This document shows positions 1 through 64,000 of a DNA stretch of 64,000 nucleotides, piece after piece. Below the pieces are notes generated by a model, which made no database searches, was not told the DNA's origin, and saw only the letters and a program-made list of their open reading frames with translations. The position numbers and the translations under genes are program-made. The stretch comes from Escherichia phage vB_EcoM_AYO145A. Numbering within the stretch: position 1 is the first letter of the stretch; each line of letters starts with the position of its first letter. The stretch is taken from sequence record KR014248. One strand, given 5' to 3'.

Positions 1-356
1 TTTGCTGGATAGAAATTTACACTACCATCAACGTAGCTGTACTTATTATTATGGATAAGGTTGGAAAATACCTTAAGGAATGTTTCTGAGTCGTGGCAAA
101 CAAGTTTGAATTGGCTGCTCTCTCCAAGCGCAACTAATGAGTACGGACTTTCACTATCAAAGTCATAATTTGGATTTGATGTTGTAACCGTCACACGCAT
201 TAGGTTATTGGCAATAGTCTTCTGCTTGAAAGAATTTGGAACATAGTGAAGACCTCTATCGCACTGATTAACTAATTCTTTTAATAGGTCATTTGCATAC
301 GGTGAATTAATTGATACAGAGCCATCACTATTGTAATTAAAACTTACTGTTAACAT
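1..356 (-). CDS. hypothetical protein, N-terminal part only (start codon at 354-356, continues beyond window start)
   Basis: Manual minus-strand translation 356->1 is open (MLTVSFNYNSDGSVSINSPYANDLLKELVNQ...); AGGAGA RBS about 6 nt upstream; absent from ORF track because it runs off the edge. Confidence 0.5.
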   Translation of the reverse strand, partial: MLTVSFNYNSDGSVSINSPYANDLLKELVNQCDRGLHYVPNSFKQKTIANNLMRVTVTTSNPNYDFDSESPYSLVALGESSQFKLVCHDSETFLKVFSNLIHNNKYSYVDGSVNFYPA

Positions 357-583
357 TTTTCAGTTCTCCTGCGGTTTATAATTTTGCTGCAATAGAGAAA
401 CGAAGTAAACTCACTGGAAGAAACCACTAAGTGTTGTTCACTAGATTGAGCCATTGCCCTGAAATACATTCCAGTCAAAGCATCATAGTGACTATTCTTT
501 CCAATTGAGGTTATATAGCCATGACTCTTTGCAGTTTGATATAAATCTATAATATCTGCGATTTCTAATTGGGAACTACACAT
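350..583 (-). CDS. hypothetical protein (77 aa)
   Basis: ORF track; immediately upstream and co-directional with the partial CDS at 1-356. Confidence 0.35.
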   Translation of the reverse strand: MCSSQLEIADIIDLYQTAKSHGYITSIGKNSHYDALTGMYFRAMAQSSEQHLVVSSSEFTSFLYCSKIINRRRTEKC

Positions 584-825
584 AGATAATCCTCTTGTCT
601 TCTGTAATTTTGAAAGAACAGGTACAGACCAATTTCAGAGGACGAATAGTAGATTAATTCTACCCTTTTTGATTCCTTACAGTGATTGGTATTCTTACCT
701 TTCTTCGGTTTATTTGATTTTCTCATTAAGTCTCCTTTGTAGAACAAGGCAGACCTACAGCTTTAAGTAAGATGGTACAGTAATCCATACAACAAGTCAA
801 GAACTATTGCAAGTTAAAAAAGTTG

Positions 826-854
826 TTGACAAAGGACTTGACAAGGTGTAGGCT
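826..854 (+). promoter_or_regulatory. sigma70-like promoter (TTGACA 826-831, 17-nt spacer, TAGGCT 849-854) containing conserved CTTGACAAGGTG box
   Basis: Hexamer spacing read from sequence; same 12-mer recurs at 42440 and 57697. Confidence 0.4.
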
Positions 855-975
855 TATAAATACTTAGAAGATAACTTAAAAGGTTCCTCTAAAAAGGCTA
901 TTTAAACAGATATCTTTCTGGATATCTATCTTTTATCTTAAAAGCCTTTTAAGAGGTCTTATAAGAGGCATACCA

Positions 976-1347
976 ATGAAAAACAGAACAAACAAAGGCC
1001 AGTTTAAAAAAGGCCAGTCTGGAAACCCATCTGGAAGACCAAAAGGCTCTCGTAACAAAAGCTCACTCGTAAAAGCTCAACTGACCATTGATAATTCTGC
1101 TGAGTTCGCTGCAAAGCTGTTTGAGGCGATTGTTACAAGGGACGCGGCTAAGCTTGCAGAGTTCGGGTTAAACACAGATGACGTAACCATCAAGAGTATG
1201 ATTGAGGTCGGTAAAACTATCTTTACTCACTCAGCAGGTGAGATGAAAGCACTTGCAGCAGACACTAAGAAGACTCCTGATAATGGTGGTCAACAACAGA
1301 CAGATAACAAACCAACGTTCTCTGCTGTAGCGACTCTCAAAAAATAA
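976..1347 (+). CDS. hypothetical protein with N-terminal GNPSGRPKG motif (DUF5681-like)
   Basis: ORF track; motif FKKGQSGNPSGRPKG recalled as typical of an uncharacterised phage/plasmid domain. Confidence 0.55.
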   Translation: MKNRTNKGQFKKGQSGNPSGRPKGSRNKSSLVKAQLTIDNSAEFAAKLFEAIVTRDAAKLAEFGLNTDDVTIKSMIEVGKTIFTHSAGEMKALAADTKKTPDNGGQQQTDNKPTFSAVATLKK

Positions 1348-1359
1348 TTTTAAAAGGTG

Positions 1360-1389
1360 TTGACAGACTCTACAAAGTTGCTCTAAAGT
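1360..1389 (+). promoter_or_regulatory. sigma70-like promoter (TTGACA 1360-1365, TAAAGT about 1384-1389)
   Basis: -35/-10 hexamers with 17-18 nt spacing upstream of CDS 1429. Confidence 0.4.
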
Positions 1390-1428
1390 CTGTCACATCA
1401 AACAACAAATGAGAGAAGAGAGTAAAAT

Positions 1429-2844
1429 ATGAGCGAATTATTTAAACATGCGCACCTTCATGCAGGTCGAACTGAAAATGGTGCTGTAAACCATACTTCA
1501 TCAATGTCTGCTCTTGTAGACTTTTACAAAGCTGCTGGTTCTAGCCGTAGCAATGTAGGAATCTTACCAGACCTGTTCTACAAAGCTTTGCGTGAGGATG
1601 TTGATGTTGCAGTTCGTATTTTGCTTCATATGCGAGATGTACGAGAAGGTATGGGTGAGCGTAAAGCTTTCCGAACTGTTTTACTTCAAGCGATTGAAGA
1701 TAAAGTTTTAGAGCCTACGCAGGTTCTTCGCATTATGGATAAGATTGCAGAGCTTGGTCGTTTTGATGACTTCAAAATCTTCGTGGGTACTCGTTTCGAG
1801 ACAGATGCCTTCAAACATTTAGAAGCAGCATTACTAGACCCTGCAACAGCAGGTTTGGCAGCTAAGTGGTTACCACGAGTCAAACCACGTCATAAGCAGT
1901 TTGTAAAACGTTTCTGCAAGTTTGCAAACTTGAGTGAGAAAGAGTACCGCACACTGTTGTCTGCACTATCTGATACAGTTGAACAAAAAATCTCTGCTAA
2001 TGAGTTTGGTAAGATTGACTACAGTAAGATTCCTTCACTTGCTGCTGCACGTTACCAAAAACTCTTTAACCGTAAAGATGGAGAACGCTACAAAGCTTAC
2101 ATCGAGTCACTCTCAAAAGGTGAGGCCAAGATTAACGCTGGTGCTGTTTACCCATACGATGTGATTAAATCTATCAAGTATGGTAATGCAGATGTTGCTA
2201 ATGAGCAGTGGAAAGCACTACCAAACTGGATGGTAGAAGGTGAAAACATCCTGTGTATGACTGATGTTTCAAGCTCAATGTCTTGGGTGAATCTTGGTTC
2301 AATCACTGCCCTTGATATTGGTGTATCCCTTGCCTTGTATGTAGCAGAACGCAATACAGGTTGTTTTAAGAATGAGTTAATGGTTTATTCAACAAACCCT
2401 CATTTCATCGAATTGAGTGGTGATTTACGAAACCGTCATCGTCAGATAATGCGTCATGTTGAATATGGCTCAACTAACTTACAAGCAGCTTTTGACCGTA
2501 TTCTTGAAATAGGCAAGAGAAACAACTTGACTCAGAAAGATATGCCAAGTAAGCTTATTATCTTCTCTGATATGGAGTTCAATCAGGTTGATGGAGCTAA
2601 CGGTCGTACAAACTTTGAAGCAATTCAGAGTAAGTACAAAAAAGCTGGATATGAGATGCCACAACTGGTATTCTGGTACTTAGCAAACCGTAATGGTACT
2701 TGCGAAGTATCTGTTAAGGATAATGGTGTAGCAATGGTATCAGGGTTCTCTCCAGCCACTTTAAAAGCTCTGCTTGGTGGTGAGAAGTTTGACCCAATCA
2801 GCGTAATGCTCAAAGCAGTAATGATTGACCGTTATATCTGGTAA
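1429..2844 (+). CDS. Ro60/Rsr-like protein (TROVE-like N-terminal region plus C-terminal von Willebrand A domain with MIDAS motif DVSSSMS)
   Basis: vWA MIDAS D-x-S-x-S at CMTDVSSSMS; C-terminal 200 aa align by eye to recalled human Ro60 C-terminus (LAVDVSASM / LIVCGMTSNGF...MCGFDTGALDVIRNF vs LCMTDVSSSM / LVFWYLANRNG...VSGFSPATLKALLGG); alternative is a related DUF2828-type vWA protein. Confidence 0.6.
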   Translation: MSELFKHAHLHAGRTENGAVNHTSSMSALVDFYKAAGSSRSNVGILPDLFYKALREDVDVAVRILLHMRDVREGMGERKAFRTVLLQAIEDKVLEPTQVLRIMDKIAELGRFDDFKIFVGTRFETDAFKHLEAALLDPATAGLAAKWLPRVKPRHKQFVKRFCKFANLSEKEYRTLLSALSDTVEQKISANEFGKIDYSKIPSLAAARYQKLFNRKDGERYKAYIESLSKGEAKINAGAVYPYDVIKSIKYGNADVANEQWKALPNWMVEGENILCMTDVSSSMSWVNLGSITALDIGVSLALYVAERNTGCFKNELMVYSTNPHFIELSGDLRNRHRQIMRHVEYGSTNLQAAFDRILEIGKRNNLTQKDMPSKLIIFSDMEFNQVDGANGRTNFEAIQSKYKKAGYEMPQLVFWYLANRNGTCEVSVKDNGVAMVSGFSPATLKALLGGEKFDPISVMLKAVMIDRYIW

Positions 2845-2862
2845 AAAGTTTTAAAAAGGGTA

Positions 2863-2891
2863 TTGACAATGTGTTTGATACCCTTTAATAT
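2863..2891 (+). promoter_or_regulatory. sigma70-like promoter (TTGACA 2863-2868, 17-nt spacer, TAATAT 2886-2891)
   Basis: Near-consensus hexamers preceded by A/T-rich UP-like tract. Confidence 0.55.
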
Positions 2892-2953
2892 GTTCTACAT
2901 AGAAACAAAATGAGAGCTTTTCTAAGATACTGAAAAATATTTTAAAAAAGTTC

Positions 2954-2982
2954 TTGACAACCACTAAAAAATAATGTTAAAG
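2954..2982 (+). promoter_or_regulatory. sigma70-like promoter candidate for tRNA array (TTGACA 2954-2959)
   Basis: Consensus -35; -10 is weak (TTAAAG at 17 nt). Confidence 0.35.
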
Positions 2983-3009
2983 TGGTTACATAGAGTTTGA
3001 AAAGTTTAT

Positions 3010-3086
3010 CTCTGTTTAGCTCAGCTTGGTAGAGCGTTCCGTTTGGGGCGGTAAGGCCGGAGGTTCAAGTCCTCCAACAGAGACCA
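3010..3086 (+). tRNA. tRNA-Pro (anticodon TGG), CCA encoded
   Basis: Acceptor CTCTGTT/AACAGAG, D-arm GCTCAGCTTGGTAGAGC, anticodon loop TTTGGGG, T-arm GGAGGTTCAAGTCCTCC. Confidence 0.8.
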
Positions 3087-3093
3087 AATTAAT

Positions 3094-3171
3094 GTTCCAG
3101 TAGACAAAATGGTAAAGTCACCACTCTTTCAAAGTGGATATTTGAGGGTTCAAATCCCTTCTGGAACGCCA
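3094..3171 (+). tRNA. tRNA-Glu (anticodon TTC), CCA encoded
   Basis: Acceptor GTTCCAG/CTGGAAC, anticodon stem CCACT/AGTGG loop CTTTCAA, T-arm GAGGGTTCAAATCCCTT. Confidence 0.75.
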
Positions 3172-3178
3172 GTTTTGA

Positions 3179-3251
3179 CAGAAGACCAATTACAGCAAAC
3201 TTAATCTTATTCATCTGACACGAAATCGGACAAAGAAGAGATTTGGTCTGG
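3179..3251 (+). ncRNA. stem-closed element U1 (5' CAGAAGACC ... GGTCTGG 3' closing helix with covarying extension; short Y RNA-like candidate)
   Basis: Conserved termini and internal TTACAGCAA box shared with elements at 3346, 3762, 3852; helix extension AGACCAA/TTGGTCT covaries between copies. Confidence 0.4.
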
Positions 3252-3262
3252 TCATTAAGAAT

Positions 3263-3339
3263 TGCGGGTATAGAGAAAGGGCGTCTCACATGTCTCATTA
3301 GCATGGTATCGGCAGGTTCGACTCCTGCACCCGCCTCCA
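3263..3339 (+). tRNA. tRNA with anticodon CAT (Met-type; possible initiator, position 1-72 mismatched, T at position 37)
   Basis: T-arm GCAGGTTCGACTCCTGC, acceptor 3' ACCCGCC plus CCA, anticodon stem CATGT/GCATG loop CTCATTA. Confidence 0.6.
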
Positions 3340-3345
3340 ATTTTG

Positions 3346-3405
3346 CAGAAGACCGTATGCAGCAATAAACTACTTTTTGCGGATAAAAGAAAAAACACGG
3401 TCTGG
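3346..3405 (+). ncRNA. stem-closed element U2 (CAGAAGACC ... GGTCTGG)
   Basis: Same conserved termini; extension AGACCG/CGGTCT. Confidence 0.4.
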
Positions 3406-3416
3406 CAATGTATTAA

Positions 3417-3493
3417 GGTTAGGAAGCACATAAGGTATGTGCGGTCGCCTGTTAAGCGAATGGCACAGGGTTCGAATCCCTGACTAACCGCCA
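3417..3493 (+). tRNA. tRNA-Asn (anticodon GTT), CCA encoded
   Basis: Acceptor GGTTAGG/ACTAACC, anticodon loop CTGTTAA, T-arm CAGGGTTCGAATCCCTG. Confidence 0.75.
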
Positions 3494-3502
3494 AATTTAA
3501 AT

Positions 3503-3590
3503 GTGTCGTTATCCCGTAGATGGTAGCGGTGGGGACTGTAAATCCCTTGTCATTGAGACTCGGTAGGTTCGACTCCTACACGGCACACCA
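3503..3590 (+). tRNA. tRNA-Tyr (anticodon GTA), long variable arm, CCA encoded
   Basis: Acceptor GTGTCGT/ACGGCAC, anticodon stem GGGGA/TCCCT loop CTGTAAA, T-arm GTAGGTTCGACTCCTAC. Confidence 0.75.
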
Positions 3591-3596
3591 AATAAA

Positions 3597-3674
3597 GGTT
3601 ATGTAGTTTAATCTGGTTAAAATACTCCCCTGTCACGGGAGATGATGAGGGTTCAAATCCCTTCGTAACCGCCA
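3597..3674 (+). tRNA. tRNA-Asp (anticodon GTC), CCA encoded
   Basis: Acceptor GGTTATG/CGTAACC, anticodon stem CTCCC/GGGAG loop CTGTCAC, T-arm GAGGGTTCAAATCCCTT. Confidence 0.8.
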
Positions 3675-3761
3675 AATTATAATAAGTATTCCAAGATGAT
3701 GTTTTGAGAGGGCTATTTAGCCCCTCCCTTAAAGAGTTCTTACGAGTATTCTTTAAAGGAG

Positions 3762-3838
3762 CAGAAGACCAAATTCAGCAAGTACGTATGATATTTTCAA
3801 GCCAATTTAATTTTGAAAAAATTTAAAACTTGGTCTGG
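3762..3838 (+). ncRNA. stem-closed element U3 (CAGAAGACC ... GGTCTGG)
   Basis: Same conserved termini; extension AGACCAA/TTGGTCT. Confidence 0.4.
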
Positions 3839-3851
3839 CTCAACAAATTTA

Positions 3852-3983
3852 CAGAAGACCGTTTACAGCAAAACTTAAACAATCTATTTCTCCGGTAAAG
3901 AAAAGGCGAAGGTTCGATTCCTTCACTCGGCAGATGTCGAGTTGGTGTAATGGTAGCACTTAAGATGATAAACAACGGTCTGG
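3852..3983 (+). ncRNA. tRNA-mimic ncRNA (YrlA/Y RNA-like): closing helix CAGAAGACCGTT/AACGGTCTGG enclosing T-arm, hairpin-closed acceptor stem and D-arm
   Basis: Order 5'->3': T-arm GAAGGTTCGATTCCTTC (3908-3924), ACTCGGC-AGAT-GTCGAGT hairpin (3925-3942), D-arm GTGTAATGGTAGCAC (3945-3959); no anticodon arm; ends pair. Confidence 0.5.
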
Positions 3984-3985
3984 TA

Positions 3986-4126
3986 ATTATCTTTGTAGAT
4001 AAGTTATTAAGCTTACCTGTGAGTATGCGACCACAAAGGGTGAAAGGGTAAATTCTAGATTTAAACCCAACAAGGCACATCGCTACAGACCTTAAGCAAG
4101 TCTGGGTAGCTTATCTACAAAGATAA
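3986..4126. repeat. two inverted copies of 16-bp palindrome TTATCTTTGTAGATAA (3986-4001 and 4111-4126) flanking a mini CAGACC..GTCTGG hairpin (4082-4110)
   Basis: Exact reverse-complement copies read from sequence; half-site TTATCTACA resembles a DnaA-box-like 9-mer. Confidence 0.4.
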
Positions 4127-4133
4127 TTTTAAT

Positions 4134-4209
4134 GGAAGTGTAGCAGAATGGTGATGCGGCAGACTTTTAATCTGACAGGCGATGGGTTCGAATCCCTCCA
4201 CTTCTACCA
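4134..4209 (+). tRNA. tRNA-Lys (anticodon TTT), CCA encoded
   Basis: Acceptor GGAAGTG/CACTTCT, anticodon loop CTTTTAA, T-arm GGGTTCGAATCCC; paralogue of tRNA at 5366. Confidence 0.65.
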
Positions 4210-4213
4210 ATAT

Positions 4214-4290
4214 GGTTCAGTCGCAGATAAGGTAATGCAGGGGTCTCATAAGCCCTATGAATGTGGGTTCGATTCCCATCTGAACCTCCA
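4214..4290 (+). tRNA. tRNA-Met or Ile2 (anticodon CAT), CCA encoded
   Basis: Acceptor GGTTCAG/CTGAACC, anticodon stem GGGGT/GCCCT loop CTCATAA, T-arm GTGGGTTCGATTCCCAT. Confidence 0.75.
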
Positions 4291-4291
4291 A

Positions 4292-4367
4292 GCTGGTATA
4301 GTTAAGAAGGTTATAACACTCCCCTGATAAGGGAACATCGGTGGTTCGATTCCACCTACCAGTACCA
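4292..4367 (+). tRNA. tRNA-Ile (anticodon GAT), CCA encoded
   Basis: Acceptor GCTGGTA/TACCAGT, anticodon stem CTCCC/GGGAA loop CTGATAA, T-arm GGTGGTTCGATTCCACC. Confidence 0.75.
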
Positions 4368-4382
4368 ATTTCAATAAAGTTG

Positions 4383-4411
4383 TTGACATTGAGATGTGAC
4401 TACTTTATAGT
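4383..4411 (+). promoter_or_regulatory. sigma70-like promoter internal to tRNA array (TTGACA 4383-4388, 17-nt spacer, TATAGT 4406-4411)
   Basis: Near-consensus hexamers and spacing. Confidence 0.55.
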
Positions 4412-4615
4412 AACCTTAGTTTTCGTTGCGTAGCGTCTATTTTGCAAATTTAAAATAAATGCAAACGACAATGTTTTTCTGGCAGTAGCTTGATAGGCTA
4501 AACACCAGTGAGGTCTTCCAATCCCTCATCAAAGAATTTGGCGTACTCGCCCACGGTATGATTAATAAGGTGGGCATCTTTAAGGGCTTTCTAAGAGAGT
4601 CTTTAAAGATAATTA

Positions 4616-4697
4616 CGGGGCGTATCTCAGCGGTCTTCTAAACCGCCGTTAACCGAGTAAGTGGAGTATGCGGGTTCGAGTCCTGCCGCCTCGACCA
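4616..4697 (+). tRNA. atypical tRNA-like gene (anticodon-like hairpin GCGGT-CTTCTAA-ACCGC, TCT = Arg; no clear D-arm, 23-nt extra region), CCA encoded
   Basis: Clear T-arm GCGGGTTCGAGTCCTGC, acceptor CGGGGCG/CGCCTCG; internal architecture non-canonical. Confidence 0.4.
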
Positions 4698-4839
4698 AAT
4701 AGTTAGCAGATTACTTAGACGGTCTTAGCGGGTCTTCCTGTAGGGAGGTGGTCTGTATCTCATGTTTTCCAGAACATGTAAATAATCTGAGAAGGGGCTT
4801 TACAGTGTTGAGATAATACGGTAAGCTTCGAATTATAGT

Positions 4840-4922
4840 GTGGGACGATGTTAAGACTCTAAGGCATGAGCAACGGCTTCCAACACCGTTTCAAAGGGGT
4901 TCAACTCCTCCGTCCCATGCCA
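4840..4922 (+). tRNA. atypical tRNA-like gene (about 80 nt; hairpin AACGG-CTTCCAACA-CCGTT, anticodon uncertain, possibly TCC), CCA encoded
   Basis: T-arm AGGGGTTCAACTCCTCC, acceptor GTGGGAC/GTCCCAT; D region not resolvable by eye. Confidence 0.4.
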
Positions 4923-4935
4923 AAGTCTTATTAGG

Positions 4936-5023
4936 GGTAGGTAGCGGCTAATGGTAGCCAAACTGTCTTGAAAACAGTTGCCACTGTAGAGATACGGTGA
5001 GGGTTCGACTCCTTTACTTACCG
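4936..5023 (+). tRNA. tRNA-Ser (anticodon TGA), long variable arm
   Basis: Acceptor GGTAGGT/ACTTACC, D-arm CGGCTAATGGTAGCC, anticodon stem ACTGT/ACAGT loop CTTGAAA, 20-nt variable arm, T-arm GAGGGTTCGACTCCTTT. Confidence 0.75.
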
Positions 5024-5280
5024 CCTAATAAGATTTAAAGCCAAGCTTCATTCGGATGTTGCTTTGGTATACCGCGTGTATTGTTGTACGCACTGATAAA
5101 GCACCTAGTAGGTGTCACGGAGAAGAGATAATATCAAGCTCTCCAAAGGTTCTAGTCACCGGATTAAACAAGACTATGCAAAGACCTTTTTAGGTCTTTT
5201 TAGAGGGCTTCTAAGGTTATTACAGCTTGTTGTGGAACCTTGTTGCTTAGGTTCTTAGAAGTTCTCTAAAAAGACTTAAT

Positions 5281-5358
5281 GGGAGATTGACGGTAATTGG
5301 TAAACCTATCTCGCTTAGAACGAGATGTTTGAGGGTTCGAATCCCTTGTCTCCTACCA
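5281..5358 (+). tRNA. tRNA with Leu anticodon TAG but class-I (short variable arm) architecture, CCA encoded
   Basis: Acceptor GGGAGAT/GTCTCCT, anticodon stem TCTCG/CGAGA loop CTTAGAA, T-arm GAGGGTTCGAATCCCTT, A73. Confidence 0.6.
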
Positions 5359-5365
5359 AATTAAT

Positions 5366-5441
5366 GCAGGTGTAGCAAAATGGTTATGCGGCTGACTCTT
5401 AATCAGTAAGACGATGGGTTCAATTCCCTCCACCTGTACCA
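5366..5441 (+). tRNA. tRNA-Lys (anticodon CTT), CCA encoded
   Basis: Acceptor GCAGGTG/CACCTGT, anticodon stem GCTGA/TCAGT loop CTCTTAA, T-arm GGGTTCAATTCCC. Confidence 0.7.
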
Positions 5442-5447
5442 AACAAT

Positions 5448-5523
5448 GGGGATGTAGTTTACATGGTTAAAACATAAGTTTTGCAAACTTAAGTACAGGG
5501 TTCAATTCCCTGCTTCTCCACCA
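5448..5523 (+). tRNA. tRNA-Ala (anticodon TGC), CCA encoded
   Basis: Acceptor GGGGATG/CTTCTCC (one mismatch), anticodon stem TAAGT/ACTTA loop TTTGCAA, T-arm CAGGGTTCAATTCCCTG. Confidence 0.65.
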
Positions 5524-5529
5524 ATTAGT

Positions 5530-5604
5530 GCATCCATAGTTTAAACGGGAAAATTACAGTCTTCCAAACTGAGGTTGAGGGTTCGATTCCCTCTGGATGC
5601 TCCA
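5530..5604 (+). tRNA. tRNA-Gly (anticodon TCC), CCA encoded
   Basis: Acceptor GCATCCA/TGGATGC, anticodon loop CTTCCAA, T-arm GAGGGTTCGATTCCCTC. Confidence 0.7.
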
Positions 5605-5610
5605 AACAAT

Positions 5611-5687
5611 GCTGCTTTCGTATAATTGGCTATTACACATCCCTTGTAAGGATGGAAATGCAGGTTCGAGTCCTGTGAGCAGCACCA
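5611..5687 (+). tRNA. tRNA-Thr (anticodon TGT), CCA encoded
   Basis: Acceptor GCTGCTT/GAGCAGC, anticodon stem CATCC/GGATG loop CTTGTAA, T-arm GCAGGTTCGAGTCCTGT. Confidence 0.75.
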
Positions 5688-5690
5688 ATT

Positions 5691-5778
5691 CAGAGGTCAA
5701 GTGAAAGACCGCTTTGAGTCAACTGAAGACCGTAACAAATTCCACGGAGTTGAGTTAGCGGCACAACTCCAGACCTCT
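5691..5778 (+). ncRNA. long imperfect hairpin element (AGAGGTC ... GACCTCT) containing GAAGACC box and inner hairpin GGAGTTG/CAACTCC
   Basis: Inverted repeats read directly; lies between tRNA-Thr and tRNA-Val; related motif content to U elements. Confidence 0.3.
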
Positions 5779-5783
5779 TTCAT

Positions 5784-5858
5784 ACTCGCTTAGTTTATAT
5801 GGTAAAACATCACCCTTACAAGATGAAGAAAAAGGTTCAAGCCCTTTAGTGAGTACCA
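5784..5858 (+). tRNA. tRNA-Val (anticodon TAC), CCA encoded
   Basis: Acceptor ACTCGCT/AGTGAGT, anticodon loop CTTACAA, T-arm AAAGGTTCAAGCCCTTT. Confidence 0.65.
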
Positions 5859-5859
5859 T

Positions 5860-5937
5860 GTTCCAGTATCCCAATTGGCAGAGGATGCAAGCTCAAACCT
5901 TGTATTAGTGACGGTTCGAATCCGTCTTGGAACACCA
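5860..5937 (+). tRNA. tRNA with Leu anticodon CAA, class-I architecture, CCA encoded
   Basis: Acceptor GTTCCAG/TTGGAAC, D-arm TCCCAATTGGCAGAGG, anticodon stem GCAAG/CTTGT loop CTCAAAC, T-arm GACGGTTCGAATCCGTC, A73. Confidence 0.6.
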
Positions 5938-5942
5938 ATTTT

Positions 5943-6018
5943 GCAGGATTAGTTCAAATGGAAAGAGCAACAGTCTACGAAGCTGTTAATAGGGGTTCGA
6001 ATCCCTTATCCTGCGCCA
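5943..6018 (+). tRNA. tRNA-Arg (anticodon ACG), CCA encoded
   Basis: Acceptor GCAGGAT/ATCCTGC, anticodon stem ACAGT/GCTGT loop CTACGAA, T-arm AGGGGTTCGAATCCCTT. Confidence 0.8.
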
Positions 6019-6037
6019 ATTTAAAGAGGCTATTTAG

Positions 6038-6595
6038 ATGAGATATTTGAAGTATGCTTCATGGATTTTCTTAGCTTTGTTAGAGCCATTTGCAGCAATC
6101 TTAGCAGTTATCTTAGCACCTTTCGTAGTTCCATTCTACAGTGAGAAGAAAGGCCACTTACCTTTCGGATTTAGATGGATGGAGACCTATGACAACCCGA
6201 TTGATGGTGATGAAGGCCACGTTAAAAGATGGGCTAAGATTAGAAAGATTGGTAAGCTCGGTGTTTATATGCAGAGAGTTGGATGGCTCTGGAGAAACAA
6301 AGCTTATAACTTCTCTTACCATGTATTAGGAAGAGATGTAAAAGATGTTACTAAGTGGAAAGGTAATATCAACGTAAGTTCTAACCCTGAAGATAATCAG
6401 ACAGGTTATCTCCTAATGTGGAACAGTAATGCTTGGGGATTATTTGCTTTTATCCCATCTATTAAAGTCTTTGGTAAACAATTCTACTGGAGAATTTATG
6501 TTGGGTGGAAACTAAAAAGTGTTGTCCCAGAAGAAAGAGCATTCTCAAGGGAAAGAGTTATGTTGGCATTCTTTATTCATCCACTAAGAAAATAA
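6038..6595 (+). CDS. hypothetical membrane protein embedded in tRNA array (N-terminal hydrophobic helix)
   Basis: ORF track 185 aa; N-terminus WIFLALLEPFAAILAVILAPFVVPF is transmembrane-like; flanked by tRNA genes. Confidence 0.55.
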   Translation: MRYLKYASWIFLALLEPFAAILAVILAPFVVPFYSEKKGHLPFGFRWMETYDNPIDGDEGHVKRWAKIRKIGKLGVYMQRVGWLWRNKAYNFSYHVLGRDVKDVTKWKGNINVSSNPEDNQTGYLLMWNSNAWGLFAFIPSIKVFGKQFYWRIYVGWKLKSVVPEERAFSRERVMLAFFIHPLRK

Positions 6596-6603
6596 AGATT
6601 TAA

Positions 6604-6679
6604 AGGGGATTAGTTTACAAGGTTAAAACCTCGGTCTTTGAAATCGAAGAAGTTGGTTCAATTCCAACATCCCCCGCCA
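6604..6679 (+). tRNA. tRNA-Gln (anticodon TTG), CCA encoded
   Basis: Acceptor AGGGGAT/ATCCCCC (A1-C72 mismatch), anticodon stem TCGGT/ATCGA loop CTTTGAA, T-arm GTTGGTTCAATTCCAAC. Confidence 0.7.
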
Positions 6680-6681
6680 AT

Positions 6682-6760
6682 GCTCCATTACTCCAATTGG
6701 CAGAGAGGCCAGACTTAAAATCTGTGTTATGTATCGGTTCGAATCCGATATGGAGTACCA
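6682..6760 (+). tRNA. tRNA with Leu anticodon TAA, class-I architecture, CCA encoded
   Basis: Acceptor GCTCCAT/ATGGAGT, D-arm CTCCAATTGGCAGAGA, anticodon loop CTTAAAA, T-arm ATCGGTTCGAATCCGAT, A73. Confidence 0.6.
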
Positions 6761-6764
6761 AATT

Positions 6765-16153: not shown

Positions 16154-16551
16154 GACTCTTAAACAGACACAGCTTTGTAGTAAAGCGTAAAGTCTCTGAA
16201 GACGGTTATTATAACGATGATGGTGATTGGGTAGCTTCACAAGATATTGTAGAGGTTAACTGTAAAGGTAATATCCAGCCATATATCAAAGGTTCTGTAA
16301 AGAATGGTACACAGATTGCTTTACCGGAAGGTATTAGACTTACTGATACAAGAATCCTGTATACCACATATAAGCTTAGGACTTCAGATGATGTAGAGTG
16401 GAATGAGTCTGACATTGTTATGATTGATGGTCATGAGTATGAAGTATTTATGACTATGGATTGGTCACAGCAATTAGCCCATACGTCCCATTATGAATAT
16501 ATCATTATTAGAAGGGATAAAATGAATGCAGTTAGAAACAGCAGAACTTGA
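16150..16551 (+). CDS. neck/tail completion protein (putative)
   Basis: Synteny; ATGA overlap with upstream gene. Confidence 0.35.
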   Translation: MRLLNRHSFVVKRKVSEDGYYNDDGDWVASQDIVEVNCKGNIQPYIKGSVKNGTQIALPEGIRLTDTRILYTTYKLRTSDDVEWNESDIVMIDGHEYEVFMTMDWSQQLAHTSHYEYIIIRRDKMNAVRNSRT

Positions 16552-17002
16552 AAAAGGTCTAGTTAGAACCTTAGTGGATGTTATTGGTCACAGATTAGCT
16601 CGTGATAAAAATAATAGGCCAAACGTAATTAGAGCTTACCCTTCTGATAACTCAAATGACAAAGGTTTAAAACCTGACCAGCCATTTATTACCGTATATT
16701 GTCAAGATGCTGCAACACCTTATGGTTGGGTTCTTGATAAGTTTGTTGAGGATGATGTAGTTTGCTACAGAATTGCTTTTCAGATTCCAGTATTAATTAC
16801 GGTGAATGGTAAAGGTGCTCACAGTATTATGCTTGAGCTTAAACAACGATTAGAGATGAGTTCAGTCAGAGATTTAATCCTTGAAGAAACAGGGGCTACA
16901 GTACTAGACACTGGAGCAATCCCTAATGACTATACTTATCTCAATACAGATTTCGAAAATTCTGCACCTCTTGTTGTAACTCTTGTAAAAATTCAGTCCT
17001 GA
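16526..17002 (+). CDS. tail completion protein (putative)
   Basis: Synteny. Confidence 0.35.
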   Translation: MQLETAELEKGLVRTLVDVIGHRLARDKNNRPNVIRAYPSDNSNDKGLKPDQPFITVYCQDAATPYGWVLDKFVEDDVVCYRIAFQIPVLITVNGKGAHSIMLELKQRLEMSSVRDLILEETGATVLDTGAIPNDYTYLNTDFENSAPLVVTLVKIQS

Positions 17003-17124
17003 AAGATGAACGTGGAAGTATTATTGAGCGTGTCATTGTTGATGGTGAGTTGGTTTACGAAGAAGGACAAGAGCCACCAGAATATACTATCCATCTAGAT
17101 GTAGACTCCAAAGGGGTAAAATAA

Positions 17125-18477
17125 ATGTGGAATCCAATTGTTAATGTAGATATTACATTGAACACCGCAGGAACTACAAGAGAAGGTTTTGGTTTGCCAC
17201 TATTCTTAGCTTCAACAGATAACTTTGAAGAGAGAGTTCGTGGCTACACTTCCTTAACTGAAGTTGCTGAAGACTTCGATGAGAATACTGCTGCATATAA
17301 GGCTGCTAAACAACTTTGGAGTCAGACTCCTAAAGTAACTCAGCTTTATATTGGTAGACGTTCTATGCAGTACACTGTATCAATTCCTGATGCCGTTTCC
17401 GAAAGTACAGACTACTCAATTACTGTAGCTGTTGGTGGTGGAATCTCTCAACCATTCCAGTACACAGCACAAAGCTCAGACACTGCTGAGGTGGTTTTGC
17501 AACAGTTTAAAACACAGATTGAAGCTGACCCAACAATCAAAGATAAGGTTTCTGTGAACGTAACTGGTAGTGCTGGTTCTGCCACAATGATTATTACTAA
17601 AGCTGGTGATAATGACTTTGTGAAAGTAACAACCACAGCACAGACTGTATATATTGCAGGTACAACTGCCGATACAGCATCAACTGCTCTGGCAGCCATT
17701 GAAGCTTATTCTACTGACTGGTATTTCATTGCAGCGGAAGACAGAACTCAACAGTTTGTCTTAGCAATGGCTTCTGAGATTCAGGCTCGTAAGAAAATCT
17801 TCTTTACAGCCAACTCCGATGTAACAGCACTACAAGGCACGGAGTTAGCCAGTGCAAATGATGTTCCAGCACAGCTTGCTAAGGGTATGTATACTCGCAC
17901 AGTTTGCTTGTGGCATCACGCAGCGGCAGAAGACTATCCAGAAATGGCATACATTGCTTATGGTGCTCCATATGATGCAGGTTCAATTGCTTGGGGTAAT
18001 GCTCAGCTAACTGGTGTAGCTGCTTCTCTACAGCCAGCTAATAAGAGACCTCTGACAAGTATTCAGAAGTCAGCTTTAGATGCACGTCACTGTAACTTTA
18101 TCGACCTTGATGGTGGTGTTCCAGTGGTTCGTAGAGGGATTACTTCTGGTGGGGAATGGATTGATATCGTCCGTGGTGTTGACTGGTTAGAATCAGACCT
18201 GAAAACTTCTCTGAGAGACTTGCTAATTAACCAGAAGGGTGGTAAGATTACTTATGATGATACTGGTATTACCCGTATTCGTCAAGTCATTGAAACCTCT
18301 CTACAAAGAGCAGTCAACAGAAACTTCCTGTCATCTTACACAGTTAATGTTCCTAAAGCCTCTCAAGTTGCTTTGGCAGACAAGAAAGCTCGTATCCTGA
18401 AAGATGTTACCTTCGCAGGTATCTTAGCAGGGGCTATCTTGGATGTTGACTTGAAAGGTACAGTGGCTTACGAATAA
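17125..18477 (+). CDS. tail sheath protein (putative)
   Basis: 450 aa ORF immediately upstream of a 148 aa tube-sized ORF and chaperone/tape-measure genes. Confidence 0.55.
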   Translation: MWNPIVNVDITLNTAGTTREGFGLPLFLASTDNFEERVRGYTSLTEVAEDFDENTAAYKAAKQLWSQTPKVTQLYIGRRSMQYTVSIPDAVSESTDYSITVAVGGGISQPFQYTAQSSDTAEVVLQQFKTQIEADPTIKDKVSVNVTGSAGSATMIITKAGDNDFVKVTTTAQTVYIAGTTADTASTALAAIEAYSTDWYFIAAEDRTQQFVLAMASEIQARKKIFFTANSDVTALQGTELASANDVPAQLAKGMYTRTVCLWHHAAAEDYPEMAYIAYGAPYDAGSIAWGNAQLTGVAASLQPANKRPLTSIQKSALDARHCNFIDLDGGVPVVRRGITSGGEWIDIVRGVDWLESDLKTSLRDLLINQKGGKITYDDTGITRIRQVIETSLQRAVNRNFLSSYTVNVPKASQVALADKKARILKDVTFAGILAGAILDVDLKGTVAYE

Positions 18478-18492
18478 TAGAGGTAAATTGGA

Positions 18493-18939
18493 ATGGCTAT
18501 GTATCAGCAATATTCCCCTAAAGACGTTGTATGTAGCTGGAATGGTATTGCCATTGAAGGCTTTGCCCCAGACTCATTCTTACGTCTACAGAGAACATCA
18601 CCACTTGTGACACCAGTTGTTGGTGCAGGTGGTCAGGTTGCTCTGACAAGAAATGCAGACAAGACAGGTACTATTGAGATTGAGTTAATGCAGACTTCTC
18701 TCTCTAACCAGATGCTTTCTGCAATTCAAGCTAAACAAGACAATATGGAACTTGAAGAAGATATCTCTTCTAACTTCGTAATCTACGACCCATCAGGCTC
18801 TGTTCTGGCAACTGGTATTAATGCTTGGTTGCAGGAATTACCACAGATTGAACTTGGTCGTGACCAGAACTCTAAAACTTGGATTTTTGGTTGTGAGAAG
18901 CTAGACTACACTTCTACAATTCCAGCGTCAAGTGTTTAA
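18493..18939 (+). CDS. tail tube protein (putative)
   Basis: Size and position. Confidence 0.5.
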   Translation: MAMYQQYSPKDVVCSWNGIAIEGFAPDSFLRLQRTSPLVTPVVGAGGQVALTRNADKTGTIEIELMQTSLSNQMLSAIQAKQDNMELEEDISSNFVIYDPSGSVLATGINAWLQELPQIELGRDQNSKTWIFGCEKLDYTSTIPASSV

Positions 18940-18950
18940 TAAATCCTATA

Positions 18951-18983
18951 AGGGGGAGACTTTAAAAGGTCTTCCCCTTTTTT
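18951..18983 (+). terminator. rho-independent terminator after tube gene
   Basis: GGGGGAGAC...GTCTTCCCC hairpin followed by TTTTTT. Confidence 0.5.
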
Positions 18984-19011
18984 GTTTCTTTTAAAGTATT
19001 AAGGAATCACA

Positions 19012-19410
19012 ATGAAAACAGAATCTAGAGTAATTAATGGTAAAAAAGTAAATATCATTCTGCTTGGGGCAAGAGATGGTATTAAGATGTCTATGAAGTT
19101 GGGTAAGATTGTTGTTCCAACCTTTGCACAGATGCTATCAAGTCTGACTGATAAAGATAAGAAAGAAGCTCCAATGGTTCCGTTTAAAGAACTTGTTGAA
19201 GCTTGCTTTGACAGAATTGAAGAAATTAACCTTGAAGAAATGGCTACCATGTTATTTCAAGGGGCAACTGTTGATGACTTCCCACTTAATATTGATACAT
19301 ACTTCCAAGCAAACTATGGTGAATTTATTGATTACTTAGCATTTGCGCTGGAGGCAAACTTCGGAAGTTTTTTCGAAGCAAGCATTTTCAAAAGCCTAAC
19401 TTCTCAGTAA
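19012..19410 (+). CDS. tail assembly chaperone (putative)
   Basis: Position between tube and tape measure. Confidence 0.4.
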   Translation: MKTESRVINGKKVNIILLGARDGIKMSMKLGKIVVPTFAQMLSSLTDKDKKEAPMVPFKELVEACFDRIEEINLEEMATMLFQGATVDDFPLNIDTYFQANYGEFIDYLAFALEANFGSFFEASIFKSLTSQ

Positions 19411-19412
19411 AC

Positions 19413-19651
19413 ATGGGTAACACTCTACAGACACCACTAACTGATGCTGCTGTAGAGGCAACCTATGAAGAAGCAGACGAGATGAAATTTGTGCTTGCTA
19501 TTTATGGTATGGAAGGGTGTAAAGAAACACTTGACCAACTCTTTGCTATGACATTCTCTGATTTATTATCATTGAGACAATTTCTTGAAATTCAGAGGTC
19601 GTATAAAGAGGAAATTGCTTACAACGAACTTAGAAGAGCAGGAAAAATGTA

Positions 19652-19652
<1 letters not shown>
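19413..19652 (+). CDS. tail assembly chaperone, second small protein (putative)
   Basis: Position. Confidence 0.35.
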
Positions 19653-27668
<8,016 letters not shown>

Positions 27669-27670
27669 TA

Positions 27671-28843
27671 ATGGCAGTAGGTGAAATTCAAATTAGTGCC
27701 TTGCCTCAAGCAGCTTTACCAATTGACCTTAGTGATATCTTCCATCTTAAGCAGGGTATTGAGGATAAGAGATGCACTCTTGAGCAATTGCTTGCTCCAC
27801 ACTCAAGCCTAAGAAATAACCCTCATGGTGTTACTAAAACACAAATTGGTTTAGATAATGTTATTAATGCTCTTCAGTTAGTTGCTGCAAATAACTTATC
27901 AGATATTGTTAATGTAGCTGAGGCAAGAGCAAATCTACAGATTATGTCTTCCGAAGAGGTTAATAGTCTTGTTCAACAGCATATTAATGATAAGAGTAAT
28001 CCGCACAATACAACTAAGGCACAGGTAGGGTTGAGTAATGTCCAGAACTGGACAACATCTAACCTTTATAATGAAGATGCAGATAAGTATGCTACAGCGA
28101 GAGCAGTAAATAACTTGTACAAGGCTGTTCAGGCTTCCTATCCAGTAGGTACTATCCATCTTTCCATGAACTCTGCAAACCCTTCTACATATTTAATTTG
28201 TGGAGGAACTTGGGAGTTAGTTTCAAAAGGTAGGGCATTAGTTGGTTATGACTCTGACACAAGACCAGCAGGTTCTGTATTTGGTGCTTCAACTGTCACT
28301 TTATCAGTTAATAATATGCCTCAACACTCTCACTCTGTATCTCTTAGTGGTGGTGGTCATACCCATAATGCAACTGTGTCAATTTCAGCTTTTGACTATG
28401 GAACTAAGACTACCAACTCTTTTGACTATGGAACAAAGGGTACTAATACAACAGGTAACCATACGCACAACGTATCAGGTAACACAAGTACAAATGGTAC
28501 TCACAACCACGATGTGTACCCTAGAGAAAATGATGGTACTGGTAATGCTGTAGCTGACTCCGATGGTGGTGGTGCAAGAAGAACATCAAGGACATCGAGT
28601 GATGGTGCACACTCACATAGTTTTAATGTTACATCTGGTGCATCCGGTGACCACAGCCACACAGTCGGTATTGGTGCTCACAGCCACACAGTCGGTATTG
28701 GTTCACATACACACAGTGGTACTGTGACAGTTTCTTCTTCTGAGCATACACATAGTGGCAATACAAATAGTGTTGGTGGAGGTCAGGCGGTTAATATTGA
28801 ACAGCCATCCTTCGTACTGTATGTATGGCAGAGAACAGCTTAA
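27671..28843 (+). CDS. tail fibre protein with phage tail fibre repeats and C-terminal His-box (HxH) domain
   Basis: Repeated NPHxxTKxQxGLxNV motifs; C-terminus with many HTH/HSH/HNH triplets and tandem HSHTVGIG duplication. Confidence 0.7.
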
Positions 28844-28852
28844 TTTCTTTAC

Positions 28853-28874
28853 AGGGGCTATCAAGCCCCTTTTA
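28853..28874 (+). terminator. hairpin/terminator between the two tail fibre genes (AGGGGCT-ATCA-AGCCCCT + TTT)
   Basis: Perfect 7-bp stem read from sequence; short T tract. Confidence 0.4.
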
Positions 28875-28889
28875 AGAGGAAAATTTACA

Positions 28890-31253
28890 ATGGCAGATTA
28901 CAAGTTGAGTGAATTAAACTCAATCGATACAATCCGTTCAGATGACCTTCTTCATGTCAGAGTTAAAAAGAGACCTGAAATGCTGGGTGATGAAGACCGT
29001 CGAATGACCTATCAAGACTTCTTAGCATCTTTTAATCTTGAAAGATTTGTTCAGATTGCTGGTAGCACTATGACGGGTGACTTAGGGATTGTTAAGTTAC
29101 TTTATGGTGGTAAGGCAGTCTTTGACCCAACAGGCTCTTCTGAGATTAATATTGGGGATGTTTTAAAGACTTTTAAAATTAACTCAAACGGTCTTAGACT
29201 AACTATTGCAGATGCTTCAAGGTCAGCAACTGTTTATCATACCCTGAATAAACCAAGTCCTAATGAGCTTGGGATGAGAACTAATGAAGAGAATGATGCA
29301 AGATATGCAAGACTTGCTGTTACAAACTCATTCCAAGCTAAACAGAGTGTCGTAGCAAATGGCGAGCAGTTGACACTGAAGACCCCTGCTGGTGCAAGTG
29401 AGGCATACTCCGCTATTGTAGGTCGAAATGCCAATAATGATAAAACTTGGGCTGTTGGGAATCTAACTCAAGGAAGTCTTGATGTTCATCTCGAAAACAG
29501 CAGAGGTTCAAGAATCACTCTAGGTGCAATTGTGTCTGTTAATAAGGCTCTTGCTATTACTGGACAGGTTCAACCTTCTGACTTCTCTAACTTAGATGCT
29601 AGATATTTTACTCAGGCAGTTGCTAACCAGAGATTTGCACAGTTAGCTGCTAATAACACTTTTAGTGGTGCAAACACATTCACTAATTCCGTCAGTGTGA
29701 ACTCTGATGCTGCTGCTATCATTCTCAAAAATAAAACTGTTAATGATAATTTGTTCATCCTAGCAAGAGACAGTGAAAACAATAATTTGTGGTATATTGG
29801 TAAAGGTGATACAAACTCTAATGTCACATTATATGATTATAAGGGTGGTACTTCTATTAAATTAGACTCATCTGGTGTAACATTTAATAAGGTTGTAAAA
29901 ATCATTGGTCAAGTTCAACCTTCTGATTGGGCTAACATTGACTCTAGATACATTCCAGCAGCTACTTTGAATAATCTTGCTAAGATTAATGTATCTAATA
30001 CATTCACGAATACACAAACTATTGTTGCTAACAATGAAGGGTTGATTGTAAAGAATTTAACACAAAATCAGCCTTTGTATATCCGTGGTGTTGATACCAC
30101 AAACACCTCTAGATGGTGGATTGGTGTAGGAGGGAACAATTCTAACGTGGTTACTTGGAGCAACAGCTACTCTGGCACAGCAATTGCCCTTGAACAATCA
30201 GTAATTGTGGCTAACAAGAGTCTTGCTATCGCTGGTCAAGTTCAACCTTCTGACTTCTCTAACTTAGATGCTAGGTACTATACGCAATCTGTTGCGAACT
30301 CTAGGTACATGCTTGCAAGCCTCACTGGTTCAGCTTCTGAAAAGGATGGTGGGAATGGGGTTGCATGGAATGCTAGAACAGGGCTATACAATGTTACCAA
30401 CACTACTGGTGGAGCATCTTTTCTTGTATCTCATATGTTTTTAGGTGCTGGCTCTACACCATCTGCACAATTAAAATTTGAATACAGAAATGGTGGGATG
30501 TGGTATAGAACATCAAGAGATGCCTATGGCTTCGAAGTTAATTGGTCTAAGGTTTACACGGAAGCACAAAAACCAACCCCTTCAGATATTGGTGCATACA
30601 CTAAAGCTGAAACTGACCAGAAGATTGCACAGGCAGTAAGTGACTCTACAGACCTTAATAAAATCTATCCAGTAGGTATTGTAACGTGGTTTAACAGCAA
30701 CGTTAACCCTAATACAGCACTTCCTGGTCTAACTTGGACGTACCTGAATAATGGTGTTGGGAGAACTATTAGAATTGCAGCAGCAAATGGTTCAGATGTT
30801 GCTACAACTGGTGGTTCAGATTCTGTAACGTTAGCTGTTGGTAACTTACCATCACACACTCACAGCTTCTCTGCTACCACTTCATCTTTTGATTATGGTA
30901 CGAAGGGGACTAATAGTACTGGTGGTCACACTCACTCTGGTAGTGGTTCTACCAGCACAAATGGTGAGCACAGCCACTACATCGAGGCATGGAACGGGAC
31001 TGGTGCAGGTGGTAGTAAGATGTCATCGTATGCCGTAGCATATAGGGCGGGTGGGAGTAACACTAATGCAGCAGGAAACCACAGCCACACTTTCTCTTTC
31101 TCAACTAACAATACTGGCGCTCACACACACTCTGTAGGTATTGGTGCTCACAGCCACACAGTTAGTGGTAACACTGGTGGTACAGGCTCTGGTTCAGCAT
31201 TTAGTGTTACTAACCAGTTCTACAAATTAATGGCTTGGGTAAGAACTGCTTAA
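28890..31253 (+). CDS. large tail fibre protein with three internal repeats and the same C-terminal His-box domain
   Basis: Start at ATG 28890 with AGAGGA RBS (ORF track frame from 28755 overlaps upstream gene); repeat [15 protein letters not shown] x3; C-terminus paralogous to 27671-28843. Confidence 0.7.
29547..30274 (+). repeat. three intragenic direct repeats of about 50 nt within tail fibre gene (copies near 29547-29600, 29899-29950, 30219-30274)
   Basis: Near-identical DNA segments CAACCTTCTGACTTCTCTAACTTAGATGCTAG in copies 1 and 3. Confidence 0.7.
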
Positions 31254-31331
31254 TCCCTTATTGACTGATTGTTAAGATGGTGTTAATATCTTTATGGGTA
31301 TTCTCACCATCTTGGCTGATGAGGTGATTAA

Positions 31332-31526
31332 ATGCCTACAATCCTAGCAATTCTTCTAAAAAATCTAGGTAGCTTCTTCTGGAAACTCATTTTATCCCTT
31401 CTAAGTGAATACATGATTGAGAAAGTGTTCTTTAGGCTTGCAAGATACCTTGCGAGTAAAACAGACACACCTATTGATGATGAGTTCGTAGATAACTTAG
31501 AAAAAGCTTTTAAGGGGGAGAAGTAA
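31332..31526 (+). CDS. small membrane protein (holin-like candidate)
   Basis: 64 aa with hydrophobic N-terminal segment, located after tail fibre genes. Confidence 0.3.
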   Translation: MPTILAILLKNLGSFFWKLILSLLSEYMIEKVFFRLARYLASKTDTPIDDEFVDNLEKAFKGEK

Positions 31527-31898
31527 ATGAAGTGGTTAGAGGAAGCTTTTAAAAATAATATTGGTGCAATTGTTGTTGGTATTTTTAGTGTTATTGGGAT
31601 GTATACCACTATGCAAGTTTCAAGTGGTAAGCAAGAAGTGTCTATCACAACAAAGTTACAACAGTTAGATAATTATTCCAAAAGTAATTATTCAGCTATT
31701 CGTGATTTACAGTCTGATATGAGGCTGCTTCAGCTAGGGATGGAGAACCAGAAAGTCCAGTTAGAGAATGTTAAGGGTGAGAACGCAAAACTTACTAAGA
31801 CTCTTGATAAGTTCTCTGATAGTGTGAACAATCTGGCTCAATCAGTATCAGCCCTCCAAGCTATTACTGAAAAGAACACAAAGAATACTGAAAAGTAA
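31527..31898 (+). CDS. membrane-anchored coiled-coil protein (spanin-like candidate)
   Basis: N-terminal TM helix followed by heptad-rich region. Confidence 0.3.
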   Translation: MKWLEEAFKNNIGAIVVGIFSVIGMYTTMQVSSGKQEVSITTKLQQLDNYSKSNYSAIRDLQSDMRLLQLGMENQKVQLENVKGENAKLTKTLDKFSDSVNNLAQSVSALQAITEKNTKNTEK

Positions 31899-31903
31899 AG
31901 TTT

Positions 31904-31932
31904 AAGGCTCCTTTTTACGGGAGCCTTTTTTG
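31904..31932. terminator. hairpin terminator between convergent genes (GGCTCC-loop-GGGAGCC + TTTTTT)
   Basis: Stem and T-run read from sequence; sits between plus gene ending 31898 and minus gene ending 31935. Confidence 0.55.
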
Positions 31933-31934
31933 TT

Positions 31935-32834
31935 TTATTTACCTACTGACAAAGGTGCTTCAATCTTTCCTGCATGTTGATAGTTGCTAATACCACCGAT
32001 AAAGTCACTTGCAGTAAGATGTTTCAGGTCACTTAAAGTATTAAGTTGTAGACCAATCTCAAAAGTAGGTGCATGGAACTCTTCATTGCTCATCAGTTCA
32101 TAAACCTGCTTCATATGGTTCTGGTAAATCTGAGTATCCCCAAAGACACCTATCAAGTACCGTGGAGTGTATCCAGTCATCTTACAAAGAACTTCCAGAA
32201 TAAAACCATAAGACGCAATGTTAAAGGGAAGTCCTAAAAAGGTATCTACAGAACGCTGATACCATTGTAAGTCAACTTCACCCTCGTTAGTAATATAAAT
32301 CTGAAACAGAACATGACAAGGTGCTAGAGCCATTGAGTTTGCTGCAATATCTGCTGCATTCCAAGCATTAACAAGCATGTAACGGTCTGTAATATCACCC
32401 TTCATCTTCGTTACTAAGGTTTCTAACTGGTCTACAACACAACCATTATGACCTTCAAAGTTTCTCCACTGAACCCCATAGATTCTCCCACCTGCATCTT
32501 CTAACCAATCTTGTTCAGAAGAATAGTTAGAACTTAACCAGCGTTTAAAATCATCTGACCAGATAGTCCAACGTTCTCCGTCATTTTCACCCCAAGTGCG
32601 GTAACGGAGTTCACCAAGCTTATTCTCGCCATTCAGGAACCATAAAGCTTCCCCAATAACTTGCCGTGTAAACACCTGTTTAGATGTTAAAAGCGGGAAA
32701 CCAGTTCGCATATCAAAACGAAACTGAGGTGGAGCAAATGCAGAGATAACATCTCCAGTTCGTGTAGTACGCAGTTCACCAACTGATAAAACATGGTTCA
32801 GGATATTTTTGTAACTTGAATCTGCTTGTGACAT
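31935..32834 (-). CDS. thyA: thymidylate synthase
   Basis: Motifs APCHVLFQ (active-site Cys) and RIYGVQWR. Confidence 0.9.
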   Translation of the reverse strand: MSQADSSYKNILNHVLSVGELRTTRTGDVISAFAPPQFRFDMRTGFPLLTSKQVFTRQVIGEALWFLNGENKLGELRYRTWGENDGERWTIWSDDFKRWLSSNYSSEQDWLEDAGGRIYGVQWRNFEGHNGCVVDQLETLVTKMKGDITDRYMLVNAWNAADIAANSMALAPCHVLFQIYITNEGEVDLQWYQRSVDTFLGLPFNIASYGFILEVLCKMTGYTPRYLIGVFGDTQIYQNHMKQVYELMSNEEFHAPTFEIGLQLNTLSDLKHLTASDFIGGISNYQHAGKIEAPLSVGK

Positions 32835-32835
32835 A

Positions 32836-33381
32836 TCAAAAGTGTCCTTTTACTTGTGGAACATAAATTTCAAAAGTTGCTTTACCATCCTCTGATGGTT
32901 TTGACTGTACCTTTGTAAATACACGGTTATCATACAGCTTCTCAAAGAAGTTTTCAAAAGGTAAATGCACAGTGGCCTCTTCAGTAACTTTATGGAAAAC
33001 AGTATGGAACACCACACTAGCATACGGTAAAGCATCGACAAGGACACCTGCGCCACCAATTACAAAGACATCTTCATCAATAGAGCTATCAAGATACTTC
33101 AAAAATGCTCCAAAGGACTCTTTACTAGCTTTAGCAAACATAACATCATCTTTACCAAAGTCTATACCATAATAAGGTACAGAGTTTGTTAAGATGAGGT
33201 TTGCACGTTCTGGTAAAGGCTTACTCCCCAGAGTCTTGAAAGTCTCATTACCCATCACTACTAAGTTGTTTTTAGTGAGTCTCTTAAACTCTTGCATATC
33301 TTGCTTATGTCGAGGCCACGGCATACCAGTCGGTGTACCAAATTCACCGTTTTCACCACTTGCAAATATTAGTTTAATCAT
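32836..33381 (-). CDS. folA: dihydrofolate reductase
   Basis: N-terminal IFASGENGEFGTPTGMPWP and VVMGNETFKTLG motifs. Confidence 0.85.
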   Translation of the reverse strand: MIKLIFASGENGEFGTPTGMPWPRHKQDMQEFKRLTKNNLVVMGNETFKTLGSKPLPERANLILTNSVPYYGIDFGKDDVMFAKASKESFGAFLKYLDSSIDEDVFVIGGAGVLVDALPYASVVFHTVFHKVTEEATVHLPFENFFEKLYDNRVFTKVQSKPSEDGKATFEIYVPQVKGHF

Positions 33382-33638
33382 TTTGTAAACCCTTTCTTAA
33401 TGAACCAGTTGATGACACTCTTCACAACTTTACTACGATGGTAGATAAAATGTGGAGATGGTTGGTATGAACCATAAGCCCAGAAAGCGATAATTTCATT
33501 ACACCCTGTGCATCGGGTACTTTCTTCAGCAATATGACCGTTGACTATTTCACTTACCTCACCTTGTAAGTCTGTACACCCACAATGTGGACAACGGATA
33601 GGTGTTCCATCAGACTCATAGCAGTGTTCAATTTTCAT
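33378..33638 (-). CDS. zinc-ribbon protein (CxxC...CxxC)
   Basis: CPHCGC and CTGCN pairs. Confidence 0.5.
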   Translation of the reverse strand: MKIEHCYESDGTPIRCPHCGCTDLQGEVSEIVNGHIAEESTRCTGCNEIIAFWAYGSYQPSPHFIYHRSKVVKSVINWFIKKGFTK

Positions 33639-34154
33639 CTATTTAACCTCAAAAACTGGCTCAAGAACCAATATAAAGTCTACACAGTCATCTTCTTCAT
33701 CCAGAATACCATCAAAGTTCTTAGGAACAAAGTCGAAGAGGCTCATAACAAAACAGTCAGAAGTGACCTTGATAGTTCCTCCCATGTTCTCTACAGTTAA
33801 CACTGTACGACTTTCTTTTACCTCCCTCAGAAGATTACCCACAAAGTCATCTAAGAAGTACTTCATCAGTGACTTGAAACCTTTAGGGTAATCTGTACCA
33901 GAGTATGTTTCAATCTGAGGCACAAGCTTAACATTTATACTAGTCTTTGTTAAGAACGTGTTAGAGAACATGCTATCAGGTAGCTTACAAACAGTCTTTC
34001 CAGTACCTTCATGCTCAATCTCAACAAAACCAGCTTCGTCACCACATGTAACTATTTTAAAAGATGCTTCATTCTCATACTGTGAAGCCATAAACTTTTT
34101 AAGCATCTCTTTAAGGAAATCTGCATGAGCATCTTGTAAGTAGACATCAATCAT
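33639..34154 (-). CDS. hypothetical protein
   Basis: ORF track. Confidence 0.5.
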   Translation of the reverse strand: MIDVYLQDAHADFLKEMLKKFMASQYENEASFKIVTCGDEAGFVEIEHEGTGKTVCKLPDSMFSNTFLTKTSINVKLVPQIETYSGTDYPKGFKSLMKYFLDDFVGNLLREVKESRTVLTVENMGGTIKVTSDCFVMSLFDFVPKNFDGILDEEDDCVDFILVLEPVFEVK

Positions 34155-34167
34155 AGTTAATCACCTA

Positions 34168-34527
34168 TTATGGGAACAGACACTTAATGTCATCGTTTTT
34201 GAAGACAAAACTTGTGTAGTTGTGACCATCAACATCTAGCCAAACAGCCTGAACATCTACACCATCAAGATTCTGGTAAAGCTCTTTGATGAAGTGGTCT
34301 TTCACAATCTGGCTGCTAGTTGTCTCCAGCTTAATGTTCGAGATTGCTGAACCTACAGCCATATAACCCATGACACGTTTCTTCTCAGTATGCTTAATCT
34401 TACCATCTTTGTAAGCCATAATGAGATTGGAAAGAATCTTCACACCGTAGTACTTTTCAAGGTGAGTAGGTACACCATAAAATCCTAATGCGAAGTTTTC
34501 AGAGTGGATAATGTTTTCACGTTTCAT
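34168..34527 (-). CDS. hypothetical protein
   Basis: ORF track. Confidence 0.5.
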   Translation of the reverse strand: MKRENIIHSENFALGFYGVPTHLEKYYGVKILSNLIMAYKDGKIKHTEKKRVMGYMAVGSAISNIKLETTSSQIVKDHFIKELYQNLDGVDVQAVWLDVDGHNYTSFVFKNDDIKCLFP

Positions 34528-34528
34528 A

Positions 34529-34858
34529 TTAGTCTGCCAACCTTAAATTGAAATTAACACCAAATTTTTCACATACTTCCAACATAAACTCAAGAGAGAC
34601 ATTACCAGTGAGATTGATTATGTTGGATACACGAGCCTGAGATATACCACAAATTTTAGCAACTTGCTCTTGAGAAAGACCTCTGGATTTAATCTCTCTC
34701 TTAAAACGATGTGCAACGAAGTCTCTCATTTCGTCTACATCCATTGGACAAATATAACTCTCCATTTCAGCCTCTCTATCAGCCTCCCAATCATCTTGTG
34801 GGGCATAAGGGTCAAAAACCTCATTCATCTTTCTTCTTCCGTTTGCGTGAAGTGTCAA
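34529..34858 (-). CDS. helix-turn-helix (XRE-like) DNA-binding protein
   Basis: HTH segment LSQEQVAKICGISQARVSNI. Confidence 0.6.
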   Translation of the reverse strand: MTLHANGRRKMNEVFDPYAPQDDWEADREAEMESYICPMDVDEMRDFVAHRFKREIKSRGLSQEQVAKICGISQARVSNIINLTGNVSLEFMLEVCEKFGVNFNLRLAD

Positions 34859-35042
34859 TCAATGAATCTATGTTTGTAGCCCTAACCTTTTCACGTTCAT
34901 CGTTAAGATAATCATCAAGAGCCTTCTCAATCTGTGAATCATCTTGACAGATAACTGTAAAGACTGTAAAGCCGTCTGTATCGTCAATTATCTTACCATA
35001 ACCGCTTCTGGGATGTAACTTTTTAAGAGCCATATCAGACAC
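34821..35042 (-). CDS. hypothetical acidic protein
   Basis: ORF track. Confidence 0.4.
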   Translation of the reverse strand: MSDMALKKLHPRSGYGKIIDDTDGFTVFTVICQDDSQIEKALDDYLNDEREKVRATNIDSLIDTSRKRKKKDE

Positions 35043-35418
35043 CTGTGCAGCTTCTGTTTTCTAAGAAATACTCAACACCGTACATAGCTTTTTGCATCAA
35101 ATCTTCTTTAAACTGGATACGGTGGTTGAGCATAGCCTGTACATCAATATCATCACGGTGTTTCTCTTTAATATTTGCAGATTGCAGGAAATACTCTGCA
35201 AGAACGCGATACTGATAGTCAGTTACCTTATCAGTCATCTCTGTCAAAGACTCTTCAGAGATTGGTTTAAGTAACTCACCATTAGCTAGAGCAACACCTT
35301 TAACAATCTGGCAAGTGTCTTCTGGAACACCTGATAAGTCCACATTTGGAAGTTCTGTTGCATTGACTGGTAAATTCATTGCCATAACCATTGCAGAAGC
35401 TAATAAAATCTTTTTCAT
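35035..35418 (-). CDS. secreted/periplasmic protein (signal peptide)
   Basis: N-terminus MKKILLASAMVMAMNLPVNA signal-peptide-like. Confidence 0.5.
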   Translation of the reverse strand: MKKILLASAMVMAMNLPVNATELPNVDLSGVPEDTCQIVKGVALANGELLKPISEESLTEMTDKVTDYQYRVLAEYFLQSANIKEKHRDDIDVQAMLNHRIQFKEDLMQKAMYGVEYFLENRSCTGV

Positions 35419-35520
35419 AATGACCTCAAAGTTATATTAAATTTTGTATTACATTGAGTATAAAAATAAGCTATAACACCTGACTTGTCAACAGATTTTA
35501 TAGCTTATTTGGCAGATTTT

Positions 35521-35770
35521 TTATAAGGCTACTGCCATCCTTCCATACCTTACCTTACCACACCTAACCATACCTAACCAAACTACACCATACAATACCT
35601 TGTTAAAAGACCCTTTTAAAGACCTTTTAAAAAGGTAAGTCTCATTTTAATGTAGTTGAGACTAGCTACCCATACTTTACCTTACCATACCAGACCTCAC
35701 CCCGCCTTACCGCACCAGACAGCACAATGCAGTACAGTACCTTATTAAAAGACCCTGTTTAAAGACATTT
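35521..35770. repeat. intergenic repeat region A: G-free ACC-rich iteron-like tracts plus conserved palindromic box (homologous to 36884-37215)
   Basis: Tracts 35530-35600 and 35666-35735 lack G on plus strand; box AAAGACCTTTTAAAAAGGTAAGTCTCATTTTAATGTAGTTGAGACT shared with second region. Confidence 0.7.
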
Positions 35771-35794
35771 TAAAAAGGAGCCTCCGAAGAGGCT
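35770..35794 (-). terminator. rho-independent terminator on minus strand (AGCCTC-UUCG-GAGGCT + U-run)
   Basis: Minus-strand hairpin with tetraloop followed by CCTTTTTAA, immediately after minus gene ending at 35806. Confidence 0.5.
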
Positions 35795-35805
35795 ACCTAG
35801 TCAAC

Positions 35806-36246
35806 TTAGAAAGGTTTTCTACGTTGCTTGTTAATATTAGCTTTCATAGCAGCTAAATGGTTTTGCTGTTCAATTAGTCGTGAACGTTCTTGATGACTAA
35901 GTGCCATAGTGTTCACATTCTCAATTGCTTGAGTGGCTTGCTTTAAAGCGCGACCAATCTTACCAGACATTTTACGTTTTGCAATAGTTGCTTGATGCTT
36001 AGGTTCGACAACACGATAACCAACACCCATTGAAGCAACCAGATAAATCTTCTCTTCTTTAAGAAGCTTCTCAATAAACTTCTCAAGTCGATTTAAGCGT
36101 GTAAGTGCGTAAGCTTTCATTTCATCTTCGTACTTAACAATGTCACCTTGATAAGTTGGCTTCACAATACCTAAGAAGGTATCCATCTCAGAGTGTGATA
36201 CAGTGTCACCGTAACTAAACTTTGCTGCTAATGCTTTTGTATTCAT
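35806..36246 (-). CDS. hypothetical protein
   Basis: ORF track. Confidence 0.5.
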   Translation of the reverse strand: MNTKALAAKFSYGDTVSHSEMDTFLGIVKPTYQGDIVKYEDEMKAYALTRLNRLEKFIEKLLKEEKIYLVASMGVGYRVVEPKHQATIAKRKMSGKIGRALKQATQAIENVNTMALSHQERSRLIEQQNHLAAMKANINKQRRKPF

Positions 36247-36248
36247 AA

Positions 36249-36854
<606 letters not shown>

Positions 36855-36883
36855 TTAGTTGATTGTTAAGTTGTTTGTAAAGA

Positions 36884-37215
36884 ACCCTCAACAGAAGACT
36901 CTTTAGAAACTTGGTAGATTTTTAACGTGGCTACTACCATCCACCCATACCATACCGAGCCTTACCTTACCAAACCAGACCGCGCCTTACCAAACCAGAC
37001 CAAACATTACTTTACCCTACCTCATTAAAAAACCCTCTTAAAGACCTTTTAAAAAGGTAAGTCTCATTTTAATGTAGTTGAGACTAACTACCCATACCGA
37101 ACCTCACCGCACCATACTACACCTGACACCACCTTACACCACCTTACACCACCGCACCATACCTGACCGAGCTACACATCACTTAAAAACCCTCTTAGAA
37201 GACTCTTAAGTGATG
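36884..37215. repeat. intergenic repeat region B: ACC-rich direct-repeat tracts (CACCTTACAC x2 etc.) plus same palindromic box
   Basis: Box at 37024-37090 near-identical to 35603-35665; tandem CACCTTACACCACCTTACACC at 37128-37150. Confidence 0.7.
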
Positions 37216-37280
37216 CTGGTGAGTACCCGTTGGTTTATGCTGCTCAGTATACTCACCAAATTTTCTATGTCAACAACTTT

Positions 37281-38381
37281 TTACTCATAATCCCTAATAA
37301 CTAACCCAACAGGGAACTGTAAAGACCCCTTACGAGTCATCTTCTGGAACTGAACCGTTAAAGGCTTCCCGATAAACTCTTCAGGATGCTCAGCCAGATA
37401 CTGCTTTTTCTCATGAGTGGTTTTCCATGAGACATCTACAAAGACGTTAGGAAGAGTCTCTACAACGAACTTACCATGACCACGTTTATCAGTCTTTACA
37501 CCAGTTACTTTAAACTCTTCAGTGTGCATCTTCTTGTGCTTAATCAAGAAGTATGAACGGTGACAACACTCGTAGAAGGAGTCTTCAGAGATTGAACGGT
37601 ACATTGCACCTTCAAACTTAGCTTCAACCCACTTATCATGAGCTTCATCAAACTCTTCCCAAGAATTTACACGGATAGTCTGCACAGGAACAACTCTACA
37701 GGTATCCCCAAGCTCAACAATAGGTGAGTTATCAATAACTTCACGACGCTCAGGCCAAGATTTTGAATTGTCGCAGATATCATACCAGTAGAATTTAAGA
37801 AGGTGACGGTCTGGATTGTCAGCATTCTTAATCATAGATACAATATCTTCTAAGTCCCAACCATGAGCATAAATCTCACCATCAAAGTCTTCAACTTGTG
37901 GATGTAATTTAAGCAACAAAAGCAAATCTGGAATTAGTTCTGCTGGAACGTTGTAAACAGTATTCTCACGAGAATAAGCCGTAAAACTAACTAAATCAGC
38001 ATCTCTTGAAATCCTACAACGGACACCATCAAGTTTTGGTTGAGCATCAGCAGGGAACTTCAGATACTTTGCATGGCTAACCTTTGCAGCATCATGAGCA
38101 AGCTGTACACCTACCTTCTCAGTATTCTGTGCAGACTCTTTTGTGTAAGCATAACCTTTGCGGTCTACTTGCTTTTTATACTTAGCAGCAACTTCAAAGA
38201 GAGCTTGTTGTTCAGCGTTACGCTCATTCTTTTTACCGATGTTTTTAGGCTCTGCTGTGTACTCTTCAAACATCATCTTGCCATTTTCTTTACCGTAGGT
38301 TGTAATAACTTTGTCACCTACAGCAACACATGACCAGACGTTGAAGGAACCATCTTTATTTTGTTTGTACAGAATTGTCAT
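37281..38381 (-). CDS. ATP-dependent DNA ligase
   Basis: Adenylation motif KLDGVRC; start taken at MTILYKQ directly after upstream gene stop (ORF track frame extends to 38417). Confidence 0.8.
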   Translation of the reverse strand: MTILYKQNKDGSFNVWSCVAVGDKVITTYGKENGKMMFEEYTAEPKNIGKKNERNAEQQALFEVAAKYKKQVDRKGYAYTKESAQNTEKVGVQLAHDAAKVSHAKYLKFPADAQPKLDGVRCRISRDADLVSFTAYSRENTVYNVPAELIPDLLLLLKLHPQVEDFDGEIYAHGWDLEDIVSMIKNADNPDRHLLKFYWYDICDNSKSWPERREVIDNSPIVELGDTCRVVPVQTIRVNSWEEFDEAHDKWVEAKFEGAMYRSISEDSFYECCHRSYFLIKHKKMHTEEFKVTGVKTDKRGHGKFVVETLPNVFVDVSWKTTHEKKQYLAEHPEEFIGKPLTVQFQKMTRKGSLQFPVGLVIRDYE

Positions 38382-38382
38382 T

Positions 38383-38574
38383 TTATTCCTCTGAATGATA
38401 CCAAGTATTGCAAGCATTACATGCGTAAAGCTCTAAGTCATTTTTATCTGGTTTATGAAAGCAGTTTGCTCCGCAGTGGCAACGGAATGGCTTTCCACCA
38501 ACTGTCAGGGTGAATGATTGAATCTTCCCATCAGGAGTTCGTACAGCATTTTTATGCTTATCTTCTTTGTTCAT
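38383..38574 (-). CDS. small zinc-finger protein
   Basis: CHCGANC...CNACN. Confidence 0.45.
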   Translation of the reverse strand: MNKEDKHKNAVRTPDGKIQSFTLTVGGKPFRCHCGANCFHKPDKNDLELYACNACNTWYHSEE

Positions 38575-38792
38575 TTTCTCTTACCACCAATCTCTACGTC
38601 AATCACTTGAACATCACCAGCAACATCAAACTTATGAATGATGCTTTCCACAGTGTAAGTCCAACCCTCAATGCGAACCAATTCACCTTCTCGCGGTACG
38701 ATTGGGTTACGTTGAGCTATGGTTGTAGTGGAGTGAACAGTATCATAACGGTAGATATAGTTTACTAAGACTTGCATCTTGAAAAACCTCAC
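38571..38792 (-). CDS. hypothetical protein
   Basis: ORF track. Confidence 0.45.
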   Translation of the reverse strand: MRFFKMQVLVNYIYRYDTVHSTTTIAQRNPIVPREGELVRIEGWTYTVESIIHKFDVAGDVQVIDVEIGGKRK

Positions 38793-39025
38793 TCAATAAC
38801 AGTAGTGTGTGATTGACTATTTTTACCATAACGATAAGATGTTGTCGTTTGAGAGTTTGGACATCTTACAACAACAATATCTGTGCTTATTGCATCCTCA
38901 TTCAGCTTATAGACTTTACAATCTTGCATCTCTGGTGGGAGACTATAAGAAGCATTTTTATCTTCATAAGAAGGGTTGCAGCCAGATAGAAAAATAACAC
39001 CAAGCACAATTACTGATTTCCACAT
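38789..39025 (-). CDS. putative lipoprotein
   Basis: Signal peptide with lipobox LSGC. Confidence 0.45.
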   Translation of the reverse strand: MWKSVIVLGVIFLSGCNPSYEDKNASYSLPPEMQDCKVYKLNEDAISTDIVVVRCPNSQTTTSYRYGKNSQSHTTVIE

Positions 39026-39182
39026 AATACTTCTCCTGTCTGTTGTTCACGATACTCAAGCTCTCTGAAAGTTTTGTAGTAATGAATTTTGTAGTACGCT
39101 ATCTCATTACTTTTTACATTTGTTTTGAGCAGATTCCAGTCAGAATCTTTACCCATCCTTCCCCAGAGACTATATAACTTAT

Positions 39183-39416
39183 TCATAACAATTCCAAGAT
39201 ATCAATACGTTCACCCTTAAGAACACCTGTACGGTCTTTTGCAATCTTACCTTCAACAATAAGAATGTGTGCAGACCTTAAAGTGTCACTGTTAAAGGCT
39301 TTTACGAACTTGCTAGGCATCACTACAATACACATCTCCTGAATCAACTCTGGGGTATAGCAGTTGTCGTGAAGTTGCTGAATAACGTCTGCAAGTGTCA
39401 TTTTTGATGTCTCCAA
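39183..39416 (-). CDS. hypothetical protein
   Basis: ORF track. Confidence 0.45.
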   Translation of the reverse strand: METSKMTLADVIQQLHDNCYTPELIQEMCIVVMPSKFVKAFNSDTLRSAHILIVEGKIAKDRTGVLKGERIDILELL

Positions 39417-39607
39417 TACTCAATGTCAATAAGTTCTTGTGCAATGCTTTTCAGATTACCTTTCAAGAAAACCTTCTCAGAACCTGAAAGAGATGAGTTG
39501 TCAATTAACCTGTTCATTCTCTCAAACAACTTCTGCTTACGATTTTTGATAGTCTCCTTTGAAGCACCTTTCATCATCGCTGCATGGGTTCTTCCACGGT
39601 GGCTCAT
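39398..39607 (-). CDS. hypothetical protein
   Basis: ORF track. Confidence 0.4.
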   Translation of the reverse strand: MSHRGRTHAAMMKGASKETIKNRKQKLFERMNRLIDNSSLSGSEKVFLKGNLKSIAQELIDIEYWRHQK

Positions 39608-39668
39608 AAGCCCTCCTATATAAGATATAGTATAAGGTACTCTTCCATGAGCACCCTGTCAACACTAA

Positions 39669-42368
39669 TTAGTGAACCTCAAGCCAGCTTTTACCAACCT
39701 TACCAGTACCTGTAACAAGCGTTTCTTTCTTAAGACCTAAGTTCTTAGAAGCTTGTCCATAATACCAGTCAGTAACTGCTTTCACTTCTGCCGTCATACT
39801 TTCTGGACATTCCCAACTCGTCTCGTCGTGATATGCGCAGAGTAAACGAGCACCAATAGCTGGTTTGCGACCATTCAACTTCATCAAGCCTTCGTCAATC
39901 ATACGACGACAAGCAAGGTTAATCGCCTCATTTTGAATCTGAGCCTCCGAACCCATGAGCAAATAATTCAATAACTTGTGTGGAGATTTACACCACAACC
40001 AAGCTCCAGCAACCTTTACAAAACCCCCTTTAGAGATTGCAGCGGTCTTACCAAACACCTCTTCAAGTGCCTTTTTAGTTGCTTTGTAGTCAGCTTCCAA
40101 GTTATCTAATAGTTTCTTAATCTTTGGCAAACGCACAAAGTAAGTCTGTTTAGTTAATGCACCTTCCTGAGTAGTGGCTGCCTTAATAGTTTTAGCAAAC
40201 TTCTCATCACCTGCACCAAACAGTAGTGCATAGATACCATTCTTAGCTTTCTTACGACCTTTGCTAATCTCATGAAGAAGATTCTCATCCTGAGTAGCTC
40301 GACAAGTCAAGATATCCTGCTCATCATTCAAGCTAAAGTAAATACTGTTCAGTGTGTGTGCATCAGTCCCTGAATAGACAACGTAAAGGTCATTCTCAGA
40401 GTCATAGCGAAGGTACTTATCAATCTCTGGATTGAGGTACTCATCAAAGTGTTTGCAGTAATAACGTCCGTCTTCTTGACGAATAAATTCAATCTCTTCT
40501 TTACCTTGCGTTACCGCTTTGGTGAAGTCTTTATCACCCATAAAGTTACAAAGAAGAACTAGCTGAGCTGAGTTCATATCTACAGAGACAACGTTAGTAC
40601 CTTCCTCACAAATCCACACTGCCCTCATTGGTTCCCCATAGACAGCAGCACCAGACGGTACGTTTACAATACCATATTGTGTCATACGTCCAGTTGAAGT
40701 ACCAAACACCATTGCACCAGCACTAAGGCGACCATCAGGACGAATCTGGTTCAACCAACCTTTTTCATCATCCTTTGAGTTCTCAATAGTTCTGCGTCTG
40801 TGCATCAAAGTGTAGTATTTCGCAATCTTCTGTCCAAGCTCACCTTCAATCGTATCATAAGATGATTCAGTAAGTTTTGGTGAAGTACGGATTAAGCAAG
40901 GCTCAAGCAAATCTGTGTACTTTTTCACAGACCAGTTATGCTCAATGTACTGGACACCTTCATGTTCAACATAACTCAAACCACACCGTTCAACCATCTC
41001 CTGCCACTTAGGATGCTTGGTAATCATCTTTTTGTTGTCTTTGAAACGACAAACCTTAACAGGACGACCATCTGAGTCTTTCTTGTAGTTCCAGTCATCT
41101 GGAATCCAACCAACTGATTTCAAGTAGTCTTTAACAACTGCTACCTGAGTCATACGAGAAACTTCGAACTCAATTGGTGTATATGGTGCATCAATCAAAC
41201 CTGTGTAGCGACTTGACTCAAGTTCAAAGTGGTTAACAACATGACTGTTATAGTACTTCACAGTCTTAACTGTTTTTACTGGCTTCCAGTCTTTGCATTT
41301 CTTACCAATCTTTGCATTCAACTCATTGCAAATTGCACGAGCATCCTTCATTGCTACAAAGCCTTCCTTGTACTCTTCACCAGTCACAGAGTTGGTTGGC
41401 GTATAGCAATTTCTCTTTTCAATGTTAAAAATCTTTGTAGTTGGCTTACCAAATGGTTTTATTTCATAAGTCTGCATCTCGCCATTACGTACCTGCTGAC
41501 GATACTTTGTCTTAGGGTACTTGGTAATTCTCTTCAGTCCATCTGCATGACCAAACGCTTCAACATACTCATTCCAAGCTTTTGCAAATTCTTCTCCAGT
41601 GACTTTACCTTTGGTCTTAATAGTTGGTGGAAGGTGTGGTTCAACTTCTGAAGCAAGCTCATTAGTCAACTTGTCAAGTTCCTTTACATGGAACTCCATA
41701 AGTTCTTTATCAGCTTTCCAACCATTGATAGCTTGTTGACTCATCCAGAAAGATGTTTCTTTAGCTCGCATGTAGGTTTCATAAGTATCTACGCCACACT
41801 TCTTCAGCTTCAGATATTCATTATCCAATGCACGTTTAGTTTTGGCGTTGATACGGATATCTTCCACAACACGAGTAAAGATTTCTGCATTCCACACACC
41901 CCAATGTTCAATCTCTGGTTTACGGACACCAACACGAGCACCCCATGCTGCCAAGCCATGAGCACCTTTATAGCCTTTTGGAGTTGGTCTATCCATCCAC
42001 TGAACACGAGACTGGATAAGAGAATCCTGAAAGAAATTACTCCACGGCTTACACTTTGGATTATCAAAGTTCCACAAATCAGGTGCAATGTGATTGAAAA
42101 CCCACCAGTCATAACCGAGACCATTATGGATGCAAAGACGTTTTGCCTTTAACGCAAATTCAACACCTTCACGTAAGCCGCCCTTAATGTACTTGGTATA
42201 CTTATGACCGAGAATAGGTTCATCTGTAAAGACCCATACAGGTGGCTCTTCATCGTCAGATTTATAGTCTGCGAAAGCCATTACGTGCACTTTAGTGAAC
42301 TCAAGGAGTAAACCATCAGTTTCTGTATCACCAACTAAATGTAAGTTTTTAAAATCTACGTTTTCCAT
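39669..42368 (-). CDS. DNA polymerase, family A, with 3'-5' exonuclease domain
   Basis: Exo I motif DTETDGL, motif B-like KNGIYALLFGAG, motif C CAYHDE; start at MENVDF with AGGGAG RBS. Confidence 0.85.
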   Translation of the reverse strand: MENVDFKNLHLVGDTETDGLLLEFTKVHVMAFADYKSDDEEPPVWVFTDEPILGHKYTKYIKGGLREGVEFALKAKRLCIHNGLGYDWWVFNHIAPDLWNFDNPKCKPWSNFFQDSLIQSRVQWMDRPTPKGYKGAHGLAAWGARVGVRKPEIEHWGVWNAEIFTRVVEDIRINAKTKRALDNEYLKLKKCGVDTYETYMRAKETSFWMSQQAINGWKADKELMEFHVKELDKLTNELASEVEPHLPPTIKTKGKVTGEEFAKAWNEYVEAFGHADGLKRITKYPKTKYRQQVRNGEMQTYEIKPFGKPTTKIFNIEKRNCYTPTNSVTGEEYKEGFVAMKDARAICNELNAKIGKKCKDWKPVKTVKTVKYYNSHVVNHFELESSRYTGLIDAPYTPIEFEVSRMTQVAVVKDYLKSVGWIPDDWNYKKDSDGRPVKVCRFKDNKKMITKHPKWQEMVERCGLSYVEHEGVQYIEHNWSVKKYTDLLEPCLIRTSPKLTESSYDTIEGELGQKIAKYYTLMHRRRTIENSKDDEKGWLNQIRPDGRLSAGAMVFGTSTGRMTQYGIVNVPSGAAVYGEPMRAVWICEEGTNVVSVDMNSAQLVLLCNFMGDKDFTKAVTQGKEEIEFIRQEDGRYYCKHFDEYLNPEIDKYLRYDSENDLYVVYSGTDAHTLNSIYFSLNDEQDILTCRATQDENLLHEISKGRKKAKNGIYALLFGAGDEKFAKTIKAATTQEGALTKQTYFVRLPKIKKLLDNLEADYKATKKALEEVFGKTAAISKGGFVKVAGAWLWCKSPHKLLNYLLMGSEAQIQNEAINLACRRMIDEGLMKLNGRKPAIGARLLCAYHDETSWECPESMTAEVKAVTDWYYGQASKNLGLKKETLVTGTGKVGKSWLEVH

Positions 42369-42428
42369 TTTTACTCCCTCTAAAATCATTAACCTCATAC
42401 ATTACTGCAAAAAATTATAAAAAGCAAG

Positions 42429-42457
42429 TTGACAATGCACTTGACAAGGTGTTAATC
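42429..42457 (+). promoter_or_regulatory. sigma70-like promoter with tandem TTGACA and conserved CTTGACAAGGTG box
   Basis: TTGACA 42429-42434, 17-nt spacer, TTAATC; divergent region between polymerase and plus-strand block. Confidence 0.4.
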
Positions 42458-42625
42458 TTTGCGAAGTGGGTTTTTACTTAAAAGGTTACTTAACAGTTTA
42501 ACTATACAGATACTTTAAAACTCTTAAAAGATTATTTAATAGCTTTTAAGAAGCTTTAAAGTATAACGTATAGAATACGTTAAGATAAAAGATTAAAACT
42601 TAATAGTTACTTAAAAGAGGCTTAC

Positions 42626-43048
42626 ATGCAGAAAATGTTTGTTCACCCAGACATAGCTGACTTTGTTAGAGCTTTGCAGAAGTTGGAAGAACTTGACATT
42701 GCTGCTCAACGGGAATATGCTCACCATCACAGGAGAATGGTTGATATACAACATGAAATAGAGTTGTCTGAAAACTATGAAGATGACTTAAAATGCTCTG
42801 TGTTTGAGCATATGAAAGATGTTGCTACAGCGAGACGCAAAGCTAAAGACACAGTTTCTTTACTAGATTCTCTTAAAAAGAGGTTGCAAAGTGGTACAGA
42901 CCTGTGTAATCTAGCGTCACTGATTAACGATGTTGAAACTTCTTGGGATAGACACTATTATCCACGTTCTGAAAAGACACTTGACTTTTCTTCATCCGAA
43001 AACTTAAAATGTTCTAGAAAGAAACTTAACCAACTGAGAGAGAAATAA
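42626..43048 (+). CDS. hypothetical protein
   Basis: ORF track. Confidence 0.5.
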   Translation: MQKMFVHPDIADFVRALQKLEELDIAAQREYAHHHRRMVDIQHEIELSENYEDDLKCSVFEHMKDVATARRKAKDTVSLLDSLKKRLQSGTDLCNLASLINDVETSWDRHYYPRSEKTLDFSSSENLKCSRKKLNQLREK

Positions 43049-43049
43049 T

Positions 43050-43850
43050 ATGAATATCGATGTAGAAAAGATGCTTGAAGAGAAAGGTGTTGATGAAGCA
43101 TTCTTAATCAATGCCGTAGAAAGCATGGCTATGATTCTTCGTGGTAATAACTACACAGAACAGTTTATGCCTGCAAGTTATAACTTGCCTGAAGACAAGT
43201 CTGATAACGGTGCTTTTGCAGAACAGGTTAATATGATGTTGACAGACACTACACTTGCTCTGGCATCTATTGCGGTTGGTGTTGATGCACTTGCTGAGTT
43301 CATTTTTTATGAAATGCAAAAGAATGACTATATCAGGATGTCAGACGAAGATAAGGAACTGTTGCTGACTAAGGACACTGATTTCATTATTGATACGCTT
43401 ATCTCATCAACGAGTGCTGTTATGGCTGTTCTTGAGAAGCGTATGGAAGAGAAACTTTCACGATATGAAAAACTTGATTGGGGCGTAGAAGAATTAAACC
43501 CACGAATCAAAGAGATTATCCAGCAAACTAAAGAGTCTTTGGAAGAAGCTGTTGAAAATGACTCTGTAGCTGACATTGAACCACTTCAGGTGAAAGTTGC
43601 ACTGATGATTCCAGCTATCTCTACGATGATGAATATCGTTGCACTAATCCAACTGTCACAGATGATGGGTGTGAGTATTGAGTTCATTGAGGAAATGACT
43701 GGTGGCGTTAGTATGCAAGCAATCAATGATGTTTTGGTGAATATTGGTGCTTCAATCATTGAAGAGAAACTACGCATTAACTTTGGTGATGATTTTGTGA
43801 AGCAAATCTCAGCTATGGCTGAAAAAGAGTATGCTGACCAACTGCACTAA
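43050..43850 (+). CDS. hypothetical acidic protein
   Basis: ORF track. Confidence 0.5.
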   Translation: MNIDVEKMLEEKGVDEAFLINAVESMAMILRGNNYTEQFMPASYNLPEDKSDNGAFAEQVNMMLTDTTLALASIAVGVDALAEFIFYEMQKNDYIRMSDEDKELLLTKDTDFIIDTLISSTSAVMAVLEKRMEEKLSRYEKLDWGVEELNPRIKEIIQQTKESLEEAVENDSVADIEPLQVKVALMIPAISTMMNIVALIQLSQMMGVSIEFIEEMTGGVSMQAINDVLVNIGASIIEEKLRINFGDDFVKQISAMAEKEYADQLH

Positions 43851-43868
43851 GTCTTTATAAATCTTACA

Positions 43869-43892
43869 AGCCTCCTTAGTTGGGGGCTTTTT
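43869..43892 (+). terminator. rho-independent terminator
   Basis: GCCTCC-loop-GGGGGC + TTTTT. Confidence 0.45.
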
Positions 43893-43911
43893 AGTAATTA
43901 AGGGAGATAAA

Positions 43912-44655
43912 ATGAGTAATATTATTGCATTTACTGGAAAGGCACGTTCTGGAAAAGACACCTCGTGTTCTATTGTGAAGAACATCTTAGAAGATGAATA
44001 TGGCTATAATGTTGCTGTAATGGCTTATGCAGACAACCTTAAGCTATCTGCATCAAAGATATTTGACCTGACTTGGAATGACCTGTATGGTGAAACTAAA
44101 GAGACTCCACAGGTTTTTGATTTATCATACTCTGAACTTATGCCTAAAGTTACGGAGGCTATCGAGTTCACCTTCAGAGATGAACGTTACCATATGGACT
44201 TTAAGCTTATGTCAGAGTTAACCGGACGATTGGTCATGGAGCTTAAGAAGGTCGCTAAACCGACTCTATTGACACGTCTAGGGTTTAGTAAAAAGTATAA
44301 ATTCTCATCAAGACAAATTCAACAGATTTGGGGTACTGAAGTCATCCGTAAAGTTATGGGTGACAAATTCTGGGCTAAAGACCTTGAAAAACGAATGGCT
44401 CGCTTCTTTGAATCTTGTTCACTTATGAATCAAGAAGGTGTTGTTTTAATCAGTGACTTAAGGTTTGACTCTGAAGCTGAGTGGCTGAGTAGATTTGCAC
44501 ACCAAACTATTGAAGTAAAAAGAGACAACGTGGACAAAGTTTCATCACATGTTTCAGAAAATGGGATTTCTACCAAATATGCGCGTGACATTATCCATAA
44601 TAATGGTACTCTTGCAGACCTTGAAAGTAAGCTAAGAGCTATCCTGAAAATTTAA
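43912..44655 (+). CDS. deoxynucleoside monophosphate kinase
   Basis: P-loop FTGKARSGKDT and overall resemblance to T4 gp1-type dNMP kinase (recalled). Confidence 0.65.
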   Translation: MSNIIAFTGKARSGKDTSCSIVKNILEDEYGYNVAVMAYADNLKLSASKIFDLTWNDLYGETKETPQVFDLSYSELMPKVTEAIEFTFRDERYHMDFKLMSELTGRLVMELKKVAKPTLLTRLGFSKKYKFSSRQIQQIWGTEVIRKVMGDKFWAKDLEKRMARFFESCSLMNQEGVVLISDLRFDSEAEWLSRFAHQTIEVKRDNVDKVSSHVSENGISTKYARDIIHNNGTLADLESKLRAILKI

Positions 44656-44663
44656 AAGAGAGA

Positions 44664-44864
44664 ATGAAGATGAGAGTAAAAGATAATTTTAAAGTTATTG
44701 ACCATCGTTTAGTGGAACTCTCATCTCTTTCCAATGAGGTAATGATTGAACGTCTTAAGAGAGTTGAATCACGAAGGAAAGAGATTGCAGATGAAATTCA
44801 TGAACTGGACAAGATTGAAAATGGATTAAAAGCAGAACTACAACGAAGAGGTGCTAATGTCTAA
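44664..44864 (+). CDS. hypothetical coiled-coil protein
   Basis: ORF track. Confidence 0.45.
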   Translation: MKMRVKDNFKVIDHRLVELSSLSNEVMIERLKRVESRRKEIADEIHELDKIENGLKAELQRRGANV

Positions 44865-46842
44865 AGGTCGTAAATTGAAAGAGGCTGGTCAGTTTGTTGG
44901 TCATTGTGCATGTCCACGTTGTGGTTCATCAGATGCTGGTTCAATCTATCATCATGATGATGATTCTTATTCGATGACTTGCTTTAGTTGTAACAAAGGT
45001 TTCCCAGAGTGGGATTTTGATAAAGGACAAATCGTGAGCACTTATTCTACTGGTTCAGACAATAAAAACCGTACTTTCCGTGGAATGGATTTAGACGATG
45101 TAAAAGAAAACCTTGAAGCAATGGACTTGAAAGACAGGAAGATTCCTGCAAAAGTTCTTGAGCGTTTGGGTATCAAGGTTGACATTGACAGTGACGGTGA
45201 AATTGATGCGCACTTCTATCCAACTTACAAGCGTAATGAAGATGGCAAGCTAGAACATGTTGGCTACCGTGTTCGTCACCGTTACCCAGAAGACCATCCA
45301 AAAGAGCACCTACGTGGTAAGCTAAAAGACTTCTCAGGTGGTGTTGGAGACATTAAAGGTGAACTGGCGATGTTCGGTTCATGGATTGCTCCAGAAGGTG
45401 GTAACCGTCTATTCATCTGGGAAGGTGAGATGGAATGTGCAACAGCAATCTACATGACTTCTTTGGCGATTAAAGATAAGTCTCGTCGTAAGAATTACTG
45501 TCACGTATCTGTTCCATCAGGTGCAAACATCAAGTCTATCAAAGATAACTATCAGTACATTACATCATTTGATGAGATTTACTTGTGCTTTGATAACGAT
45601 GAAGCAGGTGCTAAAGCCACTAAAGAGGCTGCTGGCATTCTCCCTATTGAGAAGGTTCGTTTATTCCAGTATCCAGAGGGTGTAAAAGACCTTAACGAGT
45701 GGTGGACAAAGTTCTATAAAGAGAAAGATACAGTTCTGGAAGGATTTAAGCAGCGTATCTACAACGCACCTCGTTACTGCCCTGCTGGTATCAAGAACTT
45801 CGCAGATGGTTTTGAGGCAATGAAGAATCGTGGTCAGATTCCATTGATTCCTTTCCCAGAATCTTTCGGGGATTTGAACAGGTTGACTTATGGTGGTTAC
45901 GGTTTAGGTGAGATTACAACTATTGCAGCACCATCTTCAGTAGGTAAGTCAGCTTACACTCGTGAGATGATTTATTCAGCTTGGAAAGAAACTGATTATA
46001 ATATCGGTGTAATTCCTGTAGAAGATACCTATGAAGAGTTGATGGAGATGCTCTGTGCAATTCACCTGAGCAAACAGATTTCTGAGATTCCTTATGATGA
46101 ACGGGATTGGGATGAATTAAAGGGAGCACACGCAGAACTATCTAAAGGTCGTCGTATCCATATCGTTGACCATCAAGGGGCAATTGACCAAGATAACCTG
46201 CTGGAGTTTGTTGACTATCTTGTTAACAGCTTAGACTGTAAGATTATTATTCTTGACCCTATTACGTTGGCTCTGTCACGTTCTGATACGGATGAAGAGG
46301 AAGTTTTGTCTGAGCTATTGCGTCGTTGCAAACGCTACCAGTATGCGCAGGTAAACGTATGTCACGTTCGTAAGAGTGCAGGTGGTCAAAAGGCTAACTC
46401 TGAAGGTGGGGATATCTCTGAAGAGGATATCAAGGGTTCTGGTGCGTATTTCCAGATTTCCATGAATAATATTTTGTTAATGCGTAACAAGGTTGACCCA
46501 GACCCTGTTAAGAAAAACTTGACAAAAATCAAGTTAACTAAGTGTCGTCGTCATGGCAAGTCAACAGGTATTGCGGGTCATACTTGGTACAATCCAGATA
46601 CAGGTCGTCTTATCAAAGCTTCTGGATGTGGTGTTGATATTGATGGTGCAGCAGAAAATATTCGTCAACAGTTTGGTATTGGTGAAGCTGAAGACCATTA
46701 TGATGACTCTTTGCCTCATTATGAGGATGAAGTGTTTGACCGTGAGACTGGTGAAGTCTATGCTGAAGAGCAGCGTCAAAGTTCAACGATTCCACCTGTA
46801 TTAAGTGAGGATGTAGATGACTGCCCATTCGAAACTGAGTGA
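44851..46842 (+). CDS. DNA primase-helicase (T7 gp4-like: zinc ribbon, TOPRIM, DnaB-type helicase)
   Basis: N-terminal CxxC...C zinc motif CPRCGSSD, helicase Walker A APSSVGKSAY. Confidence 0.8.
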   Translation: MLMSKGRKLKEAGQFVGHCACPRCGSSDAGSIYHHDDDSYSMTCFSCNKGFPEWDFDKGQIVSTYSTGSDNKNRTFRGMDLDDVKENLEAMDLKDRKIPAKVLERLGIKVDIDSDGEIDAHFYPTYKRNEDGKLEHVGYRVRHRYPEDHPKEHLRGKLKDFSGGVGDIKGELAMFGSWIAPEGGNRLFIWEGEMECATAIYMTSLAIKDKSRRKNYCHVSVPSGANIKSIKDNYQYITSFDEIYLCFDNDEAGAKATKEAAGILPIEKVRLFQYPEGVKDLNEWWTKFYKEKDTVLEGFKQRIYNAPRYCPAGIKNFADGFEAMKNRGQIPLIPFPESFGDLNRLTYGGYGLGEITTIAAPSSVGKSAYTREMIYSAWKETDYNIGVIPVEDTYEELMEMLCAIHLSKQISEIPYDERDWDELKGAHAELSKGRRIHIVDHQGAIDQDNLLEFVDYLVNSLDCKIIILDPITLALSRSDTDEEEVLSELLRRCKRYQYAQVNVCHVRKSAGGQKANSEGGDISEEDIKGSGAYFQISMNNILLMRNKVDPDPVKKNLTKIKLTKCRRHGKSTGIAGHTWYNPDTGRLIKASGCGVDIDGAAENIRQQFGIGEAEDHYDDSLPHYEDEVFDRETGEVYAEEQRQSSTIPPVLSEDVDDCPFETE

Positions 46843-47098
46843 TAGCTATAAAAGAGAGGGGTTCACACCCTTCTTTGAAGAAAAAAGTTTAAATAAATTT
46901 CAGGAAGAGTGTTTGACAAAGATTGATAGGTTCTATAGAATGCTCCTTATGAAATGCGATGGGGGAGTTGAGATAAAAGAAGATTTCCACCAGAGCATGA
47001 TTACAGTCATCATTGCACTGCCTCAGCATAATATTAGTTGGCTGTTTATAATTAAAGAAAATGTGTTTGAATATCAAGTATATCGGAGAATATCATGA
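46817..47098 (+). CDS. hypothetical protein
   Basis: ORF track. Confidence 0.4.
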   Translation: MTAHSKLSDSYKREGFTPFFEEKSLNKFQEECLTKIDRFYRMLLMKCDGGVEIKEDFHQSMITVIIALPQHNISWLFIIKENVFEYQVYRRIS

Positions 47099-47251
47099 AA
47101 CACTCTAAAGCATTTGAAAAAGTTTTTGGGGATTCCTTAAAAGCCACTGCTGGCAAACCAGCAAAATACTATGAAGAGAAGCGTGTAAGAACTGGAAAAA
47201 CTGCACGTAAAGCAGCTTCTAAAGATAAGCACAACTTCCAGTAATTAATGT

Positions 47252-47280
47252 TTGACAATAGAGTATCAACAAATTAGAAT
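47252..47280 (+). promoter_or_regulatory. sigma70-like promoter (TTGACA 47252-47257, 17-nt spacer, TAGAAT 47275-47280)
   Basis: Near-consensus hexamers upstream of SSB-like gene. Confidence 0.55.
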
Positions 47281-47316
47281 TGGTACTCTTCATAAATTGA
47301 GATAGAGGTTTAAATA

Positions 47317-48174
47317 ATGTCTAAAGTTGTTAAAATGAAAGCTCCGGTAGAGAAGTACAACGGTACTGAACGTCAAACTCTGCGTTACCTTCTGAAAGAT
47401 GTCTGGTTTTATTACCTGAACACTTCACCACGTCCGGGAAAAGGCAAGTCCATTGATAAGAAATTCCCAGGCAAAGACTGTAACTACAGCGTTTCAATTC
47501 TGGCAGAAGATGGTAACAAGCTGTTTAAAGAGTTTACTAAGTCTAAGAAGAACCCAGAAGGTTGGGATAAAGTTACTACTGAAGCAGTTGATGCAGATGA
47601 CTTCGAAGAGAAGTTTGGCTGCAAACCACCATTTGAAGCAGACACTTACTACATCTTGAAAGTAAGTCGTGCAGCAGCTTATAAAGATGGTGCTGTATGG
47701 ACAGCTAAACAGTCATTCCCTGTAATGCTGATTGAAGAAGTAAATGGTAAGCGTGTAGCTGTTAAACAGCCGATGAAGAAAATCAAAGCTCAAGCATCTG
47801 ACAAACATGAAGATGACAAGAACTATGATGTAATTCATCCAGATATTGCAGTTGGTAACGGTTCTTTTGGTAGTGTGATTCTTTCTACTCACTTCTACAC
47901 TTTTGAGAACAATGTTCTGACAAAACCTATTCAGGAACAGTTTATCATTGATACTCTTGTACCTTACACTGGTGGTAACGGTGCTAATGGCGAACCTGAA
48001 CTGGATGAAGACGAACTAGCTATGCTTGGTCTTGATGGTGTTGAAGATAACGGTGAAATCACTGAAGAAGATGCAAAAGACCACAAACCTTCGAATGATT
48101 CTGATGATGGTGACGATGAAGACTTGCCAGACCCAGATGACGAAGAAGATGAAGACTTCGATACAGAAGACTAA
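47317..48174 (+). CDS. single-stranded DNA-binding protein (putative) with acidic C-terminal tail
   Basis: C-terminus DDGDDEDLPDPDDEEDEDFDTED typical of phage SSBs; own promoter. Confidence 0.5.
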   Translation: MSKVVKMKAPVEKYNGTERQTLRYLLKDVWFYYLNTSPRPGKGKSIDKKFPGKDCNYSVSILAEDGNKLFKEFTKSKKNPEGWDKVTTEAVDADDFEEKFGCKPPFEADTYYILKVSRAAAYKDGAVWTAKQSFPVMLIEEVNGKRVAVKQPMKKIKAQASDKHEDDKNYDVIHPDIAVGNGSFGSVILSTHFYTFENNVLTKPIQEQFIIDTLVPYTGGNGANGEPELDEDELAMLGLDGVEDNGEITEEDAKDHKPSNDSDDGDDEDLPDPDDEEDEDFDTED

Positions 48175-48192
48175 TCTCTAAAAGTTACTTTA

Positions 48193-48220
48193 AAGCCCTG
48201 TACTTAGTATGGGGCTTTTT
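48193..48220 (+). terminator. rho-independent terminator
   Basis: AAGCCC-loop-GGGCTT + TTTT. Confidence 0.45.
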
Positions 48221-48236
48221 CATATGGAGAGTCACA

Positions 48237-49277
48237 ATGGAGAAGTATACATTAACAAAACTTCCCGATTCAGTTACACATGTCTTTATTGACTCTGACA
48301 GTATTGCCTATAAAGGTGCTTGTGTAGTTGAGAAAGCAAAATATAAATATGTCAATAAACTCACAGCAGAAGAGTCTGAATCATTTGATAATGCAAAAGA
48401 TGCTGCAAGATGGTTAGCAGACCAGAGAATCCTTGTAGAAGAGCTTGGCCTAGCATTTGATGAAGATGAATGGGAAAGACAGACTTGGAAAGAAGCTAAG
48501 AGTGAAAAAGAAGCTATCATGGCTACTCAGCAGGTTCTTCAGGAATGGCTTAAGGTTGTTGGTAAAGAAAGAACTTGGGTAGGTTATTTAACAGAGAAGG
48601 GTGTACATAAACATAAAGACATTAAAGGTCTTGAGCACCAATATCAAGGTAACCGTAAAGATGCTGTCACACCAACACACTTAGTTGCTTGTCGTGAATA
48701 TCTTTTATCCAGACCAGAGTTCAAGCTCTTAAGGGGTGGCTTCGAAGCCGATTCAATCGTAATTGCTAAAGCTGAAAAGATGGGTAAGAAAGCTGCTCTT
48801 ATGAGTATTGACAAAGACCTTCGACAAGCTGAAGGGACTTATTGTATTGATATGACTTATGAAAAGTCACCACTAATTTTTATTGCTGACAATAATGTTG
48901 GTGATATCTGGGATTGCCCTATCAAATCAAAACCAAAAGCTGCAAAAACAGTTGGTGTAGGTTTTAAATTCTTGTGTTATCAGGCTGTTGCTGGAGATAA
49001 TGCAGACAACTACTTCGGCCTTAAAGGTGCTGGAAAAGTAGCTGTGATGAATGCTTTAGATGGTAAAGAGACCTACAAAGAGTGTCTTGATGCTATCTAT
49101 GAACTCTATGCTAAAAAAGACTCTTATACCTATGTGTCATGGGATGGACAGACTGTTACAAAGACACCGTTAGAGTTAATGGAGCAGCATTTCTGGGTGG
49201 CATATCAAGAGAGAAATCCAAAAGATAATTTCTCTTTTAAGAAATATAATTGGGAGCCGTGTATGAATGAAGATTAA
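48237..49277 (+). CDS. 5'-3' exonuclease / flap endonuclease (FEN-like)
   Basis: Motifs VFIDSDSIAYKG, GFEADSIV, SIDKDLRQ resemble FEN/PIN catalytic acidic clusters. Confidence 0.55.
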   Translation: MEKYTLTKLPDSVTHVFIDSDSIAYKGACVVEKAKYKYVNKLTAEESESFDNAKDAARWLADQRILVEELGLAFDEDEWERQTWKEAKSEKEAIMATQQVLQEWLKVVGKERTWVGYLTEKGVHKHKDIKGLEHQYQGNRKDAVTPTHLVACREYLLSRPEFKLLRGGFEADSIVIAKAEKMGKKAALMSIDKDLRQAEGTYCIDMTYEKSPLIFIADNNVGDIWDCPIKSKPKAAKTVGVGFKFLCYQAVAGDNADNYFGLKGAGKVAVMNALDGKETYKECLDAIYELYAKKDSYTYVSWDGQTVTKTPLELMEQHFWVAYQERNPKDNFSFKKYNWEPCMNED

Positions 49278-49764
49278 AGGATTTGGCAATTGCCCAACCT
49301 ATGGTCATTGGGTATCTTTATGTGGGGAAGTTGACCCCACTAAACATTTTGGTTTTGTCTATTTAGTGCACTGTAAGAAAACCGGACAATATTATATAGG
49401 AAAGAAACAGCTTAACAGTGTGACAAAAAGAAAAGTTGCTGGGAAGACTCGGAAGAAGGTAGTCACTAAGGAGAGTGATTGGATGACTTATGAGACTTCT
49501 TCTGAGTATATTAAAAAAGATATTGAGAGCTTTGGAAAAGAATTTTTTGACTTTTACATTATTCAGACCTACTACACAAAAGGTGGCCTAGTCTATGGTG
49601 AAGCAAACCTTCAACATAAATTCGATGTAATGACAAAAAGGATTGACTCGAAGCTCAGACTCTTCTACAATGCCAATATTGCAGCAATTAAGTTTATTAC
49701 TAAAGAAACTTATGAAGATGCTGAAAAAAGAATCCATAAGGTAATGAAAGCAAACTGTGCTTGA
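49267..49764 (+). CDS. GIY-YIG-like nuclease domain protein (possible homing endonuclease)
   Basis: FGFVYLVHCKKTGQYYIGKK matches GIY-(10 aa)-YIG spacing. Confidence 0.4.
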   Translation: MKIKGFGNCPTYGHWVSLCGEVDPTKHFGFVYLVHCKKTGQYYIGKKQLNSVTKRKVAGKTRKKVVTKESDWMTYETSSEYIKKDIESFGKEFFDFYIIQTYYTKGGLVYGEANLQHKFDVMTKRIDSKLRLFYNANIAAIKFITKETYEDAEKRIHKVMKANCA

Positions 49765-49770
49765 TAACTA

Positions 49771-50016
49771 TTGAGAGAGAATAAAATGTTTAACAAAAGC
49801 AAAGCTGTGAGTCATGTAGCAAAAGTTGACAGCAAAATTGAAGAACTTGAGCGCATCCTTGCAAATGCTAGAGAGTCAATAATCAAAGAAGTTGAAGCTG
49901 TTGAATCTCAAATGCAGCACCTAATGCTTAAACGTCAAGAGCTACGTGAGCATCTGGAATATATTGAAACACGAGAGCTAAAGGTTAACAGATTTTTAAG
50001 GAGTCCAAATGTTTAA
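49771..50016 (+). CDS. hypothetical coiled-coil protein
   Basis: ORF track. Confidence 0.45.
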   Translation: MRENKMFNKSKAVSHVAKVDSKIEELERILANARESIIKEVEAVESQMQHLMLKRQELREHLEYIETRELKVNRFLRSPNV

Positions 50017-50764
50017 CTCAAGAGAAGCAGTAAAAAACTGGAATCTTCGTTGTGGAAACACTCAAAAGCAGCCTTACAGTGATGAGTATTGGGAATCTTT
50101 AAAATCCCAGTCTCTGTGTATGCTTGAAGAAGCAAAAGAGCTTGTAAAAGCAATTGAAGAGAAAGACCCCATTGAGACACTGGATGCTCAGGCAGATTTG
50201 CAATATGTTCTTGACGGTTTGATTTACCTGTCACAACATGACCATAACGGTGCTATGAAAGCTGTTTGCCATAATAATGACCTGAAGTATACAGATGACT
50301 ATGAAGAAGCTTTAAAACGTCTTGCAGATATTGAGAAGCGTACTGGTCAAGAGTGTATTATCAGAATGTCAGTAGTTGATGGTAAAGAATGGTATGCGAT
50401 TGTTCGTGCAGCCGATGGGAAGATTATGAAGCAATCAAATCTCCCTAAAGTACAGCTTGGTGAATACATTGTAGAACTTGAAAGCCAAGAACTTTTTGTG
50501 GTAGTATCTGAGACATGCGTTATCTGCAAAGGTATTGTAGATAGCTTAAAGGATTTGGGTGTAGATGGTTTTGTAGAAGTTAATCCAATTACCTCTAAAG
50601 CAGATAAAGACTTCTGTAAAGAGAATGGACTATGGATTGCAGATATTATCTACTATGATGGTGAGCAGTTCCATGTAACCTCATACCCGAAACTGAATTA
50701 TGATGCTAATAACCTGAAGTGCTGGTTAAAAGGGGTTGGTTATAATGGATTCACAGAACATTAA
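50009..50764 (+). CDS. hypothetical protein with MazG-like nucleotide pyrophosphohydrolase-type N-terminal helix pattern
   Basis: LEEAKELVKAIEE...DLQYVLDGL resembles EExxE...D metal-binding helices; weak. Confidence 0.35.
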   Translation: MFNSREAVKNWNLRCGNTQKQPYSDEYWESLKSQSLCMLEEAKELVKAIEEKDPIETLDAQADLQYVLDGLIYLSQHDHNGAMKAVCHNNDLKYTDDYEEALKRLADIEKRTGQECIIRMSVVDGKEWYAIVRAADGKIMKQSNLPKVQLGEYIVELESQELFVVVSETCVICKGIVDSLKDLGVDGFVEVNPITSKADKDFCKENGLWIADIIYYDGEQFHVTSYPKLNYDANNLKCWLKGVGYNGFTEH

Positions 50765-51068
50765 TAAAGAGGGTGTGGCTCAGAAGAGCCACTTCTCAAA
50801 CTACAATATTTCTATGACGGTGTTTATGAATGACCCGTTACTAGAAAAATATGGTGAGACTCCAGATACACTTCTGGACAATGAACAAGTTTTAAAAGCA
50901 GTCCTGTACAAATATGGGATTGATATTGAGAAAGAGTATTCTTTTGAAATCTGTCAACACAGGAATACTTTCGGTAAAGTTGTAATGGCTCCACTCTTCA
51001 TGGGTGTAGAAAGAACTGACTATGGTTGGTTATATCTAAAAAGAAACTTGGAGAAATACCGTGTCTAA
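50736..51068 (+). CDS. hypothetical protein
   Basis: ORF track. Confidence 0.45.
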   Translation: MVIMDSQNINKEGVAQKSHFSNYNISMTVFMNDPLLEKYGETPDTLLDNEQVLKAVLYKYGIDIEKEYSFEICQHRNTFGKVVMAPLFMGVERTDYGWLYLKRNLEKYRV

Positions 51069-51396
51069 AACAAAAAAGCTATCTTATGATGACATTATCT
51101 CAGGTGCTAAATTAGGTGTTGATAGTATCGGACAAGATGTTAAGCACGGGGACACAGTTATGTACTGTGATGACCGAAGAGGAAGAAGTGCAATCTTGTT
51201 TGGGAGAATTGTTTGCAAGATGCGAGGTAATTACGTTGTTGCAGACATGGATGAGAACACTACACAAGAGCTTGAAGCAATTATGAATGGCAACACCTCA
51301 TCGTGGTTCCTGAATTGTATGCACGCTGCTTCAGTCACAAAGGTAAGTGATAAGTTTTACGACATGTGGCAGAATGAGCAAATTTTCAAGATTTAA
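51061..51396 (+). CDS. hypothetical protein
   Basis: ORF track. Confidence 0.45.
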   Translation: MSKTKKLSYDDIISGAKLGVDSIGQDVKHGDTVMYCDDRRGRSAILFGRIVCKMRGNYVVADMDENTTQELEAIMNGNTSSWFLNCMHAASVTKVSDKFYDMWQNEQIFKI

Positions 51397-51400
51397 ACTA

Positions 51401-51425
51401 GGGAGCCTCTTCGGAGGCTCTTTTC
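51401..51425 (+). terminator. rho-independent terminator (GAGCCTC-TTCG-GAGGCTC + TTTT)
   Basis: Perfect 7-bp stem, UUCG tetraloop, T-run. Confidence 0.65.
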
Positions 51426-51442
51426 ATCTGTAGGATTCAAAA

Positions 51443-53677
51443 ATGATTAAGACAATTAAAAAATCAAATGGTACAGTAGTAAGCTTTGACCCAGAAAGAC
51501 TGAATAAGTGGGCATCATGGGCAGATAAACGTGGAATTATCTGGTCAGAAGTCACTATGGAAGCTATGAAACGTGTCTATGAAGGTTGCACTACAAAAGA
51601 GATGCACCAAGCCATGATTGATGTTTGTGTTGATAAACAAACTCAAGAGTACTCAGATATGGCTGGACGGCTACTTCTGGGGATTATCTACAAAGAAGCC
51701 TTTGGAGGCTTTACTAAGGTTCCTACGCTGGTTACCTTCGTTAAAAATATGGAGAGAGCAGGACTTTGGGAGAAGATGGACTACTCACAGGAAGAGCTTG
51801 AATACCTGCAAGGTTACATTGTGCACTCAAAAGATATCTCTTACGGTTATGCAGTCTTGAAACAGTTCAGAGACAAGTATGGTATCCGTGATATTAAAAC
51901 GGGAAGACTTTTTGAGTCACCACAATTTATGTTTATGGGTATGGCTATGAAAGCCTTCGAGAAGCAACCAAAGCACCGTAGACTGCAAGATGTTATCAAG
52001 CTGTACACTTACCTATCTGACCTGAAGATTAACGCACCTACGCCTTATCTGAATGGTTTAAGAGCCACTAAATCAGGTTATGCGTCATGCTGTTTGATTA
52101 AGGCGAATGATACCGCTGAATCTCTCGGTATTGCTGCAAAGGTTGCTTATGACATGACTACAAAGCAAGCTGGTATCGGGATGCTGATGGAGACTCGCAC
52201 TATTGGTGATGGTATCCGTCAAAACACGATTGAGCACATGGGTAAGCTACCTTATTACAAGCTTGTACGTTCATCTGTAGAGGCAAATAAACAGAAGAGC
52301 CGTGGTGGTTCAGCTAATAACTTCTACACTGCTCTAGACCCACAGATTGAAGATTTACTGCGTTTGAAGCACCCTACAACGGTTCCTTCTAAACGTATTA
52401 ATGAGATGGACTACTCATTCGGCACAAACGATTATTTCTGGCAGTGTGTCCAGTATGATACAGATTGGTTGCTATTCTCTTACAAAGATGCACCAAAACT
52501 CTATGACATGTTCTACACAGCATCTGCTGATGAGTTTGCTATGGCAGTTGGTCACGCAGTACATTCAGGAGTTAAGCACAGAAGAGTCAAGGCTCGTGAA
52601 ATTGCTAAGCTGTTTATTCAACAGCGTTATGCTACAGGTCGTGTGTATCCATTCTTCACTAACAATGCAAACACACATACACCATTTAAAGAGCCATTGA
52701 AGATGTCAAATCTTTGTATGGAAATTGTGTTGCCAGTGTATGGTTTTGAGAAAGAGACAGACCTTTATAGAGACGATGCTGTGAAAGAGGATGGTGAGGT
52801 GGCTCTTTGCTTCCTAGCTAGTTTGGTTGCAGGGAGAATTTCAGAAGATGAATACGCTGACGTTGCTTATTATGCTCTTGCAATGGTTGACTCCGTTATT
52901 GACCTTATGGATTATCCGTATCCGTCGATGCGTAACCATGTTCAGAAGCGTCGTTCTGTTGGGATTGGCCTTACAAATGTGGCTCATTACCTTGCGAAGA
53001 ACTACGTGAACTACTCTTCACGAGCAGGTAAGACGAAGCTTCATGAACTTGCAGAGATGCACTCTTACTATCTGCATGAAGCCTCTCTGAGACTTGCTAA
53101 AGAGCGTGGTGTTCCAGAGTACATGAAGTTCACTAAGTACCCTGAAGGCTGGGTTCCTCCAAAGACAGCTAACAAGAAGATTGATGAAAAGCATGATGCA
53201 AAACTACGATATGATTGGGATGACTTAGCACAACGTATCAAAGAAAATGGTGGAATCCGAAACTCTGTATTAGAAGCTTACATGCCTAATGAGAGTTCTT
53301 CACTGGCAACTAATACGACAAATGGCTTGTACCCAATTCGTGACTTTATTTTAACTAAAAAGTCTGCAACTGGTAACGTGCTGTTTATTGTTCCAGATTA
53401 TGAAGAGTTGAAGTATGTATATGAAATTGCTTGGGGTATTGACACCTTTGACCTGATTGATTGTTATGCAATTGTCCAAAAGTTCACTGGTCAAGCTATC
53501 TCTTCAGACTTCTATGTTGACTATGCAAAGTCTAAGAAGGTATCATTGGCTCAAGCTCTGAAGTACATGATTTATGCCAACTCTGTAGGTATGAAAACCA
53601 TGTATTACCTTAACAGTCGCATTGGTGTAGGTAAATCTGCACTGCAAGATGCTTATTGCGAGGGTTGTGGTGTTTAG
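51443..53677 (+). CDS. nrdA: ribonucleoside-diphosphate reductase, alpha subunit (class Ia)
   Basis: ATP-cone N-terminus, 744 aa, C-terminal Cys pair YCEGCGV. Confidence 0.85.
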   Translation: MIKTIKKSNGTVVSFDPERLNKWASWADKRGIIWSEVTMEAMKRVYEGCTTKEMHQAMIDVCVDKQTQEYSDMAGRLLLGIIYKEAFGGFTKVPTLVTFVKNMERAGLWEKMDYSQEELEYLQGYIVHSKDISYGYAVLKQFRDKYGIRDIKTGRLFESPQFMFMGMAMKAFEKQPKHRRLQDVIKLYTYLSDLKINAPTPYLNGLRATKSGYASCCLIKANDTAESLGIAAKVAYDMTTKQAGIGMLMETRTIGDGIRQNTIEHMGKLPYYKLVRSSVEANKQKSRGGSANNFYTALDPQIEDLLRLKHPTTVPSKRINEMDYSFGTNDYFWQCVQYDTDWLLFSYKDAPKLYDMFYTASADEFAMAVGHAVHSGVKHRRVKAREIAKLFIQQRYATGRVYPFFTNNANTHTPFKEPLKMSNLCMEIVLPVYGFEKETDLYRDDAVKEDGEVALCFLASLVAGRISEDEYADVAYYALAMVDSVIDLMDYPYPSMRNHVQKRRSVGIGLTNVAHYLAKNYVNYSSRAGKTKLHELAEMHSYYLHEASLRLAKERGVPEYMKFTKYPEGWVPPKTANKKIDEKHDAKLRYDWDDLAQRIKENGGIRNSVLEAYMPNESSSLATNTTNGLYPIRDFILTKKSATGNVLFIVPDYEELKYVYEIAWGIDTFDLIDCYAIVQKFTGQAISSDFYVDYAKSKKVSLAQALKYMIYANSVGMKTMYYLNSRIGVGKSALQDAYCEGCGV

Positions 53678-53732
53678 TTTTAACAACTATGAGGGTCGTA
53701 AAAGACCCTCTAAAAATAACTTTGGAGAGACC

Positions 53733-53990
53733 ATGAAAGATTTAATAGAAAAACATGAGCGGCCTATATACTTGCTCTACAAACCCCGCAAAACATTGTA
53801 CTATGTGAGCAGCACAGGTATCATGATAAAGCAGAATGATGACTTATGGGTCACTGGAGCCTCTTACATCTCTACAGCAGATGGTAAAATCTACGCAAGA
53901 CCTTATGAGATGTTTAACAAAGAAAATTGGGAAGTTTTAGACAGAAAACAAGCCTTAGAAATGATAAAGAAAGGAGAAATCACGCTATGA
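53733..53990 (+). CDS. hypothetical protein
   Basis: Start at ATG 53733 with GGAGAGA RBS (ORF track frame from 53649). Confidence 0.45.
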   Translation: MKDLIEKHERPIYLLYKPRKTLYYVSSTGIMIKQNDDLWVTGASYISTADGKIYARPYEMFNKENWEVLDRKQALEMIKKGEITL

Positions 53991-55060
53991 TTAACCAGCA
54001 CCCAATCTTTTTAGGTGGTGAGAGAAAAACTTTTGACTCACTCAATAAGCACTACCCAAAAATCTTTGAACTTTATAAACAACAAAAAGCACAAGACTGG
54101 TCAGAAGATGAGTTCCCTTTTGAACAATCGCGTCTTGATTTTGAGAGTGTCCCAGCATCAATGTCAGGTGTAATGCTTGAGATTCTTAAGTGGCAGTGGG
54201 AAGCAGATACCCAAGTTGCTAAGAGCTTGGCATTCGCCTTTGCACCATTCATCTCTGATGACATCTATGCAACTGCAATTATGAAGCAGTCTGAGATTGA
54301 AAACCTACATGCTCTTACTTACTCAGAGATTGTAAGGCAATGTATTAAAAACCCTGAAACAATCTTAGATGAGATTAACCAGAATGTTGCTGTGCAAGAC
54401 CGATTAAAAACTGTGAATCGTGTTCTTGAAGAATTACTGGATGAAGGTATAAACTATCGCCTGAGTTATGTCCGTGATTCACTTCTGGACAAAGACCCTT
54501 TACACTTCCATAAAGTGATTCTGAAAGGTCTATTTGCAGTGACTGCACTGGAAGGAATATCTTTTATGGCATCCTTTGCATGTACTTTTGCACTTGATGC
54601 TCAAGATAAATTTCAAGGTATTGCTCAAGCTGTCCAGAAAATTATGCTTGACGAAATCCTTCACACTAAAATTGATATTGAAGTTTTAAAAGAAACTTTA
54701 AGAGATGATGAGTGGCAAAAAGCTTTCCAACAAATTCTTCCAGAGATTAAAGTAATCTTAGATGAAGTAGTTGAAAGTGAAGAGAAATGGTCGTATTATA
54801 TCTTCTCCGAAGGACGTGCTGTAGTTGGGTTAAATACAAAGCTTCTTCATGAGTGGGTTTACTATAATGCTGCCCCACTGTATGATATGTTTGGCATTCC
54901 CAGAGATTTTGTAGCTCCTAAAGAACCACCTTTGAAGTATATGATTAAGAAGATGGAAATTGATAAAGAGCAGAATGCTAATCAGGAGCAACAGAACGGT
55001 GCGTATTTATTGAATACTGTTGTAGATGATTTGAATAGTGGATTTTTAGAGGTTCCTTAA
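53987..55060 (+). CDS. nrdB: ribonucleoside-diphosphate reductase, beta subunit
   Basis: Position after nrdA, size, ATGA start overlap at 53987 (ORF track frame from 53927). Confidence 0.75.
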   Translation: MINQHPIFLGGERKTFDSLNKHYPKIFELYKQQKAQDWSEDEFPFEQSRLDFESVPASMSGVMLEILKWQWEADTQVAKSLAFAFAPFISDDIYATAIMKQSEIENLHALTYSEIVRQCIKNPETILDEINQNVAVQDRLKTVNRVLEELLDEGINYRLSYVRDSLLDKDPLHFHKVILKGLFAVTALEGISFMASFACTFALDAQDKFQGIAQAVQKIMLDEILHTKIDIEVLKETLRDDEWQKAFQQILPEIKVILDEVVESEEKWSYYIFSEGRAVVGLNTKLLHEWVYYNAAPLYDMFGIPRDFVAPKEPPLKYMIKKMEIDKEQNANQEQQNGAYLLNTVVDDLNSGFLEVP

Positions 55061-55302
55061 TGACTTATGTAATTTACTCCAAAACTGGATGCCCTCAGTG
55101 TGAGACTGCAAAGAATTTTGCAAAAGCTCGTGGTATTGACCATGTTGTGAGAATGTTAGGGCAGGACTATGAGCTATCAGACCTGATGGATATTGCACAG
55201 ATGCCAGTTCGTCAGATGCCATTCATCATGAAAACTGATGGACAAAACCTAAAACCTGTTGGGACGCTACAGAATTTTATGGCAGAGGTGAATAATGCTT
55301 AA
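55060..55302 (+). CDS. glutaredoxin-like redoxin (NrdH/Grx)
   Basis: Active-site CPQC in 80 aa thioredoxin-fold-sized protein adjacent to nrdAB. Confidence 0.7.
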   Translation: MTYVIYSKTGCPQCETAKNFAKARGIDHVVRMLGQDYELSDLMDIAQMPVRQMPFIMKTDGQNLKPVGTLQNFMAEVNNA

Positions 55303-55501
55303 ACGCCTTTGGGAAGGTTTGGTTGTTGATGCACCAGCTATTGTGATTGGTATGCTTGTTGTTAACCTATTTACTGATTTTGAACAAGGTTCATTGTTTG
55401 GAGCCATGTTACTATGGGTTATCTTTGAAATATTAGAGATACAGCTAGGCATCACTGAAAAACTAAGAAAACTCGTTTCAAAGTTTTCTAAAAAGATTTA
55501 A
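55295..55501 (+). CDS. small membrane protein
   Basis: ORF track; hydrophobic. Confidence 0.4.
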   Translation: MLKRLWEGLVVDAPAIVIGMLVVNLFTDFEQGSLFGAMLLWVIFEILEIQLGITEKLRKLVSKFSKKI

Positions 55502-55507
55502 AATGAA

Positions 55508-55531
55508 AGGGTCTCTTCGGAGACCTTTTTA
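55508..55531 (+). terminator. rho-independent terminator (GGTCTC-TTCG-GAGACC + TTTTT)
   Basis: Stem, tetraloop, T-run. Confidence 0.6.
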
Positions 55532-55549
55532 GCATGTAAAGGGGCAATA

Positions 55550-57694
55550 ATGAACAAAGTACAGATTATTAAAAAGAATGGCTCACTTGAAGAACCTGAT
55601 ATCAAAAAAGTTTTAGCAGCAGTAACTAAGTCAGCTAACAGGGTTGGGTATAAAGAACTTCCACCAGATGTTACCCAAGCTCTTGAGTCAGCATTTATGA
55701 GGATTCTGGTAAAGTCCACTAAGCAGAATAATTTGCTCATCTCGGTAAATGACATTCACAGTATTGTTGAGGGTGCTTTGGCAGAAGTCAATCACGAGAT
55801 TTACGAGTCTTACTCAACATATAGAAATTACCGTAAAGAGGTTGCTCAAAATTGGGATGAGCTTTACCAAAAGACTAAAGACACACTCTTCTTAGGTGAC
55901 CGTGAAAATGCTAACTTTGACAGCAGTTTAATTTCTACAAAAGGTTCAATTATTCGTGGCTATCTGACTAAAGAAATCTTTAAACAATACCATTTAACAC
56001 CAGAGGAACTCGAAGCCATTGAAAAAGGGTTTATCTACATCCATGACTTAAGAGACCTAATTTTTGGTGGTATCAACTGTTGCCTGTTTGACATCGGTAA
56101 AGTACTGAAAGGTGGCTTTGAAATGTCTGGCATTGAATACTGTGAACCGAAGTCTGTGCTGTCAGCCTTACAGGTTATTGGTGATGTAGTTCTTTCAGCA
56201 ACTGCACAGCAATTTGGTGGATTTACTTTAGCAGAGATTGATAAGGTGCTTGTACCGTATGCTAAGAAGTCTCTACGCTATCATGCTGAGAAAGCAGCAT
56301 CTTACGGTATTCCTAAAGAACATTACCATAACTATGTCATGGAGCAGCTACAGATTGAATTAACTCAAGGCTTCCAGTCACTAGAGATGAAGCTAAATAC
56401 TGTACCTTGTAGCCGTGGTGATTTCGCATTCACAACTTTAACATTTGGTTTACTTGACTCAGATATGTCTAATGAAGACAACCGACTACAATACATGATT
56501 GCAAACACTATTCTTGATGTTCGCATGAATGGACAAGGTAAGAGCAAGAAGCCTGTTGTATTCCCTAAACTGGTTTATATTCATGACCAGAAGAGACACG
56601 ATGAGAATATCTGTCAAGGTCAACTGTACAGTAAAGCTATTGAGTGTTGCTCTAAAGCAATGTATCCAGATTTCTTAAGCGTCTCTGGTCATGGTGCTGT
56701 AGCAGAAGCTTTTGAGCGTTCTGGCAAGGTAATTTCACCGATGGGTTGCAGAGCCTTCTTATCTCCATATCTTAATGAGGATGGGGAAGAGTTCTATGTT
56801 GGTCGTGCTAACATTGGTGCTGTATCTTTGAACTTACCAATGATTTACCAGTATTCTAAAGAGAATGGTTTAGATTTCTGGAAAGAGCTTGATAAGTACC
56901 TAGAGATGATTCGCAGCTTCCACAAGAAACGCTACGAAATGATTGCTAACATGCCAGCAAGTTCTAACCCTCTGGCATTCACACAAGGTGGTCTGTACAA
57001 AGGGACTAAGAAACCTACTGACAAGGTTGGTTGGGATATCGTGAAGTCCTTCACAGCTTCTTTTGGGGTTACTGCGCTTGATGAACTATCTGTTCTTGCT
57101 GAAGGTAAACGACTTCATGAAGTTGGAAGTTCTAGTTTTGCATACGATGTTCTGGCATACATTAACATGAAAACTGAAGAGTTTAAGAATGAAGATGGCT
57201 TCCTGTATGCAGTATATGGCACTCCAGCAGAGTCATTGTGTGGAACTCAGCTAAAACAGTTCAGAGATATGTTTGGCGTTATCAAAGGAGTTTCTGATAA
57301 GGAATATTTTACAAACAGTTTCCATATGAATGTTGCAGCAGATATCTCACCATTTGAGAAGCAGGACTTAGAAGAGCCATTCTTCCATATCTGTAGAGGC
57401 GGCAGAATCCAGTATGTGAGGGTAGCTAACCCAGAAAACTTACCAGCACTTAAAAGTTGTATTACAAGAGGGATGTTGAAAGGTTTTTATCAGGGACTTA
57501 ACTTTGACTTAGCAATCTGTGAGCATTGTGGTAACAGACCAAAGGCTGATGTTGAAGAATGTGAGGTTTGCCATTCACATGATATTTCTGTGATTAACAG
57601 GGTGTGTGGTTATCTTGGATGGACTAAGATTAAAGGCGAATCCCGAATGAACGATGCAAAAATTGCTGAGATTCGTGACAGAATCTCTATGTAA
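55550..57694 (+). CDS. nrdD: anaerobic ribonucleoside-triphosphate reductase
   Basis: ATP-cone N-terminus; C-terminal Cys cluster and glycyl-radical motif RVCGYLG. Confidence 0.85.
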   Translation: MNKVQIIKKNGSLEEPDIKKVLAAVTKSANRVGYKELPPDVTQALESAFMRILVKSTKQNNLLISVNDIHSIVEGALAEVNHEIYESYSTYRNYRKEVAQNWDELYQKTKDTLFLGDRENANFDSSLISTKGSIIRGYLTKEIFKQYHLTPEELEAIEKGFIYIHDLRDLIFGGINCCLFDIGKVLKGGFEMSGIEYCEPKSVLSALQVIGDVVLSATAQQFGGFTLAEIDKVLVPYAKKSLRYHAEKAASYGIPKEHYHNYVMEQLQIELTQGFQSLEMKLNTVPCSRGDFAFTTLTFGLLDSDMSNEDNRLQYMIANTILDVRMNGQGKSKKPVVFPKLVYIHDQKRHDENICQGQLYSKAIECCSKAMYPDFLSVSGHGAVAEAFERSGKVISPMGCRAFLSPYLNEDGEEFYVGRANIGAVSLNLPMIYQYSKENGLDFWKELDKYLEMIRSFHKKRYEMIANMPASSNPLAFTQGGLYKGTKKPTDKVGWDIVKSFTASFGVTALDELSVLAEGKRLHEVGSSSFAYDVLAYINMKTEEFKNEDGFLYAVYGTPAESLCGTQLKQFRDMFGVIKGVSDKEYFTNSFHMNVAADISPFEKQDLEEPFFHICRGGRIQYVRVANPENLPALKSCITRGMLKGFYQGLNFDLAICEHCGNRPKADVEECEVCHSHDISVINRVCGYLGWTKIKGESRMNDAKIAEIRDRISM

Positions 57695-57697
57695 AAC

Positions 57698-57727
57698 TTG
57701 ACAAGGTGATGTGGGTCTTGATAGGCT
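57698..57727 (+). promoter_or_regulatory. sigma70-like promoter with CTTGACAAGGTG box (TTGACA 57698-57703, TAGGCT 57722-57727)
   Basis: Same 12-mer as at 838 and 42440. Confidence 0.4.
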
Positions 57728-57848
57728 TACATCACCTTTTTTATTGGATGTTAGACATGGCAGAGAGTATTATTGGGTTGTTCATAGGTTCTGTCTTACT
57801 AGGGTTCTTTTTAGGACTCTCTTATTGTGAGTTGAGAGATAAGTTAAA

Positions 57849-58049
57849 ATGTTTAAAATACCAAAAACGTTGATATACATACTCCATATTCTAATCTTCT
57901 TTTTTGGAGTTAGTGTTATGGTATGGGGTTTTTCAGACCCACAATGGAGTTTCGCATATCATGGTCAGATGGATTTATGGGCATGCTTCAAACCATTTTT
58001 AGGGTTAGCTATAGCATTCAGTGCATTACCAACTAAGGTGAAATTATGA
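57849..58049 (+). CDS. small membrane protein
   Basis: ORF track; hydrophobic. Confidence 0.4.
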   Translation: MFKIPKTLIYILHILIFFFGVSVMVWGFSDPQWSFAYHGQMDLWACFKPFLGLAIAFSALPTKVKL

Positions 58050-58441
58050 TTAAGTTGAACAAAAAACAGTTAGAGTGGATTAAAGATTACGCCTCAGAGT
58101 GTGGCTCTTGCGAAAAGAATCACGTAAGATACTCAACATTCCATACGGTCTTCACATTGTACATAGGTGACAACGTTCTAAGTGATTCCGTAGAAGATGG
58201 TGTAGCGTTGCCTAATGAATTGCTTGACAAATTAGCTATAGTCACTGGAACTTGGTCTGAAGAAGACGGTCATGAATTATTTGACAATGTTGTCTTCTAC
58301 ACCATTGAAAATATTATGAATCCAGAGTACATTATGCTAATGACGTGTGCACAAGACTGTGTGCCATTACAAAACTTCATTAAAGAGCACTGTGAAGAAT
58401 TTATTACTAAACAAGTTCCTTGTCAGGTGGTATTTGAATGA
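58046..58441 (+). CDS. hypothetical Cys-containing protein
   Basis: ORF track. Confidence 0.45.
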   Translation: MIKLNKKQLEWIKDYASECGSCEKNHVRYSTFHTVFTLYIGDNVLSDSVEDGVALPNELLDKLAIVTGTWSEEDGHELFDNVVFYTIENIMNPEYIMLMTCAQDCVPLQNFIKEHCEEFITKQVPCQVVFE

Positions 58442-58476
58442 GTAAAACAATTAAATAATATTGGTGAGGTAACGAG

Positions 58477-58962
58477 ATGAATTACATGGAGATTCGACCA
58501 TTTGACACAGCTAATGGTGAAGGGGTTCGGATAAGCCTCTTCGTAGCTGGCTGTAAACATCACTGTGAAGGCTGCTTTAACAGGGAGTCTTGGAAGTTTA
58601 ATGCTGGTAAAGAGTTTACTTATGCAAACCTCTACGGCATCATTAAATTAATGGATGATGAGGCCATCAGTGGGTTGTCAATACTTGGTGGAGAGCCTCT
58701 TGATGACAGAAACATTCAAGAAGTCACCAACATATGTAAACGTATTAAAACTGTTTACCCAGAAAAATCTATATGGCTTTGGACAGGTTTTCAGTTACAC
58801 GAAAAAATCCACCTCGATGTGATGAAATATGTTGACGTGGTGATTGATGGTAAGTATGATTCTTCTAAACCAACAGTTAAACCATATCGTGGTTCTGATA
58901 ACCAAAACCTCTGGAGAAAAGAGTATGGTTGGCAAGGCGACTGTCAATGGCGAGCAGAGTAG
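58477..58962 (+). CDS. nrdG: anaerobic ribonucleotide reductase activating protein (radical SAM)
   Basis: Cys motif CKHHCEGC near N-terminus, about 160 aa. Confidence 0.8.
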   Translation: MNYMEIRPFDTANGEGVRISLFVAGCKHHCEGCFNRESWKFNAGKEFTYANLYGIIKLMDDEAISGLSILGGEPLDDRNIQEVTNICKRIKTVYPEKSIWLWTGFQLHEKIHLDVMKYVDVVIDGKYDSSKPTVKPYRGSDNQNLWRKEYGWQGDCQWRAE

Positions 58963-59194
58963 TATAGCAGGGTTATACACATACAACAGTGAGTTATTAG
59001 ATGAGTGGACTAAGTTTACATCTGATAACCACGGGAAGGATGGTTTAGAATCTCTTGCTTGTATAGTTGGAGCAGGTGTATTTCTAGTCTTAGATGAAAA
59101 GTTTGGAGAGTACTACAAAACAAACCTCTTTTGTGGAATGTGGAGGGTCGGTATTACTCCAGAAGAGTTAATCAACTTCTGTATAAAAGTTTGA
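58925..59194 (+). CDS. hypothetical protein
   Basis: First ATG in ORF-track frame 58844-59194 that is compatible with nrdG; start uncertain. Confidence 0.3.
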   Translation: MVGKATVNGEQSSIAGLYTYNSELLDEWTKFTSDNHGKDGLESLACIVGAGVFLVLDEKFGEYYKTNLFCGMWRVGITPEELINFCIKV

Positions 59195-59205
59195 GAGATA
59201 GTGAA

Positions 59206-59463
59206 ATGGGAATCTGGAACAGTTTTAAATCAAAAGTAAAAGCAGCATTGGCATCATTAGGTATGCTCACTGGTGTTGATGTGACCCATCTTATGCAAAA
59301 CTTCAAGATGGATGAGAATCTGGCTAATGAGATTATGAAAAGCATCTACGTAGGTCGTGGTAAAGGTGGTAAGAAACAAGCACATCGACCAACTGGTGCA
59401 GCAGCAATTAAACGTGCAGCTAAAAAAGCTCGTAACCGTAAACGTAACAAGAAGGCTAAATAA
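59206..59463 (+). CDS. hypothetical basic protein
   Basis: Start at ATG 59206 (MGIWNSF...) within ORF-track frame 59131-59463. Confidence 0.4.
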   Translation: MGIWNSFKSKVKAALASLGMLTGVDVTHLMQNFKMDENLANEIMKSIYVGRGKGGKKQAHRPTGAAAIKRAAKKARNRKRNKKAK

Positions 59464-59465
59464 TC

Positions 59466-59786
59466 ATGAGCAAAGTTTATAACACTCGTAAATTACAGAT
59501 TTTCGTACTGTGCCAATTTATGGCTAAAGAGTATAACTACTACTATTGTGGTACAGGGTTCATTAGTGACAATGATGGTTCATACCTACCATTCAAAGAG
59601 GCTGTAAAACTCTTCAATGAAGAGAAAAGCTCTAAGAAAGATATTGAAAAGGTCAAGCTAACCTACAGCAAGAAAGATAAGAAGATTATCTGCCTAGATA
59701 ACTTTGTAAAAGTTACTGGAGAAGCAAAAGAGTTTATGGATGAGAGTGAAATCTCATTCACAAGCATCTTGAAAGTAGCTCAGTAA
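59466..59786 (+). CDS. hypothetical protein
   Basis: ORF track. Confidence 0.45.
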   Translation: MSKVYNTRKLQIFVLCQFMAKEYNYYYCGTGFISDNDGSYLPFKEAVKLFNEEKSSKKDIEKVKLTYSKKDKKIICLDNFVKVTGEAKEFMDESEISFTSILKVAQ

Positions 59787-59797
59787 ACAGATACTAT

Positions 59798-59827
59798 AAG
59801 GGGACTGTAAAGGTTCCCTTTTTTTAT
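59798..59827 (+). terminator. rho-independent terminator
   Basis: Imperfect hairpin followed by T8 run. Confidence 0.45.
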
Positions 59828-59839
59828 TTTGGAGATAAT

Positions 59840-60355
59840 ATGTATCTGTCAAATCTGAAACGTTCTGCTGCAATGTCTGTCCTAAGACTGAGCTTTGAGG
59901 AACGTCAAGAGTTCATTGACTCCCACCAATATGACCCTTCTAACTCTAATCACATGATTCTCTGGAATCGTGATAGTACTCGTGAAAGAGCACTATTCCG
60001 CTATTACCCACATTACACCATAGATAACCTGTATGAATGTTTTGTTGTGAAGAACACCATTACAGTACTCAATAAACTTTGCAGATATACAGGTAGTCAA
60101 TCCTTCACATTAGGCCACCACAAACCTGTTACAAAGGGTGGTGAGCACCACTGTGCAAACTGGTTTATCCAGACTAAACTTGATAACCAGAAGCAAGGGG
60201 ATAATCTTTTAAGCACCCCTAAGATGACCTATGAAGAGCAAGAGAAATATATCAAAAATAATATGCCAGATGTGCTTGACAACAACTATACAGATTTGGC
60301 AATATCTCTCCTGTTGAAGTTCGAGACAGTTTATAGGGCAACTTACAATGGCTAA
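59840..60355 (+). CDS. hypothetical protein
   Basis: ORF track. Confidence 0.5.
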   Translation: MYLSNLKRSAAMSVLRLSFEERQEFIDSHQYDPSNSNHMILWNRDSTRERALFRYYPHYTIDNLYECFVVKNTITVLNKLCRYTGSQSFTLGHHKPVTKGGEHHCANWFIQTKLDNQKQGDNLLSTPKMTYEEQEKYIKNNMPDVLDNNYTDLAISLLLKFETVYRATYNG

Positions 60356-60626
60356 AGAGAAGTGGGAGATTCTACCATTAGTGAGTGAAGGTGGTAACGG
60401 CTGTGAGATGTACATGATACGTGGTCATGTCCCAGAACCAATTGCACTTGAGATGGTAAACAATTTTACAGATGGCTCTTACAAAGATTTAGGAGAGCCA
60501 ACTATAAAGCATCAATGGGTCAAACCTGTACCAGACAGCACAGGTAACTGTAGTGTACTTTATCACGTTGTAGACCCTGCAAAATGCAAATCTGCAATGG
60601 CAGTAACAAACATAACCTTTGATTGA
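60348..60626 (+). CDS. hypothetical protein
   Basis: ORF track. Confidence 0.45.
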   Translation: MAKEKWEILPLVSEGGNGCEMYMIRGHVPEPIALEMVNNFTDGSYKDLGEPTIKHQWVKPVPDSTGNCSVLYHVVDPAKCKSAMAVTNITFD

Positions 60627-60639
60627 GAGAGAGAAAACT

Positions 60640-61521
60640 ATGAAAACTGTTATTGAAGTCGTTGTCACCGCACAAGAGAAATTCTTCCACACAGAAAAAT
60701 TTAATATCATCCAATTCCCATCTGGAGAAATTGGTGGAAACTTCTCTGAAGATTTTGTTAAGTTTACTGAGCGTAATGCTGGTAAGATTGACAATGTTAT
60801 ACTTACTGTGCAGGGATATGATAAAGATACACTGTTTGCATTAGCTTTGGCTAAGGATGCCGTTGACAGCCTTGTTCCATATAAATCAGCGATGAAAACC
60901 GTTGTTTTCGGGTTCTTACCGAATGCTCGATATGACCGCCATATGTTCAAAGGCGATTCAGCAGCACTAAAAGCTTTTGCCAACCTCGTTAATGCAATGG
61001 GCTTTGATGCAGTATGTGCTCTTGACCCTCACAGTAATGTTGCAGAAAACTTATTTAAGTGCTTCCAAAGCATGAAGCAAAAAGATGTGGCAGTACACTT
61101 TGCAAGTGACCCACGCATTGATTTCTTGGTAGCCCCAGATGCAGGTGCAGCTAAGAAGACTGAAGAGACTGCTAAAGAGGTGGATAAACCATACATCACA
61201 ATGTCTAAAGTACGTAACCTTAAGACTGGTGAAATTACTGGTATGCGAATCCTTGATGATGTTGATTTGACCGATAAAACTGTCATGATTCTCGATGATA
61301 TCTGTGATGGTGGTCGAACCTTCATAGAAGCAGCTAAACATCTTCGTGAAGCAGGTGCAAAACGTGTGGAACTCTATGTAACTCATGGCATTTTCTCTAA
61401 AGGTGTTGAAAACTTACTTGACAATGGTATTGACCATATCTACACTACAAACTCTTTAGGGGAAGCTAAAGACCGTGGCTTAACACATTATGCCCAAGTT
61501 ACTGTAATTACCATTGATTGA
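60640..61521 (+). CDS. prs: ribose-phosphate pyrophosphokinase-like phosphoribosyltransferase
   Basis: PRPP-binding motif MILDDICDGGRT; start at ATG 60640 (MKTVIEVVV) after upstream stop at 60626. Confidence 0.6.
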   Translation: MKTVIEVVVTAQEKFFHTEKFNIIQFPSGEIGGNFSEDFVKFTERNAGKIDNVILTVQGYDKDTLFALALAKDAVDSLVPYKSAMKTVVFGFLPNARYDRHMFKGDSAALKAFANLVNAMGFDAVCALDPHSNVAENLFKCFQSMKQKDVAVHFASDPRIDFLVAPDAGAAKKTEETAKEVDKPYITMSKVRNLKTGEITGMRILDDVDLTDKTVMILDDICDGGRTFIEAAKHLREAGAKRVELYVTHGIFSKGVENLLDNGIDHIYTTNSLGEAKDRGLTHYAQVTVITID

Positions 61522-61530
61522 AACTTTATA

Positions 61531-61552
61531 GGGGGCTTCAAAGCCCCATTTT
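61531..61552 (+). terminator. hairpin (GGGGCTT...AAGCCCC) between prs-like and NAMPT genes
   Basis: Stem read from sequence; weak T tract. Confidence 0.35.
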
Positions 61553-61568
61553 GAGAGAGATTAAAAAG

Positions 61569-63350
61569 ATGACTAAATCACTTTATGCAGTACCAGCAGG
61601 TTTAAACGCGGATGCTTACAAATCTGGCCATATTTATCAGTATCCTAGTGCAACAGAGTACCTAATGTTCAACCTGACACCACGTAGTGATAAATGGTTT
61701 AACAGCCCTTTAGCAATTGACGGTGTAGTTGCTTTTGGTATTCAACGTTTTGTTAAAGATTACCTGATAGACCACTGGAACGCCACCTTCTTCGAACGTG
61801 ACAAAAAAGAAGCAATTGATGAAATCTTAGAAGTCATGAACGGCGTTCTGGGTAAAGATGCTATTGGTCGAGAACATTGGGAAGCACTCCACGACTTAGG
61901 TTATCTACCAGTTGAAGTCTACGCTGTAGAAGAAGGTACAGTTGTCCCTATGCGTGTGCCAATGATTGTCTTCCAGAACACTGTTTCAGGTTTCCATTGG
62001 GTAGCGGGGTATCTGGAAGATGCTTTCTCTGCTGAGATTTGGAAGGCTTGTACCATTGCAACTATTGCATTGCACTACAAACGTATCTGTAAGAAGTGGG
62101 CTGACCTTACTTGTGACAACGACTTGCATTTACCTTATCAGTGCCATGACTTTGCTATGCGTGGTATGTCTGGCTTTACTGATGACGCATTTAACGCTGT
62201 AGGTCACTTAACCAGCTTTAAAGGAACTGACAGCTTCCCTGCTGTGTATACAGCTAAACGCATCTATGGACAGTCCTACCCAATCTCTGATATTGGTAGT
62301 TCTGTGCCAGCCACTGAACACTCTGTAATGTGTGCAAACATTGCTTGGGAAGGTGGTAATGAGTTAATTGAAGATGAAAGACGTTTTAAAGGTGAGTTAC
62401 AAACCTTCCGTCGCTTCTTAACAGAAACTTACCCAACTGGTATTGCAAGTGTTGTTTCAGATACTTATAATTTCTGGAGAACTGTATCAGTCATATTGCC
62501 AGAACTCCGTAAAGAGATTATGGAACGAAATGGCAAACTGGTAATTCGTCCTGATTCTGGAGACCCTGTACATATTGTCACAGGATACAAAGCAATCCAT
62601 CTAGAGTGTGCTAAAAAGGCTTATTACGAACACTTAAGCAAGCTGGAAGCCAGCGACACAATGTTGAATGCTGTTCTGAACATGAAGCTTGAAAACATCA
62701 ATTATGGTATTGCTGGATGGCTACTGTCAGAAGGCTACGAAATGGTTGTTGACAGAGAAGACTTTGAAGTTGCTGATACAGTGCTGTTGAAAAACGCTTA
62801 TATGGTTGGTTCTGCAAACGTTGTAACACGTCCTGTAGCGGAGATTGATGGAGCTATCAAGACACTGTATAACATCTTTGGGGGAACTATCAACTCTAAA
62901 GGCTTTAAAGTACTGGATGAGCATATTGGGCTTATTTATGGCGACTCTATCACGTTGGAACGTGCAAACGAAATACTGAAGCGTTTGTATGAAATGGGTT
63001 TTGCAAGCTCTAACGTAGTGTTTGGTGTAGGTTCTTACACTTACCAGTACATGACTCGTGACACCTTTGCATTTGCTGTCAAAGCAACTCTTGCAAGCAT
63101 TGGTGGTAAAGAGATTATGCTTGCAAAAGACCCTAAAACAGATAGTGGTGTTAAGAAGTCTGCTTTTGGTGGTGTAGCACCCATGTGGGATGGTGAGAAT
63201 CTGAAAGCTGTAGATGGCTATGGGTTCCAGAGCTTTGCAGATGCACTTGAACATCCAGCTTGTGCTTTACGTTTAGTCTTTAGCGACTCTGAGCAGTTCG
63301 GCTACACAACTCTTGGTGATATTCGAAATAATATTGACAAGCAGCTTTAA
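61569..63350 (+). CDS. nadV: nicotinamide phosphoribosyltransferase (NAMPT/NadV)
   Basis: Matches recalled NAMPT motifs (ADAYK, HDFAMRG, SVPATEHSV, VVSDTYNFW, IRPDSGDP); start at ATG 61569 because ORF-track start 61518 overlaps hairpin. Confidence 0.85.
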   Translation: MTKSLYAVPAGLNADAYKSGHIYQYPSATEYLMFNLTPRSDKWFNSPLAIDGVVAFGIQRFVKDYLIDHWNATFFERDKKEAIDEILEVMNGVLGKDAIGREHWEALHDLGYLPVEVYAVEEGTVVPMRVPMIVFQNTVSGFHWVAGYLEDAFSAEIWKACTIATIALHYKRICKKWADLTCDNDLHLPYQCHDFAMRGMSGFTDDAFNAVGHLTSFKGTDSFPAVYTAKRIYGQSYPISDIGSSVPATEHSVMCANIAWEGGNELIEDERRFKGELQTFRRFLTETYPTGIASVVSDTYNFWRTVSVILPELRKEIMERNGKLVIRPDSGDPVHIVTGYKAIHLECAKKAYYEHLSKLEASDTMLNAVLNMKLENINYGIAGWLLSEGYEMVVDREDFEVADTVLLKNAYMVGSANVVTRPVAEIDGAIKTLYNIFGGTINSKGFKVLDEHIGLIYGDSITLERANEILKRLYEMGFASSNVVFGVGSYTYQYMTRDTFAFAVKATLASIGGKEIMLAKDPKTDSGVKKSAFGGVAPMWDGENLKAVDGYGFQSFADALEHPACALRLVFSDSEQFGYTTLGDIRNNIDKQL

Positions 63351-63363
63351 AAGTATATGATAA

Positions 63364-63388
63364 GAGGCTCCTACGGGAGCCTTTTTAA
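63364..63388 (+). terminator. rho-independent terminator (AGGCTCC-TACG-GGAGCCT + TTTTT)
   Basis: Perfect stem, tetraloop, T-run. Confidence 0.65.
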
Positions 63389-63403
63389 TTTCTGGAGAAT
63401 GCT

Positions 63404-63739
63404 ATGAAAATCAAAGAAATGAACATCAATATTGTCTTAGAAGAACGTTGGGAGAACATCAAGAAGCTTGAAGATGGTCATAAGTTCCTCAACAAAATTT
63501 TAGTAGCAGCTAAAGAAGAACTGACTGGCAAGGTTGCAGCAGCAATCACAATAAAGGTTTGTGTAAAAGGTCTTCCACAACATCACCAGTTTGCACTTGA
63601 CGAGTTTAAAGAAAGCTTCTACAATCCAAACAAACAGATGCTTGAAAGTAACTTTGCAGTATCTACAAGTATCGTTCATGACAGAAGCTTTATCCTTTAC
63701 AAAAATATGAGAGGTGAGTCATGCAAGCATATTGGATAG
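63404..63739 (+). CDS. hypothetical protein
   Basis: ORF track. Confidence 0.5.
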   Translation: MKIKEMNINIVLEERWENIKKLEDGHKFLNKILVAAKEELTGKVAAAITIKVCVKGLPQHHQFALDEFKESFYNPNKQMLESNFAVSTSIVHDRSFILYKNMRGESCKHIG

Positions 63740-63897
63740 AAATTTTACTGTCACTTGGTAGTGTAGCAGTATTTGTTTACCTTCTTTGCAAGTACTATGC
63801 AGAACACAAAAAATGTGACTTCTGTAATGGAGAGGGTTATACAAGAGCAGGTTGCTGCCCTATGTGTGGTGGTTCTGGTAAAATGTTTAATAAGTAA
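63721..63897 (+). CDS. small membrane zinc-ribbon protein (58 aa)
   Basis: Manual: ATG 63721 after GAGGTGAG RBS; hydrophobic N-terminus then CDFCNGEGY...CPMCGG; below ORF-track size cutoff. Confidence 0.45.
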   Translation: MQAYWIEILLSLGSVAVFVYLLCKYYAEHKKCDFCNGEGYTRAGCCPMCGGSGKMFNK

Positions 63898-63925
63898 TTT
63901 AACAGTAAACTAAGAGGAAAGTATT

Positions 63926-64000
63926 ATGCGCATGGTAAACGACCACGCAGAAGTGATTAAGAGTTCAACTTCTTTAGAGACGTCTCAAGCACAGATTACA
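63926..64000 (+). CDS. hypothetical protein, N-terminal part only (continues past window end)
   Basis: ATG 63926 after AAGAGGAAAG RBS; open to window edge. Confidence 0.4.
   Translation, partial: MRMVNDHAEVIKSSTSLETSQAQIT

What the first reader, a model, noticed from the sequence alone, without database searches (positions are those of the whole stretch)
1429..3983. Phage-encoded Ro60/Rsr-like protein next to a tRNA-mimic Y RNA-like element inside the tRNA array
Seen in sequence: CDS 1429-2844 has a vWA domain with MIDAS motif, and its C-terminal 200 aa resemble the Ro60 C-terminus as I recall it. About 1 kb downstream, element 3852-3983 has a T-arm (GAAGG-TTCGATT-CCTTC), an acceptor-like stem closed into a hairpin (ACTCGGC-AGAT-GTCGAGT) and a D-arm (GTGTAATGGTAGCAC) in permuted order, no anticodon arm, and 5'/3' ends that pair (CAGAAGACCGTT / AACGGTCTGG). 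Established knowledge: this is the architecture described for bacterial YrlA Y RNAs, whose terminal helix binds Rsr/Ro60 while the rest mimics tRNA. Inference: the phage carries its own Ro60-Y RNA ribonucleoprotein module, co-transcribed with its tRNAs, possibly for RNA quality control or host RNA decay takeover.
Basis: partly seen in the sequence, partly recalled or inferred. Interest (0 to 1): 0.9.

Follow-up and report, generated by a model that had tools for sequence, protein, structure and literature searches.

The report
Phage Ro60-like protein, four partner RNAs
A Felix O1-type phage encodes a ring-shaped Ro60-like protein and, in the tRNA operon next to it, four small RNAs that share one conserved 'handle' (one also carries a scrambled tRNA); I found no published description or Rfam family for this RNA family, which sits beside the same gene in phages of many bacteria, and its handle closely resembles that of the unexplained Class I RNAs of the amoeba Dictyostelium.

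Summary

It is one of four paralogues (3176-3254, 3343-3408, 3759-3841, 3849-3986). All share the handle (A)AG-helix-UUACAGCAA...helix-CUG.

A descriptor of this handle gives 144 hits on the gene strand and 1 on the opposite strand in 93 phage loci that encode the protein (Proteobacteria, Firmicutes, Actinobacteria phages and metagenomic contigs). Most hits lie within 500 nt of the gene.

The handle is not the Y RNA/YrlA Ro-binding motif (GNCGAA). It matches the defining features of Dictyostelium Class I RNAs. A covariance model built only from amoeba sequences recovers the phage elements (16 of 17 hits at E<=0.14 on the gene strand).

Best reading: a DUF2828-type Ro60-like ribonucleoprotein with Y-RNA-like partners, released from the tRNA operon. 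Binding, RNA ends and function are inferred. I rate it a new variant of a known kind, of high interest.

The parts
1360..1389 (+). Promoter-like site (TTGACA-18-TAAAGT) upstream of the Ro60-like gene
   Evidence: Consensus scan. The total number of sites in the region is no higher than in shuffles, so this is weak evidence.
1429..2844 (+). Gene for a 471-aa protein with the Ro60 fold (Pfam DUF2828 + DUF7788; PHROG 850 'RNA-binding protein')
1429..2223 (+). N-terminal all-helical part (about aa 1-265), which aligns with the HEAT-repeat ring of Ro60. It contains invariant R40, R72, R78, R111 and K146.
   Evidence: Secondary structure. Invariant columns. Full-length structural alignments.
2236..2841 (+). 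C-terminal vWA domain with MIDAS residues D279, S281, S283 (nt 2263-2277), T349 and D381
   Evidence: Pfam DUF7788/VWA_2. Invariant residues. Six of 35 relatives weakly match Pfam vWA_Ro60.
2863..2891 (+). Promoter-like site (TTGACA-17-TAATAT) just after the gene. It overlaps a hairpin at 2855-2886.
2954..2983 (+). Promoter-like site (TTGACA-18-TAAAGT, preceded by TG) ahead of tRNA-Pro. It is the likely start of the operon that holds E1-E4.
   Evidence: tRNAs.
3176..3254 (+). E1, handle RNA 1, lying between tRNA-Glu and tRNA-Met. Outer stem UGAC/GUCA; internal loop AGA/G; inner helix AGACCAA (3183-3189) with UUGGUCU (3243-3249); UUA-CAGCAA at 3190-3198.
   Evidence: The amoeba-only CM scores 16.3 bits, E 0.015 in 9 kb.
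3343..3408 (+). E2, handle RNA 2, lying between tRNA-Met and tRNA-Asn. Outer stem UUGC/GCAA; inner helix 3350-3356 with 3397-3403; CAGCAA at 3360-3365.
   Evidence: Rfam Dicty_Class_I_RNA 18.0 bits. CM R1 13.9 bits. Orthologues carry the compensatory outer stem UUAC/GUAA.
3759..3841 (+). E3, handle RNA 3. Outer stem GAGC/GCUC; inner helix 3766-3772 with 3830-3836; CAGCAA at 3776-3781.
3849..3986 (+). Outer stem UUAC/GUAA; inner helix 3856-3863 with 3974-3981; CAGCAA at 3866-3871.
3887..3903 (+). E4 anticodon-arm-like hairpin (UUUCU-CCGGUAA-AGAAA), followed by the 4-nt variable-loop-like AGGC
   Evidence: MFE fold. Rfam tRNA model positions 7-64 align over 3875-3925.
3908..3924 (+). E4 T arm (GAAGG-UUCGAUU-CCUUC)
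   Evidence: Covariation in 16 homologues.
3925..3942 (+). E4 acceptor-stem-like 7-bp hairpin closed by the loop AGAU
   Evidence: All 7 pairs show compensatory changes.
3945..3959 (+). E4 D arm (GUGU-AAUGGUA-GCAC), preceded by the 2-nt linker UG, as at tRNA positions 8-9
3010..4367 (+). First block of the tRNA array (Pro, Glu, Met, Asn, Tyr, Asp, Lys, Met, Ile), in which E1-E4 are embedded. The next strong promoter-like site is at 4383-4411.

Best explanation
The window comes from a Felixounavirus (Felix O1-like myovirus of E. coli and Salmonella).

The components:
- Gene 1429-2844 makes a Ro60-fold protein: a helical ring plus a vWA/MIDAS domain. By sequence it belongs to the DUF2828/DUF7788 family, not to TROVE.
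- The adjacent tRNA operon encodes four small RNAs, E1 to E4. Each is closed by a 7-8 bp terminal helix that starts (A)AG and ends CUG, followed by an invariant G.
- The single-stranded motif (U)UACAGCAA follows directly after the 5' strand of that helix. In this phage lineage an outer 4-bp stem extends the helix.
- The interior is variable. It is short in E1-E3 and a complete circularly permuted tRNA cloverleaf in E4.

Proposed mechanism, all steps inferred:
1. The RNAs are transcribed with the tRNAs from the promoter-like site at about 2954-2983.
2. They are freed by the tRNA-processing nucleases. RNase P cutting at the next tRNA, and trimming after the preceding CCA, would leave them as stable stem-closed RNAs.
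3. The helix plus CAGCAA handle is the docking site for the Ro60-like protein.
4. The variable module gives each particle its specificity, as Y RNAs do for Ro60. E4 would present a tRNA shape to tRNA-binding enzymes or nucleases.

The most likely role is handling of tRNA and structured RNA during infection: surveillance, repair, or control of host exoribonucleases.
For: Shown by computation:
- Ro60 fold. There is also a faint sequence link to Pfam vWA_Ro60 in 6 of 35 relatives.
- Four paralogous elements against 0 expected, all folding the same way. The outer stems covary among paralogues and orthologues.
- Family-wide linkage to the gene. The strict handle descriptor gives 144 hits on the gene strand and 1 on the opposite strand in 93 loci (1.02 Mb); shuffles give 1-2; 69 of 93 loci have at least one hit.
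- Non-circular version of that test in 79 independent loci: 93 of 211 candidate sites have the closing helix on the gene strand, against 1 of 37 on the other strand.
- Position: 42 of 63 hits lie within 500 nt of the gene ends.
- Specificity in the window: exactly the four elements and nothing else in 64 kb.
- Negative control: the T5 tRNA region, which has no such gene, gives 0 hits.
- Helix covariation: 69 distinct stems. The pair at -1/+7, which the descriptor did not require, is AU 60, UA 12, GU 3 and other 7.
- tRNA-like module: 13 of 16 pairs have compensatory changes across phages of five host groups.
- Context in relatives: tRNA arrays, RtcB, RNA ligases, a CCA-adding enzyme and phosphoesterases nearby. 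This resembles the bacterial rsr-yrlA-rtcBA operon, as I know it.

From the literature:
- A canonical phage Ro60 binds neighbouring Y-like RNAs and PNPase (PMC12135203).
- The Listeria phage homologue CKA15_055 matched Rsr by HHpred and was found in virions (PMC12282133).
Against: - No experiment shows that these RNAs accumulate, where their ends are, or that the protein binds them.
- The protein has no TROVE sequence match, and the RNAs fail the Rfam Y_RNA and YrlA models.
- Each single fold is only modestly better than shuffles (z -1.3 to -1.9).
- The promoter scan is not enriched over shuffles.
- 24 of 93 loci had no strict hit. The descriptor is narrow, so these could be missed variants or true absences.
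- In many metagenomic loci a single element abuts the gene, which also fits a cis-regulatory site.
Confidence: 0.65

Rival explanations
1. The handle elements are cis-acting sites on mRNA or on the precursor, not free partner RNAs. The DUF2828 protein, or another factor, would bind them to regulate its own expression or the processing and stability of the neighbouring transcripts.
For: In many metagenomic loci one element sits directly against the start or stop of the gene. L034 4951-5010 even overlaps the start region.
Against: - In the window the elements begin 330 nt beyond the stop codon, behind two promoter-like sites, and are packed between tRNAs with 4-9 nt spacers.
- They occur in arrays of 3-7.
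- Some carry a whole tRNA mimic.
- Their counterparts in Dictyostelium, which resemble them closely, are abundant free 42-65 nt RNAs (PMC7919456).
Confidence: 0.15
2. E4 is a decayed or rearranged tRNA pseudogene, and E1-E3 are spacer hairpins of the tRNA operon with no dedicated function.
For: The elements lie inside a tRNA array. E4 has tRNA arms but no open acceptor end. ARAGORN calls nothing there. The Rfam tRNA model gives only 22 bits.
Against: - All four are syntenic across Ounavirinae whose Ro60-like protein is 79-99% identical to the window's. The ends stay conserved while the loop lengths drift.
- The same architecture recurs next to the same gene in phages of Gram-positive bacteria and Actinobacteria that have no tRNA array nearby (LeBron, Finnry, the Staphylococcus phage).
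- Compensatory changes maintain every arm.
- The T5 tRNA array lacks the elements.
Confidence: 0.04
3. The RNAs work on their own as tRNA-shaped decoys or sponges for host nucleases or defence proteins (anticodon nucleases, toxins, PNPase). The neighbouring protein merely stabilises or chaperones them, or is unrelated.
For: E4 and its relatives mimic a complete tRNA. Phage tRNA arrays are thought to counter tRNA-targeting defences (my own knowledge). Phage phiLo Ro60 with its Yrl RNAs dampens PNPase (PMC12135203).
Against: - Three of the four window RNAs, and most family members, have no tRNA module (0 of 85 short forms have a T arm).
- The part conserved in all of them is the handle.
- The tight genomic coupling is to the protein gene.
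Confidence: 0.12

Closest known systems
Ro60/Rsr - Y RNA ribonucleoproteins: bacterial Rsr-YrlA (Chen et al. 2014, PMC4201824), Thermus phage phiLo Ro60-Yrl1/2 (PMC12135203), and mycobacteriophage Ro + YrlA
   Same: - Ring-plus-vWA protein fold.
- Small RNA genes on the same strand beside the protein gene.
- The RNAs have two parts: a terminal helix with a conserved motif, and a variable effector module.
- One RNA per genome mimics tRNA with the T arm, closed acceptor stem and D arm in that order.
- RNA-repair genes lie nearby in some relatives.
   Different: - The protein belongs to DUF2828/DUF7788, with no TROVE sequence match.
- The handle carries UUACAGCAA next to a 7-bp helix, instead of the GNCGAAN0-1G / CGAA motif in a bulged helix.
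- The Rfam YrlA model scores nothing on E4. It scores only 39.7-39.8 bits, against a threshold of 69, on the tRNA-like part of relatives.
- E4 also keeps an anticodon-like arm.
- Chen et al. searched only genomes annotated as TROVE, so this class lay outside their survey.
Dictyostelium Class I RNAs (Rfam RF01414; Aspegren 2004; Avesson 2011; Kjellin et al. 2021, PMC7919456)
   Same: - A short terminal helix joins the 5' and 3' ends; its structure is conserved but its sequence is not.
- The motif (CC)UUACAGCAA follows directly after the 5' strand.
- The ends are AAG ... CUG(U).
- Typical size is about 50-65 nt, with a variable interior.
- RF01414 is the only non-tRNA-related Rfam family that hits several of the elements in register.
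- A CM built only from 34 amoeba sequences recovers the phage elements: 14 hits at E<=0.17 in 236 kb, and 17 at E<=0.14 in 705 kb, 16 of them on the gene strand.
- Two curated amoeba members contain T-arm-like hairpins.
   Different: - All scores are below the Rfam threshold of 41.5 bits (12.8-24.4 bits).
- The distance from the first G to CAGCAA is 9 nt in phages, and 10 nt in 23 of the 26 amoeba sequences that have an exact CAGCAA.
- The window's copies have an extra outer stem and end CUGG.
- The phage RNAs are cut from polycistronic bacterial transcripts, not made from DUSE/Pol III genes.
- The only proven amoeba partner is the RRM protein Rnp1A/CIBP.
- Class I RNAs were reported to be unique to Dictyostelia.
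- Common descent versus convergence is unresolved.
Mycobacteriophage 'Ro-like RNA binding protein' (cluster L, e.g. LeBron gp53, Finnry gp54) and PHROG 850 'RNA-binding protein'
   Same: They belong to the same protein family (31-34% identity over the full length). The same handle RNAs lie immediately downstream: three each in LeBron and Finnry, one with a tRNA-like module.
   Different: These are database annotations only. None of the records I inspected annotates the RNAs.

Membership tests
Ro60 / TROVE protein family | TROVE domain recognisable by sequence (Pfam PF05731) | tested here: not met
   No TROVE match for the window protein at E<=1, nor for any of 35 relatives at E<=10. phmmer and a family profile against PDB sequences find no Ro60.
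Ro60 / TROVE protein family | Fold: ring of alpha-helical (HEAT-like) repeats followed by a vWA domain with a MIDAS site | tested here: met
Ro60 / TROVE protein family | Binds Y RNAs on the outer ring surface and misfolded RNA ends in the central hole | not testable with these tools
   Needs binding assays or a structure of the complex.
YrlA-type bacterial Y RNA (Rfam RF02553) | tRNA-like domain with the T arm, closed acceptor-like stem and D arm in that order | tested here: met
   E4 fold. The consensus of 16 homologues has compensatory changes in 13 of 16 pairs.
YrlA-type bacterial Y RNA (Rfam RF02553) | Ro-binding terminal module with the GNCGAAN0-1G (CGAA) motif | tested here: not met
   The motif is defined in PMC4201824 and PMC12135203. 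The handles of E1-E4 carry (U)UACAGCAA instead. The only CGAA is in a loop of E1 and is not shared.
YrlA-type bacterial Y RNA (Rfam RF02553) | Reaches the Rfam gathering score (69 bits) | tested here: not met
   No YrlA or Y_RNA match to the window at E<=10, even when only 156 nt were searched. Relatives reach 39.7 bits (KP13-16) and 39.8 bits (LeBron).
YrlA-type bacterial Y RNA (Rfam RF02553) | Encoded within about 4 kb of the Ro60 gene on the same strand | tested here: met
   E1-E4 lie 0.33-1.0 kb downstream of the Ro60-fold gene on the + strand.
Dictyostelium Class I RNA (Rfam RF01414) | Short helix joining the 5' and 3' ends, conserved in structure but not in sequence | tested here: met
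   69 distinct stems, and all Watson-Crick orientations occur at five positions.
Dictyostelium Class I RNA (Rfam RF01414) | 11-nt motif CCUUACAGCAA next to the 5' strand, with U3, C6, C9, A10 and A11 nearly invariant | tested here: met
   E1 (AAUUACAGCAA) and E4 (GUUUACAGCAA) keep all five positions. E2 (GUAUGCAGCAA) and E3 (AAAUUCAGCAA) keep C6, C9, A10 and A11 but have A at position 3. The feature is defined in PMC7919456.
Dictyostelium Class I RNA (Rfam RF01414) | Conserved ends AAG ... CUGU and a length of 42-65 nt | tested here: inconclusive
   The genomic sequence reads AAG ... CUGG in the window. Across the family the 5' flank is AA in 90 of 148 hits and the tail is UG(G/U/A). Helix-to-helix length is 52-69 nt for E1-E3 and 124 nt for E4. 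The ends of the mature RNAs are unknown.
Dictyostelium Class I RNA (Rfam RF01414) | Reaches the Rfam gathering score (41.5 bits) | tested here: not met
   E2 scores 18.0 bits and E4 12.8 bits; relatives reach up to 24.4 bits. With my amoeba-only CM, E1 scores 16.3, E2 13.9 and relatives up to 28.9 bits.
Dictyostelium Class I RNA (Rfam RF01414) | DUSE promoter about 60 nt upstream, Pol III-type termination, restricted to Dictyostelia | tested here: not met
   The elements are embedded in a bacterial-type tRNA operon of a phage.
tRNA | Cloverleaf with an open acceptor stem and a 3' end suitable for CCA | tested here: not met
   ARAGORN finds no tRNA at 3849-3986. The acceptor-like stem is closed by the loop AGAU.

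The most novel reading that the evidence does not exclude
The DUF2828-type Ro60-like protein and its 'AAG-helix-UUACAGCAA...CUG' RNAs form an old ribonucleoprotein family that spans viruses and eukaryotes. Under this reading, the Class I RNAs of dictyostelid amoebae, thought unique to that group and of unknown mechanism for 20 years, are its eukaryotic branch, that is, the amoeba's Y-RNA equivalents.

This predicts that Dictyostelia encode a DUF2828/DUF7788 protein that binds Class I RNAs. [quoted passage not shown] It also predicts that plants and giant viruses, which have DUF2828 genes, carry cognate RNAs.

A second novel point concerns topology. The same five-armed structure occurs in both circular permutations. 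In one the handle is open and the tRNA acceptor stem is closed (E4). In the other the tRNA ends are open and the handle is closed by a loop (KP13-16 10943-11060; LAh_6 5492-5613).
Probability: 0.4. Interest if true: 0.95.

Novelty: new variant of a known kind. Interest (0 to 1): 0.86.

Why it matters
Ro60-Y RNA particles are a classic but still poorly understood RNA-surveillance system. Known phage examples involve TROVE-type Ro60 and CGAA-type Y RNAs. This finding matters in four ways.

1. It shows a second, much more widespread phage version. The protein is present in 708 of 50,697 deposited phage genomes and on hundreds of metagenomic viral contigs. Databases label it 'hypothetical', 'vWFA' or 'RNA-binding' protein, and its partner RNAs are not annotated in any of the records I inspected.

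2. It gives a simple sequence descriptor for those RNAs. It also shows that they come as plain 50-70 nt forms and as forms carrying a permuted tRNA. This should help in annotating the unexplained gaps in phage tRNA arrays.

3. It places the system in well-studied, genetically tractable phages (Felix O1 relatives, Listeria P100-like phages, Staphylococcus and mycobacteriophages). Binding, processing and phenotype can therefore be tested quickly.

4. It offers the first concrete hypothesis for what Dictyostelium Class I RNAs are and which kind of protein to look for. That makes a long-standing open question directly testable.

Tried and rejected
- **Rfam, gathering thresholds, whole window:** only tRNAs. 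E-value mode on 2.5 kb and on 156 nt gave no Y_RNA or YrlA match.
- **Sequence searches of the protein and its family profile against PDB:** nothing. Pfam TROVE: nothing.
- **AlphaFold-database fold search**, wanted in order to look for eukaryotic or amoebal homologues: the library was not available.
- **Does Dictyostelium encode a DUF2828 protein, and what is DDB_G0281243?**
  - The identifier occurs only in the Kjellin preprint.
  - Avesson 2011 is not held.
  - The truncated proteome files in the supplements contain neither the identifier nor the family motifs.
  - I ran no further search on this, because only the best 120-150 hits are listed and these are all phage proteins.
- **Are the very abundant non-coding transcripts of Listeria phage CKA15 the handle RNAs?** Their size (about 490 nt) and position fit a ROOL RNA better. 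ROOL matches the related phage List-36 at L007 3426-3977. I therefore do not count them as evidence of expression.
- **CGAA motif of canonical Y RNAs:** present once, in an E1 loop, and not shared. Rejected as the handle.
- **The 85-aa minus-strand ORF 3823-4080 over E4:** rejected as a gene. E4 orthologues differ in length by amounts that are not multiples of three (115, 116, 119, 120, 123, 124 nt).
- **MAFFT alignment of whole elements:** it misaligned the 3' ends. I used anchored pseudo-alignments and a descriptor instead.
- **Fitting the phage sequences to the amoeba CM:** this puts some helices one position out of register, so I did not use that alignment to count pairs.

Full report
**Source.** The window is 97-98% identical to Felixounavirus genomes (Escherichia phages EcoM2 and JH2, Salmonella phage BPS17L1 and others). 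In those records the CDS is called 'hypothetical', 'vWFA', 'DUF2828 family' or 'RNA-binding' protein. The window carries 25 tRNA genes on the + strand between 3010 and 7955.

**The protein.**
- CDS 1429-2844 (471 aa) matches Pfam DUF7788 (2e-43, residues 275-455), DUF2828 (1e-28) and, weakly, VWA_2. It does not match TROVE.
- It belongs to PHROG 850 'RNA-binding protein'.
- None of 35 relatives matches TROVE even at E<=10. Six of them faintly match Pfam vWA_Ro60, best E 0.0012.
- Sequence and profile searches against PDB find nothing.
- An AlphaFold2 model built on 35 homologues is confident (pLDDT 88.5, pTM 0.88). It shows an all-helical N-terminal part and an alpha/beta C-terminal domain.
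- The 12 best Foldseek matches in the PDB are all full-length Ro60 structures: Xenopus, human, Deinococcus Rsr and Thermus phage phiLo, E 1e-8 to 2e-6. Only after these come vWA-only proteins.
- The MIDAS residues D279, S281, S283, T349 and D381 are invariant. So are several basic residues of the helical part: R40, R72, R78, R111 and K146.
- Conclusion: a Ro60-fold protein from a sequence family separate from TROVE.
- The family occurs in 708 deposited phage genomes: Felix-like, Vibrio, Campylobacter, Listeria, Staphylococcus, Enterococcus and Bacillus phages and mycobacteriophages. In the mycobacteriophages some entries are already labelled 'Ro-like RNA binding protein'.

- In order, the element has:
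  - an outer 4-bp stem (3849-3852 with 3983-3986);
  - an AGA/G internal loop;
  - an 8-bp inner helix (3856-3863 with 3974-3981);
  - UA-CAGCAA (3864-3871);
  - an anticodon-arm-like hairpin (3887-3903) and a 4-nt AGGC;
  - the T arm (3908-3924);
  - a 7-bp acceptor-like hairpin closed by AGAU (3925-3942);
  - the linker UG;
  - the D arm (3945-3959).
- The junction lengths are those of a tRNA. E4 is therefore a complete cloverleaf, circularly permuted at the D-arm/anticodon-arm junction and inserted into a closing helix.
- The Rfam tRNA model aligns over the anticodon-like and T arms (22 bits). ARAGORN calls no tRNA there.

**Four elements, not one.**
- CAGAAGACC-N5-CAGCAA occurs four times in the window, against 0.00 expected. 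Each copy has a matching NNGGUCUGG downstream.
- E1 (3176-3254), E2 (3343-3408), E3 (3759-3841) and E4 (3849-3986) fold alike.
- Their outer stems differ but stay paired: UGAC/GUCA, UUGC/GCAA, GAGC/GCUC and UUAC/GUAA.
- E1 and E2 are packed between tRNA genes with spacers of 4-9 nt.
- All four are syntenic in 13 further Ounavirinae loci whose Ro60-like protein is 79-99% identical to the window's. The ends are conserved, the loop lengths drift, and the outer stem of E2 shows a compensatory switch from UUGC/GCAA to UUAC/GUAA.
- None of the GenBank records I inspected annotates them.

**A family linked to the gene.**
- Klebsiella phage KP13-16 (protein 51% identical) has five related elements directly after its gene. 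Three of them carry tRNA-like modules.
- Mycobacteriophages LeBron and Finnry have three each. Listeria, Staphylococcus, Bacillus, Enterococcus, Campylobacter, Aeromonas, Vibrio, Cronobacter and Sinorhizobium phages have one to seven.
- I wrote a descriptor: G-N5-N3-CAGCAA, a loop of 12-175 nt, N5'-C, then (U/A)G, with six pairs and at most one G-U.
  - In 93 loci (1.02 Mb) it gives 144 hits on the gene strand and 1 on the opposite strand.
  - Shuffles give 1-2 hits.
  - In the window it finds exactly the four elements and nothing else on either strand.
- In 79 independent loci, 211 of 414 CAGCAA sites on the gene strand have G at -9, and 93 of those have the closing helix. On the other strand the numbers are 37 of 302, and 1.
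- 42 of 63 hits in metagenomic loci lie within 500 nt of the gene ends.
- The T5 tRNA region, from a phage without this gene, has no hit.
- There are 69 distinct helices with every Watson-Crick orientation.
- The pair just outside the six required ones was not required, yet it is A-U in 60, U-A in 12 and G-U in 3 of 82 elements.
- Lengths are bimodal, 48-69 nt and about 105-133 nt. No short form has a canonical T arm; about half of the long forms do.
- A consensus fold of 16 long forms from distant phages recovers the T arm, a 7-bp acceptor-like hairpin and the D arm, with compensatory changes in 13 of 16 pairs.

**Relation to Y RNAs.**
- The design is that of bacterial YrlA RNAs: a protein-gene-linked RNA with a terminal handle and a tRNA-like module.
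- Rfam's YrlA model weakly recognises the tRNA-like part of relatives: 39.7 bits in KP13-16 and 39.8 in LeBron, against a threshold of 69. It gives nothing on E4.
- The handle differs. YrlA and the phiLo Yrl RNAs use GNCGAAN0-1G / CGAA. This family uses UUACAGCAA.
- Chen et al. searched only genomes annotated as TROVE, which explains why this class was not seen.
- A 2025 study of Listeria phage CKA15 noted that its homologue resembles Rsr by HHpred and speculated about Y RNAs. It also detected the protein in virions.

**Relation to Dictyostelium Class I RNAs.**
- Rfam family RF01414 hit E2, E4 and three KP13-16 elements in the correct register (12.8-24.4 bits).
- Class I RNAs are defined by a 6-bp terminal helix of variable sequence, the motif CCUUACAGCAA after its 5' strand, the ends AAG...CUGU, and a length of 42-65 nt. 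They were reported to be unique to Dictyostelia.
- I built a covariance model from 34 curated amoeba sequences only.
  - In 236 kb of phage loci it gave 14 hits at E<=0.17. All were on the gene strand and all were my elements.
  - In 705 kb of independent metagenomic loci it gave 17 hits at E<=0.14. Sixteen were on the gene strand, and almost all of those lie within about 500 nt of the gene ends.
  - In the window's first 9 kb its two best hits are E1 and E2.
- Some phage copies (GGUUCC-UUACAGCAA...GGAACC-UG) are nearly indistinguishable from amoeba ones.
- Two curated amoeba RNAs contain T-arm-like hairpins.
- Differences: a 1-nt shift in the distance from helix to motif, scores below threshold, and a different mode of biogenesis.
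[quoted passage not shown] I could not find out what it is.
- DUF2828 genes are mentioned in plants and in mimivirus-like sequences.

**Mechanism.**
- Shown: the fold of the protein (from a predicted model), the RNA structures and their covariation, and the genomic coupling.
- Inferred:
  1. Transcription with the tRNAs from the promoter-like site at 2954-2983 (this scan is not enriched over shuffles).
  2. Release by tRNA-processing enzymes.
  3. Binding of the protein to the helix plus CAGCAA.
  4. The variable modules act as adaptors, E4 towards factors that recognise tRNA.
- RtcB, RNA ligases, a CCA-adding enzyme and phosphoesterases lie nearby in relatives. This points to tRNA/RNA repair or control of host exonucleases, as for Rsr-YrlA-RtcB and phiLo Ro60-PNPase.

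**Rival explanations.**
- Cis-regulatory sites cannot be excluded for the single copies that abut the gene in some contigs. This fits the window poorly.
- A tRNA pseudogene is contradicted by the comparative data.
- Free-standing decoys would not explain the conserved handle.

**Novelty and limits.**
- I found no paper and no Rfam family that describes these RNAs.
- The system works like a Ro60-Y RNA particle but fails the sequence-level membership tests for TROVE, YrlA and Class I. I therefore file it as a new variant of a known kind.
- The main gaps are experimental: expression, RNA ends, binding and phenotype. It is also unknown whether Dictyostelium has the protein.
- The E-values from my model are rough because of the shortened calibration, but the strand and position biases do not depend on them.

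Noticed in passing
window 3985-4128 (+): A further structured element of about 145 nt lies directly after E4 and before tRNA-Lys. Its closing helix has 22-nt arms that are 95% complementary. The helix is conserved in Mooglevirus-type relatives with compensatory changes (C-G to U-A twice, C-G to G-C once), while the interior diverges. It has no handle motif and no Rfam match.
   Followed up: partly
L002 (Klebsiella phage KP13-16) 10943-11060; L003 (Aeromonas phage LAh_6) 5492-5613: These are tRNA-shaped RNAs with open acceptor ends (one ends ...GACCA). They carry the handle in circularly permuted form: 3' strand-CU-loop-AG-5' strand-UUACAGCA(A), closed by a short loop. It sits between the D arm and the anticodon region, or replaces the anticodon arm. 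The Rfam tRNA model scores 47.7 and 49.2 bits despite the large insert, and the amoeba-only CM hits LAh_6 5546-5601 (22.9 bits). This is the topological mirror image of E4.
   Followed up: partly
L007 (Listeria phage List-36) 3426-3977: A ROOL RNA match (91.5 bits, just under the threshold of 99.1) lies about 1 kb upstream of the Ro60-like gene, on the same strand. By size and position it probably corresponds to the CKA15_059-061 region, which accounts for up to 67% of phage transcripts in the CKA15 transcriptome paper.
   Followed up: partly
Literature: Listeria phage CKA15 (PMC12282133): CKA15_055, the homologue of the Ro60-like protein, was detected in purified virions at 57% sequence coverage. 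This hints that the protein may be packaged and act at the very start of infection.
   Followed up: no
Supplement of PMC7919456 (Acytostelium asu_can_20; Polysphondylium ppa_can_99): Two curated Dictyostelid Class I RNAs contain T-arm-like hairpins (CUAGG-UUCGAUC-CCUAG followed by a 9-bp hairpin; UUGG-UUCGAAU-CCGA). This parallels the tRNA-like modules of the long phage forms.
   Followed up: partly
window 4370-4615 (+): An unannotated 245-nt stretch lies behind the best promoter-like site of the region (4383-4411; TTGACA-17-TATAGT, 11 of 12 matches). It gives weak hits to tmRNA and permuted-tmRNA models (29.2 and 16 bits). The tRNA-like gene at 4616-4694 follows it; the Rfam tRNA model aligns that gene (31.7 bits) with only 4 nt where the D arm should be and a long insert in the variable region, and some records annotate it as tRNA-Arg.
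   Followed up: no
window 4840-4924 (+): This sequence has tRNA-like ends (GUGGGAC ... GUCCCAU-GCCA) and a T-arm-like GGGGUUCAACUCCUCC. Neither ARAGORN nor Rfam calls it. It may be another tRNA-like RNA or a degenerate tRNA.
   Followed up: no
window 5186-5285 (+): A long hairpin (26-nt arms, 88% complementary, 38-nt loop) lies just upstream of tRNA-Leu. It produced a spurious plant microRNA-precursor hit (MIR473, 34.6 bits).
   Followed up: no
L002 (KP13-16) 10390-10465: A 76-nt sequence matches the Rfam tmRNA model (31.6 bits, below the 47-bit threshold). It lies inside the phage tRNA array, downstream of the handle RNAs.
   Followed up: no
L095 (phage T5) 12547-15346: The T5 tRNA region carries annotated stable small RNAs (RNA I, III, IV, rna1, rna2, RNA2H). 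None has the handle motif, and T5 lacks the Ro60-like gene. Small RNAs in phage tRNA arrays therefore come in more than one kind.
   Followed up: partly
window 361-399 (-): A weak Class I-like hit of the amoeba-only model (UUCUC-UAUUG-CAGCAA...GAGAA-CUG; 11.4 bits, E 0.22) lies on the strand opposite to the Ro60-like gene, inside a small minus-strand ORF. It is probably chance.
   Followed up: no

What the first reader, a model, noticed from the sequence alone, without database searches (positions are those of the whole stretch)
3179..4110. Family of four to five elements sharing a conserved, covarying closing helix (CAGAAGACC ... GGTCTGG)
Elements at 3179-3251, 3346-3405, 3762-3838 and 3852-3983 all begin with (A/G)CAGAAGACC and end with GGTCTGG. 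The helix extension covaries between copies (AGACCAA/TTGGTCT, AGACCG/CGGTCT, AGACCGTT/AACGGTCT), and each has an internal T(T/G)(A/C)CAGCAA box just inside the 5' arm. A collapsed version (CAGACC-TTAAGCAA-GTCTGG) sits at 4086-4105. Covariation argues for a selected base-paired structure. Three copies are short (60-77 nt) and lack the tRNA-like domain, so they could be short Y RNA-like RNAs sharing one protein-binding helix, or processing signals for the polycistronic tRNA precursor.
Basis: seen in the sequence. Interest (0 to 1): 0.8.

Follow-up and report, generated by a model that had tools for sequence, protein, structure and literature searches.

The report
Phage small RNAs partnering Ro60-like protein
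A Felix O1-type phage hides five structured small RNAs among its tRNA genes, all carrying one conserved "handle"; the same handle sits beside a Ro60-shaped protein gene in very different phages and closely matches the unexplained Class I RNAs of social amoebae.

Summary
CAGAAGACC…GGTCTGG closes four elements (3176-3254, 3343-3408, 3759-3841, 3849-3986). A miniature copy (4086-4105) lies inside a fifth structured RNA (3985-4128).

The helix is 4 bp, then an AGA/G internal loop, then 7 bp. It covaries among paralogs and 30 orthologous loci. Every single-sided change gives G·U on the + strand only, which points to RNA.

The upstream ORF (1429-2844; DUF2828 + vWA) has a confident Ro60 fold. Element 4 carries a capped, permuted tRNA-like body in the YrlA order (T arm, closed acceptor hairpin, D arm).

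The conserved core is (A)AG, a 6-bp variable stem, UUACAGCAA, a variable interior, the stem complement and CUG. It recurs in tandem beside DUF2828 genes in Klebsiella, Aeromonas, Campylobacter, Enterococcus, Listeria, Staphylococcus, Bacillus, Sinorhizobium and Cronobacter phages: 38 hits on the gene strand, 1 antisense, 2.2 in shuffles. It is absent from T5 and T4-like tRNA arrays.

Rfam holds no such family. The only weak matches are to Dictyostelium Class I RNAs, which have the same architecture.

Best reading: Y-RNA-like partner RNAs of a Ro60-like phage protein. Binding and expression are untested. This is a new variant of a known kind, with a possible and unexpected link to amoebae.

The parts
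1429..2844 (+). Gene for a Ro60-fold protein (DUF2828 + DUF7788/vWA; PHROG 850 'RNA-binding protein'). It corresponds to gp130 of phage Bas63.
   Evidence: Pfam and PHROG hits. The AlphaFold model built with a 56-sequence alignment has pLDDT 89.7. The top 11 Foldseek PDB hits are all Ro60/Rsr/phage phiLo Ro60, with E 1.5e-8 to 7e-7 and TM up to 0.64 over the full length.
2863..2983 (+). Two sigma-70-like promoters (2863-2891, 2954-2983) ahead of the tRNA/sRNA array.
   Evidence: Consensus scan, 10/12 matches each. The next strong promoter is at 4383, and no + strand terminator lies in between. This is a pattern match only.
3176..3254 (+). Element 1 (79 nt): closing module plus an internal 5-bp/7-nt-loop hairpin (3214-3230). 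It lies between tRNA-Glu and tRNA-Met.
3343..3408 (+). Element 2 (66 nt): closing module plus a weak 5-bp/7-nt-loop hairpin. It lies between tRNA-Met and tRNA-Asn.
   Evidence: The outer stem switches UUGC/GCAA <-> UUAC/GUAA among orthologs. Weak Rfam Class I hit at 3351-3404, 18 bits.
3759..3841 (+). Element 3 (83 nt): closing module plus an 8-bp hairpin.
   Evidence: Outer stem variants are GAGC/GCUC, GGGC/GCUC (G.U), GGAGC/GUUCC and UGGGGC/GUCCUA.
3849..3986 (+). Element 4 (138 nt): closing module enclosing a permuted, capped tRNA-like body. Its parts are an anticodon-arm-like hairpin (3887-3903), a T arm (3908-3924), a closed acceptor-like hairpin (3925-3942) and a D arm (3945-3959).
   Evidence: RNAalifold on 17 orthologs gives 27 pairs. 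Three acceptor-stem pairs carry compensatory changes. Partial Rfam tRNA hit at 3875-3925, 22 bits. No ARAGORN call.
3985..4128 (+). Element 5 (~144 nt): a structured RNA closed by a long covarying stem. It contains the miniature module CAGAC-CUUAAGCAA-GUCUG at 4086-4104.
   Evidence: RNAalifold on 19 orthologs gives 29 pairs, 6 of them with compensatory changes.

Best explanation
These are five phage-encoded small non-coding RNAs, and I read them as the RNA partners of the Ro60-like protein encoded just upstream (1429-2844). In other words, a Y-RNA-like RNP system of a new type.

Shown:
- Each RNA is closed by the same covarying terminal helix.
- Next to the helix lies a single-stranded box, (U/A)U(A/G/U)CAGCAA.
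- The protein has the Ro60 ring + vWA fold.
- Element 4 has a YrlA-like tRNA-shaped body.
- The module AAG / 6-bp stem / UUACAGCAA ... stem / CUG is genomically coupled to this protein family in many unrelated phages.

Inferred:
- The RNAs are transcribed with the first block of tRNAs from the promoters at about 2863/2954.
- They are released by the tRNA-processing enzymes (RNase P at the next tRNA's 5' end, 3' trimming of the previous one).
- The closing helix protects them from exonucleases.
- The constant module (stem + box + 3' CUG) is the handle that docks each RNA on the protein.
- The variable interior is the effector part that brings in, or decoys, host factors. In element 4 it is a capped tRNA mimic; in elements 1-2 it is an anticodon-arm-like 5-bp/7-nt hairpin.
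- By analogy with bacterial Rsr-Y RNA-PNPase and Thermus phage phiLo Ro60-Yrl, and given that the Bas63 ortholog gp130 counters the Ppl defence, the RNP most likely modulates host RNA decay or tRNA-directed defence during infection.
For: RNA on the + strand:
- 99.5% pairing and covariation score 0.469 against 0.183 in shuffles, 0/500.
- Helix boundaries are sharp.
- All one-sided changes give G.U/U.G on the + strand: AGGCC, AGACU, AGACCGA, GGGC, GUUCC.
- Indels of 1, 2 and 4 nt among orthologs rule out the overlapping minus-strand ORF 3823-4080.

Protein:
- Ro60 fold.

Y RNA likeness:
- All elements lie 332-1284 nt downstream of the gene on the same strand, matching the adjacency rule of Chen 2014.
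- Element 4 has T arm, closed acceptor and D arm.
- In Klebsiella phage KP13-16 the same module encloses tRNA-like bodies that Rfam's YrlA model detects below threshold, at 39.7 and 25.8 bits.
- A YrlA-like piece (35.2 bits) lies near the gene in Sinorhizobium phage phiM19.

Linkage:
- Strict module scan of 16 distant DUF2828 loci (172 kb): 38 hits on the gene strand, 1 antisense, shuffles mean 2.2 and maximum 5.
- Copies are mostly tandem and directly abut the gene.
- None on the tRNA strand in T5; only a chance hit inside a CDS in the T4-like tRNA region.

Context:
- RNA ligase/RtcB, CCA-adding enzyme and tRNA arrays recur near the gene.

Literature:
- Bas63 gp130 is Ro60-like, counters Ppl, and its authors only guessed that 'some tRNA genes are possibly Y RNAs'.
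- phiLo Ro60 binds adjacent Yrl RNAs and host PNPase.
Against: - There are no expression or end-mapping data, and no binding data.
- The canonical Ro-binding motif (GNCGAAN0-1G / CGAA) is absent.
- Rfam YrlA gives no hit in this window even at E<=10.
- The protein is not a Pfam TROVE member, and the sequence-profile match to Ro60 is not significant (E 0.84).
- The module was not found within 5 kb of the gene in Mycobacterium phage Crossroads, Aeromonas phage Ah1, Serratia phage BF and four related Gram-positive-like contigs.
- The module definition was derived by me from the data. The strand, shuffle and T5/T4 controls are the only guard against that.
- A covariance model built from truncated modules did not recover the elements.
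Confidence: 0.65

Rival explanations
1. The elements are processing or insulator hairpins of the polycistronic tRNA precursor. On this view they are spacers that guide RNase cleavage or stop tRNAs misfolding, with no life of their own.
For: They sit 4-8 nt from flanking tRNAs inside one probable transcription unit. Covarying extensions would keep each hairpin from mispairing with its neighbours.
Against: The same module occurs as tandem arrays next to the DUF2828 gene with no tRNAs between the copies, in Listeria LMSP-25, Staphylococcus S-CoN_Ph8 and Aeromonas LAh_6. Most tRNA junctions in this window have no such element. The T5 and T4-like arrays lack it. A conserved single-stranded 9-nt box and a complete tRNA-like body are not needed for a spacer.
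Confidence: 0.1
2. They are free-standing tRNA or anticodon-arm mimics: decoys or sponges for host anticodon nucleases or tRNA enzymes, or base-pairing riboregulators. They would act without the Ro60-like protein, and the shared module would serve only stability or another host factor.
For: Element 4 is a capped tRNA mimic. Interior hairpins are enriched for 7-nt loops (9 of 26 against 7% in shuffles), some of the form YU-NNN-RA. The loop of element 1 is hypervariable among near-identical phages.
Against: This does not explain why the module tracks the DUF2828 gene so tightly across phyla. It also leaves unexplained a Ro60-fold protein, whose known ligands are exactly such stem-closed RNAs, sitting next to them.
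Confidence: 0.12
3. They are cis-regulatory sites on the Ro60-like gene's own transcript, i.e. autoregulatory operators in its 5' or 3' UTR, rather than separate RNAs.
For: Copies lie immediately upstream of the gene (Listeria, Campylobacter, Aeromonas, Enterococcus, Bacillus phages) or immediately downstream (this phage, Klebsiella and Staphylococcus phages).
Against: In this window two promoters separate the gene from the elements, and tRNAs are interleaved with them. Two to seven copies with different interiors, some with tRNA-like bodies, are hard to explain as operators. The architecturally matching Dictyostelium RNAs are abundant free RNAs.
Confidence: 0.06
4. They are DNA-level repeats, such as recombination or homing-endonuclease sites or REP-like elements, with no RNA function.
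For: Homing endonuclease genes insert nearby in some relatives. One relative has a deletion between T-arm repeats.
Against: All one-sided substitutions keep pairing only as G.U on the + strand, and would be A.C on the other strand. Compensatory changes occur at 5 of 11 pairs. Across phages the strand bias is 38:1.
Confidence: 0.02

Closest known systems
Bacterial and mycobacteriophage YrlA/YrlB Y RNAs with Rsr (Ro60) (Chen et al. 2014, PMC4201824; Rfam RF02553)
   Same: The RNAs are encoded within about 1.3 kb of a Ro60-fold gene on the same strand. The 5' and 3' ends form the closing stem. There is one long RNA with a tRNA-like body in the order T arm, closed acceptor stem, D arm, plus shorter RNAs lacking it (like YrlB). 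The wider context links to tRNA and RNA repair.
   Different: The protein is DUF2828+vWA, not a Pfam TROVE protein. The GNCGAAN0-1G motif is replaced by AAG-stem-UUACAGCAA...CUG. There is no Rfam YrlA hit in this window. There are five RNAs, interleaved with tRNA genes. Element 4 also keeps an anticodon-arm-like hairpin.
Thermus phage phiLo Ro60 with Yrl1/Yrl2 (PMC12135203; PDB 9KOP, 9L5Y)
   Same: A phage-encoded Ro60 ring protein with adjacent phage-encoded partner RNAs. phiLo Ro60 is among the top structural matches. It is the experimental precedent for binding and for recruiting host PNPase.
   Different: phiLo uses a canonical TROVE Ro60 and CGAA-motif Y-like RNAs located upstream of the gene. 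Nothing has been tested for the present system.
Dictyostelid Class I RNAs (Rfam RF01414; Kjellin et al. 2021, PMC7919456)
   Same: The architecture matches almost point for point. AAG start; an invariant 5' G paired with the C of a 3' CUG(U); a 6-bp stem that varies in sequence but covaries; the box (C)CUUACAGCAA directly after the 5' strand; an A-rich tract before the 3' strand; about 50-65 nt; a variable interior; multi-copy and clustered. RF01414 is the only non-tRNA Rfam family that repeatedly hits the phage elements, 9 hits of 12.8-29.6 bits, all exactly on elements. Positions I did not select on also agree.
   Different: Class I RNAs are eukaryotic nuclear genes with a DUSE promoter. The box is offset from the stem by 4 nt, not 3. 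All scores are below Rfam's gathering score of 41.5. Their known direct binder is an RRM protein (Rnp1A/CIBP). No link to a Ro60-like protein has been reported, and I could not check whether Dictyostelium encodes a DUF2828 protein.
Stable RNAs of unknown function inside phage T5/T4 tRNA clusters (e.g. T5 RNA1 and RNA2, annotated 'tRNA-like stable RNA')
   Same: Small stable RNAs, some tRNA-like, co-located and presumably co-processed with phage tRNAs (annotation seen).
   Different: The T5 and T4-like regions contain no copy of the module on the tRNA strand, and those phages are not among the DUF2828 hits.

Membership tests
Y RNA / Ro60 RNP (functional class) | Encoded next to, and on the same strand as, a Ro60 protein gene (within 4 kb; Chen 2014) | tested here: met
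   The elements lie 332-1284 nt downstream of ORF 1429-2844, on the same strand. The ORF's model matches Ro60 structures over its full length, E 1.5e-8, TM 0.64. Caveat: Pfam TROVE is not matched; the hits are DUF2828/DUF7788/vWA.
Y RNA / Ro60 RNP (functional class) | 5' and 3' ends pair into a conserved stem that carries the protein-binding site, with a variable loop/effector region | tested here: met
Y RNA / Ro60 RNP (functional class) | Conserved Ro-binding sequence (GGUCCGA in animals; GNCGAAN0-1G / CGAA in bacteria and phage phiLo) | tested here: not met
   The 5' strand reads (A/G)CAGAAGACC. It shares only GAAG with the bacterial motif.
Y RNA / Ro60 RNP (functional class) | Physical binding to the Ro60 protein | not testable with these tools
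   Needs RIP/EMSA.
YrlA (Rfam RF02553) | Reaches the Rfam gathering score (69 bits) | tested here: not met
   No YrlA hit in window 2850-5300 or 3840-3995 at E<=10. Related elements in Klebsiella phage KP13-16 score 39.7 and 25.8 bits.
YrlA (Rfam RF02553) | tRNA-like domain in the order T arm, acceptor-like stem-loop, D arm | tested here: met
   Element 4: T arm GAAGG-UUCGAUU-CCUUC, a covarying closed acceptor hairpin, and a D arm GUGU-AAUGGNA-GCAC.
Dictyostelid Class I RNA (Rfam RF01414) | Short (6-bp) terminal stem with covariation; invariant 5' G paired to the C of 3' CUG(U); AAG at the start | tested here: met
   Window..AGA-AG-ACCNN ... NNGGUC-UG-G, that is AAG + GACCNN/NNGGUC + UG. Distant phage copies: A at -1 in >=90%, and UG invariant by selection.
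Dictyostelid Class I RNA (Rfam RF01414) | 11-nt motif CCUUACAGCAA adjacent to the 5' stem strand | tested here: inconclusive
   Elements 1 and 4 have UUACAGCAA (9/11). Elements 2 and 3 have AUGCAGCAA and AUUCAGCAA. The offset from the stem is 3 nt, not 4.
Dictyostelid Class I RNA (Rfam RF01414) | Reaches the Rfam gathering score (41.5 bits) | tested here: not met
   Window elements score 18.0 and 12.8 bits. The best relative (Aeromonas phage LAh_6) scores 29.6 bits.
Dictyostelid Class I RNA (Rfam RF01414) | Eukaryotic gene with a DUSE promoter ~60 nt upstream | tested here: not met
   This is a phage genome with sigma-70-like promoters.
tRNA | Detected by ARAGORN, or by Rfam RF00005 at >=29 bits; open acceptor end | tested here: not met
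   No ARAGORN call. Element 4 gets a partial 22-bit match only. Its acceptor stem is closed by a loop, and the arm order is permuted.

The most novel reading that the evidence does not exclude
The phage RNAs and the Class I RNAs of dictyostelid social amoebae are one RNA family, or at least one protein-binding module: AAG / 6-bp stem / UUACAGCAA ... CUG. Its cognate ligand would be the DUF2828-type Ro60-like protein. Class I RNAs would then be the 'Y RNAs' of a second, so far unrecognised branch of the Ro60 world that spans phages of Gram-negative and Gram-positive bacteria and eukaryotes. The uncharacterised Class I pull-down protein DDB_G0281243, or another Dictyostelium DUF2828/vWA protein, would be the partner.
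Probability: 0.3. Interest if true: 0.9.

Novelty: new variant of a known kind. Interest (0 to 1): 0.8.

Why it matters
Ro60-Y RNA particles are known in animals, some bacteria and a few phages. Here a second, much more widespread phage protein family has the Ro60 fold: 708 phage records in the phage collection searched carry it. It gets a candidate RNA partner with a simple, searchable signature.

- It turns the published guess that "some tRNA genes may be Y RNAs" in Bas63 into five concrete, testable genes.
- It explains several spurious "hypothetical protein" or "tRNA pseudogene" annotations.
- It gives a handle on how the Bas63 ortholog gp130 defeats the Ppl defence.
- It suggests that tRNA and anticodon-arm mimicry is part of the phage's tool kit in tRNA-centred conflicts.

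If the match to Dictyostelium Class I RNAs is homology, it would give those abundant RNAs a candidate protein partner and an evolutionary origin. Their function has been unknown since their first description (Aspegren et al. 2004).

Tried and rejected
- Sequence searches of the ORF and of a 56-sequence profile against PDB gave nothing significant. Ro60 appeared only at E 0.84 in the vWA part.
- The single-sequence AlphaFold model was unusable, pLDDT 45. The alignment-based model was needed.
- Rfam at gathering thresholds finds only tRNAs. YrlA is not found in the window even in a 156-nt search.
- BLASTN 'distant' with the region was swamped by tRNA matches, so I switched to protein-anchored loci.
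- MAFFT on full-length short elements misaligned the 3' ends.
- A covariance model built from truncated pseudo-sequences (R1) could not bridge the long variable interiors. It scored real elements at 13-14 bits, among chance hits. I dropped the CM route and relied on an explicit scanner with strand, shuffle and T5/T4 controls.
- The weak R1 hit at 5211-5244 (UUACAGC hairpin) lacks the CAGCAA box, so I do not count it.
- I could not establish whether Dictyostelium has a DUF2828 protein or what DDB_G0281243 is. The literature and supplement searches were empty, and the AlphaFold-DB fold library was unavailable.
- The minus-strand ORFs over the region (3089-3340, 3255-3494, 3823-4080) were rejected as genes. 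They overlap tRNAs, and frameshifting indels among orthologs break them.
Full report
**What the window is.** The region is 99.5% identical to Felix O1-type phages (Felixounavirus; Escherichia phage LTH02, LF82P5, UAB_Phi87). It lies at the start of a 25-tRNA array. Public records annotate the stretch only as tRNAs, a 'tRNA pseudogene' or hypothetical proteins.

**Checking the observation.**
- CAGAAGACC occurs four times in 700 nt, with 0.5 expected in the whole window. Each copy is followed by GGTCTGG.
- Folding each element pairs its ends. The structure is an outer stem of 3-4 bp that differs in every copy, an asymmetric internal loop (5' AGA, 3' G), and an inner stem AGACC(N2-3)/(N2-3)GGUCU.
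- All four have (U/A)U(A/G/U)CAGCAA directly after the 5' strand.
- The elements are 3176-3254, 3343-3408, 3759-3841 and 3849-3986.

**Covariation, without circularity.**
- I collected 30 related loci through the neighbouring protein: GenBank phages, IMG/VR and Logan contigs, with protein identity from 99% down to 63%. I located elements by the 5' half only.
- Every locus has four, except one with three and one natural deletion mutant.
- The seven inner and four outer pairs are 97-100% paired, and the flanking positions are not.
- On 18 distinct modules the covariation score is 0.469, against 0.183 in shuffles (0/500) and at most 0.123 for slid registers. Five of 11 pairs carry double changes.
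- Every single-sided change makes G.U on the + strand. This points to an RNA read from the + strand, not a DNA repeat.
- The AGA-AGA duplication allows two nearly equivalent registers. The invariant bases cannot tell them apart.

**Element 4 and a fifth RNA.**
- RNAalifold on 17 orthologs of element 4 predicts the closing helix, a T arm (GAAGG-UUCGAUU-CCUUC), a closed acceptor-like hairpin, and a D arm.
- The acceptor-like hairpin has three sequence versions that all pair: CUCGGC/GUCGAG, CACG/CGUG, CCCUUC/GAAGGG.
- A 5-bp/7-nt hairpin precedes the T arm, in the place of the anticodon arm. So element 4 is a circularly permuted, capped tRNA shape, in the YrlA arrangement described by Chen et al. 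2014.
- The 'collapsed copy' at 4086-4105 is a conserved, covarying mini-hairpin whose loop is the box (CUUAAGCAA). It lies inside a separate ~144-nt RNA (3985-4128), closed by a long stem with six compensatory pairs.

**The neighbouring protein.**
- ORF 1429-2844 hits DUF2828, DUF7788 and weakly vWA, and PHROG 850 'RNA-binding protein'.
- Sequence searches do not reach Ro60.
- A confident model (pLDDT 89.7) has Ro60 proteins as its top 11 PDB matches: Xenopus, human, Deinococcus Rsr and Thermus phage phiLo, with E about 1e-8 over the full length.
- A 2024 preprint noted the same fold for the Bas63 ortholog gp130. It showed that gp130 counters the Ppl defence, and speculated that some neighbouring 'tRNA genes' might be Y RNAs, without identifying any.

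**Beyond this phage.**
- tblastn finds the protein in 708 phage records from many host phyla.
- In Klebsiella phage KP13-16 (51% identity) the gene is followed by five elements. Each is GAAG-NN (or GUAGUU) + (U/A)U(A/U)CAGCAA ... complementary stem + UG. Three of them enclose T/acceptor/D bodies, two of which Rfam's YrlA model detects below threshold.
- From this I generalised the module to: 6-bp stem, 3 nt, CAGCAA, 20-260 nt, complementary stem, UG.
- A strict scan found tandem copies abutting the gene in these phages:
  - Aeromonas LAh_6: six copies
  - Campylobacter F368: two
  - Enterococcus VRE9_3: four
  - Listeria LMSP-25: three
  - Staphylococcus S-CoN_Ph8: three
  - Bacillus PJN02: three
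  - an IMG/VR contig
  - a Logan contig
  - Cronobacter LPCS28
  - Sinorhizobium phiM19, with a one-base shift
- Over 16 distant loci (172 kb) there are 38 hits on the gene strand and 1 antisense. Dinucleotide shuffles give a mean of 2.2 and a maximum of 5.
- Outside the locus the window has only chance hits. The T5 and T4-like tRNA regions have none on the tRNA strand.
- I did not find the module near the gene in a mycobacteriophage, two jumbo or T4-like phages and one contig group.
- RNA ligase/RtcB, CCA-adding enzyme, phosphoesterase and tRNAs recur around the gene. This echoes the bacterial rsr-yrlBA-rtcBA operon.

**An unexpected resemblance.**
- Besides tRNA-related models and YrlA, the only Rfam family that keeps hitting these elements is RF01414, the Class I RNAs of Dictyostelium. 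There are nine hits of 12.8-29.6 bits. All are end-to-end, all lie exactly on scanner-defined elements, and none lies elsewhere.
- The published definition of Class I RNAs reads like a description of the phage module: AAG start; an invariant 5' G paired to the C of a 3' CUGU; a 6-bp covarying stem; an adjacent CCUUACAGCAA; about 60 nt; a variable rest; clustered genes.
- Of 34 distinct curated D. discoideum sequences, 27 meet my module definition, with the box one base further from the stem.
- Positions I never selected on agree. Phages read C/U/U/A before the box and A/U after it, at 50-84%. Dictyostelium reads C/U/U/A and A/U at 68-100%.
- All scores are below Rfam's threshold.
- The known direct binder of Class I RNA is an RRM protein. 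One of the four pull-down proteins, DDB_G0281243, is uncharacterised.
- I could not check whether dictyostelids encode a DUF2828 protein. I therefore treat homology as a live but unproven possibility.

**Mechanism.**
- Shown: structured + strand RNAs with a shared closing module; a Ro60-fold neighbour; a YrlA-like tRNA body; tight genomic coupling of module and protein across phages.
- Inferred:
  - The RNAs are co-transcribed with the tRNAs from the promoters at 2863/2954.
  - They are released by tRNA-processing enzymes.
  - The module docks them on the protein, as Y RNA stems dock on Ro60.
  - The variable interiors recruit or decoy host factors.
- Interior hairpins are enriched for 7-nt loops, 9 of 26 against 7% in shuffles. 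Several have anticodon-loop form, and the loop of element 1 is hypervariable among near-identical phages. This fits tRNA-centred conflict, but it is only a hint.
- Precedent comes from Rsr-Y RNA-PNPase and from phage phiLo Ro60-Yrl-PNPase.

**Classification.** By function and arrangement this is a Y-RNA-like system. By the defining sequence motif and the Rfam models it is a member of neither YrlA nor Class I. I found no description of this RNA family in Rfam 15 or in the searchable literature. I rate it a new variant of a known kind.

Noticed in passing
window 3214-3230 (loop 3219-3225): The internal 5-bp/7-nt-loop hairpin of element 1 has a hypervariable loop among phages that are otherwise ~98-99% identical here: CACGAAA, AGGUAAA, AAGUUAA, AGCUAAA, AGAUAAA. 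This suggests diversifying selection on an anticodon-loop-like site.
   Followed up: partly
short elements in window, L002, L040, L041, L049, L050: Variable interiors are enriched for hairpins with 7-nt loops, 9 of 26 against 7% in shuffles, mostly on 5-bp stems. Several loops read like canonical anticodon loops: CUCAUAA, CUGAUAA, UUUUAAA, and CUGGUAA in element 4 orthologs.
   Followed up: partly
L015:6950-7101 (IMG/VR contig): A natural deletion joins the T arm of element 4 to the T arm of the downstream tRNA-Lys. It removes the 3' half of element 4, all of element 5 and most of that tRNA.
   Followed up: no
L001:5744-5835 and L040:3140-3193: The 17-nt interior UUCUUCGCUUAUAGAAA is identical between element 1 of a Suspvirus and one element of Aeromonas phage LAh_6, whose proteins are only 43% identical. 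A UUUC-NNGCAUA-GAAA hairpin is shared by Mooglevirus element 1 and a Klebsiella phage element. So interiors form conserved subtypes.
   Followed up: no
window 4616-4694: A tRNA-like gene that Rfam scores at 31.7 bits (just above threshold) and ARAGORN misses. It has a UCU (Arg) anticodon loop and an unusually long insertion. Relatives annotate tRNA-Arg(TCT) here.
   Followed up: no
window 4370-4615, 4700-4935, 5026-5280: Long tRNA-free gaps inside the array behind a strong promoter (4383-4411). They give weak hits to pieces of tmRNA models and contain a long hairpin at 5186-5285. These may be further unannotated structured RNAs.
   Followed up: no
L048 (Listeria phage LMSP-25) 941-1039 and 3428-3979: A drum RNA (50.2 bits, above threshold) and a ROOL-like RNA (88.5 bits, just below threshold) lie in the same tRNA-rich block as the three elements, the DUF2828 gene and an RtcB ligase. 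The block is a hub of non-coding RNAs of unknown function.
   Followed up: no
L049:6471-6818, L002:6358-6486, L040:3875-4000: GenBank records annotate tiny hypothetical CDSs, or an over-extended start of the RNA-binding protein gene, on top of these RNA elements. These are probably mis-annotations.
   Followed up: no
L051 (phage T5 tRNA region): T5's annotated 'stable RNAs with unknown functions' (RNA1, RNA2, RNAI, RNAIII, RNAIV, RNAX) sit among its tRNAs in the same way but lack the module. They form a parallel, still unexplained class.
   Followed up: partly

Follow-up and report, generated by a model that had tools for sequence, protein, structure and literature searches.

The region 27671-31253 of vB_EcoM_AYO145A is the pair of short and long tail fibre genes of this Felixounavirus, both of which have been described before. 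The two proteins very probably constitute a pair of trimeric fibres, one short and one long, each tipped by a module of the T4 gp37 type, with rod modules and heads that are exchanged at conserved junctions. The domain swapping for which the first-pass annotation saw substrates in these features is supported by a comparison of fibre sequences across phages, which brought out a T4-like cassette, at least seven head types within one conserved needle scaffold, mosaic borders in the rod and the sharing of a cassette between paralogous fibre genes.

The fibre gene pair and its setting

The top DNA matches are Felixounavirus genomes, among which ~260 fibre loci were found. The gene order wedge 2, wedge 1, platform, short fibre and long fibre is that of Bas63 gp23-27, and the synteny of the fibre locus was also seen with L27, VpaE1, REP12, C600M2 and UAB_Phi87. 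The genes concerned are:

27366..27668, + strand: gene of a 100-aa product, relevant to fibre attachment as the orthologue of gp25, the long-fibre platform of Bas63
27671..28843, + strand: short tail fibre gene (ORF, 390 aa), orthologue of Bas63 gp26 and VpaE1 gp74
28890..31253, + strand: long tail fibre gene (787 aa), orthologue of Bas63 gp27 and VpaE1 gp75

The 100-aa protein matches bas63_0025 in length and position and belongs to PHROG 4141 (E = 5e-62); the platform role of its orthologue derives from the cryo-EM of Bas63 (PMC12609058). The short fibre matches the full-length profile of PHROG 2097 (tail fibre; E = 6e-138) and is 97-98% identical at the amino acid level to its counterparts in VpaE1 and REP12 and 76% identical to Bas63 gp26. 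The long fibre matches PHROG 4277 over its full length (1345 bits; 1-787 of 780) and is identical to the AYO145A tail fibre protein (100% identity, 100% coverage). Its mechanically called ORF opens at GTG 28755; the true start is almost certainly ATG 28890 (MADYKLSE...), in view of AAGAGGAAA, with the ribosome-binding site, just upstream and the agreement with the annotated starts in relatives. Both ORFs lie on the + strand at the coordinates of the first-pass annotation, and all the peptides that it quoted, including the ends VWQRTA and AWVRTA, are present in the translations.

The folding of T4 gp37 requires gp38 and gp57A. A gp38 homologue is absent from the 64-kb window (tblastn; a chance match only, E = 0.85), which sets AYO145A apart from T4 and means that assembly must differ in some respect; a gp36 homologue was likewise not found in the window. 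The two small genes downstream of the long fibre were considered as assembly chaperones and rejected on present evidence: their PHROGs are families of unknown function, accompanied by a faint spanin-like match and by no tail or assembly-chaperone match, and the counterparts of the pair carry a holin annotation in SUSP1 and Mordin.

The histidine-rich tips

The homology of both C-terminal modules to the receptor-binding tip of T4 gp37 (PDB 2XGF; homology test region gp37 residues 785-1026) supports the view that both fibres end in a histidine-rich tip of this type. In phmmer searches of the PDB the short fibre matched 2XGF at E = 1.4e-29 (aa 146-362 on 2XGF residues 18-228) and the long fibre at E = 1.5e-49 (aa 654-766), and cryo-EM reveals that both orthologous fibres of Bas63 have a collar, a needle with HxH motifs and a head (PMC12609058), in agreement with the receptor-tip reading of the earlier annotation. 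Taken over both fibres, the Pfam families matched are Gp10_C, Phage_fiber, gp37_trimer (three times) and gp37_C. The paralogy of the two C-terminal modules, also claimed there, is evident from BLASTP (38% identity over 240 aa, E = 3e-30), as is their richness in HxH triplets from a shuffling test: the short fibre carries nine (at aa 219, 230, 264, 278, 314, 328, 337, 346 and 359) and the long fibre six, against averages of 1.4 and 0.3 after shuffling, and in 20,000 shuffles the observed counts were never reached. The triplets are divided over an ascending and a descending series, as 4 + 5 in the short fibre and 3 + 3 in the long fibre, compared with 3 + 4 in T4. Six HxH are found in 117 of 120 homologues of the long fibre and nine in 51 of 76 homologues of the short fibre, where the number ranges from 5 to 11 among distant relatives and the spacing is kept among close ones.

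The features of the short fibre are:

27818..28042, + strand: N-terminal motif NPHxxTKxQxGLxNV, present twice in the shaft (aa 50-64 and 110-124; regular expression on the translation)
28130..28459, + strand: collar and first part of the needle (Pfam Gp10_C, PF21939, E = 1e-18, aa 154-263)
28325..28753, + strand: needle with nine HxH (from the HxH positions and the alignment to 2XGF)
28511..28609, + strand: variable head (tip) cassette, the predicted receptor-contact region (largest gap between HxH motifs)
28652..28721, + strand: 27-nt tandem array, 2.7 copies, 89% matches (TRF, period 27)

At the head cassette, DNA identity drops to 10-50% relative to phages with other heads. The 27-nt array, in line with the tandem HSHTVGIG duplications noted before, codes for HxHTVGIGx units of 9 aa on the descending strand of the needle; two neighbouring copies are almost identical, and the same 9-aa periodicity occurs in T4 gp37.

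The tip region of the long fibre comprises:

30354..30650, + strand: gp37_C domain, related to phage Mu tail fibre S (PF12604, E = 4e-22; PDB 8JU3, E = 5e-24)
30657..31046, + strand: collar and ascending needle (Pfam Gp10_C, PF21939, E = 2e-6 on a sub-segment; aa 590-719)
30876..31162, + strand: T4 gene 37-like cassette, consisting of the FDYGTK box, His boxes, head and descending His boxes (87% nucleotide identity over 287 nt to T4 gene 37 nt 2692-2978)
30978..31079, + strand: head (tip) of the T4 type (from a head-type comparison with relatives and the match to T4 residues)

The protein encoded by the T4-like cassette (long fibre aa 663-758) is identical to residues 898-993 of wild-type gp37 at 85 of 96 positions (88.5%), and a comparison of 95 codons with T4 gene 37 gives 67 identical codons, 16 synonymous differences and 12 amino acid changes. 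Its borders are sharp, with in-register flanks only 37% and 25% identical. When the long fibre is compared with the Felixounavirus phages Bas63, C600M2 and UAB_Phi87, which have other head types, the identity is mostly 67-100% up to 30947, 24-71% at 30948-31136 and at least 90% from 31137. The functional residues of the T4 tip have been mapped (PMC6957217), and all those that are null as single Ala substitutions in that study, as well as W936, are kept in the long fibre, which is identical to T4 (offset 235) at H929, H931, I933, W936, N937, G938, G940, G942, G943, S947 and Y949; of the OmpC patch, K945 and Y953 are retained, with V in place of I951. The short fibre head is unrelated, and the essential T4 residues are not conserved in it.

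The fold assignment relies on sequence homology and on the published cryo-EM of the orthologue, and not on modelling, because the confidence of the needle and head models is low and Foldseek gave no significant PDB match. The AlphaFold2 monomer of the short fibre (57-sequence alignment) has a mean pLDDT of 65.5, with the collar as its best part (~87-90), the needle at 50-60 and the head below 50; for the C-terminal 307 aa of the long fibre (46-sequence alignment) the mean is 54.4 and only the gp37_C domain is confident. The needle pLDDT of 40-60 across the two monomer models is as expected for an intertwined trimer. The low-confidence short fibre monomer model retrieved nothing from the PDB at E <= 0.001 with Foldseek.

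By analogy with T4 and Bas63, the short fibre would belong to the 430 A class and the long fibre to the 630 A class, both presumably as trimers. An intertwined homotrimer with octahedral metal sites along its three-fold axis, which would be the arrangement of the T4 type, receives indirect support from the cryo-EM of the Bas63 orthologues. Each tip would consist of a collar and a six-stranded needle, in which every chain ascends to a small head and returns, each level carrying one HxH per chain. The T4 needle holds seven iron ions coordinated by HxH motifs (PMC6957217), and by homology each level in AYO145A may form a six-histidine metal (iron) site, which predicts nine sites in the short fibre and six in the long fibre; metal binding by the AYO145A tips is thus proposed from the T4 case. 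The head, situated between the ascending and descending His boxes, would make the receptor contact. Since the two heads differ, the phage probably reads two receptors; for the long fibre, the prediction from its T4-type head is a glucose of the LPS core and possibly OmpC. These candidate receptors follow from the resemblance to T4, and a simple T4-like OmpC or rough-LPS receptor fits uneasily with the isolation of AYO145A on O145 strains with O-antigen (PMC4472883).

Probable exchange of rod modules and heads

The rod of the long fibre contains three modules of ~95 aa:

29367..29633, + strand: rod module 1 (Pfam gp37_trimer, PF20744, E = 2e-17), ending in linker copy 1 (29540-29627)
29718..29975, + strand: rod module 2 (PF20744, E = 2e-16), ending in linker copy 2 (29885-29972)
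30036..30317, + strand: rod module 3 (PF20744, E = 5e-31), ending in linker copy 3 (30212-30299)

The nucleotide repeats (family D1, spaced 345 and 327 nt) code for the conserved linkers NKxLxIxGQVQPSDxxNxDxRY that close these modules. Three internal repeats do exist, as the first-pass annotation had it, and copies 1 and 3 agree at 46 of 50 positions in the best 50-nt window, including an exact run of 35 nt; the description of all three as near-identical was overstated, copy 2 matching the other two at only 38 and 39 of 50 positions. Conservation islands sit at the three linkers and the borders of mosaic blocks in the rod coincide with them. The nearest relative along the rod is REP12 up to ~29600 and then L27 for 29618-29975, a block that is 95-100% identical to L27 and has both flanks closest to other phages. 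Such patterns support a view of the rod repeats as conserved junctions at which phages exchange modules. No change in repeat copy number was seen among the relatives examined.

The same type of exchange may extend to the two fibres of a single phage. In L012, another Felixounavirus genome, the short and long fibre have a cassette in common that is 100% identical over 282 nt (on one contig) and has the same borders as the T4-like segment, and cassettes are similarly shared in UAB_Phi87 (91% over 200 nt), L027 (81%) and L028 (79.5%). Within AYO145A itself, the DNA similarity between the short and long fibre genes is limited to patches (39 nt at 82% and 41 nt at 88%), and with only these ~40-nt patches in common no recent exchange between the two is visible, so that short-long exchange is deduced here from the relatives. 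The stretch from FDYGTK to GIGAHxHTV (~285 nt) might constitute a self-contained, portable cassette that moves across Straboviridae and Ounavirinae and between paralogous fibres, and that folds without gp38, a proposal to which we give slightly less than an even chance. Mechanistically, the conserved linkers and the flanks formed by the His boxes and FDYGTK would serve as junctions for homologous recombination, at which rod modules and head cassettes would be traded from phage to phage, across families with T4-like phages, and from paralogue to paralogue in one genome.

One might argue that nothing more than ancient paralogy and structural constraint is involved, in the sense that the repeats and His boxes are needed by the fold, have no part in recombination, and that the mosaic merely reflects uneven selection and divergence. 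The protein identity of just 38% between the AYO145A fibres, the confinement of their DNA similarity to short patches and the near-invariant HxH count of the long fibre are all in line with that view, but uneven divergence fails to account for 282 nt at 100% between the L012 paralogues, for an 87% segment in common with T4, a member of another family, while the flanks are at background identity, and for the 360-nt rod block that so closely matches L27 between flanks of other affinity. We therefore consider this view unlikely. Exchange of modules and heads at conserved junctions remains our preferred reading of the locus.

A different role for the intragenic repeats, namely slippage or unequal crossing-over, would make variation in fibre length (the number of rod modules or the length of the needle) the main route to a new host range. 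The three repeats at ~330 nt with their 35-nt exact run, the two adjoining and nearly identical 27-nt needle units and the variable HxH number among distant short-fibre relatives could be read that way. Yet the long fibre measures 781-797 aa in most of the closest 120 homologues, with a PF20744 match in every one listed; the variants of ~845 aa have a module replaced instead of a repeat added; the paper on Bas63 describes sequence variation and not a variable repeat number (PMC12609058); and close relatives of the short fibre keep the HxH spacing. This route is very improbable, and copy-number variation of the rod repeats as the main mechanism was rejected, given the near-constant length of the long fibre in those homologues. 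Least probable of all, and hardly credible, is that the 390-aa protein, instead of being a receptor-binding fibre, is part of the baseplate structure in the manner of T4 gp10, its HxH region being no more than a structural spine. Gp10_C is indeed its sole Pfam match and the top, weak fold matches of its model are gp10-type collars, i.e. C-terminal domains of gp10, but the Gp10_C match spans the collar only, the rest aligns to the needle and head of gp37, the head region is hypervariable between phages, and in the cryo-EM of Bas63, gp26 is a fibre of 430 A whose tip resembles that of gp37 (PMC12609058).

Comparison with known fibre systems

With the T4 gp37 tip the AYO145A fibres have in common the FDYGTK box, the 9-aa HxHxVxIGx units, the W/V-R-x-A C-terminus and the up-and-back topology implied by the order of the HxH motifs. 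They differ from it in the number of HxH (seven in T4 versus nine and six), in the sequence of the short fibre head, which is unrelated to the T4 head, and in overall construction, i.e. fibres of 390 and 787 aa directly on a Mu-like baseplate, whereas T4 has a four-protein fibre of 145 nm. In the His-box-mediated swapping of adhesins among T-even phages, conserved motifs coding for GxHxH reportedly flank the variable adhesin segments and coincide with the borders of recombination (Tetart et al., 1998, J Mol Biol). The AYO145A cassette is likewise bordered by FDYGTK/GxHTH upstream and GIGAHxHTV downstream, but the exchange here crosses Straboviridae and Ounavirinae and, in some genomes, takes place between two paralogous fibre genes.

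The closest systems are the orthologous pairs Bas63 gp26/gp27, VpaE1 gp74/gp75 and Sf14 gp52/gp53, which show identical synteny, with 76-98% identity for the short and 68-85% for the long fibre. For these pairs it has been published that both fibres have a gp37-like tip with HxH motifs, that the rods are made of repeated beta-helix domains and helix-turn linkers, and that the N and C termini are conserved and the middle varies (PMC12609058, PMC4690856, PMC11821841). The Bas63 short fibre has seven HxH against nine in AYO145A, its long fibre head is unrelated (SWIGQNSTHYSGGGGG...) to the T4-type head of AYO145A, and the rod of AYO145A is another patchwork of modules than that of its Felixounavirus relatives.

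The gp37-like tips of both fibres were thus already known (VpaE1 in 2015, Bas63 by cryo-EM in 2025), and the AYO145A locus illustrates them with good documentation but brings no new principle; only the cross-family cassette and the sharing of cassettes between paralogues may merit a brief systematic study. The fibre pair is the main host-range determinant of Felix O1-like phages, which are used in the typing and biocontrol of Salmonella and STEC, and gp37-type needles with exchangeable heads and known cassette borders could aid the prediction of receptors from sequence and the design of fibre swaps. Should the portable cassette be real, AYO145A would carry a tip of T4 specificity on a non-T4 fibre, and the borders would provide a ready rule to re-target either fibre. 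Three of the observations made here go beyond the first-pass annotation: the T4 gene 37-like segment, the differing heads in a constant scaffold, and the cassette common to the short and long fibre in relatives.

The tail fibre locus

The short fibre gene (gene A) and the long fibre gene (gene B) are separated by 46 nt and contain the following features:

27671-28843, plus strand: short fibre, ORF of 390 aa
28130-28459, plus strand: Gp10_C collar of the short fibre (Pfam)
28511-28609, plus strand: short-fibre head (DVYPRENDG...), unrelated to the T4-type head
28890-31253, plus strand: long fibre, ORF of 787 aa from its ATG start
29367-29633, 29718-29975, 30036-30317, plus strand: gp37_trimer modules of the long fibre, i.e. 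its rod (Pfam)
30354-30650, plus strand: gp37_C domain of the long fibre (Pfam; also Mu fibre S, PDB 8JU3, E 5e-24)
30657-31046, plus strand: Gp10_C collar of the long fibre (Pfam)
within the long fibre, plus strand: Phage_fiber His repeat (Pfam)

The mechanical ORF call started gene B at GTG 28755; the true start is almost certainly ATG 28890 (MADYKLSE...). This codon follows AAGAGGAAA, and the annotations of all relatives use the same start. The short fibre gene is preceded by genes for a 489-aa Baseplate_J protein, a 285-aa baseplate protein and a 100-aa protein, and the gene order is exactly that of Bas63 gp23 (wedge 2), gp24 (wedge 1), gp25 (long-fibre platform), gp26 (short fibre) and gp27 (long fibre). 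Felixounavirus genomes are the top DNA matches of the region, and the long fibre is 100% identical to the vB_EcoM_AYO145A tail fibre protein, so that the DNA belongs to this phage or to one almost identical to it. The genome announcement of AYO145A treated the neighbouring pair of fibre genes as one of its main variable regions and distinguished, within the long fibre, four similar regions with dissimilar ones in between (PMC4472883).

A gp37-type tip in both fibres

The first-pass annotation had proposed that both fibres end in a paralogous module rich in HxH triplets. The peptide strings it quoted are all found in the translations, the C-terminal modules are indeed homologous (BLASTP, 38% identity over 240 aa, E 3e-30), and HxH occurs nine times in the short and six times in the long fibre, counts reached in 0 of 20,000 shuffles (means 1.4 and 0.3). 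The motifs are ordered as four ascending and five descending in the short fibre and as three and three in the long fibre; the count is conserved at six in 117 of 120 long-fibre homologues and at nine in 51 of 76 short-fibre homologues. The proposed tandem duplication corresponds to a 27-nt array (2.7 copies, 89% matches, 28652-28721) that encodes HSHTVGIG units, two adjacent units being nearly identical in DNA. T4 gp37 has three copies of the 9-aa HxHxVxIGx unit as well, which makes this unit an ancient structural period of the needle's descending strand. The N-terminal half of the short fibre carries a different motif, NPHxxTKxQxGLxNV, twice (27818-27862 and 27998-28042, 60 aa apart), in a stretch matched by many PHROG tail-protein families.

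A sequence search related both proteins to the receptor-binding tip of T4 gp37 (PDB entry 2XGF), i.e. aa 146-362 of the short fibre (E 1.4e-29) and aa 654-766 of the long fibre (E 1.5e-49), and sequence and motif architecture place both in the gp37-tip family, as do the essential residues in the case of the long fibre. A homologue of gp38, the adjacent chaperone, was not found in the window, and the two genes 3' of the long fibre lack tail or assembly-chaperone matches in PHROGs. Monomer AlphaFold2 models of the fibres had low confidence in the needle and the head, and a Foldseek search of PDB with the short-fibre model gave no significant match. Each chain of T4 gp37 leaves the collar, ascends the needle into a small head and then descends again; the needle holds seven iron ions along its length, each bound by HxH histidines of three chains, and LPS and OmpC are contacted by the surface of the head (PMC6957217; PMC12609058). 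In the Felixounavirus Bas63, cryo-EM revealed this collar-needle-head architecture in the short as well as the long fibre (PMC12609058), and both fibres of VpaE1 were reported in 2015 to be homologous to gp37 (PMC4690856). By homology to T4, nine metal sites would be predicted in the short fibre (4 + 5 HxH) and six in the long fibre (3 + 3). Three known systems come closest: the T4 gp37 tip, the published fibre pairs of Felixounavirus (Bas63, VpaE1, Sf14) and the His-box recombination model of T-even adhesins, reportedly put forward by Tetart et al. in 1998. What was noticed in these fibres has already been described for Felixounavirus and for AYO145A itself.

A minority of the long fibres (L012 5223-7754 and proteins P0193, P0196, P0208, P0214 and P0226) is ~845 aa long and lacks the Pfam gp37_C domain, whose place between rod and collar seems to be taken by a different module.

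Exchange of head cassettes

The long-fibre tip contains a cassette (30876-31162) that is 87% identical at the DNA level to nt 2692-2978 of T4 gene 37, with only 37% and 25% identity in the flanks when kept in register. Codon by codon, 67 of 95 are identical, 16 carry synonymous differences and 12 encode another amino acid. The encoded protein matches wild-type gp37 at 85 of 96 positions (residues 898-993) and keeps W936 and all residues at which a single alanine change is null in T4 (H929, H931, I933, N937, G938, G940, G942, G943, S947 and Y949; PMC6957217); within the OmpC patch, K945 and Y953 are unchanged and valine replaces I951. The cassette thus stems from horizontal exchange between phage families rather than from convergence. 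The wild-type residues were taken from the 2XGF sequence because gene 37 of the deposited T4 mutant, clone T4_583L (L001, MZ375356), differs from it in the tip (N937S, I951V, Y953H), in or near receptor-contact patches.

With such a cassette the long fibre would be expected to use a receptor like that of T4, which sits uneasily with the isolation of AYO145A on O145 strains (PMC4472883). Since the short-fibre head is unrelated to this T4-type head, the phage likely has two receptor specificities. A ~87% identical copy of the long-fibre 3' end is also listed in Staphylococcus phage SA1 (GU169904.1, 86014-86558), and two 'Campylobacter' phage records match as well; these records are probably chimeric or contaminated.

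The proposal that the fibres are substrates for domain swapping gains support from the fibre alleles of relatives. Sliding comparisons with eight relatives show both genes to be mosaic. Against Felixounavirus phages with other heads (Bas63, C600M2, UAB_Phi87), the long-fibre tip is mostly 67-100% identical up to 30947, 24-71% at 30948-31136 and >=90% from 31137. The 120 closest long-fibre homologues carry at least seven unrelated head types in one scaffold, short-fibre heads are similarly diverse, and the same types occur on either fibre (e.g. the T4-type head on the short fibre in homologues P0010 and P0016). The two fibres of a genome share one cassette in several cases:

Table. DNA stretches shared by the short and long fibre genes of one genome (locus; identity; length)
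L012 (metagenomic contig); 100%; 282 nt
UAB_Phi87 (L007 = L031); 91%; 200 nt
L027; 81%; 195 nt
L028; 79.5%; 205 nt

The borders of these stretches are those of the T4-like segment, i.e. FDYGTK upstream and GIGAHSHTV downstream. In the window the two genes are similar in DNA only at these borders (28418-28456 with 30885-30923; 28652-28692 with 31122-31162), and no recent exchange between this genome's own fibre genes was seen. The sharing of cassettes with defined borders, across families and between paralogues, is the only part that might merit a short systematic study.

In Escherichia phage EC6 (L008, NC_027369; 2197-4567) the annotation of the long fibre consists of two overlapping CDS (2197-3822, 3788-4567), and an intact long ORF was found neither there nor in L024; the cause is a frameshift or an error in sequencing, unless the long fibre is truncated or split in nature.

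Rod repeats and flanking sequences

The finding of the first-pass annotation is real and was correctly interpreted, except that the near-identity of its three 50-nt repeats was overstated. Three direct repeats exist (29540-29627, 29885-29972 and 30212-30299), of which copies 1 and 3 agree at 46/50 positions over their best-matching 50 nt, including 35 nt without a mismatch, and copy 2 at only 38-39/50. In each case the repeat codes for the conserved stretch with which a rod module ends (NKxLxIxGQVQPSDxxNxDxRY); judged by position, this stretch seems to correspond to the helix-and-turn linker that joins beta-helix domains in the rod of Bas63 (PMC12609058). In the sliding comparison with eight relatives the conservation islands of the rod fall at the repeats, and the nearest relative switches there: up to about 29554 REP12 matches at 95-100%, and from 29618 to 29975 L27 does. 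Unequal crossing-over within the gene was rejected as the main route, since long-fibre length is nearly constant among homologues.

The gap between the fibre genes holds a small G+C-rich hairpin (28854-28873, GGGGCT-atca-AGCCCC, then TTTT) directly 5' of the long-fibre ribosome-binding site; not called by the consensus scan, it is possibly a weak terminator or attenuator, through which the proportion of short to long fibre could be set. The long fibre gene is followed by two small genes (31332-31898; 64 and 123 aa) and a strong terminator-like hairpin (31904-31927). Their counterparts in SUSP1 and Mordin are annotated as holin, and a homologue of the 64-aa protein has a Pfam PM2 GpI-like match. 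GC skew is negative at ~32-42 kb and positive elsewhere in the window; the negative stretch (~32000-42000) coincides with a minus-strand gene block (thymidylate synthase, DHFR and others) right after the fibre and lysis genes.

Follow-up and report, generated by a model that had tools for sequence, protein, structure and literature searches.

In the genome of Escherichia phage vB_EcoM_AYO145A (KR014248), a small open reading frame with a GIY-YIG-like motif begins within the 3′ end of an exonuclease gene, raising the question of whether it is a free-standing homing endonuclease lodged between two conserved genes, as an earlier note on the sequence had suggested, or a resident gene of the phage. 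The window, meaning the whole stretch of 64,000 nucleotides that was analysed, belongs to Felixounavirus, and the 5-kb region that surrounds the ORF shares 97% identity with Salmonella and Escherichia genomes such as UAB_Phi87; used as a DNA query, this region matched 257 GenBank records. Proteins 100% identical to the ORF product have already been deposited, under labels that vary between "GIY-YIG homing endonuclease", "NAD synthetase" and "hypothetical protein". The gene is an ordinary, already catalogued one whose interpretation is corrected here. What is new is modest: its recognition as a fixed, domain-only and probably domesticated nuclease, and the bearing that this has on the published statement that superspreader phages have no endonuclease.

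The gene, its operon and its family

The coordinates of the gene and of the features discussed below are collected in Table 1. The overlap between the start of the GIY-YIG gene and the end of the exonuclease gene, which the earlier note had put at 11 nt, was confirmed, and it is kept in distant genera: SUSP1 and SUSP2 have the gene with the same 11-nt overlap, and in phiEa21-4 and Arno18 the two genes overlap by 8 nt. The exonuclease takes its identity from PHROGs, the Pfam 5_3_exonuc models giving sub-threshold matches only. On the 3′ side of the GIY-YIG gene, Pfam and PHROGs place a small coiled-coil ORF and a MazG-like pyrophosphatase, and the operon comprises a dNMP kinase, a primase-helicase, the exonuclease, the GIY-YIG protein, MazG and nrdAB. 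Judging by its position in the sequence, the GGAG motif would be the ribosome-binding site of the GIY-YIG gene, which is probably translationally coupled to the exonuclease. A simple scan revealed no terminator-like hairpin at the junction of the two genes, and a consensus scan revealed no strong promoter-like site just 5′ of the GIY-YIG gene, the sites returned being no more numerous than in shuffled sequence, on which ground a promoter or terminator belonging to this gene was rejected. The opposite strand holds only a 49-aa ORF, none of note, the repeats at the locus are trivial ones, and Rfam gave no match between positions 47000 and 52000.

Table 1. Positions of the genes, motifs and predicted active-site codons at the exonuclease/GIY-YIG locus, numbered from the first letter of the window
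Feature	Position	Strand	Details
Upstream 5′-3′ exonuclease gene, T7 gp6-like, 346 aa	48237..49277	+	PHROG 107 exonuclease, E 1e-63
Divergence tract	48637..49400		HNH-AP2-carrying relatives at 73-87% nucleotide identity, otherwise 95-100%
GGAG Shine-Dalgarno motif within the exonuclease coding sequence	49252..49255	+	11 nt 5′ of the GIY-YIG ATG; read from the sequence
GIY-YIG gene	49267..49764	+	ATG start, 165 aa, from the ORF listing; TGA stop at 49762-49764, TAA directly after
Overlap of GIY-YIG start and exonuclease end, 11 nt	49267..49277	+	Uninterrupted junction; HNH-AP2 site of relatives, empty here
GIY (F30-V31-Y32) to YIG (Y43-I44-G45) block	49354..49401	+	Modelled beta strands, residues 29-36 and 42-48
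Lys/Arg-rich beta-hairpin, residues 46-69	49402..49473	+	10 K/R, 1 D/E; model strands 50-55 and 64-69
Codon for E112, predicted catalytic Glu	49600..49602	+	Invariant in alignments A1, A2 and A3; helix 105-118
Codon for N135, predicted metal-site Asn	49669..49671	+	Invariant in A1, A2 and A3; equivalent to I-TevI N90

The ORF product contains HFGFVYLVHCKKTGQYYIGKK, in which 10 residues stand between Tyr32 and Tyr43, the canonical GIY-YIG spacing. In Pfam, PF19835 (SegE_GIY-YIG) matched residues 21-138 at E 9.4e-28, with profile positions 10-123 of 123 covered, and the score of 97.4 bits against a cut-off of 25 puts the GIY-YIG match far beyond chance. PHROG 447 (phrog_447) matched from end to end at E 4e-48, with three PHROG families named "homing endonuclease" matching more weakly. 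These matches, together with the AlphaFold2 model described below, bear out the initial recognition of a GIY-YIG ORF with canonical spacing, and the nuclease fold and the family membership can be regarded as nearly certain. A non-mobile GIY-YIG protein of the T5orf172 type had been offered as an equal possibility; the non-mobile GIY-YIG part of this proposal agrees with the results, and the T5orf172 part does not, since the Pfam scan at E <= 1 returned PF19835 alone, with no second domain and no match to T5orf172 (PF10544). The "NAD synthetase" label, attached to PHROG 447 and to many GenBank records, is wrong, as no NAD synthase or ATP-pyrophosphatase domain was found in Pfam or NCBIfam at E <= 1. 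NCBIfam gave only a sub-threshold match to a group I intron endonuclease (12 bits), and a search of all PDB chains with both the protein and a 150-sequence profile gave no meaningful match.

Within PF19835 / PHROG 447, whose members come from Ounavirinae, T4-like cyanophages and other myoviruses, the window protein is an ordinary member that nothing distinguishes, sharing with the rest both the invariant residues and the basic-hairpin insertion. An exhaustive profile search for the family gave 2,266 cluster representatives at E <= 1e-3. Lengths are bimodal: 140 of 274 full-domain members are domain-only, some of the short metagenomic ones possibly being truncated at contig ends, and 122 of the 274 have a C-terminal extension of at least 80 aa. 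NUMOD3 could be recognised in 40 of 150 members, and some have HTH-type modules of other kinds, which gives the long members a classic homing-endonuclease architecture that the window protein lacks. Searches with Pfam and with an HMM built from the short forms (155 positions), which leaves only about 10 of the 165 residues uncovered, detected no C-terminal domain or DNA-binding module (NUMOD, HTH, zinc finger) on it. On an NJ domain tree, all 13 of its 13 nearest relatives are short forms; across this tree, which is noisy for a domain of 150 residues, short and long forms are interleaved. When five neighbouring small ORFs were compared with 277 family members by phmmer, no resemblance to the tails of long forms was seen, and a split homing endonuclease with its DNA-binding partner next door was rejected on this null result.

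The T4 Seg proteins (SegE, SegD) have the GIY-YIG catalytic domain and the Pfam family name in common with the window protein, and their architecture of nuclease plus DNA-binding tail is that of its long relatives. SegE itself is a marginal relative, scoring 36.5 bits to PF19835, in the second half of the profile, and aligning with the window protein in BLASTP at E 0.36. Whereas the Seg proteins have 205-222 aa, with a C-terminal HTH detectable in SegD, the window protein is domain-only and fixed. The Seg genes practise intronless homing into phage T2, which has none (PMC1564403), and an active, free-standing homing endonuclease of this kind would cut genomes that lack the gene and copy itself with its flanks into the break. 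Such a reading of the present gene draws weight from the NUMOD3/HTH homing architecture of the long family members, from the interleaving of short and long forms, from the overlap with the upstream gene and from the several GenBank records that say "GIY-YIG homing endonuclease", against which stand the want of a DNA-binding module and of any tail-like small ORF nearby. No short member of PF19835 / PHROG 447 has been characterised and no close homolog has been studied experimentally; the literature searched yielded no paper discussing the gene in Ounavirinae, and in the Felix O1 genome paper only six HNH genes are listed.

Presence and divergence at the exonuclease junction

The distribution of the gene bears most directly on its mobility. 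In a sample of 27 IMG/VR loci together with FelixO1, phiEa21-4 and Arno18, anchored on the exonuclease gene, every one of the 30 loci has the GIY-YIG gene directly 3′ of its exonuclease gene. All the Andersonviridae lineages sampled have it (Felixounavirus, Mooglevirus, Suspvirus, Kolesnikvirus and Arno18-like), and it is also carried by Arno18-like Pectobacterium phages and one Yersinia phage. Among GenBank phage records at 80% identity or more, 251 match the GIY-YIG protein versus 255 for the exonuclease, and per genus the records matched by the GIY-YIG protein are at least as many as those matched by the 5-kb DNA query. Outside the lineage, Pakpunavirus PAK_P4 has a homologous exonuclease without a GIY-YIG gene after it. 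The gene is therefore universally present among the sampled loci, and this largely refutes the idea of an active Seg-like homing endonuclease; the presence/absence polymorphism that had been anticipated at the locus was not seen for the GIY-YIG gene in the sampled relatives and belongs instead to an HNH-AP2 gene.

The gene has also changed along with its surroundings. Amino acid identity to the window proteins in Mooglevirus and Suspvirus is 86-87% for the GIY-YIG protein, 90-92% for the exonuclease and 75-80% for MazG; the corresponding values are 62%, 54% and 38% in phiEa21-4, and 51%, 51% and 38% in Arno18. By these identities the divergence of the GIY-YIG gene is in step with that of the flanking genes. 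Pairwise dN/dS among 28 relatives (Nei-Gojobori) is lowest for the GIY-YIG gene, at 0.036, compared with 0.05 for the exonuclease gene and 0.09-0.11 for MazG, and on this measure the GIY-YIG gene is under strong purifying selection. In a single locus (L031, matching phage EC6) the gene is split by a frameshift in an A-run; here either the sequence is in error or the gene is a rare pseudogene. Both the congruent divergence and the selection run counter to homing, and with the presence in every sampled locus they leave an active Seg-like element very improbable; the gene is, with high likelihood, not a currently mobile homing endonuclease.

The junction is nevertheless the site of a polymorphic element. 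An insertion of about 490 bp lies between the exonuclease and GIY-YIG genes in 13 of 28 Felixounavirus and Mooglevirus loci; in Felix O1 it is ORF106, which has the Pfam domains HNH_3 and AP2 and overlaps both neighbours. This HNH-AP2 protein has a fold different from that of the GIY-YIG protein, is polymorphic, and sits at the very junction that the earlier note had in mind; it is absent from the window. When nucleotide identity was followed in 100-nt sliding steps over the 28 loci, relatives carrying the HNH-AP2 gene diverged from the window over a tract centred on the exonuclease/GIY-YIG junction (Table 1), the length of which varies among genomes, and one locus (L027) has the diverged tract without the HNH gene. 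In its sequence pattern the tract looks like a co-conversion or immunity tract, and its centring on the HNH insertion site instead of on the GIY-YIG gene is a further point against homing by the latter. Insertion polymorphism with diverged flanks is what one would expect of a homing endonuclease, which makes the GIY-YIG gene the flanking resident. An insertion between conserved genes, as first described for this locus, thus does occur at the same junction in relatives, in the form of the HNH-AP2 gene and not of the GIY-YIG gene.

Predicted fold and active site

The AlphaFold2 model of the GIY-YIG protein has a pLDDT of 91.7 and a pTM of 0.86. The structure closest to it is the catalytic domain of I-TevI (1LN0, score 6.8), followed by the restriction enzyme PD-T4-3 (9U75, 5.3), the N-terminal domain of UvrC (1YCZ, 4.4) and T4 EndoII (2WSH, 4.3), with Eco29kI and Slx1 scoring below T4 EndoII. 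The elements of the model follow the order beta1 (GIY), beta2 (YIG), a basic beta-hairpin at residues 50-69, a helix, beta3, the helix bearing E112, and N135. In sequence, the I-TevI catalytic domain is only 16% identical to the window protein and profile methods do not link the two: hhalign of the family profile against that domain gave a probability of 1.7% and aligned only the GIY-YIG strands. Compared with I-TevI, the window protein has additional strands at the N terminus and a helix at the C terminus, and the linker, zinc finger and HTH are missing from it.

Ten residues never vary among 150 diverse family members, namely G29, Y32, Y43, G45, K47, W72, Y75, S78, E112 and N135, and the invariance of the catalytic residues among them indicates that the catalytic set is under family-wide constraint. 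From the order of the secondary-structure elements in the model, E112 would be the equivalent of I-TevI E75. No counterpart of the canonical catalytic Arg (I-TevI R27) was located: I-TevI has helix alpha-1, which carries R27 and H31, whereas in the model of the window protein the basic beta-hairpin occupies the place of this helix. Among the short forms K46 and K47 never vary and K64 almost never does, and any of the three may substitute for R27. The hairpin is proposed to be a built-in DNA-binding element, and the pI of the protein is 9.5. As the helix bearing R27 is replaced by a hairpin, the activity and chemistry of the protein are inferred only. The missing Arg and the exchange of helix alpha-1 for a hairpin could be taken as signs of a catalytically dead relic kept for DNA binding or regulation; such a relic is scarcely credible, as both Tyr residues, Glu112 and Asn135 are invariant in the 150 members including the long homing-type forms, which marks the helix replacement as a family trait and not as decay. 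Judged by this conservation, the GIY-YIG protein is likely to be an active nuclease.

Possible roles beside the exonuclease

T4 endonuclease II (DenA), which at 134 aa is similar in size and acts as a tetramer, is a GIY-YIG phage nuclease that is domain-only and not mobile; through its place in phage DNA metabolism it is the nearest functional precedent for a GIY-YIG gene that has become fixed. An analogue of it or of T7 gp3 would nick or cut host DNA for the exonuclease to degrade, supplying nucleotides to the dNMP kinase and the ribonucleotide reductase. This role is considered unlikely, although it deserves more weight than homing. The model is structurally nearer to I-TevI than to EndoII, with no specific EndoII relationship, and no phage DNA modification is known that would protect the phage's own genome from such an enzyme, which is counted against this role. 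The SUSP1 and SUSP2 orthologs also speak against it, the SUSP1 protein being 87% identical with all conserved residues kept. These two "superspreader" phages release intact, transformable plasmid DNA, a property that the authors credit to the absence of hydrolytic endonucleases (PMC5241400). Because SUSP1 and SUSP2 still release intact plasmids while carrying the ortholog, indiscriminate degradation of host DNA is unlikely, and either the GIY-YIG enzyme spares plain duplex DNA or the published explanation of superspreading is incomplete. Felix O1-like phages are described as being without hydrolytic endonucleases, yet a conserved GIY-YIG nuclease domain is encoded in their genomes, and the explanation of plasmid release therefore comes to depend on the substrate range of the enzyme.

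A nuclease directed at competitor phages, satellites, foreign DNA or host defence, taking its specificity from a cleavage-motif preference or from a partner, is a less probable role still, and a distinctly doubtful one. ICP1 has repurposed nucleases derived from homing endonucleases in this way, according to two reports (PMC8263062, PMC8096241), and in the structural comparison of the model only I-TevI ranked above the GIY-YIG defence enzyme PD-T4-3; PADLOC, however, returned no match for the GIY-YIG protein, no partner was found among the neighbouring small ORFs, arms-race genes are not usually so extremely conserved or so low in dN/dS, and the gene is situated in a replication operon instead of an accessory region.

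The explanation preferred as a whole, and considered probable by a moderate measure, is that of a fixed, domain-only GIY-YIG endonuclease acting with the exonuclease. The SegE-type family would have been derived as a whole from homing endonucleases, about half of its members having C-terminal NUMOD3 or HTH modules, and the ORF would encode a catalytically intact, nuclease-domain-only member of it: most likely the nuclease domain of a former homing endonuclease that has become a permanent core endonuclease for DNA processing. Among the Ounavirinae and Arno18-like phages that make up the Felix O1 lineage (family Andersonviridae), the short form would be a fixed core gene, passed on vertically, in the operon for replication and nucleotide metabolism, presumably co-transcribed with the T7 gp6-like 5′-3′ exonuclease. 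The lysine-rich beta-hairpin may bind DNA without reading its sequence, and the Tyr32/Tyr43/Glu112/Asn135 site could then introduce nicks or structure-dependent cuts into replication or recombination intermediates, which the exonuclease would process, as might happen during debranching ahead of packaging or during recombination-dependent replication. This structure-specific or nicking role in partnership with the exonuclease is put forward tentatively, as a possibility somewhat short of an even chance. If the enzyme does prove to be structure-specific or nicking, it would offer a clean case of a homing-endonuclease catalytic domain domesticated into core replication.

In more than 250 phage genomes, the labels "homing endonuclease", "NAD synthetase" and "hypothetical" all misfit a fixed, domain-only nuclease. 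The Felix O1 annotation includes no resolvase or other endonuclease besides the polymorphic HNH genes, and at Pfam sensitivity no nuclease domain was detected in 41 non-structural hypothetical proteins of this phage, which leaves the GIY-YIG protein as the sole conserved candidate for an endonuclease and counts, weakly, for the preferred role. A wider proposal, speculative and rather unlikely as it stands, is that domain-only SegE-type proteins are widespread, unrecognised housekeeping phage endonucleases, repeatedly domesticated from homing endonucleases, and that they provide the missing debranching, junction-resolving or nicking enzyme of Felix O1-like and many T4-like marine phages. In T4-like marine contigs the short homologs lie 3′ of a gp46-like (SMC_N/AAA_23) gene and in S-RIM2 a short homolog lies near nrdAB and talC; as these marine homologs are not beside an exonuclease gene, the link with the exonuclease is specific to the lineage and the functional link is not general. 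Homologs occur in about 390 cyanophage records.

HNH insertion and sequence divergence at the exonuclease junction

A free-standing HNH_3+AP2 homing endonuclease gene of about 175 aa lies precisely at the junction between the exonuclease and GIY-YIG genes in 13 of the 28 close relatives, Felix O1 ORF106 being among these insertions; the window carries no such gene at the junction, its empty site being 49265-49277. In comparing the window to the relatives that hold the insertion, nucleotide identity falls to 73-87% across 48637-49400, a tract that takes in the 3' portion of the exonuclease gene and reaches ~130 nt into the GIY-YIG gene, whereas the flanks are 95-100% identical. The length of this tract differs from genome to genome. 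As one fetched locus (L027) has the diverged tract without the HNH gene, it may represent a recombinant or immune allele.

The exonuclease gene (48237-49277), which has a strong match to PHROG 107 and only sub-threshold matches to the Pfam 5'-3' exonuclease models (14.7 and 12.1 bits), shows the highest synonymous divergence in the operon (median dS 0.77), which would fit an exchange of alleles around the site of the HNH gene.

Homologs and annotation of the GIY-YIG gene

Short SegE-type GIY-YIG genes of 148-177 aa recur in three metagenomic T4-like contigs (L035, L037 and L038), where they occupy a variable region with a gp46-like SMC_N/AAA_23 gene on one side and a T4_baseplate gene on the other. 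Among cyanophages in GenBank, ~390 records hold a homolog. The "superspreader" phages SUSP1 and SUSP2 have been published as being without hydrolytic endonuclease homologs (PMC5241400); both encode the GIY-YIG nuclease-domain gene, and the SUSP1 product is 87% identical to the window protein.

GIY-YIG and HNH_3+AP2 genes in the loci compared
Feature	Locus	Coordinates	Remark
HNH_3+AP2 gene	L001	5001-5525	HNH-bearing; 12 further such loci
Short SegE-type GIY-YIG gene	L035	5001-5534	
Short SegE-type GIY-YIG gene	L037	5001-5447	
Short SegE-type GIY-YIG gene	L038	5001-5474	
GIY-YIG gene	SUSP1 (L042)	41633-42133	GenBank: "putative homing endonuclease"
GIY-YIG gene	SUSP2 (L043)	2124-2624	GenBank: "putative homing endonuclease"

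The label "NAD synthetase", which the family bears in PHROG 447 and in many GenBank and RefSeq records, is unsupported, as the sole domain match is GIY-YIG. In the 86,231-bp contig L031, a frameshift within a run of A residues (ATTAAAAAAGA) breaks the gene (5489-5990) into ORFs of 87 and 91 aa, to which the BFVD entries K4IC63 and K4I3J2 (phage EC6) correspond; the break either stems from an error in sequencing or marks a rare pseudogene.

The downstream coiled-coil ORF

The small coiled-coil ORF 3' of the GIY-YIG gene (49786-50016, 76 aa, phrog_4442) evolves much more quickly than its neighbours, with 42-50% identity to Mooglevirus and Suspvirus, where the exonuclease and GIY-YIG genes keep 86-92%; no counterpart is detectable in phiEa21-4 or Arno18. 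Its product shares the N-terminus MFN with the MazG-like protein, and the start codons of both genes are covered by the copies of a 25-nt direct repeat (49784-49808 and 50007-50031, 80% identity), which may reflect a shared translation-initiation region or chance.

Follow-up and report, generated by a model that had tools for sequence, protein, structure and literature searches.

The closest described relative of the locus analysed here is in Escherichia phage JohannRWettstein (Bas63), in whose genes gp79-gp80 NARP1 (NAD+ reconstitution pathway 1) was discovered in 2024 (bioRxiv 10.1101/2024.02.11.579819). In NARP1, Adps pyrophosphorylates ADP-ribose with ATP, and Namat swaps the pyrophosphate for nicotinamide, yielding NAD+ directly. 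Deletion of genes 79-80 renders Bas63 sensitive to SIR2-HerA and deepens NAD+ depletion (bioRxiv 10.1101/2024.02.11.579819). Osterman et al. started from an annotation-based PRPP/NMN hypothesis for the two genes, and then rejected it: Bas63 still escapes SIR2-HerA in a host that lacks pncC and nadR and cannot use NMN; and infected cells show a mass assigned to ADPR-PP if the phage has both genes, but not otherwise (bioRxiv 10.1101/2024.02.11.579819). In the independent PhageMaP study, deletion of either g79 or g80 results in a 10^4-10^6 plating drop on Sir2-HerA cells, which complementation restores (10.1101/2024.10.10.617714).

The in vitro reactions and the structures come from more distant homologues only, those of SPbetaL1 and ICP1 (PMC12774641; PMC13586617); the Bas63 gp79 protein purified poorly, according to the authors (bioRxiv 10.1101/2024.02.11.579819). 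The purified SPbetaL1 homologue of gp79 gives a product with ADPR and ATP and none in the control (ribose-5-phosphate, according to the Fig. 2D legend), while the homologue of gp80 produces NAD+ from ADPR-PP, which it prefers over PRPP. Bas63 gp79 and gp80 served as the seeds for the published Adps and Namat clades (same preprint).

Escherichia phage vB_EcoM_AYO145A (sequence record KR014248) belongs to the same genus as Bas63, Felixounavirus (Felix O1-like). In the 64,000-nucleotide stretch that we analysed (the window), it carries a gene pair that we read, with a probability of about 0.9, as NARP1, a two-enzyme phage counter-defence pathway. According to this reading, a host immune effector of the SIR2, TIR or SEFIR type would cleave NAD+ into ADP-ribose and nicotinamide; Adps would then take the beta-gamma pyrophosphate from ATP and attach it to the terminal ribose of ADP-ribose, at the 1'' hydroxyl, producing ADPR-PP and AMP; and Namat would displace the pyrophosphate of ADPR-PP with nicotinamide, restoring NAD+ in one step. 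PRPP, NMN and a host NMN adenylyltransferase would not be needed. By analogy, we infer that the Adps and Namat of this phage perform the same reactions as their homologues. The system is real, but it is already known.

An earlier note on this DNA, made from the sequence alone, had pointed to two adjacent genes at 60640-63350, and two plus-strand ORFs, 47 nt apart, occupy exactly that span. As listed, the adps ORF starts with a TTG at 60619; the ATG at 60640 is preceded by a GAGAGAG ribosome-binding-like stretch and agrees with the Bas63 annotation (293 aa). Similarly, the namat ORF is listed from 61518, and the ATG at 61569, also behind GAGAGAG, gives a protein of 593 aa, as annotated in Bas63. 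Two minus-strand ORFs, of 164 aa and 175 aa, lie wholly inside these strongly supported plus-strand genes. Coordinates of all features are collected in Table 1.

Table 1. Features of the adps-namat locus and its surroundings (window coordinates).
Feature	Coordinates	Strand	Remarks
Promoter-like site and immediate terminator-like hairpin	59769..59820	+	Upstream boundary of gene block; architecture same as downstream cassette
Two small genes, 171 aa and 92 aa	59840..60626	+	Between upstream cassette and adps; phrog_3500, phrog_4726 (function unknown)
adps, predicted ADP-ribose pyrophosphate synthetase (PRPS-like)	60640..61521	+	293 aa; stop codon ends at 61521
Adps Lys190 codon	61207..61209	+	Alignment: equivalent to catalytic Lys185 (ICP1), Lys162 (SPbetaL1)
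Adps DDICDGGRT (aa 219-227), predicted ribose-binding Asp pair and PP loop	61294..61320	+	Alignment with ICP1
Intergenic hairpin GGGGCU-UCAA-AGCCCC, then AUUUUGAGAGAG	61531..61547	+	Between adps and namat
namat, predicted nicotinamide ADP-ribose transferase (NAMPT-like)	61569..63350	+	593 aa; stop ends at 63350
Namat putative clamp-loop residues Lys42-Trp43	61692..61697	+	Align with SPbetaL1 R40-V41
Second variable insertion site in Namat, smaller than that at aa 340-424 (aa 258-275, 15 extra residues)	62340..62393	+	Alignment
Lineage-specific predicted alpha/beta insertion in Namat (aa 340-424, ~85 aa)	62586..62840	+	Alignment gaps
Namat clamp-helix signature GSYTYQYMTRD (aa 488-498)	63030..63062	+	Fits published Namat consensus
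Promoter-like site (11/12 matches) and terminator-like hairpin	63334..63385	+	Just past namat stop

Compared with the Bas63 reference record (MZ501086), the two loci agree in gene order, lengths, neighbours, spacing, intergenic hairpin and Namat insertions. Adps is identical to gp79 at 282 of 293 positions (96%) and Namat to gp80 at 578 of 593 (97%), both over the full length and with no gaps. What sets the proteins apart is 11 substitutions in gp79 and 15 in gp80, none of them on residues named as catalytic or clamp residues in the papers. The resemblance to the NARP1 systems of SPbetaL1 and ICP1 extends to the adjacent adps and namat genes, the catalytic lysine, the acceptor pocket, the PP loop, the Namat core and the clamp-helix motif.

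The placement of the upstream gene in the Prs family with a type I PRTase loop, made in the earlier note, holds: the loop is DDICDGGRT (aa 219-227), and Adps matches TIGR01251 (ribose-phosphate diphosphokinase; 133.7 bits, cutoff 113), phrog_619 (E=2e-98), and Pfam PF00156 and PF14572. Taken alone, the profile search that the note had proposed for telling Prs from other PRTases answers Prs. The match is to TIGR01251, a broad subfamily model and the only Prs model to pass its cutoff; the NCBIfam equivalog-level Prs models all fall far under theirs, the best at 110 bits versus 296. The Pfam N-terminal Prs domain has no match in Adps at E<=0.01. A PDB chain sequence search with Adps returned canonical Prs entries only (best 4twb, E=1.4e-17). 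Because the ICP1 Adps structures of PMC13586617 are missing from these matches, residues were mapped by alignment to the ICP1 gene itself.

Adps is 31% identical to ICP1 Adps and 30% to SPbetaL1 Adps, both biochemically characterised, and 24% to E. coli Prs. In the characterised proteins the catalytic lysine (ICP1 K185, SPbetaL1 K162) sits on a beta-hairpin, and its mutation abolishes ADPR-PP formation (PMC13586617; bioRxiv 10.1101/2024.02.11.579819); the equivalent here is Lys190. DDICDGGRT aligns with ICP1 D212, D213 and I214 and with the PP loop C215-S220, the roles of the Asp pair and PP loop residues being described in PMC13586617. The acceptor pocket is kept, with Adps R97, H131, D167, D219, D220 and D223 corresponding to ICP1 R87, H121, D161, D212, D213 and D216, as is one adenine contact (F26, ICP1 F18). 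A second adenine contact, ICP1 F92, is replaced by Met102, with Phe103 next to it, so that 7 of the 8 ICP1 pocket and adenine-contact residues are identical in the alignment; ICP1 F223 is likewise not conserved.

Adps shares with E. coli Prs the two-domain PRPS fold family and the equivalents of R96, H131, D170 and D220-D221. Unlike in E. coli Prs, the flexible-loop arginines R100, R102 and R105 are H, F and D in Adps, and the C-terminal segment is missing: in the sequence alignment alone, Adps ends at column 324 of 337, with a 9-column gap where Prs runs on. Lack of the canonical PRPS C-terminal alpha11-alpha12 module is a published feature of Adps enzymes (PMC13586617), and the substrate of the characterised homologues is different from that of Prs.

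Namat is, as the earlier note had it, a NAMPT homologue: it matches NF006629 with 468 bits (cutoff 405), phrog_448 (E=3e-202), and Pfam PF04095 and PF18127. Judged by these profiles, the assignment of the two proteins to the Prs and NAMPT families is far beyond chance. Among PDB sequences, the solved proteins closest to Namat are 9w5w/9w5x, two entries for SPbetaL1 Namat (E=1.5e-127), and its identity to SPbetaL1 and ICP1 Namat is 46-47%. We built an AlphaFold model from a 67-sequence alignment (pLDDT 93.4); a Foldseek search with it ranks the Namat chains of 9w5x/9w5w first, at target TM-scores of 0.93-0.95, and Namat crystal structures rank above H. ducreyi NadV and human NAMPT. Alignment shows the catalytic core to be kept: D15, Y17, F195, R198, D221, H251, R327 and D329 correspond to SPbetaL1 D13, Y15, F189, R192, D215, H245, R306 and D308.

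Two elements of the adenine clamp can be compared. In Namat enzymes the clamp loop provides a stacking residue, either an Arg or the residue that comes after a Lys or Tyr. The clamp loop here has Lys-Trp instead of the Arg of SPbetaL1; a Lys at this position is also found in Bas63 Namat, where the following residue stacks on adenine (PMC12774641). The clamp helix carries GSYTYQYMTRD, which fits the published Namat consensus, GS-X-phi-X-phi-X-phi-TRD, in which motif positions 3 and 7 are aromatic (PMC12774641). The GS...TRD frame is present in 66 of 66 aligned homologues, position 7 being mostly aromatic and Met or His in a few. The true NAMPT HdNadV (9ke8) has GAQTYQRNTRD at the same place, without the Namat motif.

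Spelt out, the chemistry suggested by the earlier note would have a true ribose-phosphate diphosphokinase raise PRPP and a true NAMPT make NMN, which host NadR, or PncC with NadD and NadE, would convert to NAD+. Public records annotate the genes in this way, TIGR01251 and NF006629 are both above cutoff and Adps keeps the Prs-type catalytic residues; nevertheless, we consider this chemistry highly improbable. It was rejected by experiments on the 96-97% identical Bas63 orthologues, namely the escape from SIR2-HerA without host pncC and nadR and the detection of ADPR-PP, and the SPbetaL1 homologue yields product only with ADPR and ATP (bioRxiv 10.1101/2024.02.11.579819); the Prs equivalog scores and the presence of the Namat adenine-clamp motif, which HdNadV lacks, also argue against it. 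The broader part of the proposal holds: the pair serves to restore NAD+ in infected cells and is linked to NAD+-depleting defences. As grounds for refutation the note had named loss of the Prs N-terminal domain and catalytic residues, or of the NAMPT catalytic residues; Adps has a Prs-like N-terminal half and the catalytic residues, and Namat keeps the Asp, His and Arg, so these checks would not have caught the wrong chemistry.

Several observations count against NARP1: the characterised homologues are only 30-31% (Adps) and 46% (Namat) identical to the proteins of this phage, the adenine contact ICP1 F92 is Met102 in Adps, although Phe103 follows, and generic profiles place the two proteins above cutoffs as Prs and as NAPRT/NAMPT.

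SPbetaL1 Namat is also capable of making NMN from PRPP in vitro (bioRxiv 10.1101/2024.02.11.579819), and given this, Namat of our phage may have some NAMPT-type activity. A dual use, in which NARP1 is accompanied by physiologically relevant synthesis of NMN from host PRPP via Namat, boosting NAD+ without ADP-ribose, would fit the weaker effects of g79 and g80 in PhageMaP against retron Ec86 and hhe, neither of them a classical NADase (10.1101/2024.10.10.617714). We regard it as very unlikely: when ADPR-PP and PRPP are both supplied, NAD+ alone is detected, and NARP1 phages, unlike NARP2 phages, do not overproduce NAD+ in defence-free cells (bioRxiv 10.1101/2024.02.11.579819).

NARP2, found in Vibrio phage KVP40, and canonical NadV/NAMPT (9ke8; human NAMPT) have in common with our pair the fold and catalytic core of the second enzyme and the goal of NAD+ restoration. 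Unlike the pair, they use PRPP and NMN and have neither an Adps partner nor the aromatic clamp-helix motif. A NARP2-type system here, that is, a true NAMPT with a phage NMN adenylyltransferase, a partner named in the earlier note, has a next to negligible chance of being correct. A NAMPT-family protein is indeed present, but the partner gene is Prs-like and not an NMN adenylyltransferase; no NMN adenylyltransferase is annotated among the Bas63 CDS at genome positions 35933-87100 (MZ501086); and Adps-associated Namat proteins form a clade apart from NARP2 NAMPTs (bioRxiv 10.1101/2024.02.11.579819). A six-frame scan of the window, a crude one and thus a weak negative, revealed neither an (H/T)xGH adenylyltransferase motif nor a Nudix box.

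Within NARP1, our preferred reading, there is a further variant, NARP1-AP of Vibrio phage Gary, consisting of Adps, the Macro-domain phosphatase Adpp and Namat (bioRxiv 10.64898/2026.01.28.702374). Our phage has the same two core enzymes but, unlike NARP1-AP, no Macro-domain match by Pfam or PHROGs in the two genes on each side of the pair. Since no Macro-domain phosphatase gene is adjacent, the gene content points to plain NARP1 and not NARP1-AP.

Unlike SPbetaL1 and ICP1 Namat, which lack both, Namat of this phage has an extra subdomain of ~85 aa (aa 340-424) and 15 residues within aa 258-275, a site that ranges from 8 to 46 aa across homologues. The model folds the ~85-aa insertion into an alpha/beta subdomain with high confidence (pLDDT about 93-97); short homologues have a 19-aa loop in its place. 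In a phage genome collection, tblastn with the segment found Ounavirinae-type records only, 252 in total. Searched alone, it gave nothing meaningful in Pfam (best E=0.041, below cutoff) and no match among PDB sequences (E=1). Its identity to phiSUSP1 is 42% versus 83% for the Namat core, and it diverges at roughly double the rate of the catalytic core. The main text of the two NARP1 structure papers (PMC12774641, PMC13586617) does not discuss it, and it is the only undescribed detail that we found at this locus. It is doubtful that the insertion is a functional module (for example an Adps docking surface, a regulatory element, or an arms-race surface against a Namat-targeting host factor) rather than neutral decoration.

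The pair sits within a block bounded by terminator-like hairpins, and the 171-aa and 92-aa genes upstream of adps are positional counterparts of Bas63 gp77 and gp78, with the same order and lengths. The adps-namat intergenic hairpin has a fold of -15.1 kcal/mol (z=-2.06), and a consensus terminator scan made no call on it. Across our phage, Bas63 and two Mooglevirus phages the loop changes whereas the stem is identical in all four, so covariation speaks neither for nor against a function of the hairpin.

As a finding the locus adds little, NARP1 having been found in 2024 in a phage of the same genus and structures of both enzyme types having since been published. It does carry a caution: standard profiles and motif logic both read 'Prs + NAMPT', and only experiment or newer sequence signatures reveal the ADP-ribose and ADPR-PP substrates. 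Most public records of these phages keep the old names, and re-annotation is therefore warranted. Finally, aRES leaves ADPR-1''-phosphate, and Adpp is a Macro-domain ADPR-1''-phosphate phosphatase (bioRxiv 10.64898/2026.01.28.702374); with no Macro-domain match in the two genes on either side of the pair, this phage is, by the published logic, predicted to be sensitive to aRES-type defence.

The window, a portion of a Felixounavirus genome, carries two plus-strand genes, adps and namat, whose ATG and stop positions coincide with the ends of the interval 60640-63350, so the earlier note had located them exactly. The ORF list starts adps at a TTG at 60619; we take the start at the ATG at 60640, because GAGAGAG precedes it and the resulting 293 aa equal the length annotated in Bas63 (Escherichia phage JohannRWettstein). 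A search with 3.1 kb around the pair matched 256 phage records, the top one being Escherichia phage KEP2 (98.7%).

Coordinates of features in and around the adps-namat pair
Feature	Window position	Strand	Details
adps	60640 (ATG) to 61521 (stop end)	+	293 aa
namat	61569 (ATG) to 63350	+	593 aa; GAGAGAG ahead of ATG
Small Namat insertion	62340-62393 (aa 258-275)	+	15 inserted residues; against SPbetaL1/ICP1 Namat alignment
Large Namat insertion	62586-62840 (aa 340-424)	+	~85 aa; against SPbetaL1/ICP1 Namat alignment
171-aa ORF	59840-60355	+	Bas63 gp77 counterpart by position, gene length and order; phrog_3500
Hairpin GGGGCU-UCAA-AGCCCC	61531-61547	+	6-bp GC-rich stem; in the 47-nt adps-namat gap
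Upstream cassette	59769-59820	+	promoter-like site, then terminator-like hairpin
Downstream cassette	63334-63385	+	promoter-like site, then terminator-like hairpin

The earlier note assigned the products to the Prs and NAMPT families, and the profiles agree. Adps matches TIGR01251 (ribose-phosphate diphosphokinase, broad level; 133.7 bits, cutoff 113), phrog_619 (E=2e-98), PF00156 and PF14572. The kinship to Prs holds at that broad level, but every equivalog-level model scores far below its cutoff (best 110 bits, cutoff 296); the profile search reported no N-terminal Prs domain of Pfam for Adps, which on alignment also ends before the C-terminal segment of E. coli Prs. The second protein clearly belongs to the NAMPT/NAPRT family (NF006629, 468 bits, cutoff 405; phrog_448, E=3e-202; PF04095 and PF18127).

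We conclude, with a probability of about 0.9 for the explanation as a whole, that the pair is NAD+ reconstitution pathway 1 (NARP1), first found in genes 79-80 of Bas63, a Felixounavirus (Osterman et al., bioRxiv 10.1101/2024.02.11.579819). Adps is 96% identical to Bas63 gp79 (293 aa; 282/293) and Namat 97% identical to gp80 (593 aa; 578/593), both gap-free, and the Bas63 genome (MZ501086) has the same neighbourhood: NrdD, NrdG, small ORFs, gp77 and gp78 ahead of the pair. The proteins of vB_EcoM_AYO145A would thus catalyse the two NARP1 reactions, Adps forming ADPR-pyrophosphate (ADPR-PP) from ADP-ribose and ATP, and Namat forming NAD+ from ADPR-PP and nicotinamide.

The earlier note had instead proposed salvage via PRPP and NMN, which was also the starting idea of Osterman et al., with Prs supplying PRPP, NAMPT producing NMN and the host completing the route (bioRxiv 10.1101/2024.02.11.579819). 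That chemistry has been superseded. Wild-type Bas63 still escapes the SIR2-HerA defence when the host has neither pncC nor nadR, and therefore NMN is not the relevant product; moreover, a new metabolite assigned to ADPR-PP is seen only when genes 79-80 are present (same preprint). The anti-defence context suggested in the note was correct: without genes 79-80 Bas63 is SIR2-HerA-sensitive, with deeper NAD+ loss (same preprint), and in an independent knockout screen removal of either gene cost 10^4-10^6 in plating on Sir2-HerA cells (10.1101/2024.10.10.617714). With the proteins of Bacillus phage SPbetaL1, the purified gp79 homologue is active on ADP-ribose and ATP, the control reaction giving no product, and the gp80 homologue converts ADPR-PP and nicotinamide to NAD+, which is the sole product when ADPR-PP and PRPP are supplied together (bioRxiv 10.1101/2024.02.11.579819).

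Two variants of the pathway were considered. Neither Pfam nor PHROGs gave a Macro-domain match in the genes flanking the pair, which therefore is NARP1 in its two-gene form rather than NARP1-AP, the version extended by a phosphatase. A crude scan for motifs in all six frames of the window returned no NMN adenylyltransferase or Nudix signature, consistent with the pair not being NARP2.

For Adps we applied the rules of the 2026 ICP1 enzyme structure paper (PMC13586617), mapping residues from an alignment of the window, Bas63, ICP1, SPbetaL1 and E. coli Prs sequences. Catalytic K185 of ICP1 (K162 in SPbetaL1) corresponds to window K190, and R87, H121, D161, D212/D213, D216 and F18 to R97, H131, D167, D219/D220, D223 and F26; the PP loop CDGAAS reads CDGGRT, and F92 aligns with M102, followed by F103. 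For Namat, the rules came from the 2026 SPbetaL1 enzyme structure paper (PMC12774641). Alignment to SPbetaL1 shows a complete catalytic core (D15, Y17, F195, R198, D221, H251, R327 and D329), including the catalytic Asp and His residues that the earlier note had named as a check. The diagnostic clamp-helix motif is GSYTYQYMTRD, with both adenine-stacking positions aromatic, whereas a true NAMPT from Haemophilus ducreyi (9ke8), the negative control, has GAQTYQRNTRD; the clamp loop is K42-W43, an arrangement described for Bas63 Namat (PMC12774641). An AlphaFold model built on a 67-homologue alignment (pLDDT 93.4) matches Namat crystal structures best, followed by H. ducreyi NadV and human NAMPT.

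The homologue search also returned many Namat-like proteins of ~496 aa (P0069-P0120; clamp motif GS[YF]TYQYNTRD), with genes on large chromosomal contigs of Klebsiella, Cronobacter, Kosakonia and Phytobacter, in agreement with the reported bacterial NARP1 homologues (PMC12774641). In Vibrio phage ICP1_2006_B, the gene annotated nadV (L005 3679-5172, 439 aa) is missing the opening ~56 residues of other Namats, clamp-loop region included, and a 37-aa 'hypothetical protein' ORF lies directly upstream; the shortness may reflect a mis-called start or frameshift in that record.

Ounavirinae Namat is ~100 aa longer than that of SPbetaL1 on alignment, and by sequence comparison both insertions are lineage-specific relative to SPbetaL1 and ICP1 Namat. 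In the phage collection the aa 340-424 block matches only Ounavirinae-type records (252); it has no relative by sequence in Pfam or PDB, and AlphaFold predicts a small alpha/beta subdomain with high confidence. Against Escherichia phage phiSUSP1 the block is 42% and the core 83% identical, a divergence about twice as fast. Across wider homologues the small site spans 8 to 46 aa and the large site 15 to 99 aa; the two look like an insertion-tolerant surface. A term search of the Namat structure paper (PMC12774641) found no mention of an insertion.

Downstream of the adps-namat hairpin come AUUUU and the GAGAGAG that resembles a ribosome-binding site for namat. Compared with Bas63 and two Mooglevirus phages, the stem stays the same while the loop varies; the hairpin may act as a partial terminator or as a processing site. 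The position that it occupies between adps and namat is taken in phiSUSP1 by an annotated putative homing endonuclease gene (L010 1046-1537). Window nrdD (anaerobic ribonucleotide reductase; 55550-57694) is a single unbroken 714-aa ORF, whereas the Bas63 annotation joins nrdD (L004 9530-12416) from two pieces and places a putative homing endonuclease gene inside it.

Two similar cassettes flank the gp77-gp78-adps-namat block, each made up of a sigma-70-like promoter (TTGA(C)AAG ... TAnnAT), an immediately adjoining AAGRGG...CCYTT hairpin that carries a T-run and, after it, a GGAG ribosome-binding site; scanning the window with a loose pattern built from the two found no further cassettes. Bas63 gp77, named GIY-YIG, is reported to counter retron Ec67 (PhageMaP preprint, 10.1101/2024.10.10.617714). 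For its 171-aa counterpart the sole, weak similarity was with an HNH endonuclease phrog (E=2.4e-4); an HHxxxxxGGxHH...N stretch is present in the protein. The block may represent clustered counter-defence genes.

For the window itself, the present analysis shows how the genes are laid out, that the pair is near-identical to that of Bas63, and that the diagnostic residues and the fold are conserved. Others demonstrated with the near-identical Bas63 proteins that the pair counters defence in vivo, that ADPR-PP is formed and that host NMN salvage is not needed (bioRxiv 10.1101/2024.02.11.579819); both reactions in vitro, the preference for substrates and the structures were shown only with distant homologues of 30-47% identity (bioRxiv 10.1101/2024.02.11.579819, PMC13586617, PMC12774641). 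The finding is real, its location is right and it has biological meaning, but it is already known: the pair is nearly identical to the example in which NARP1 was discovered.
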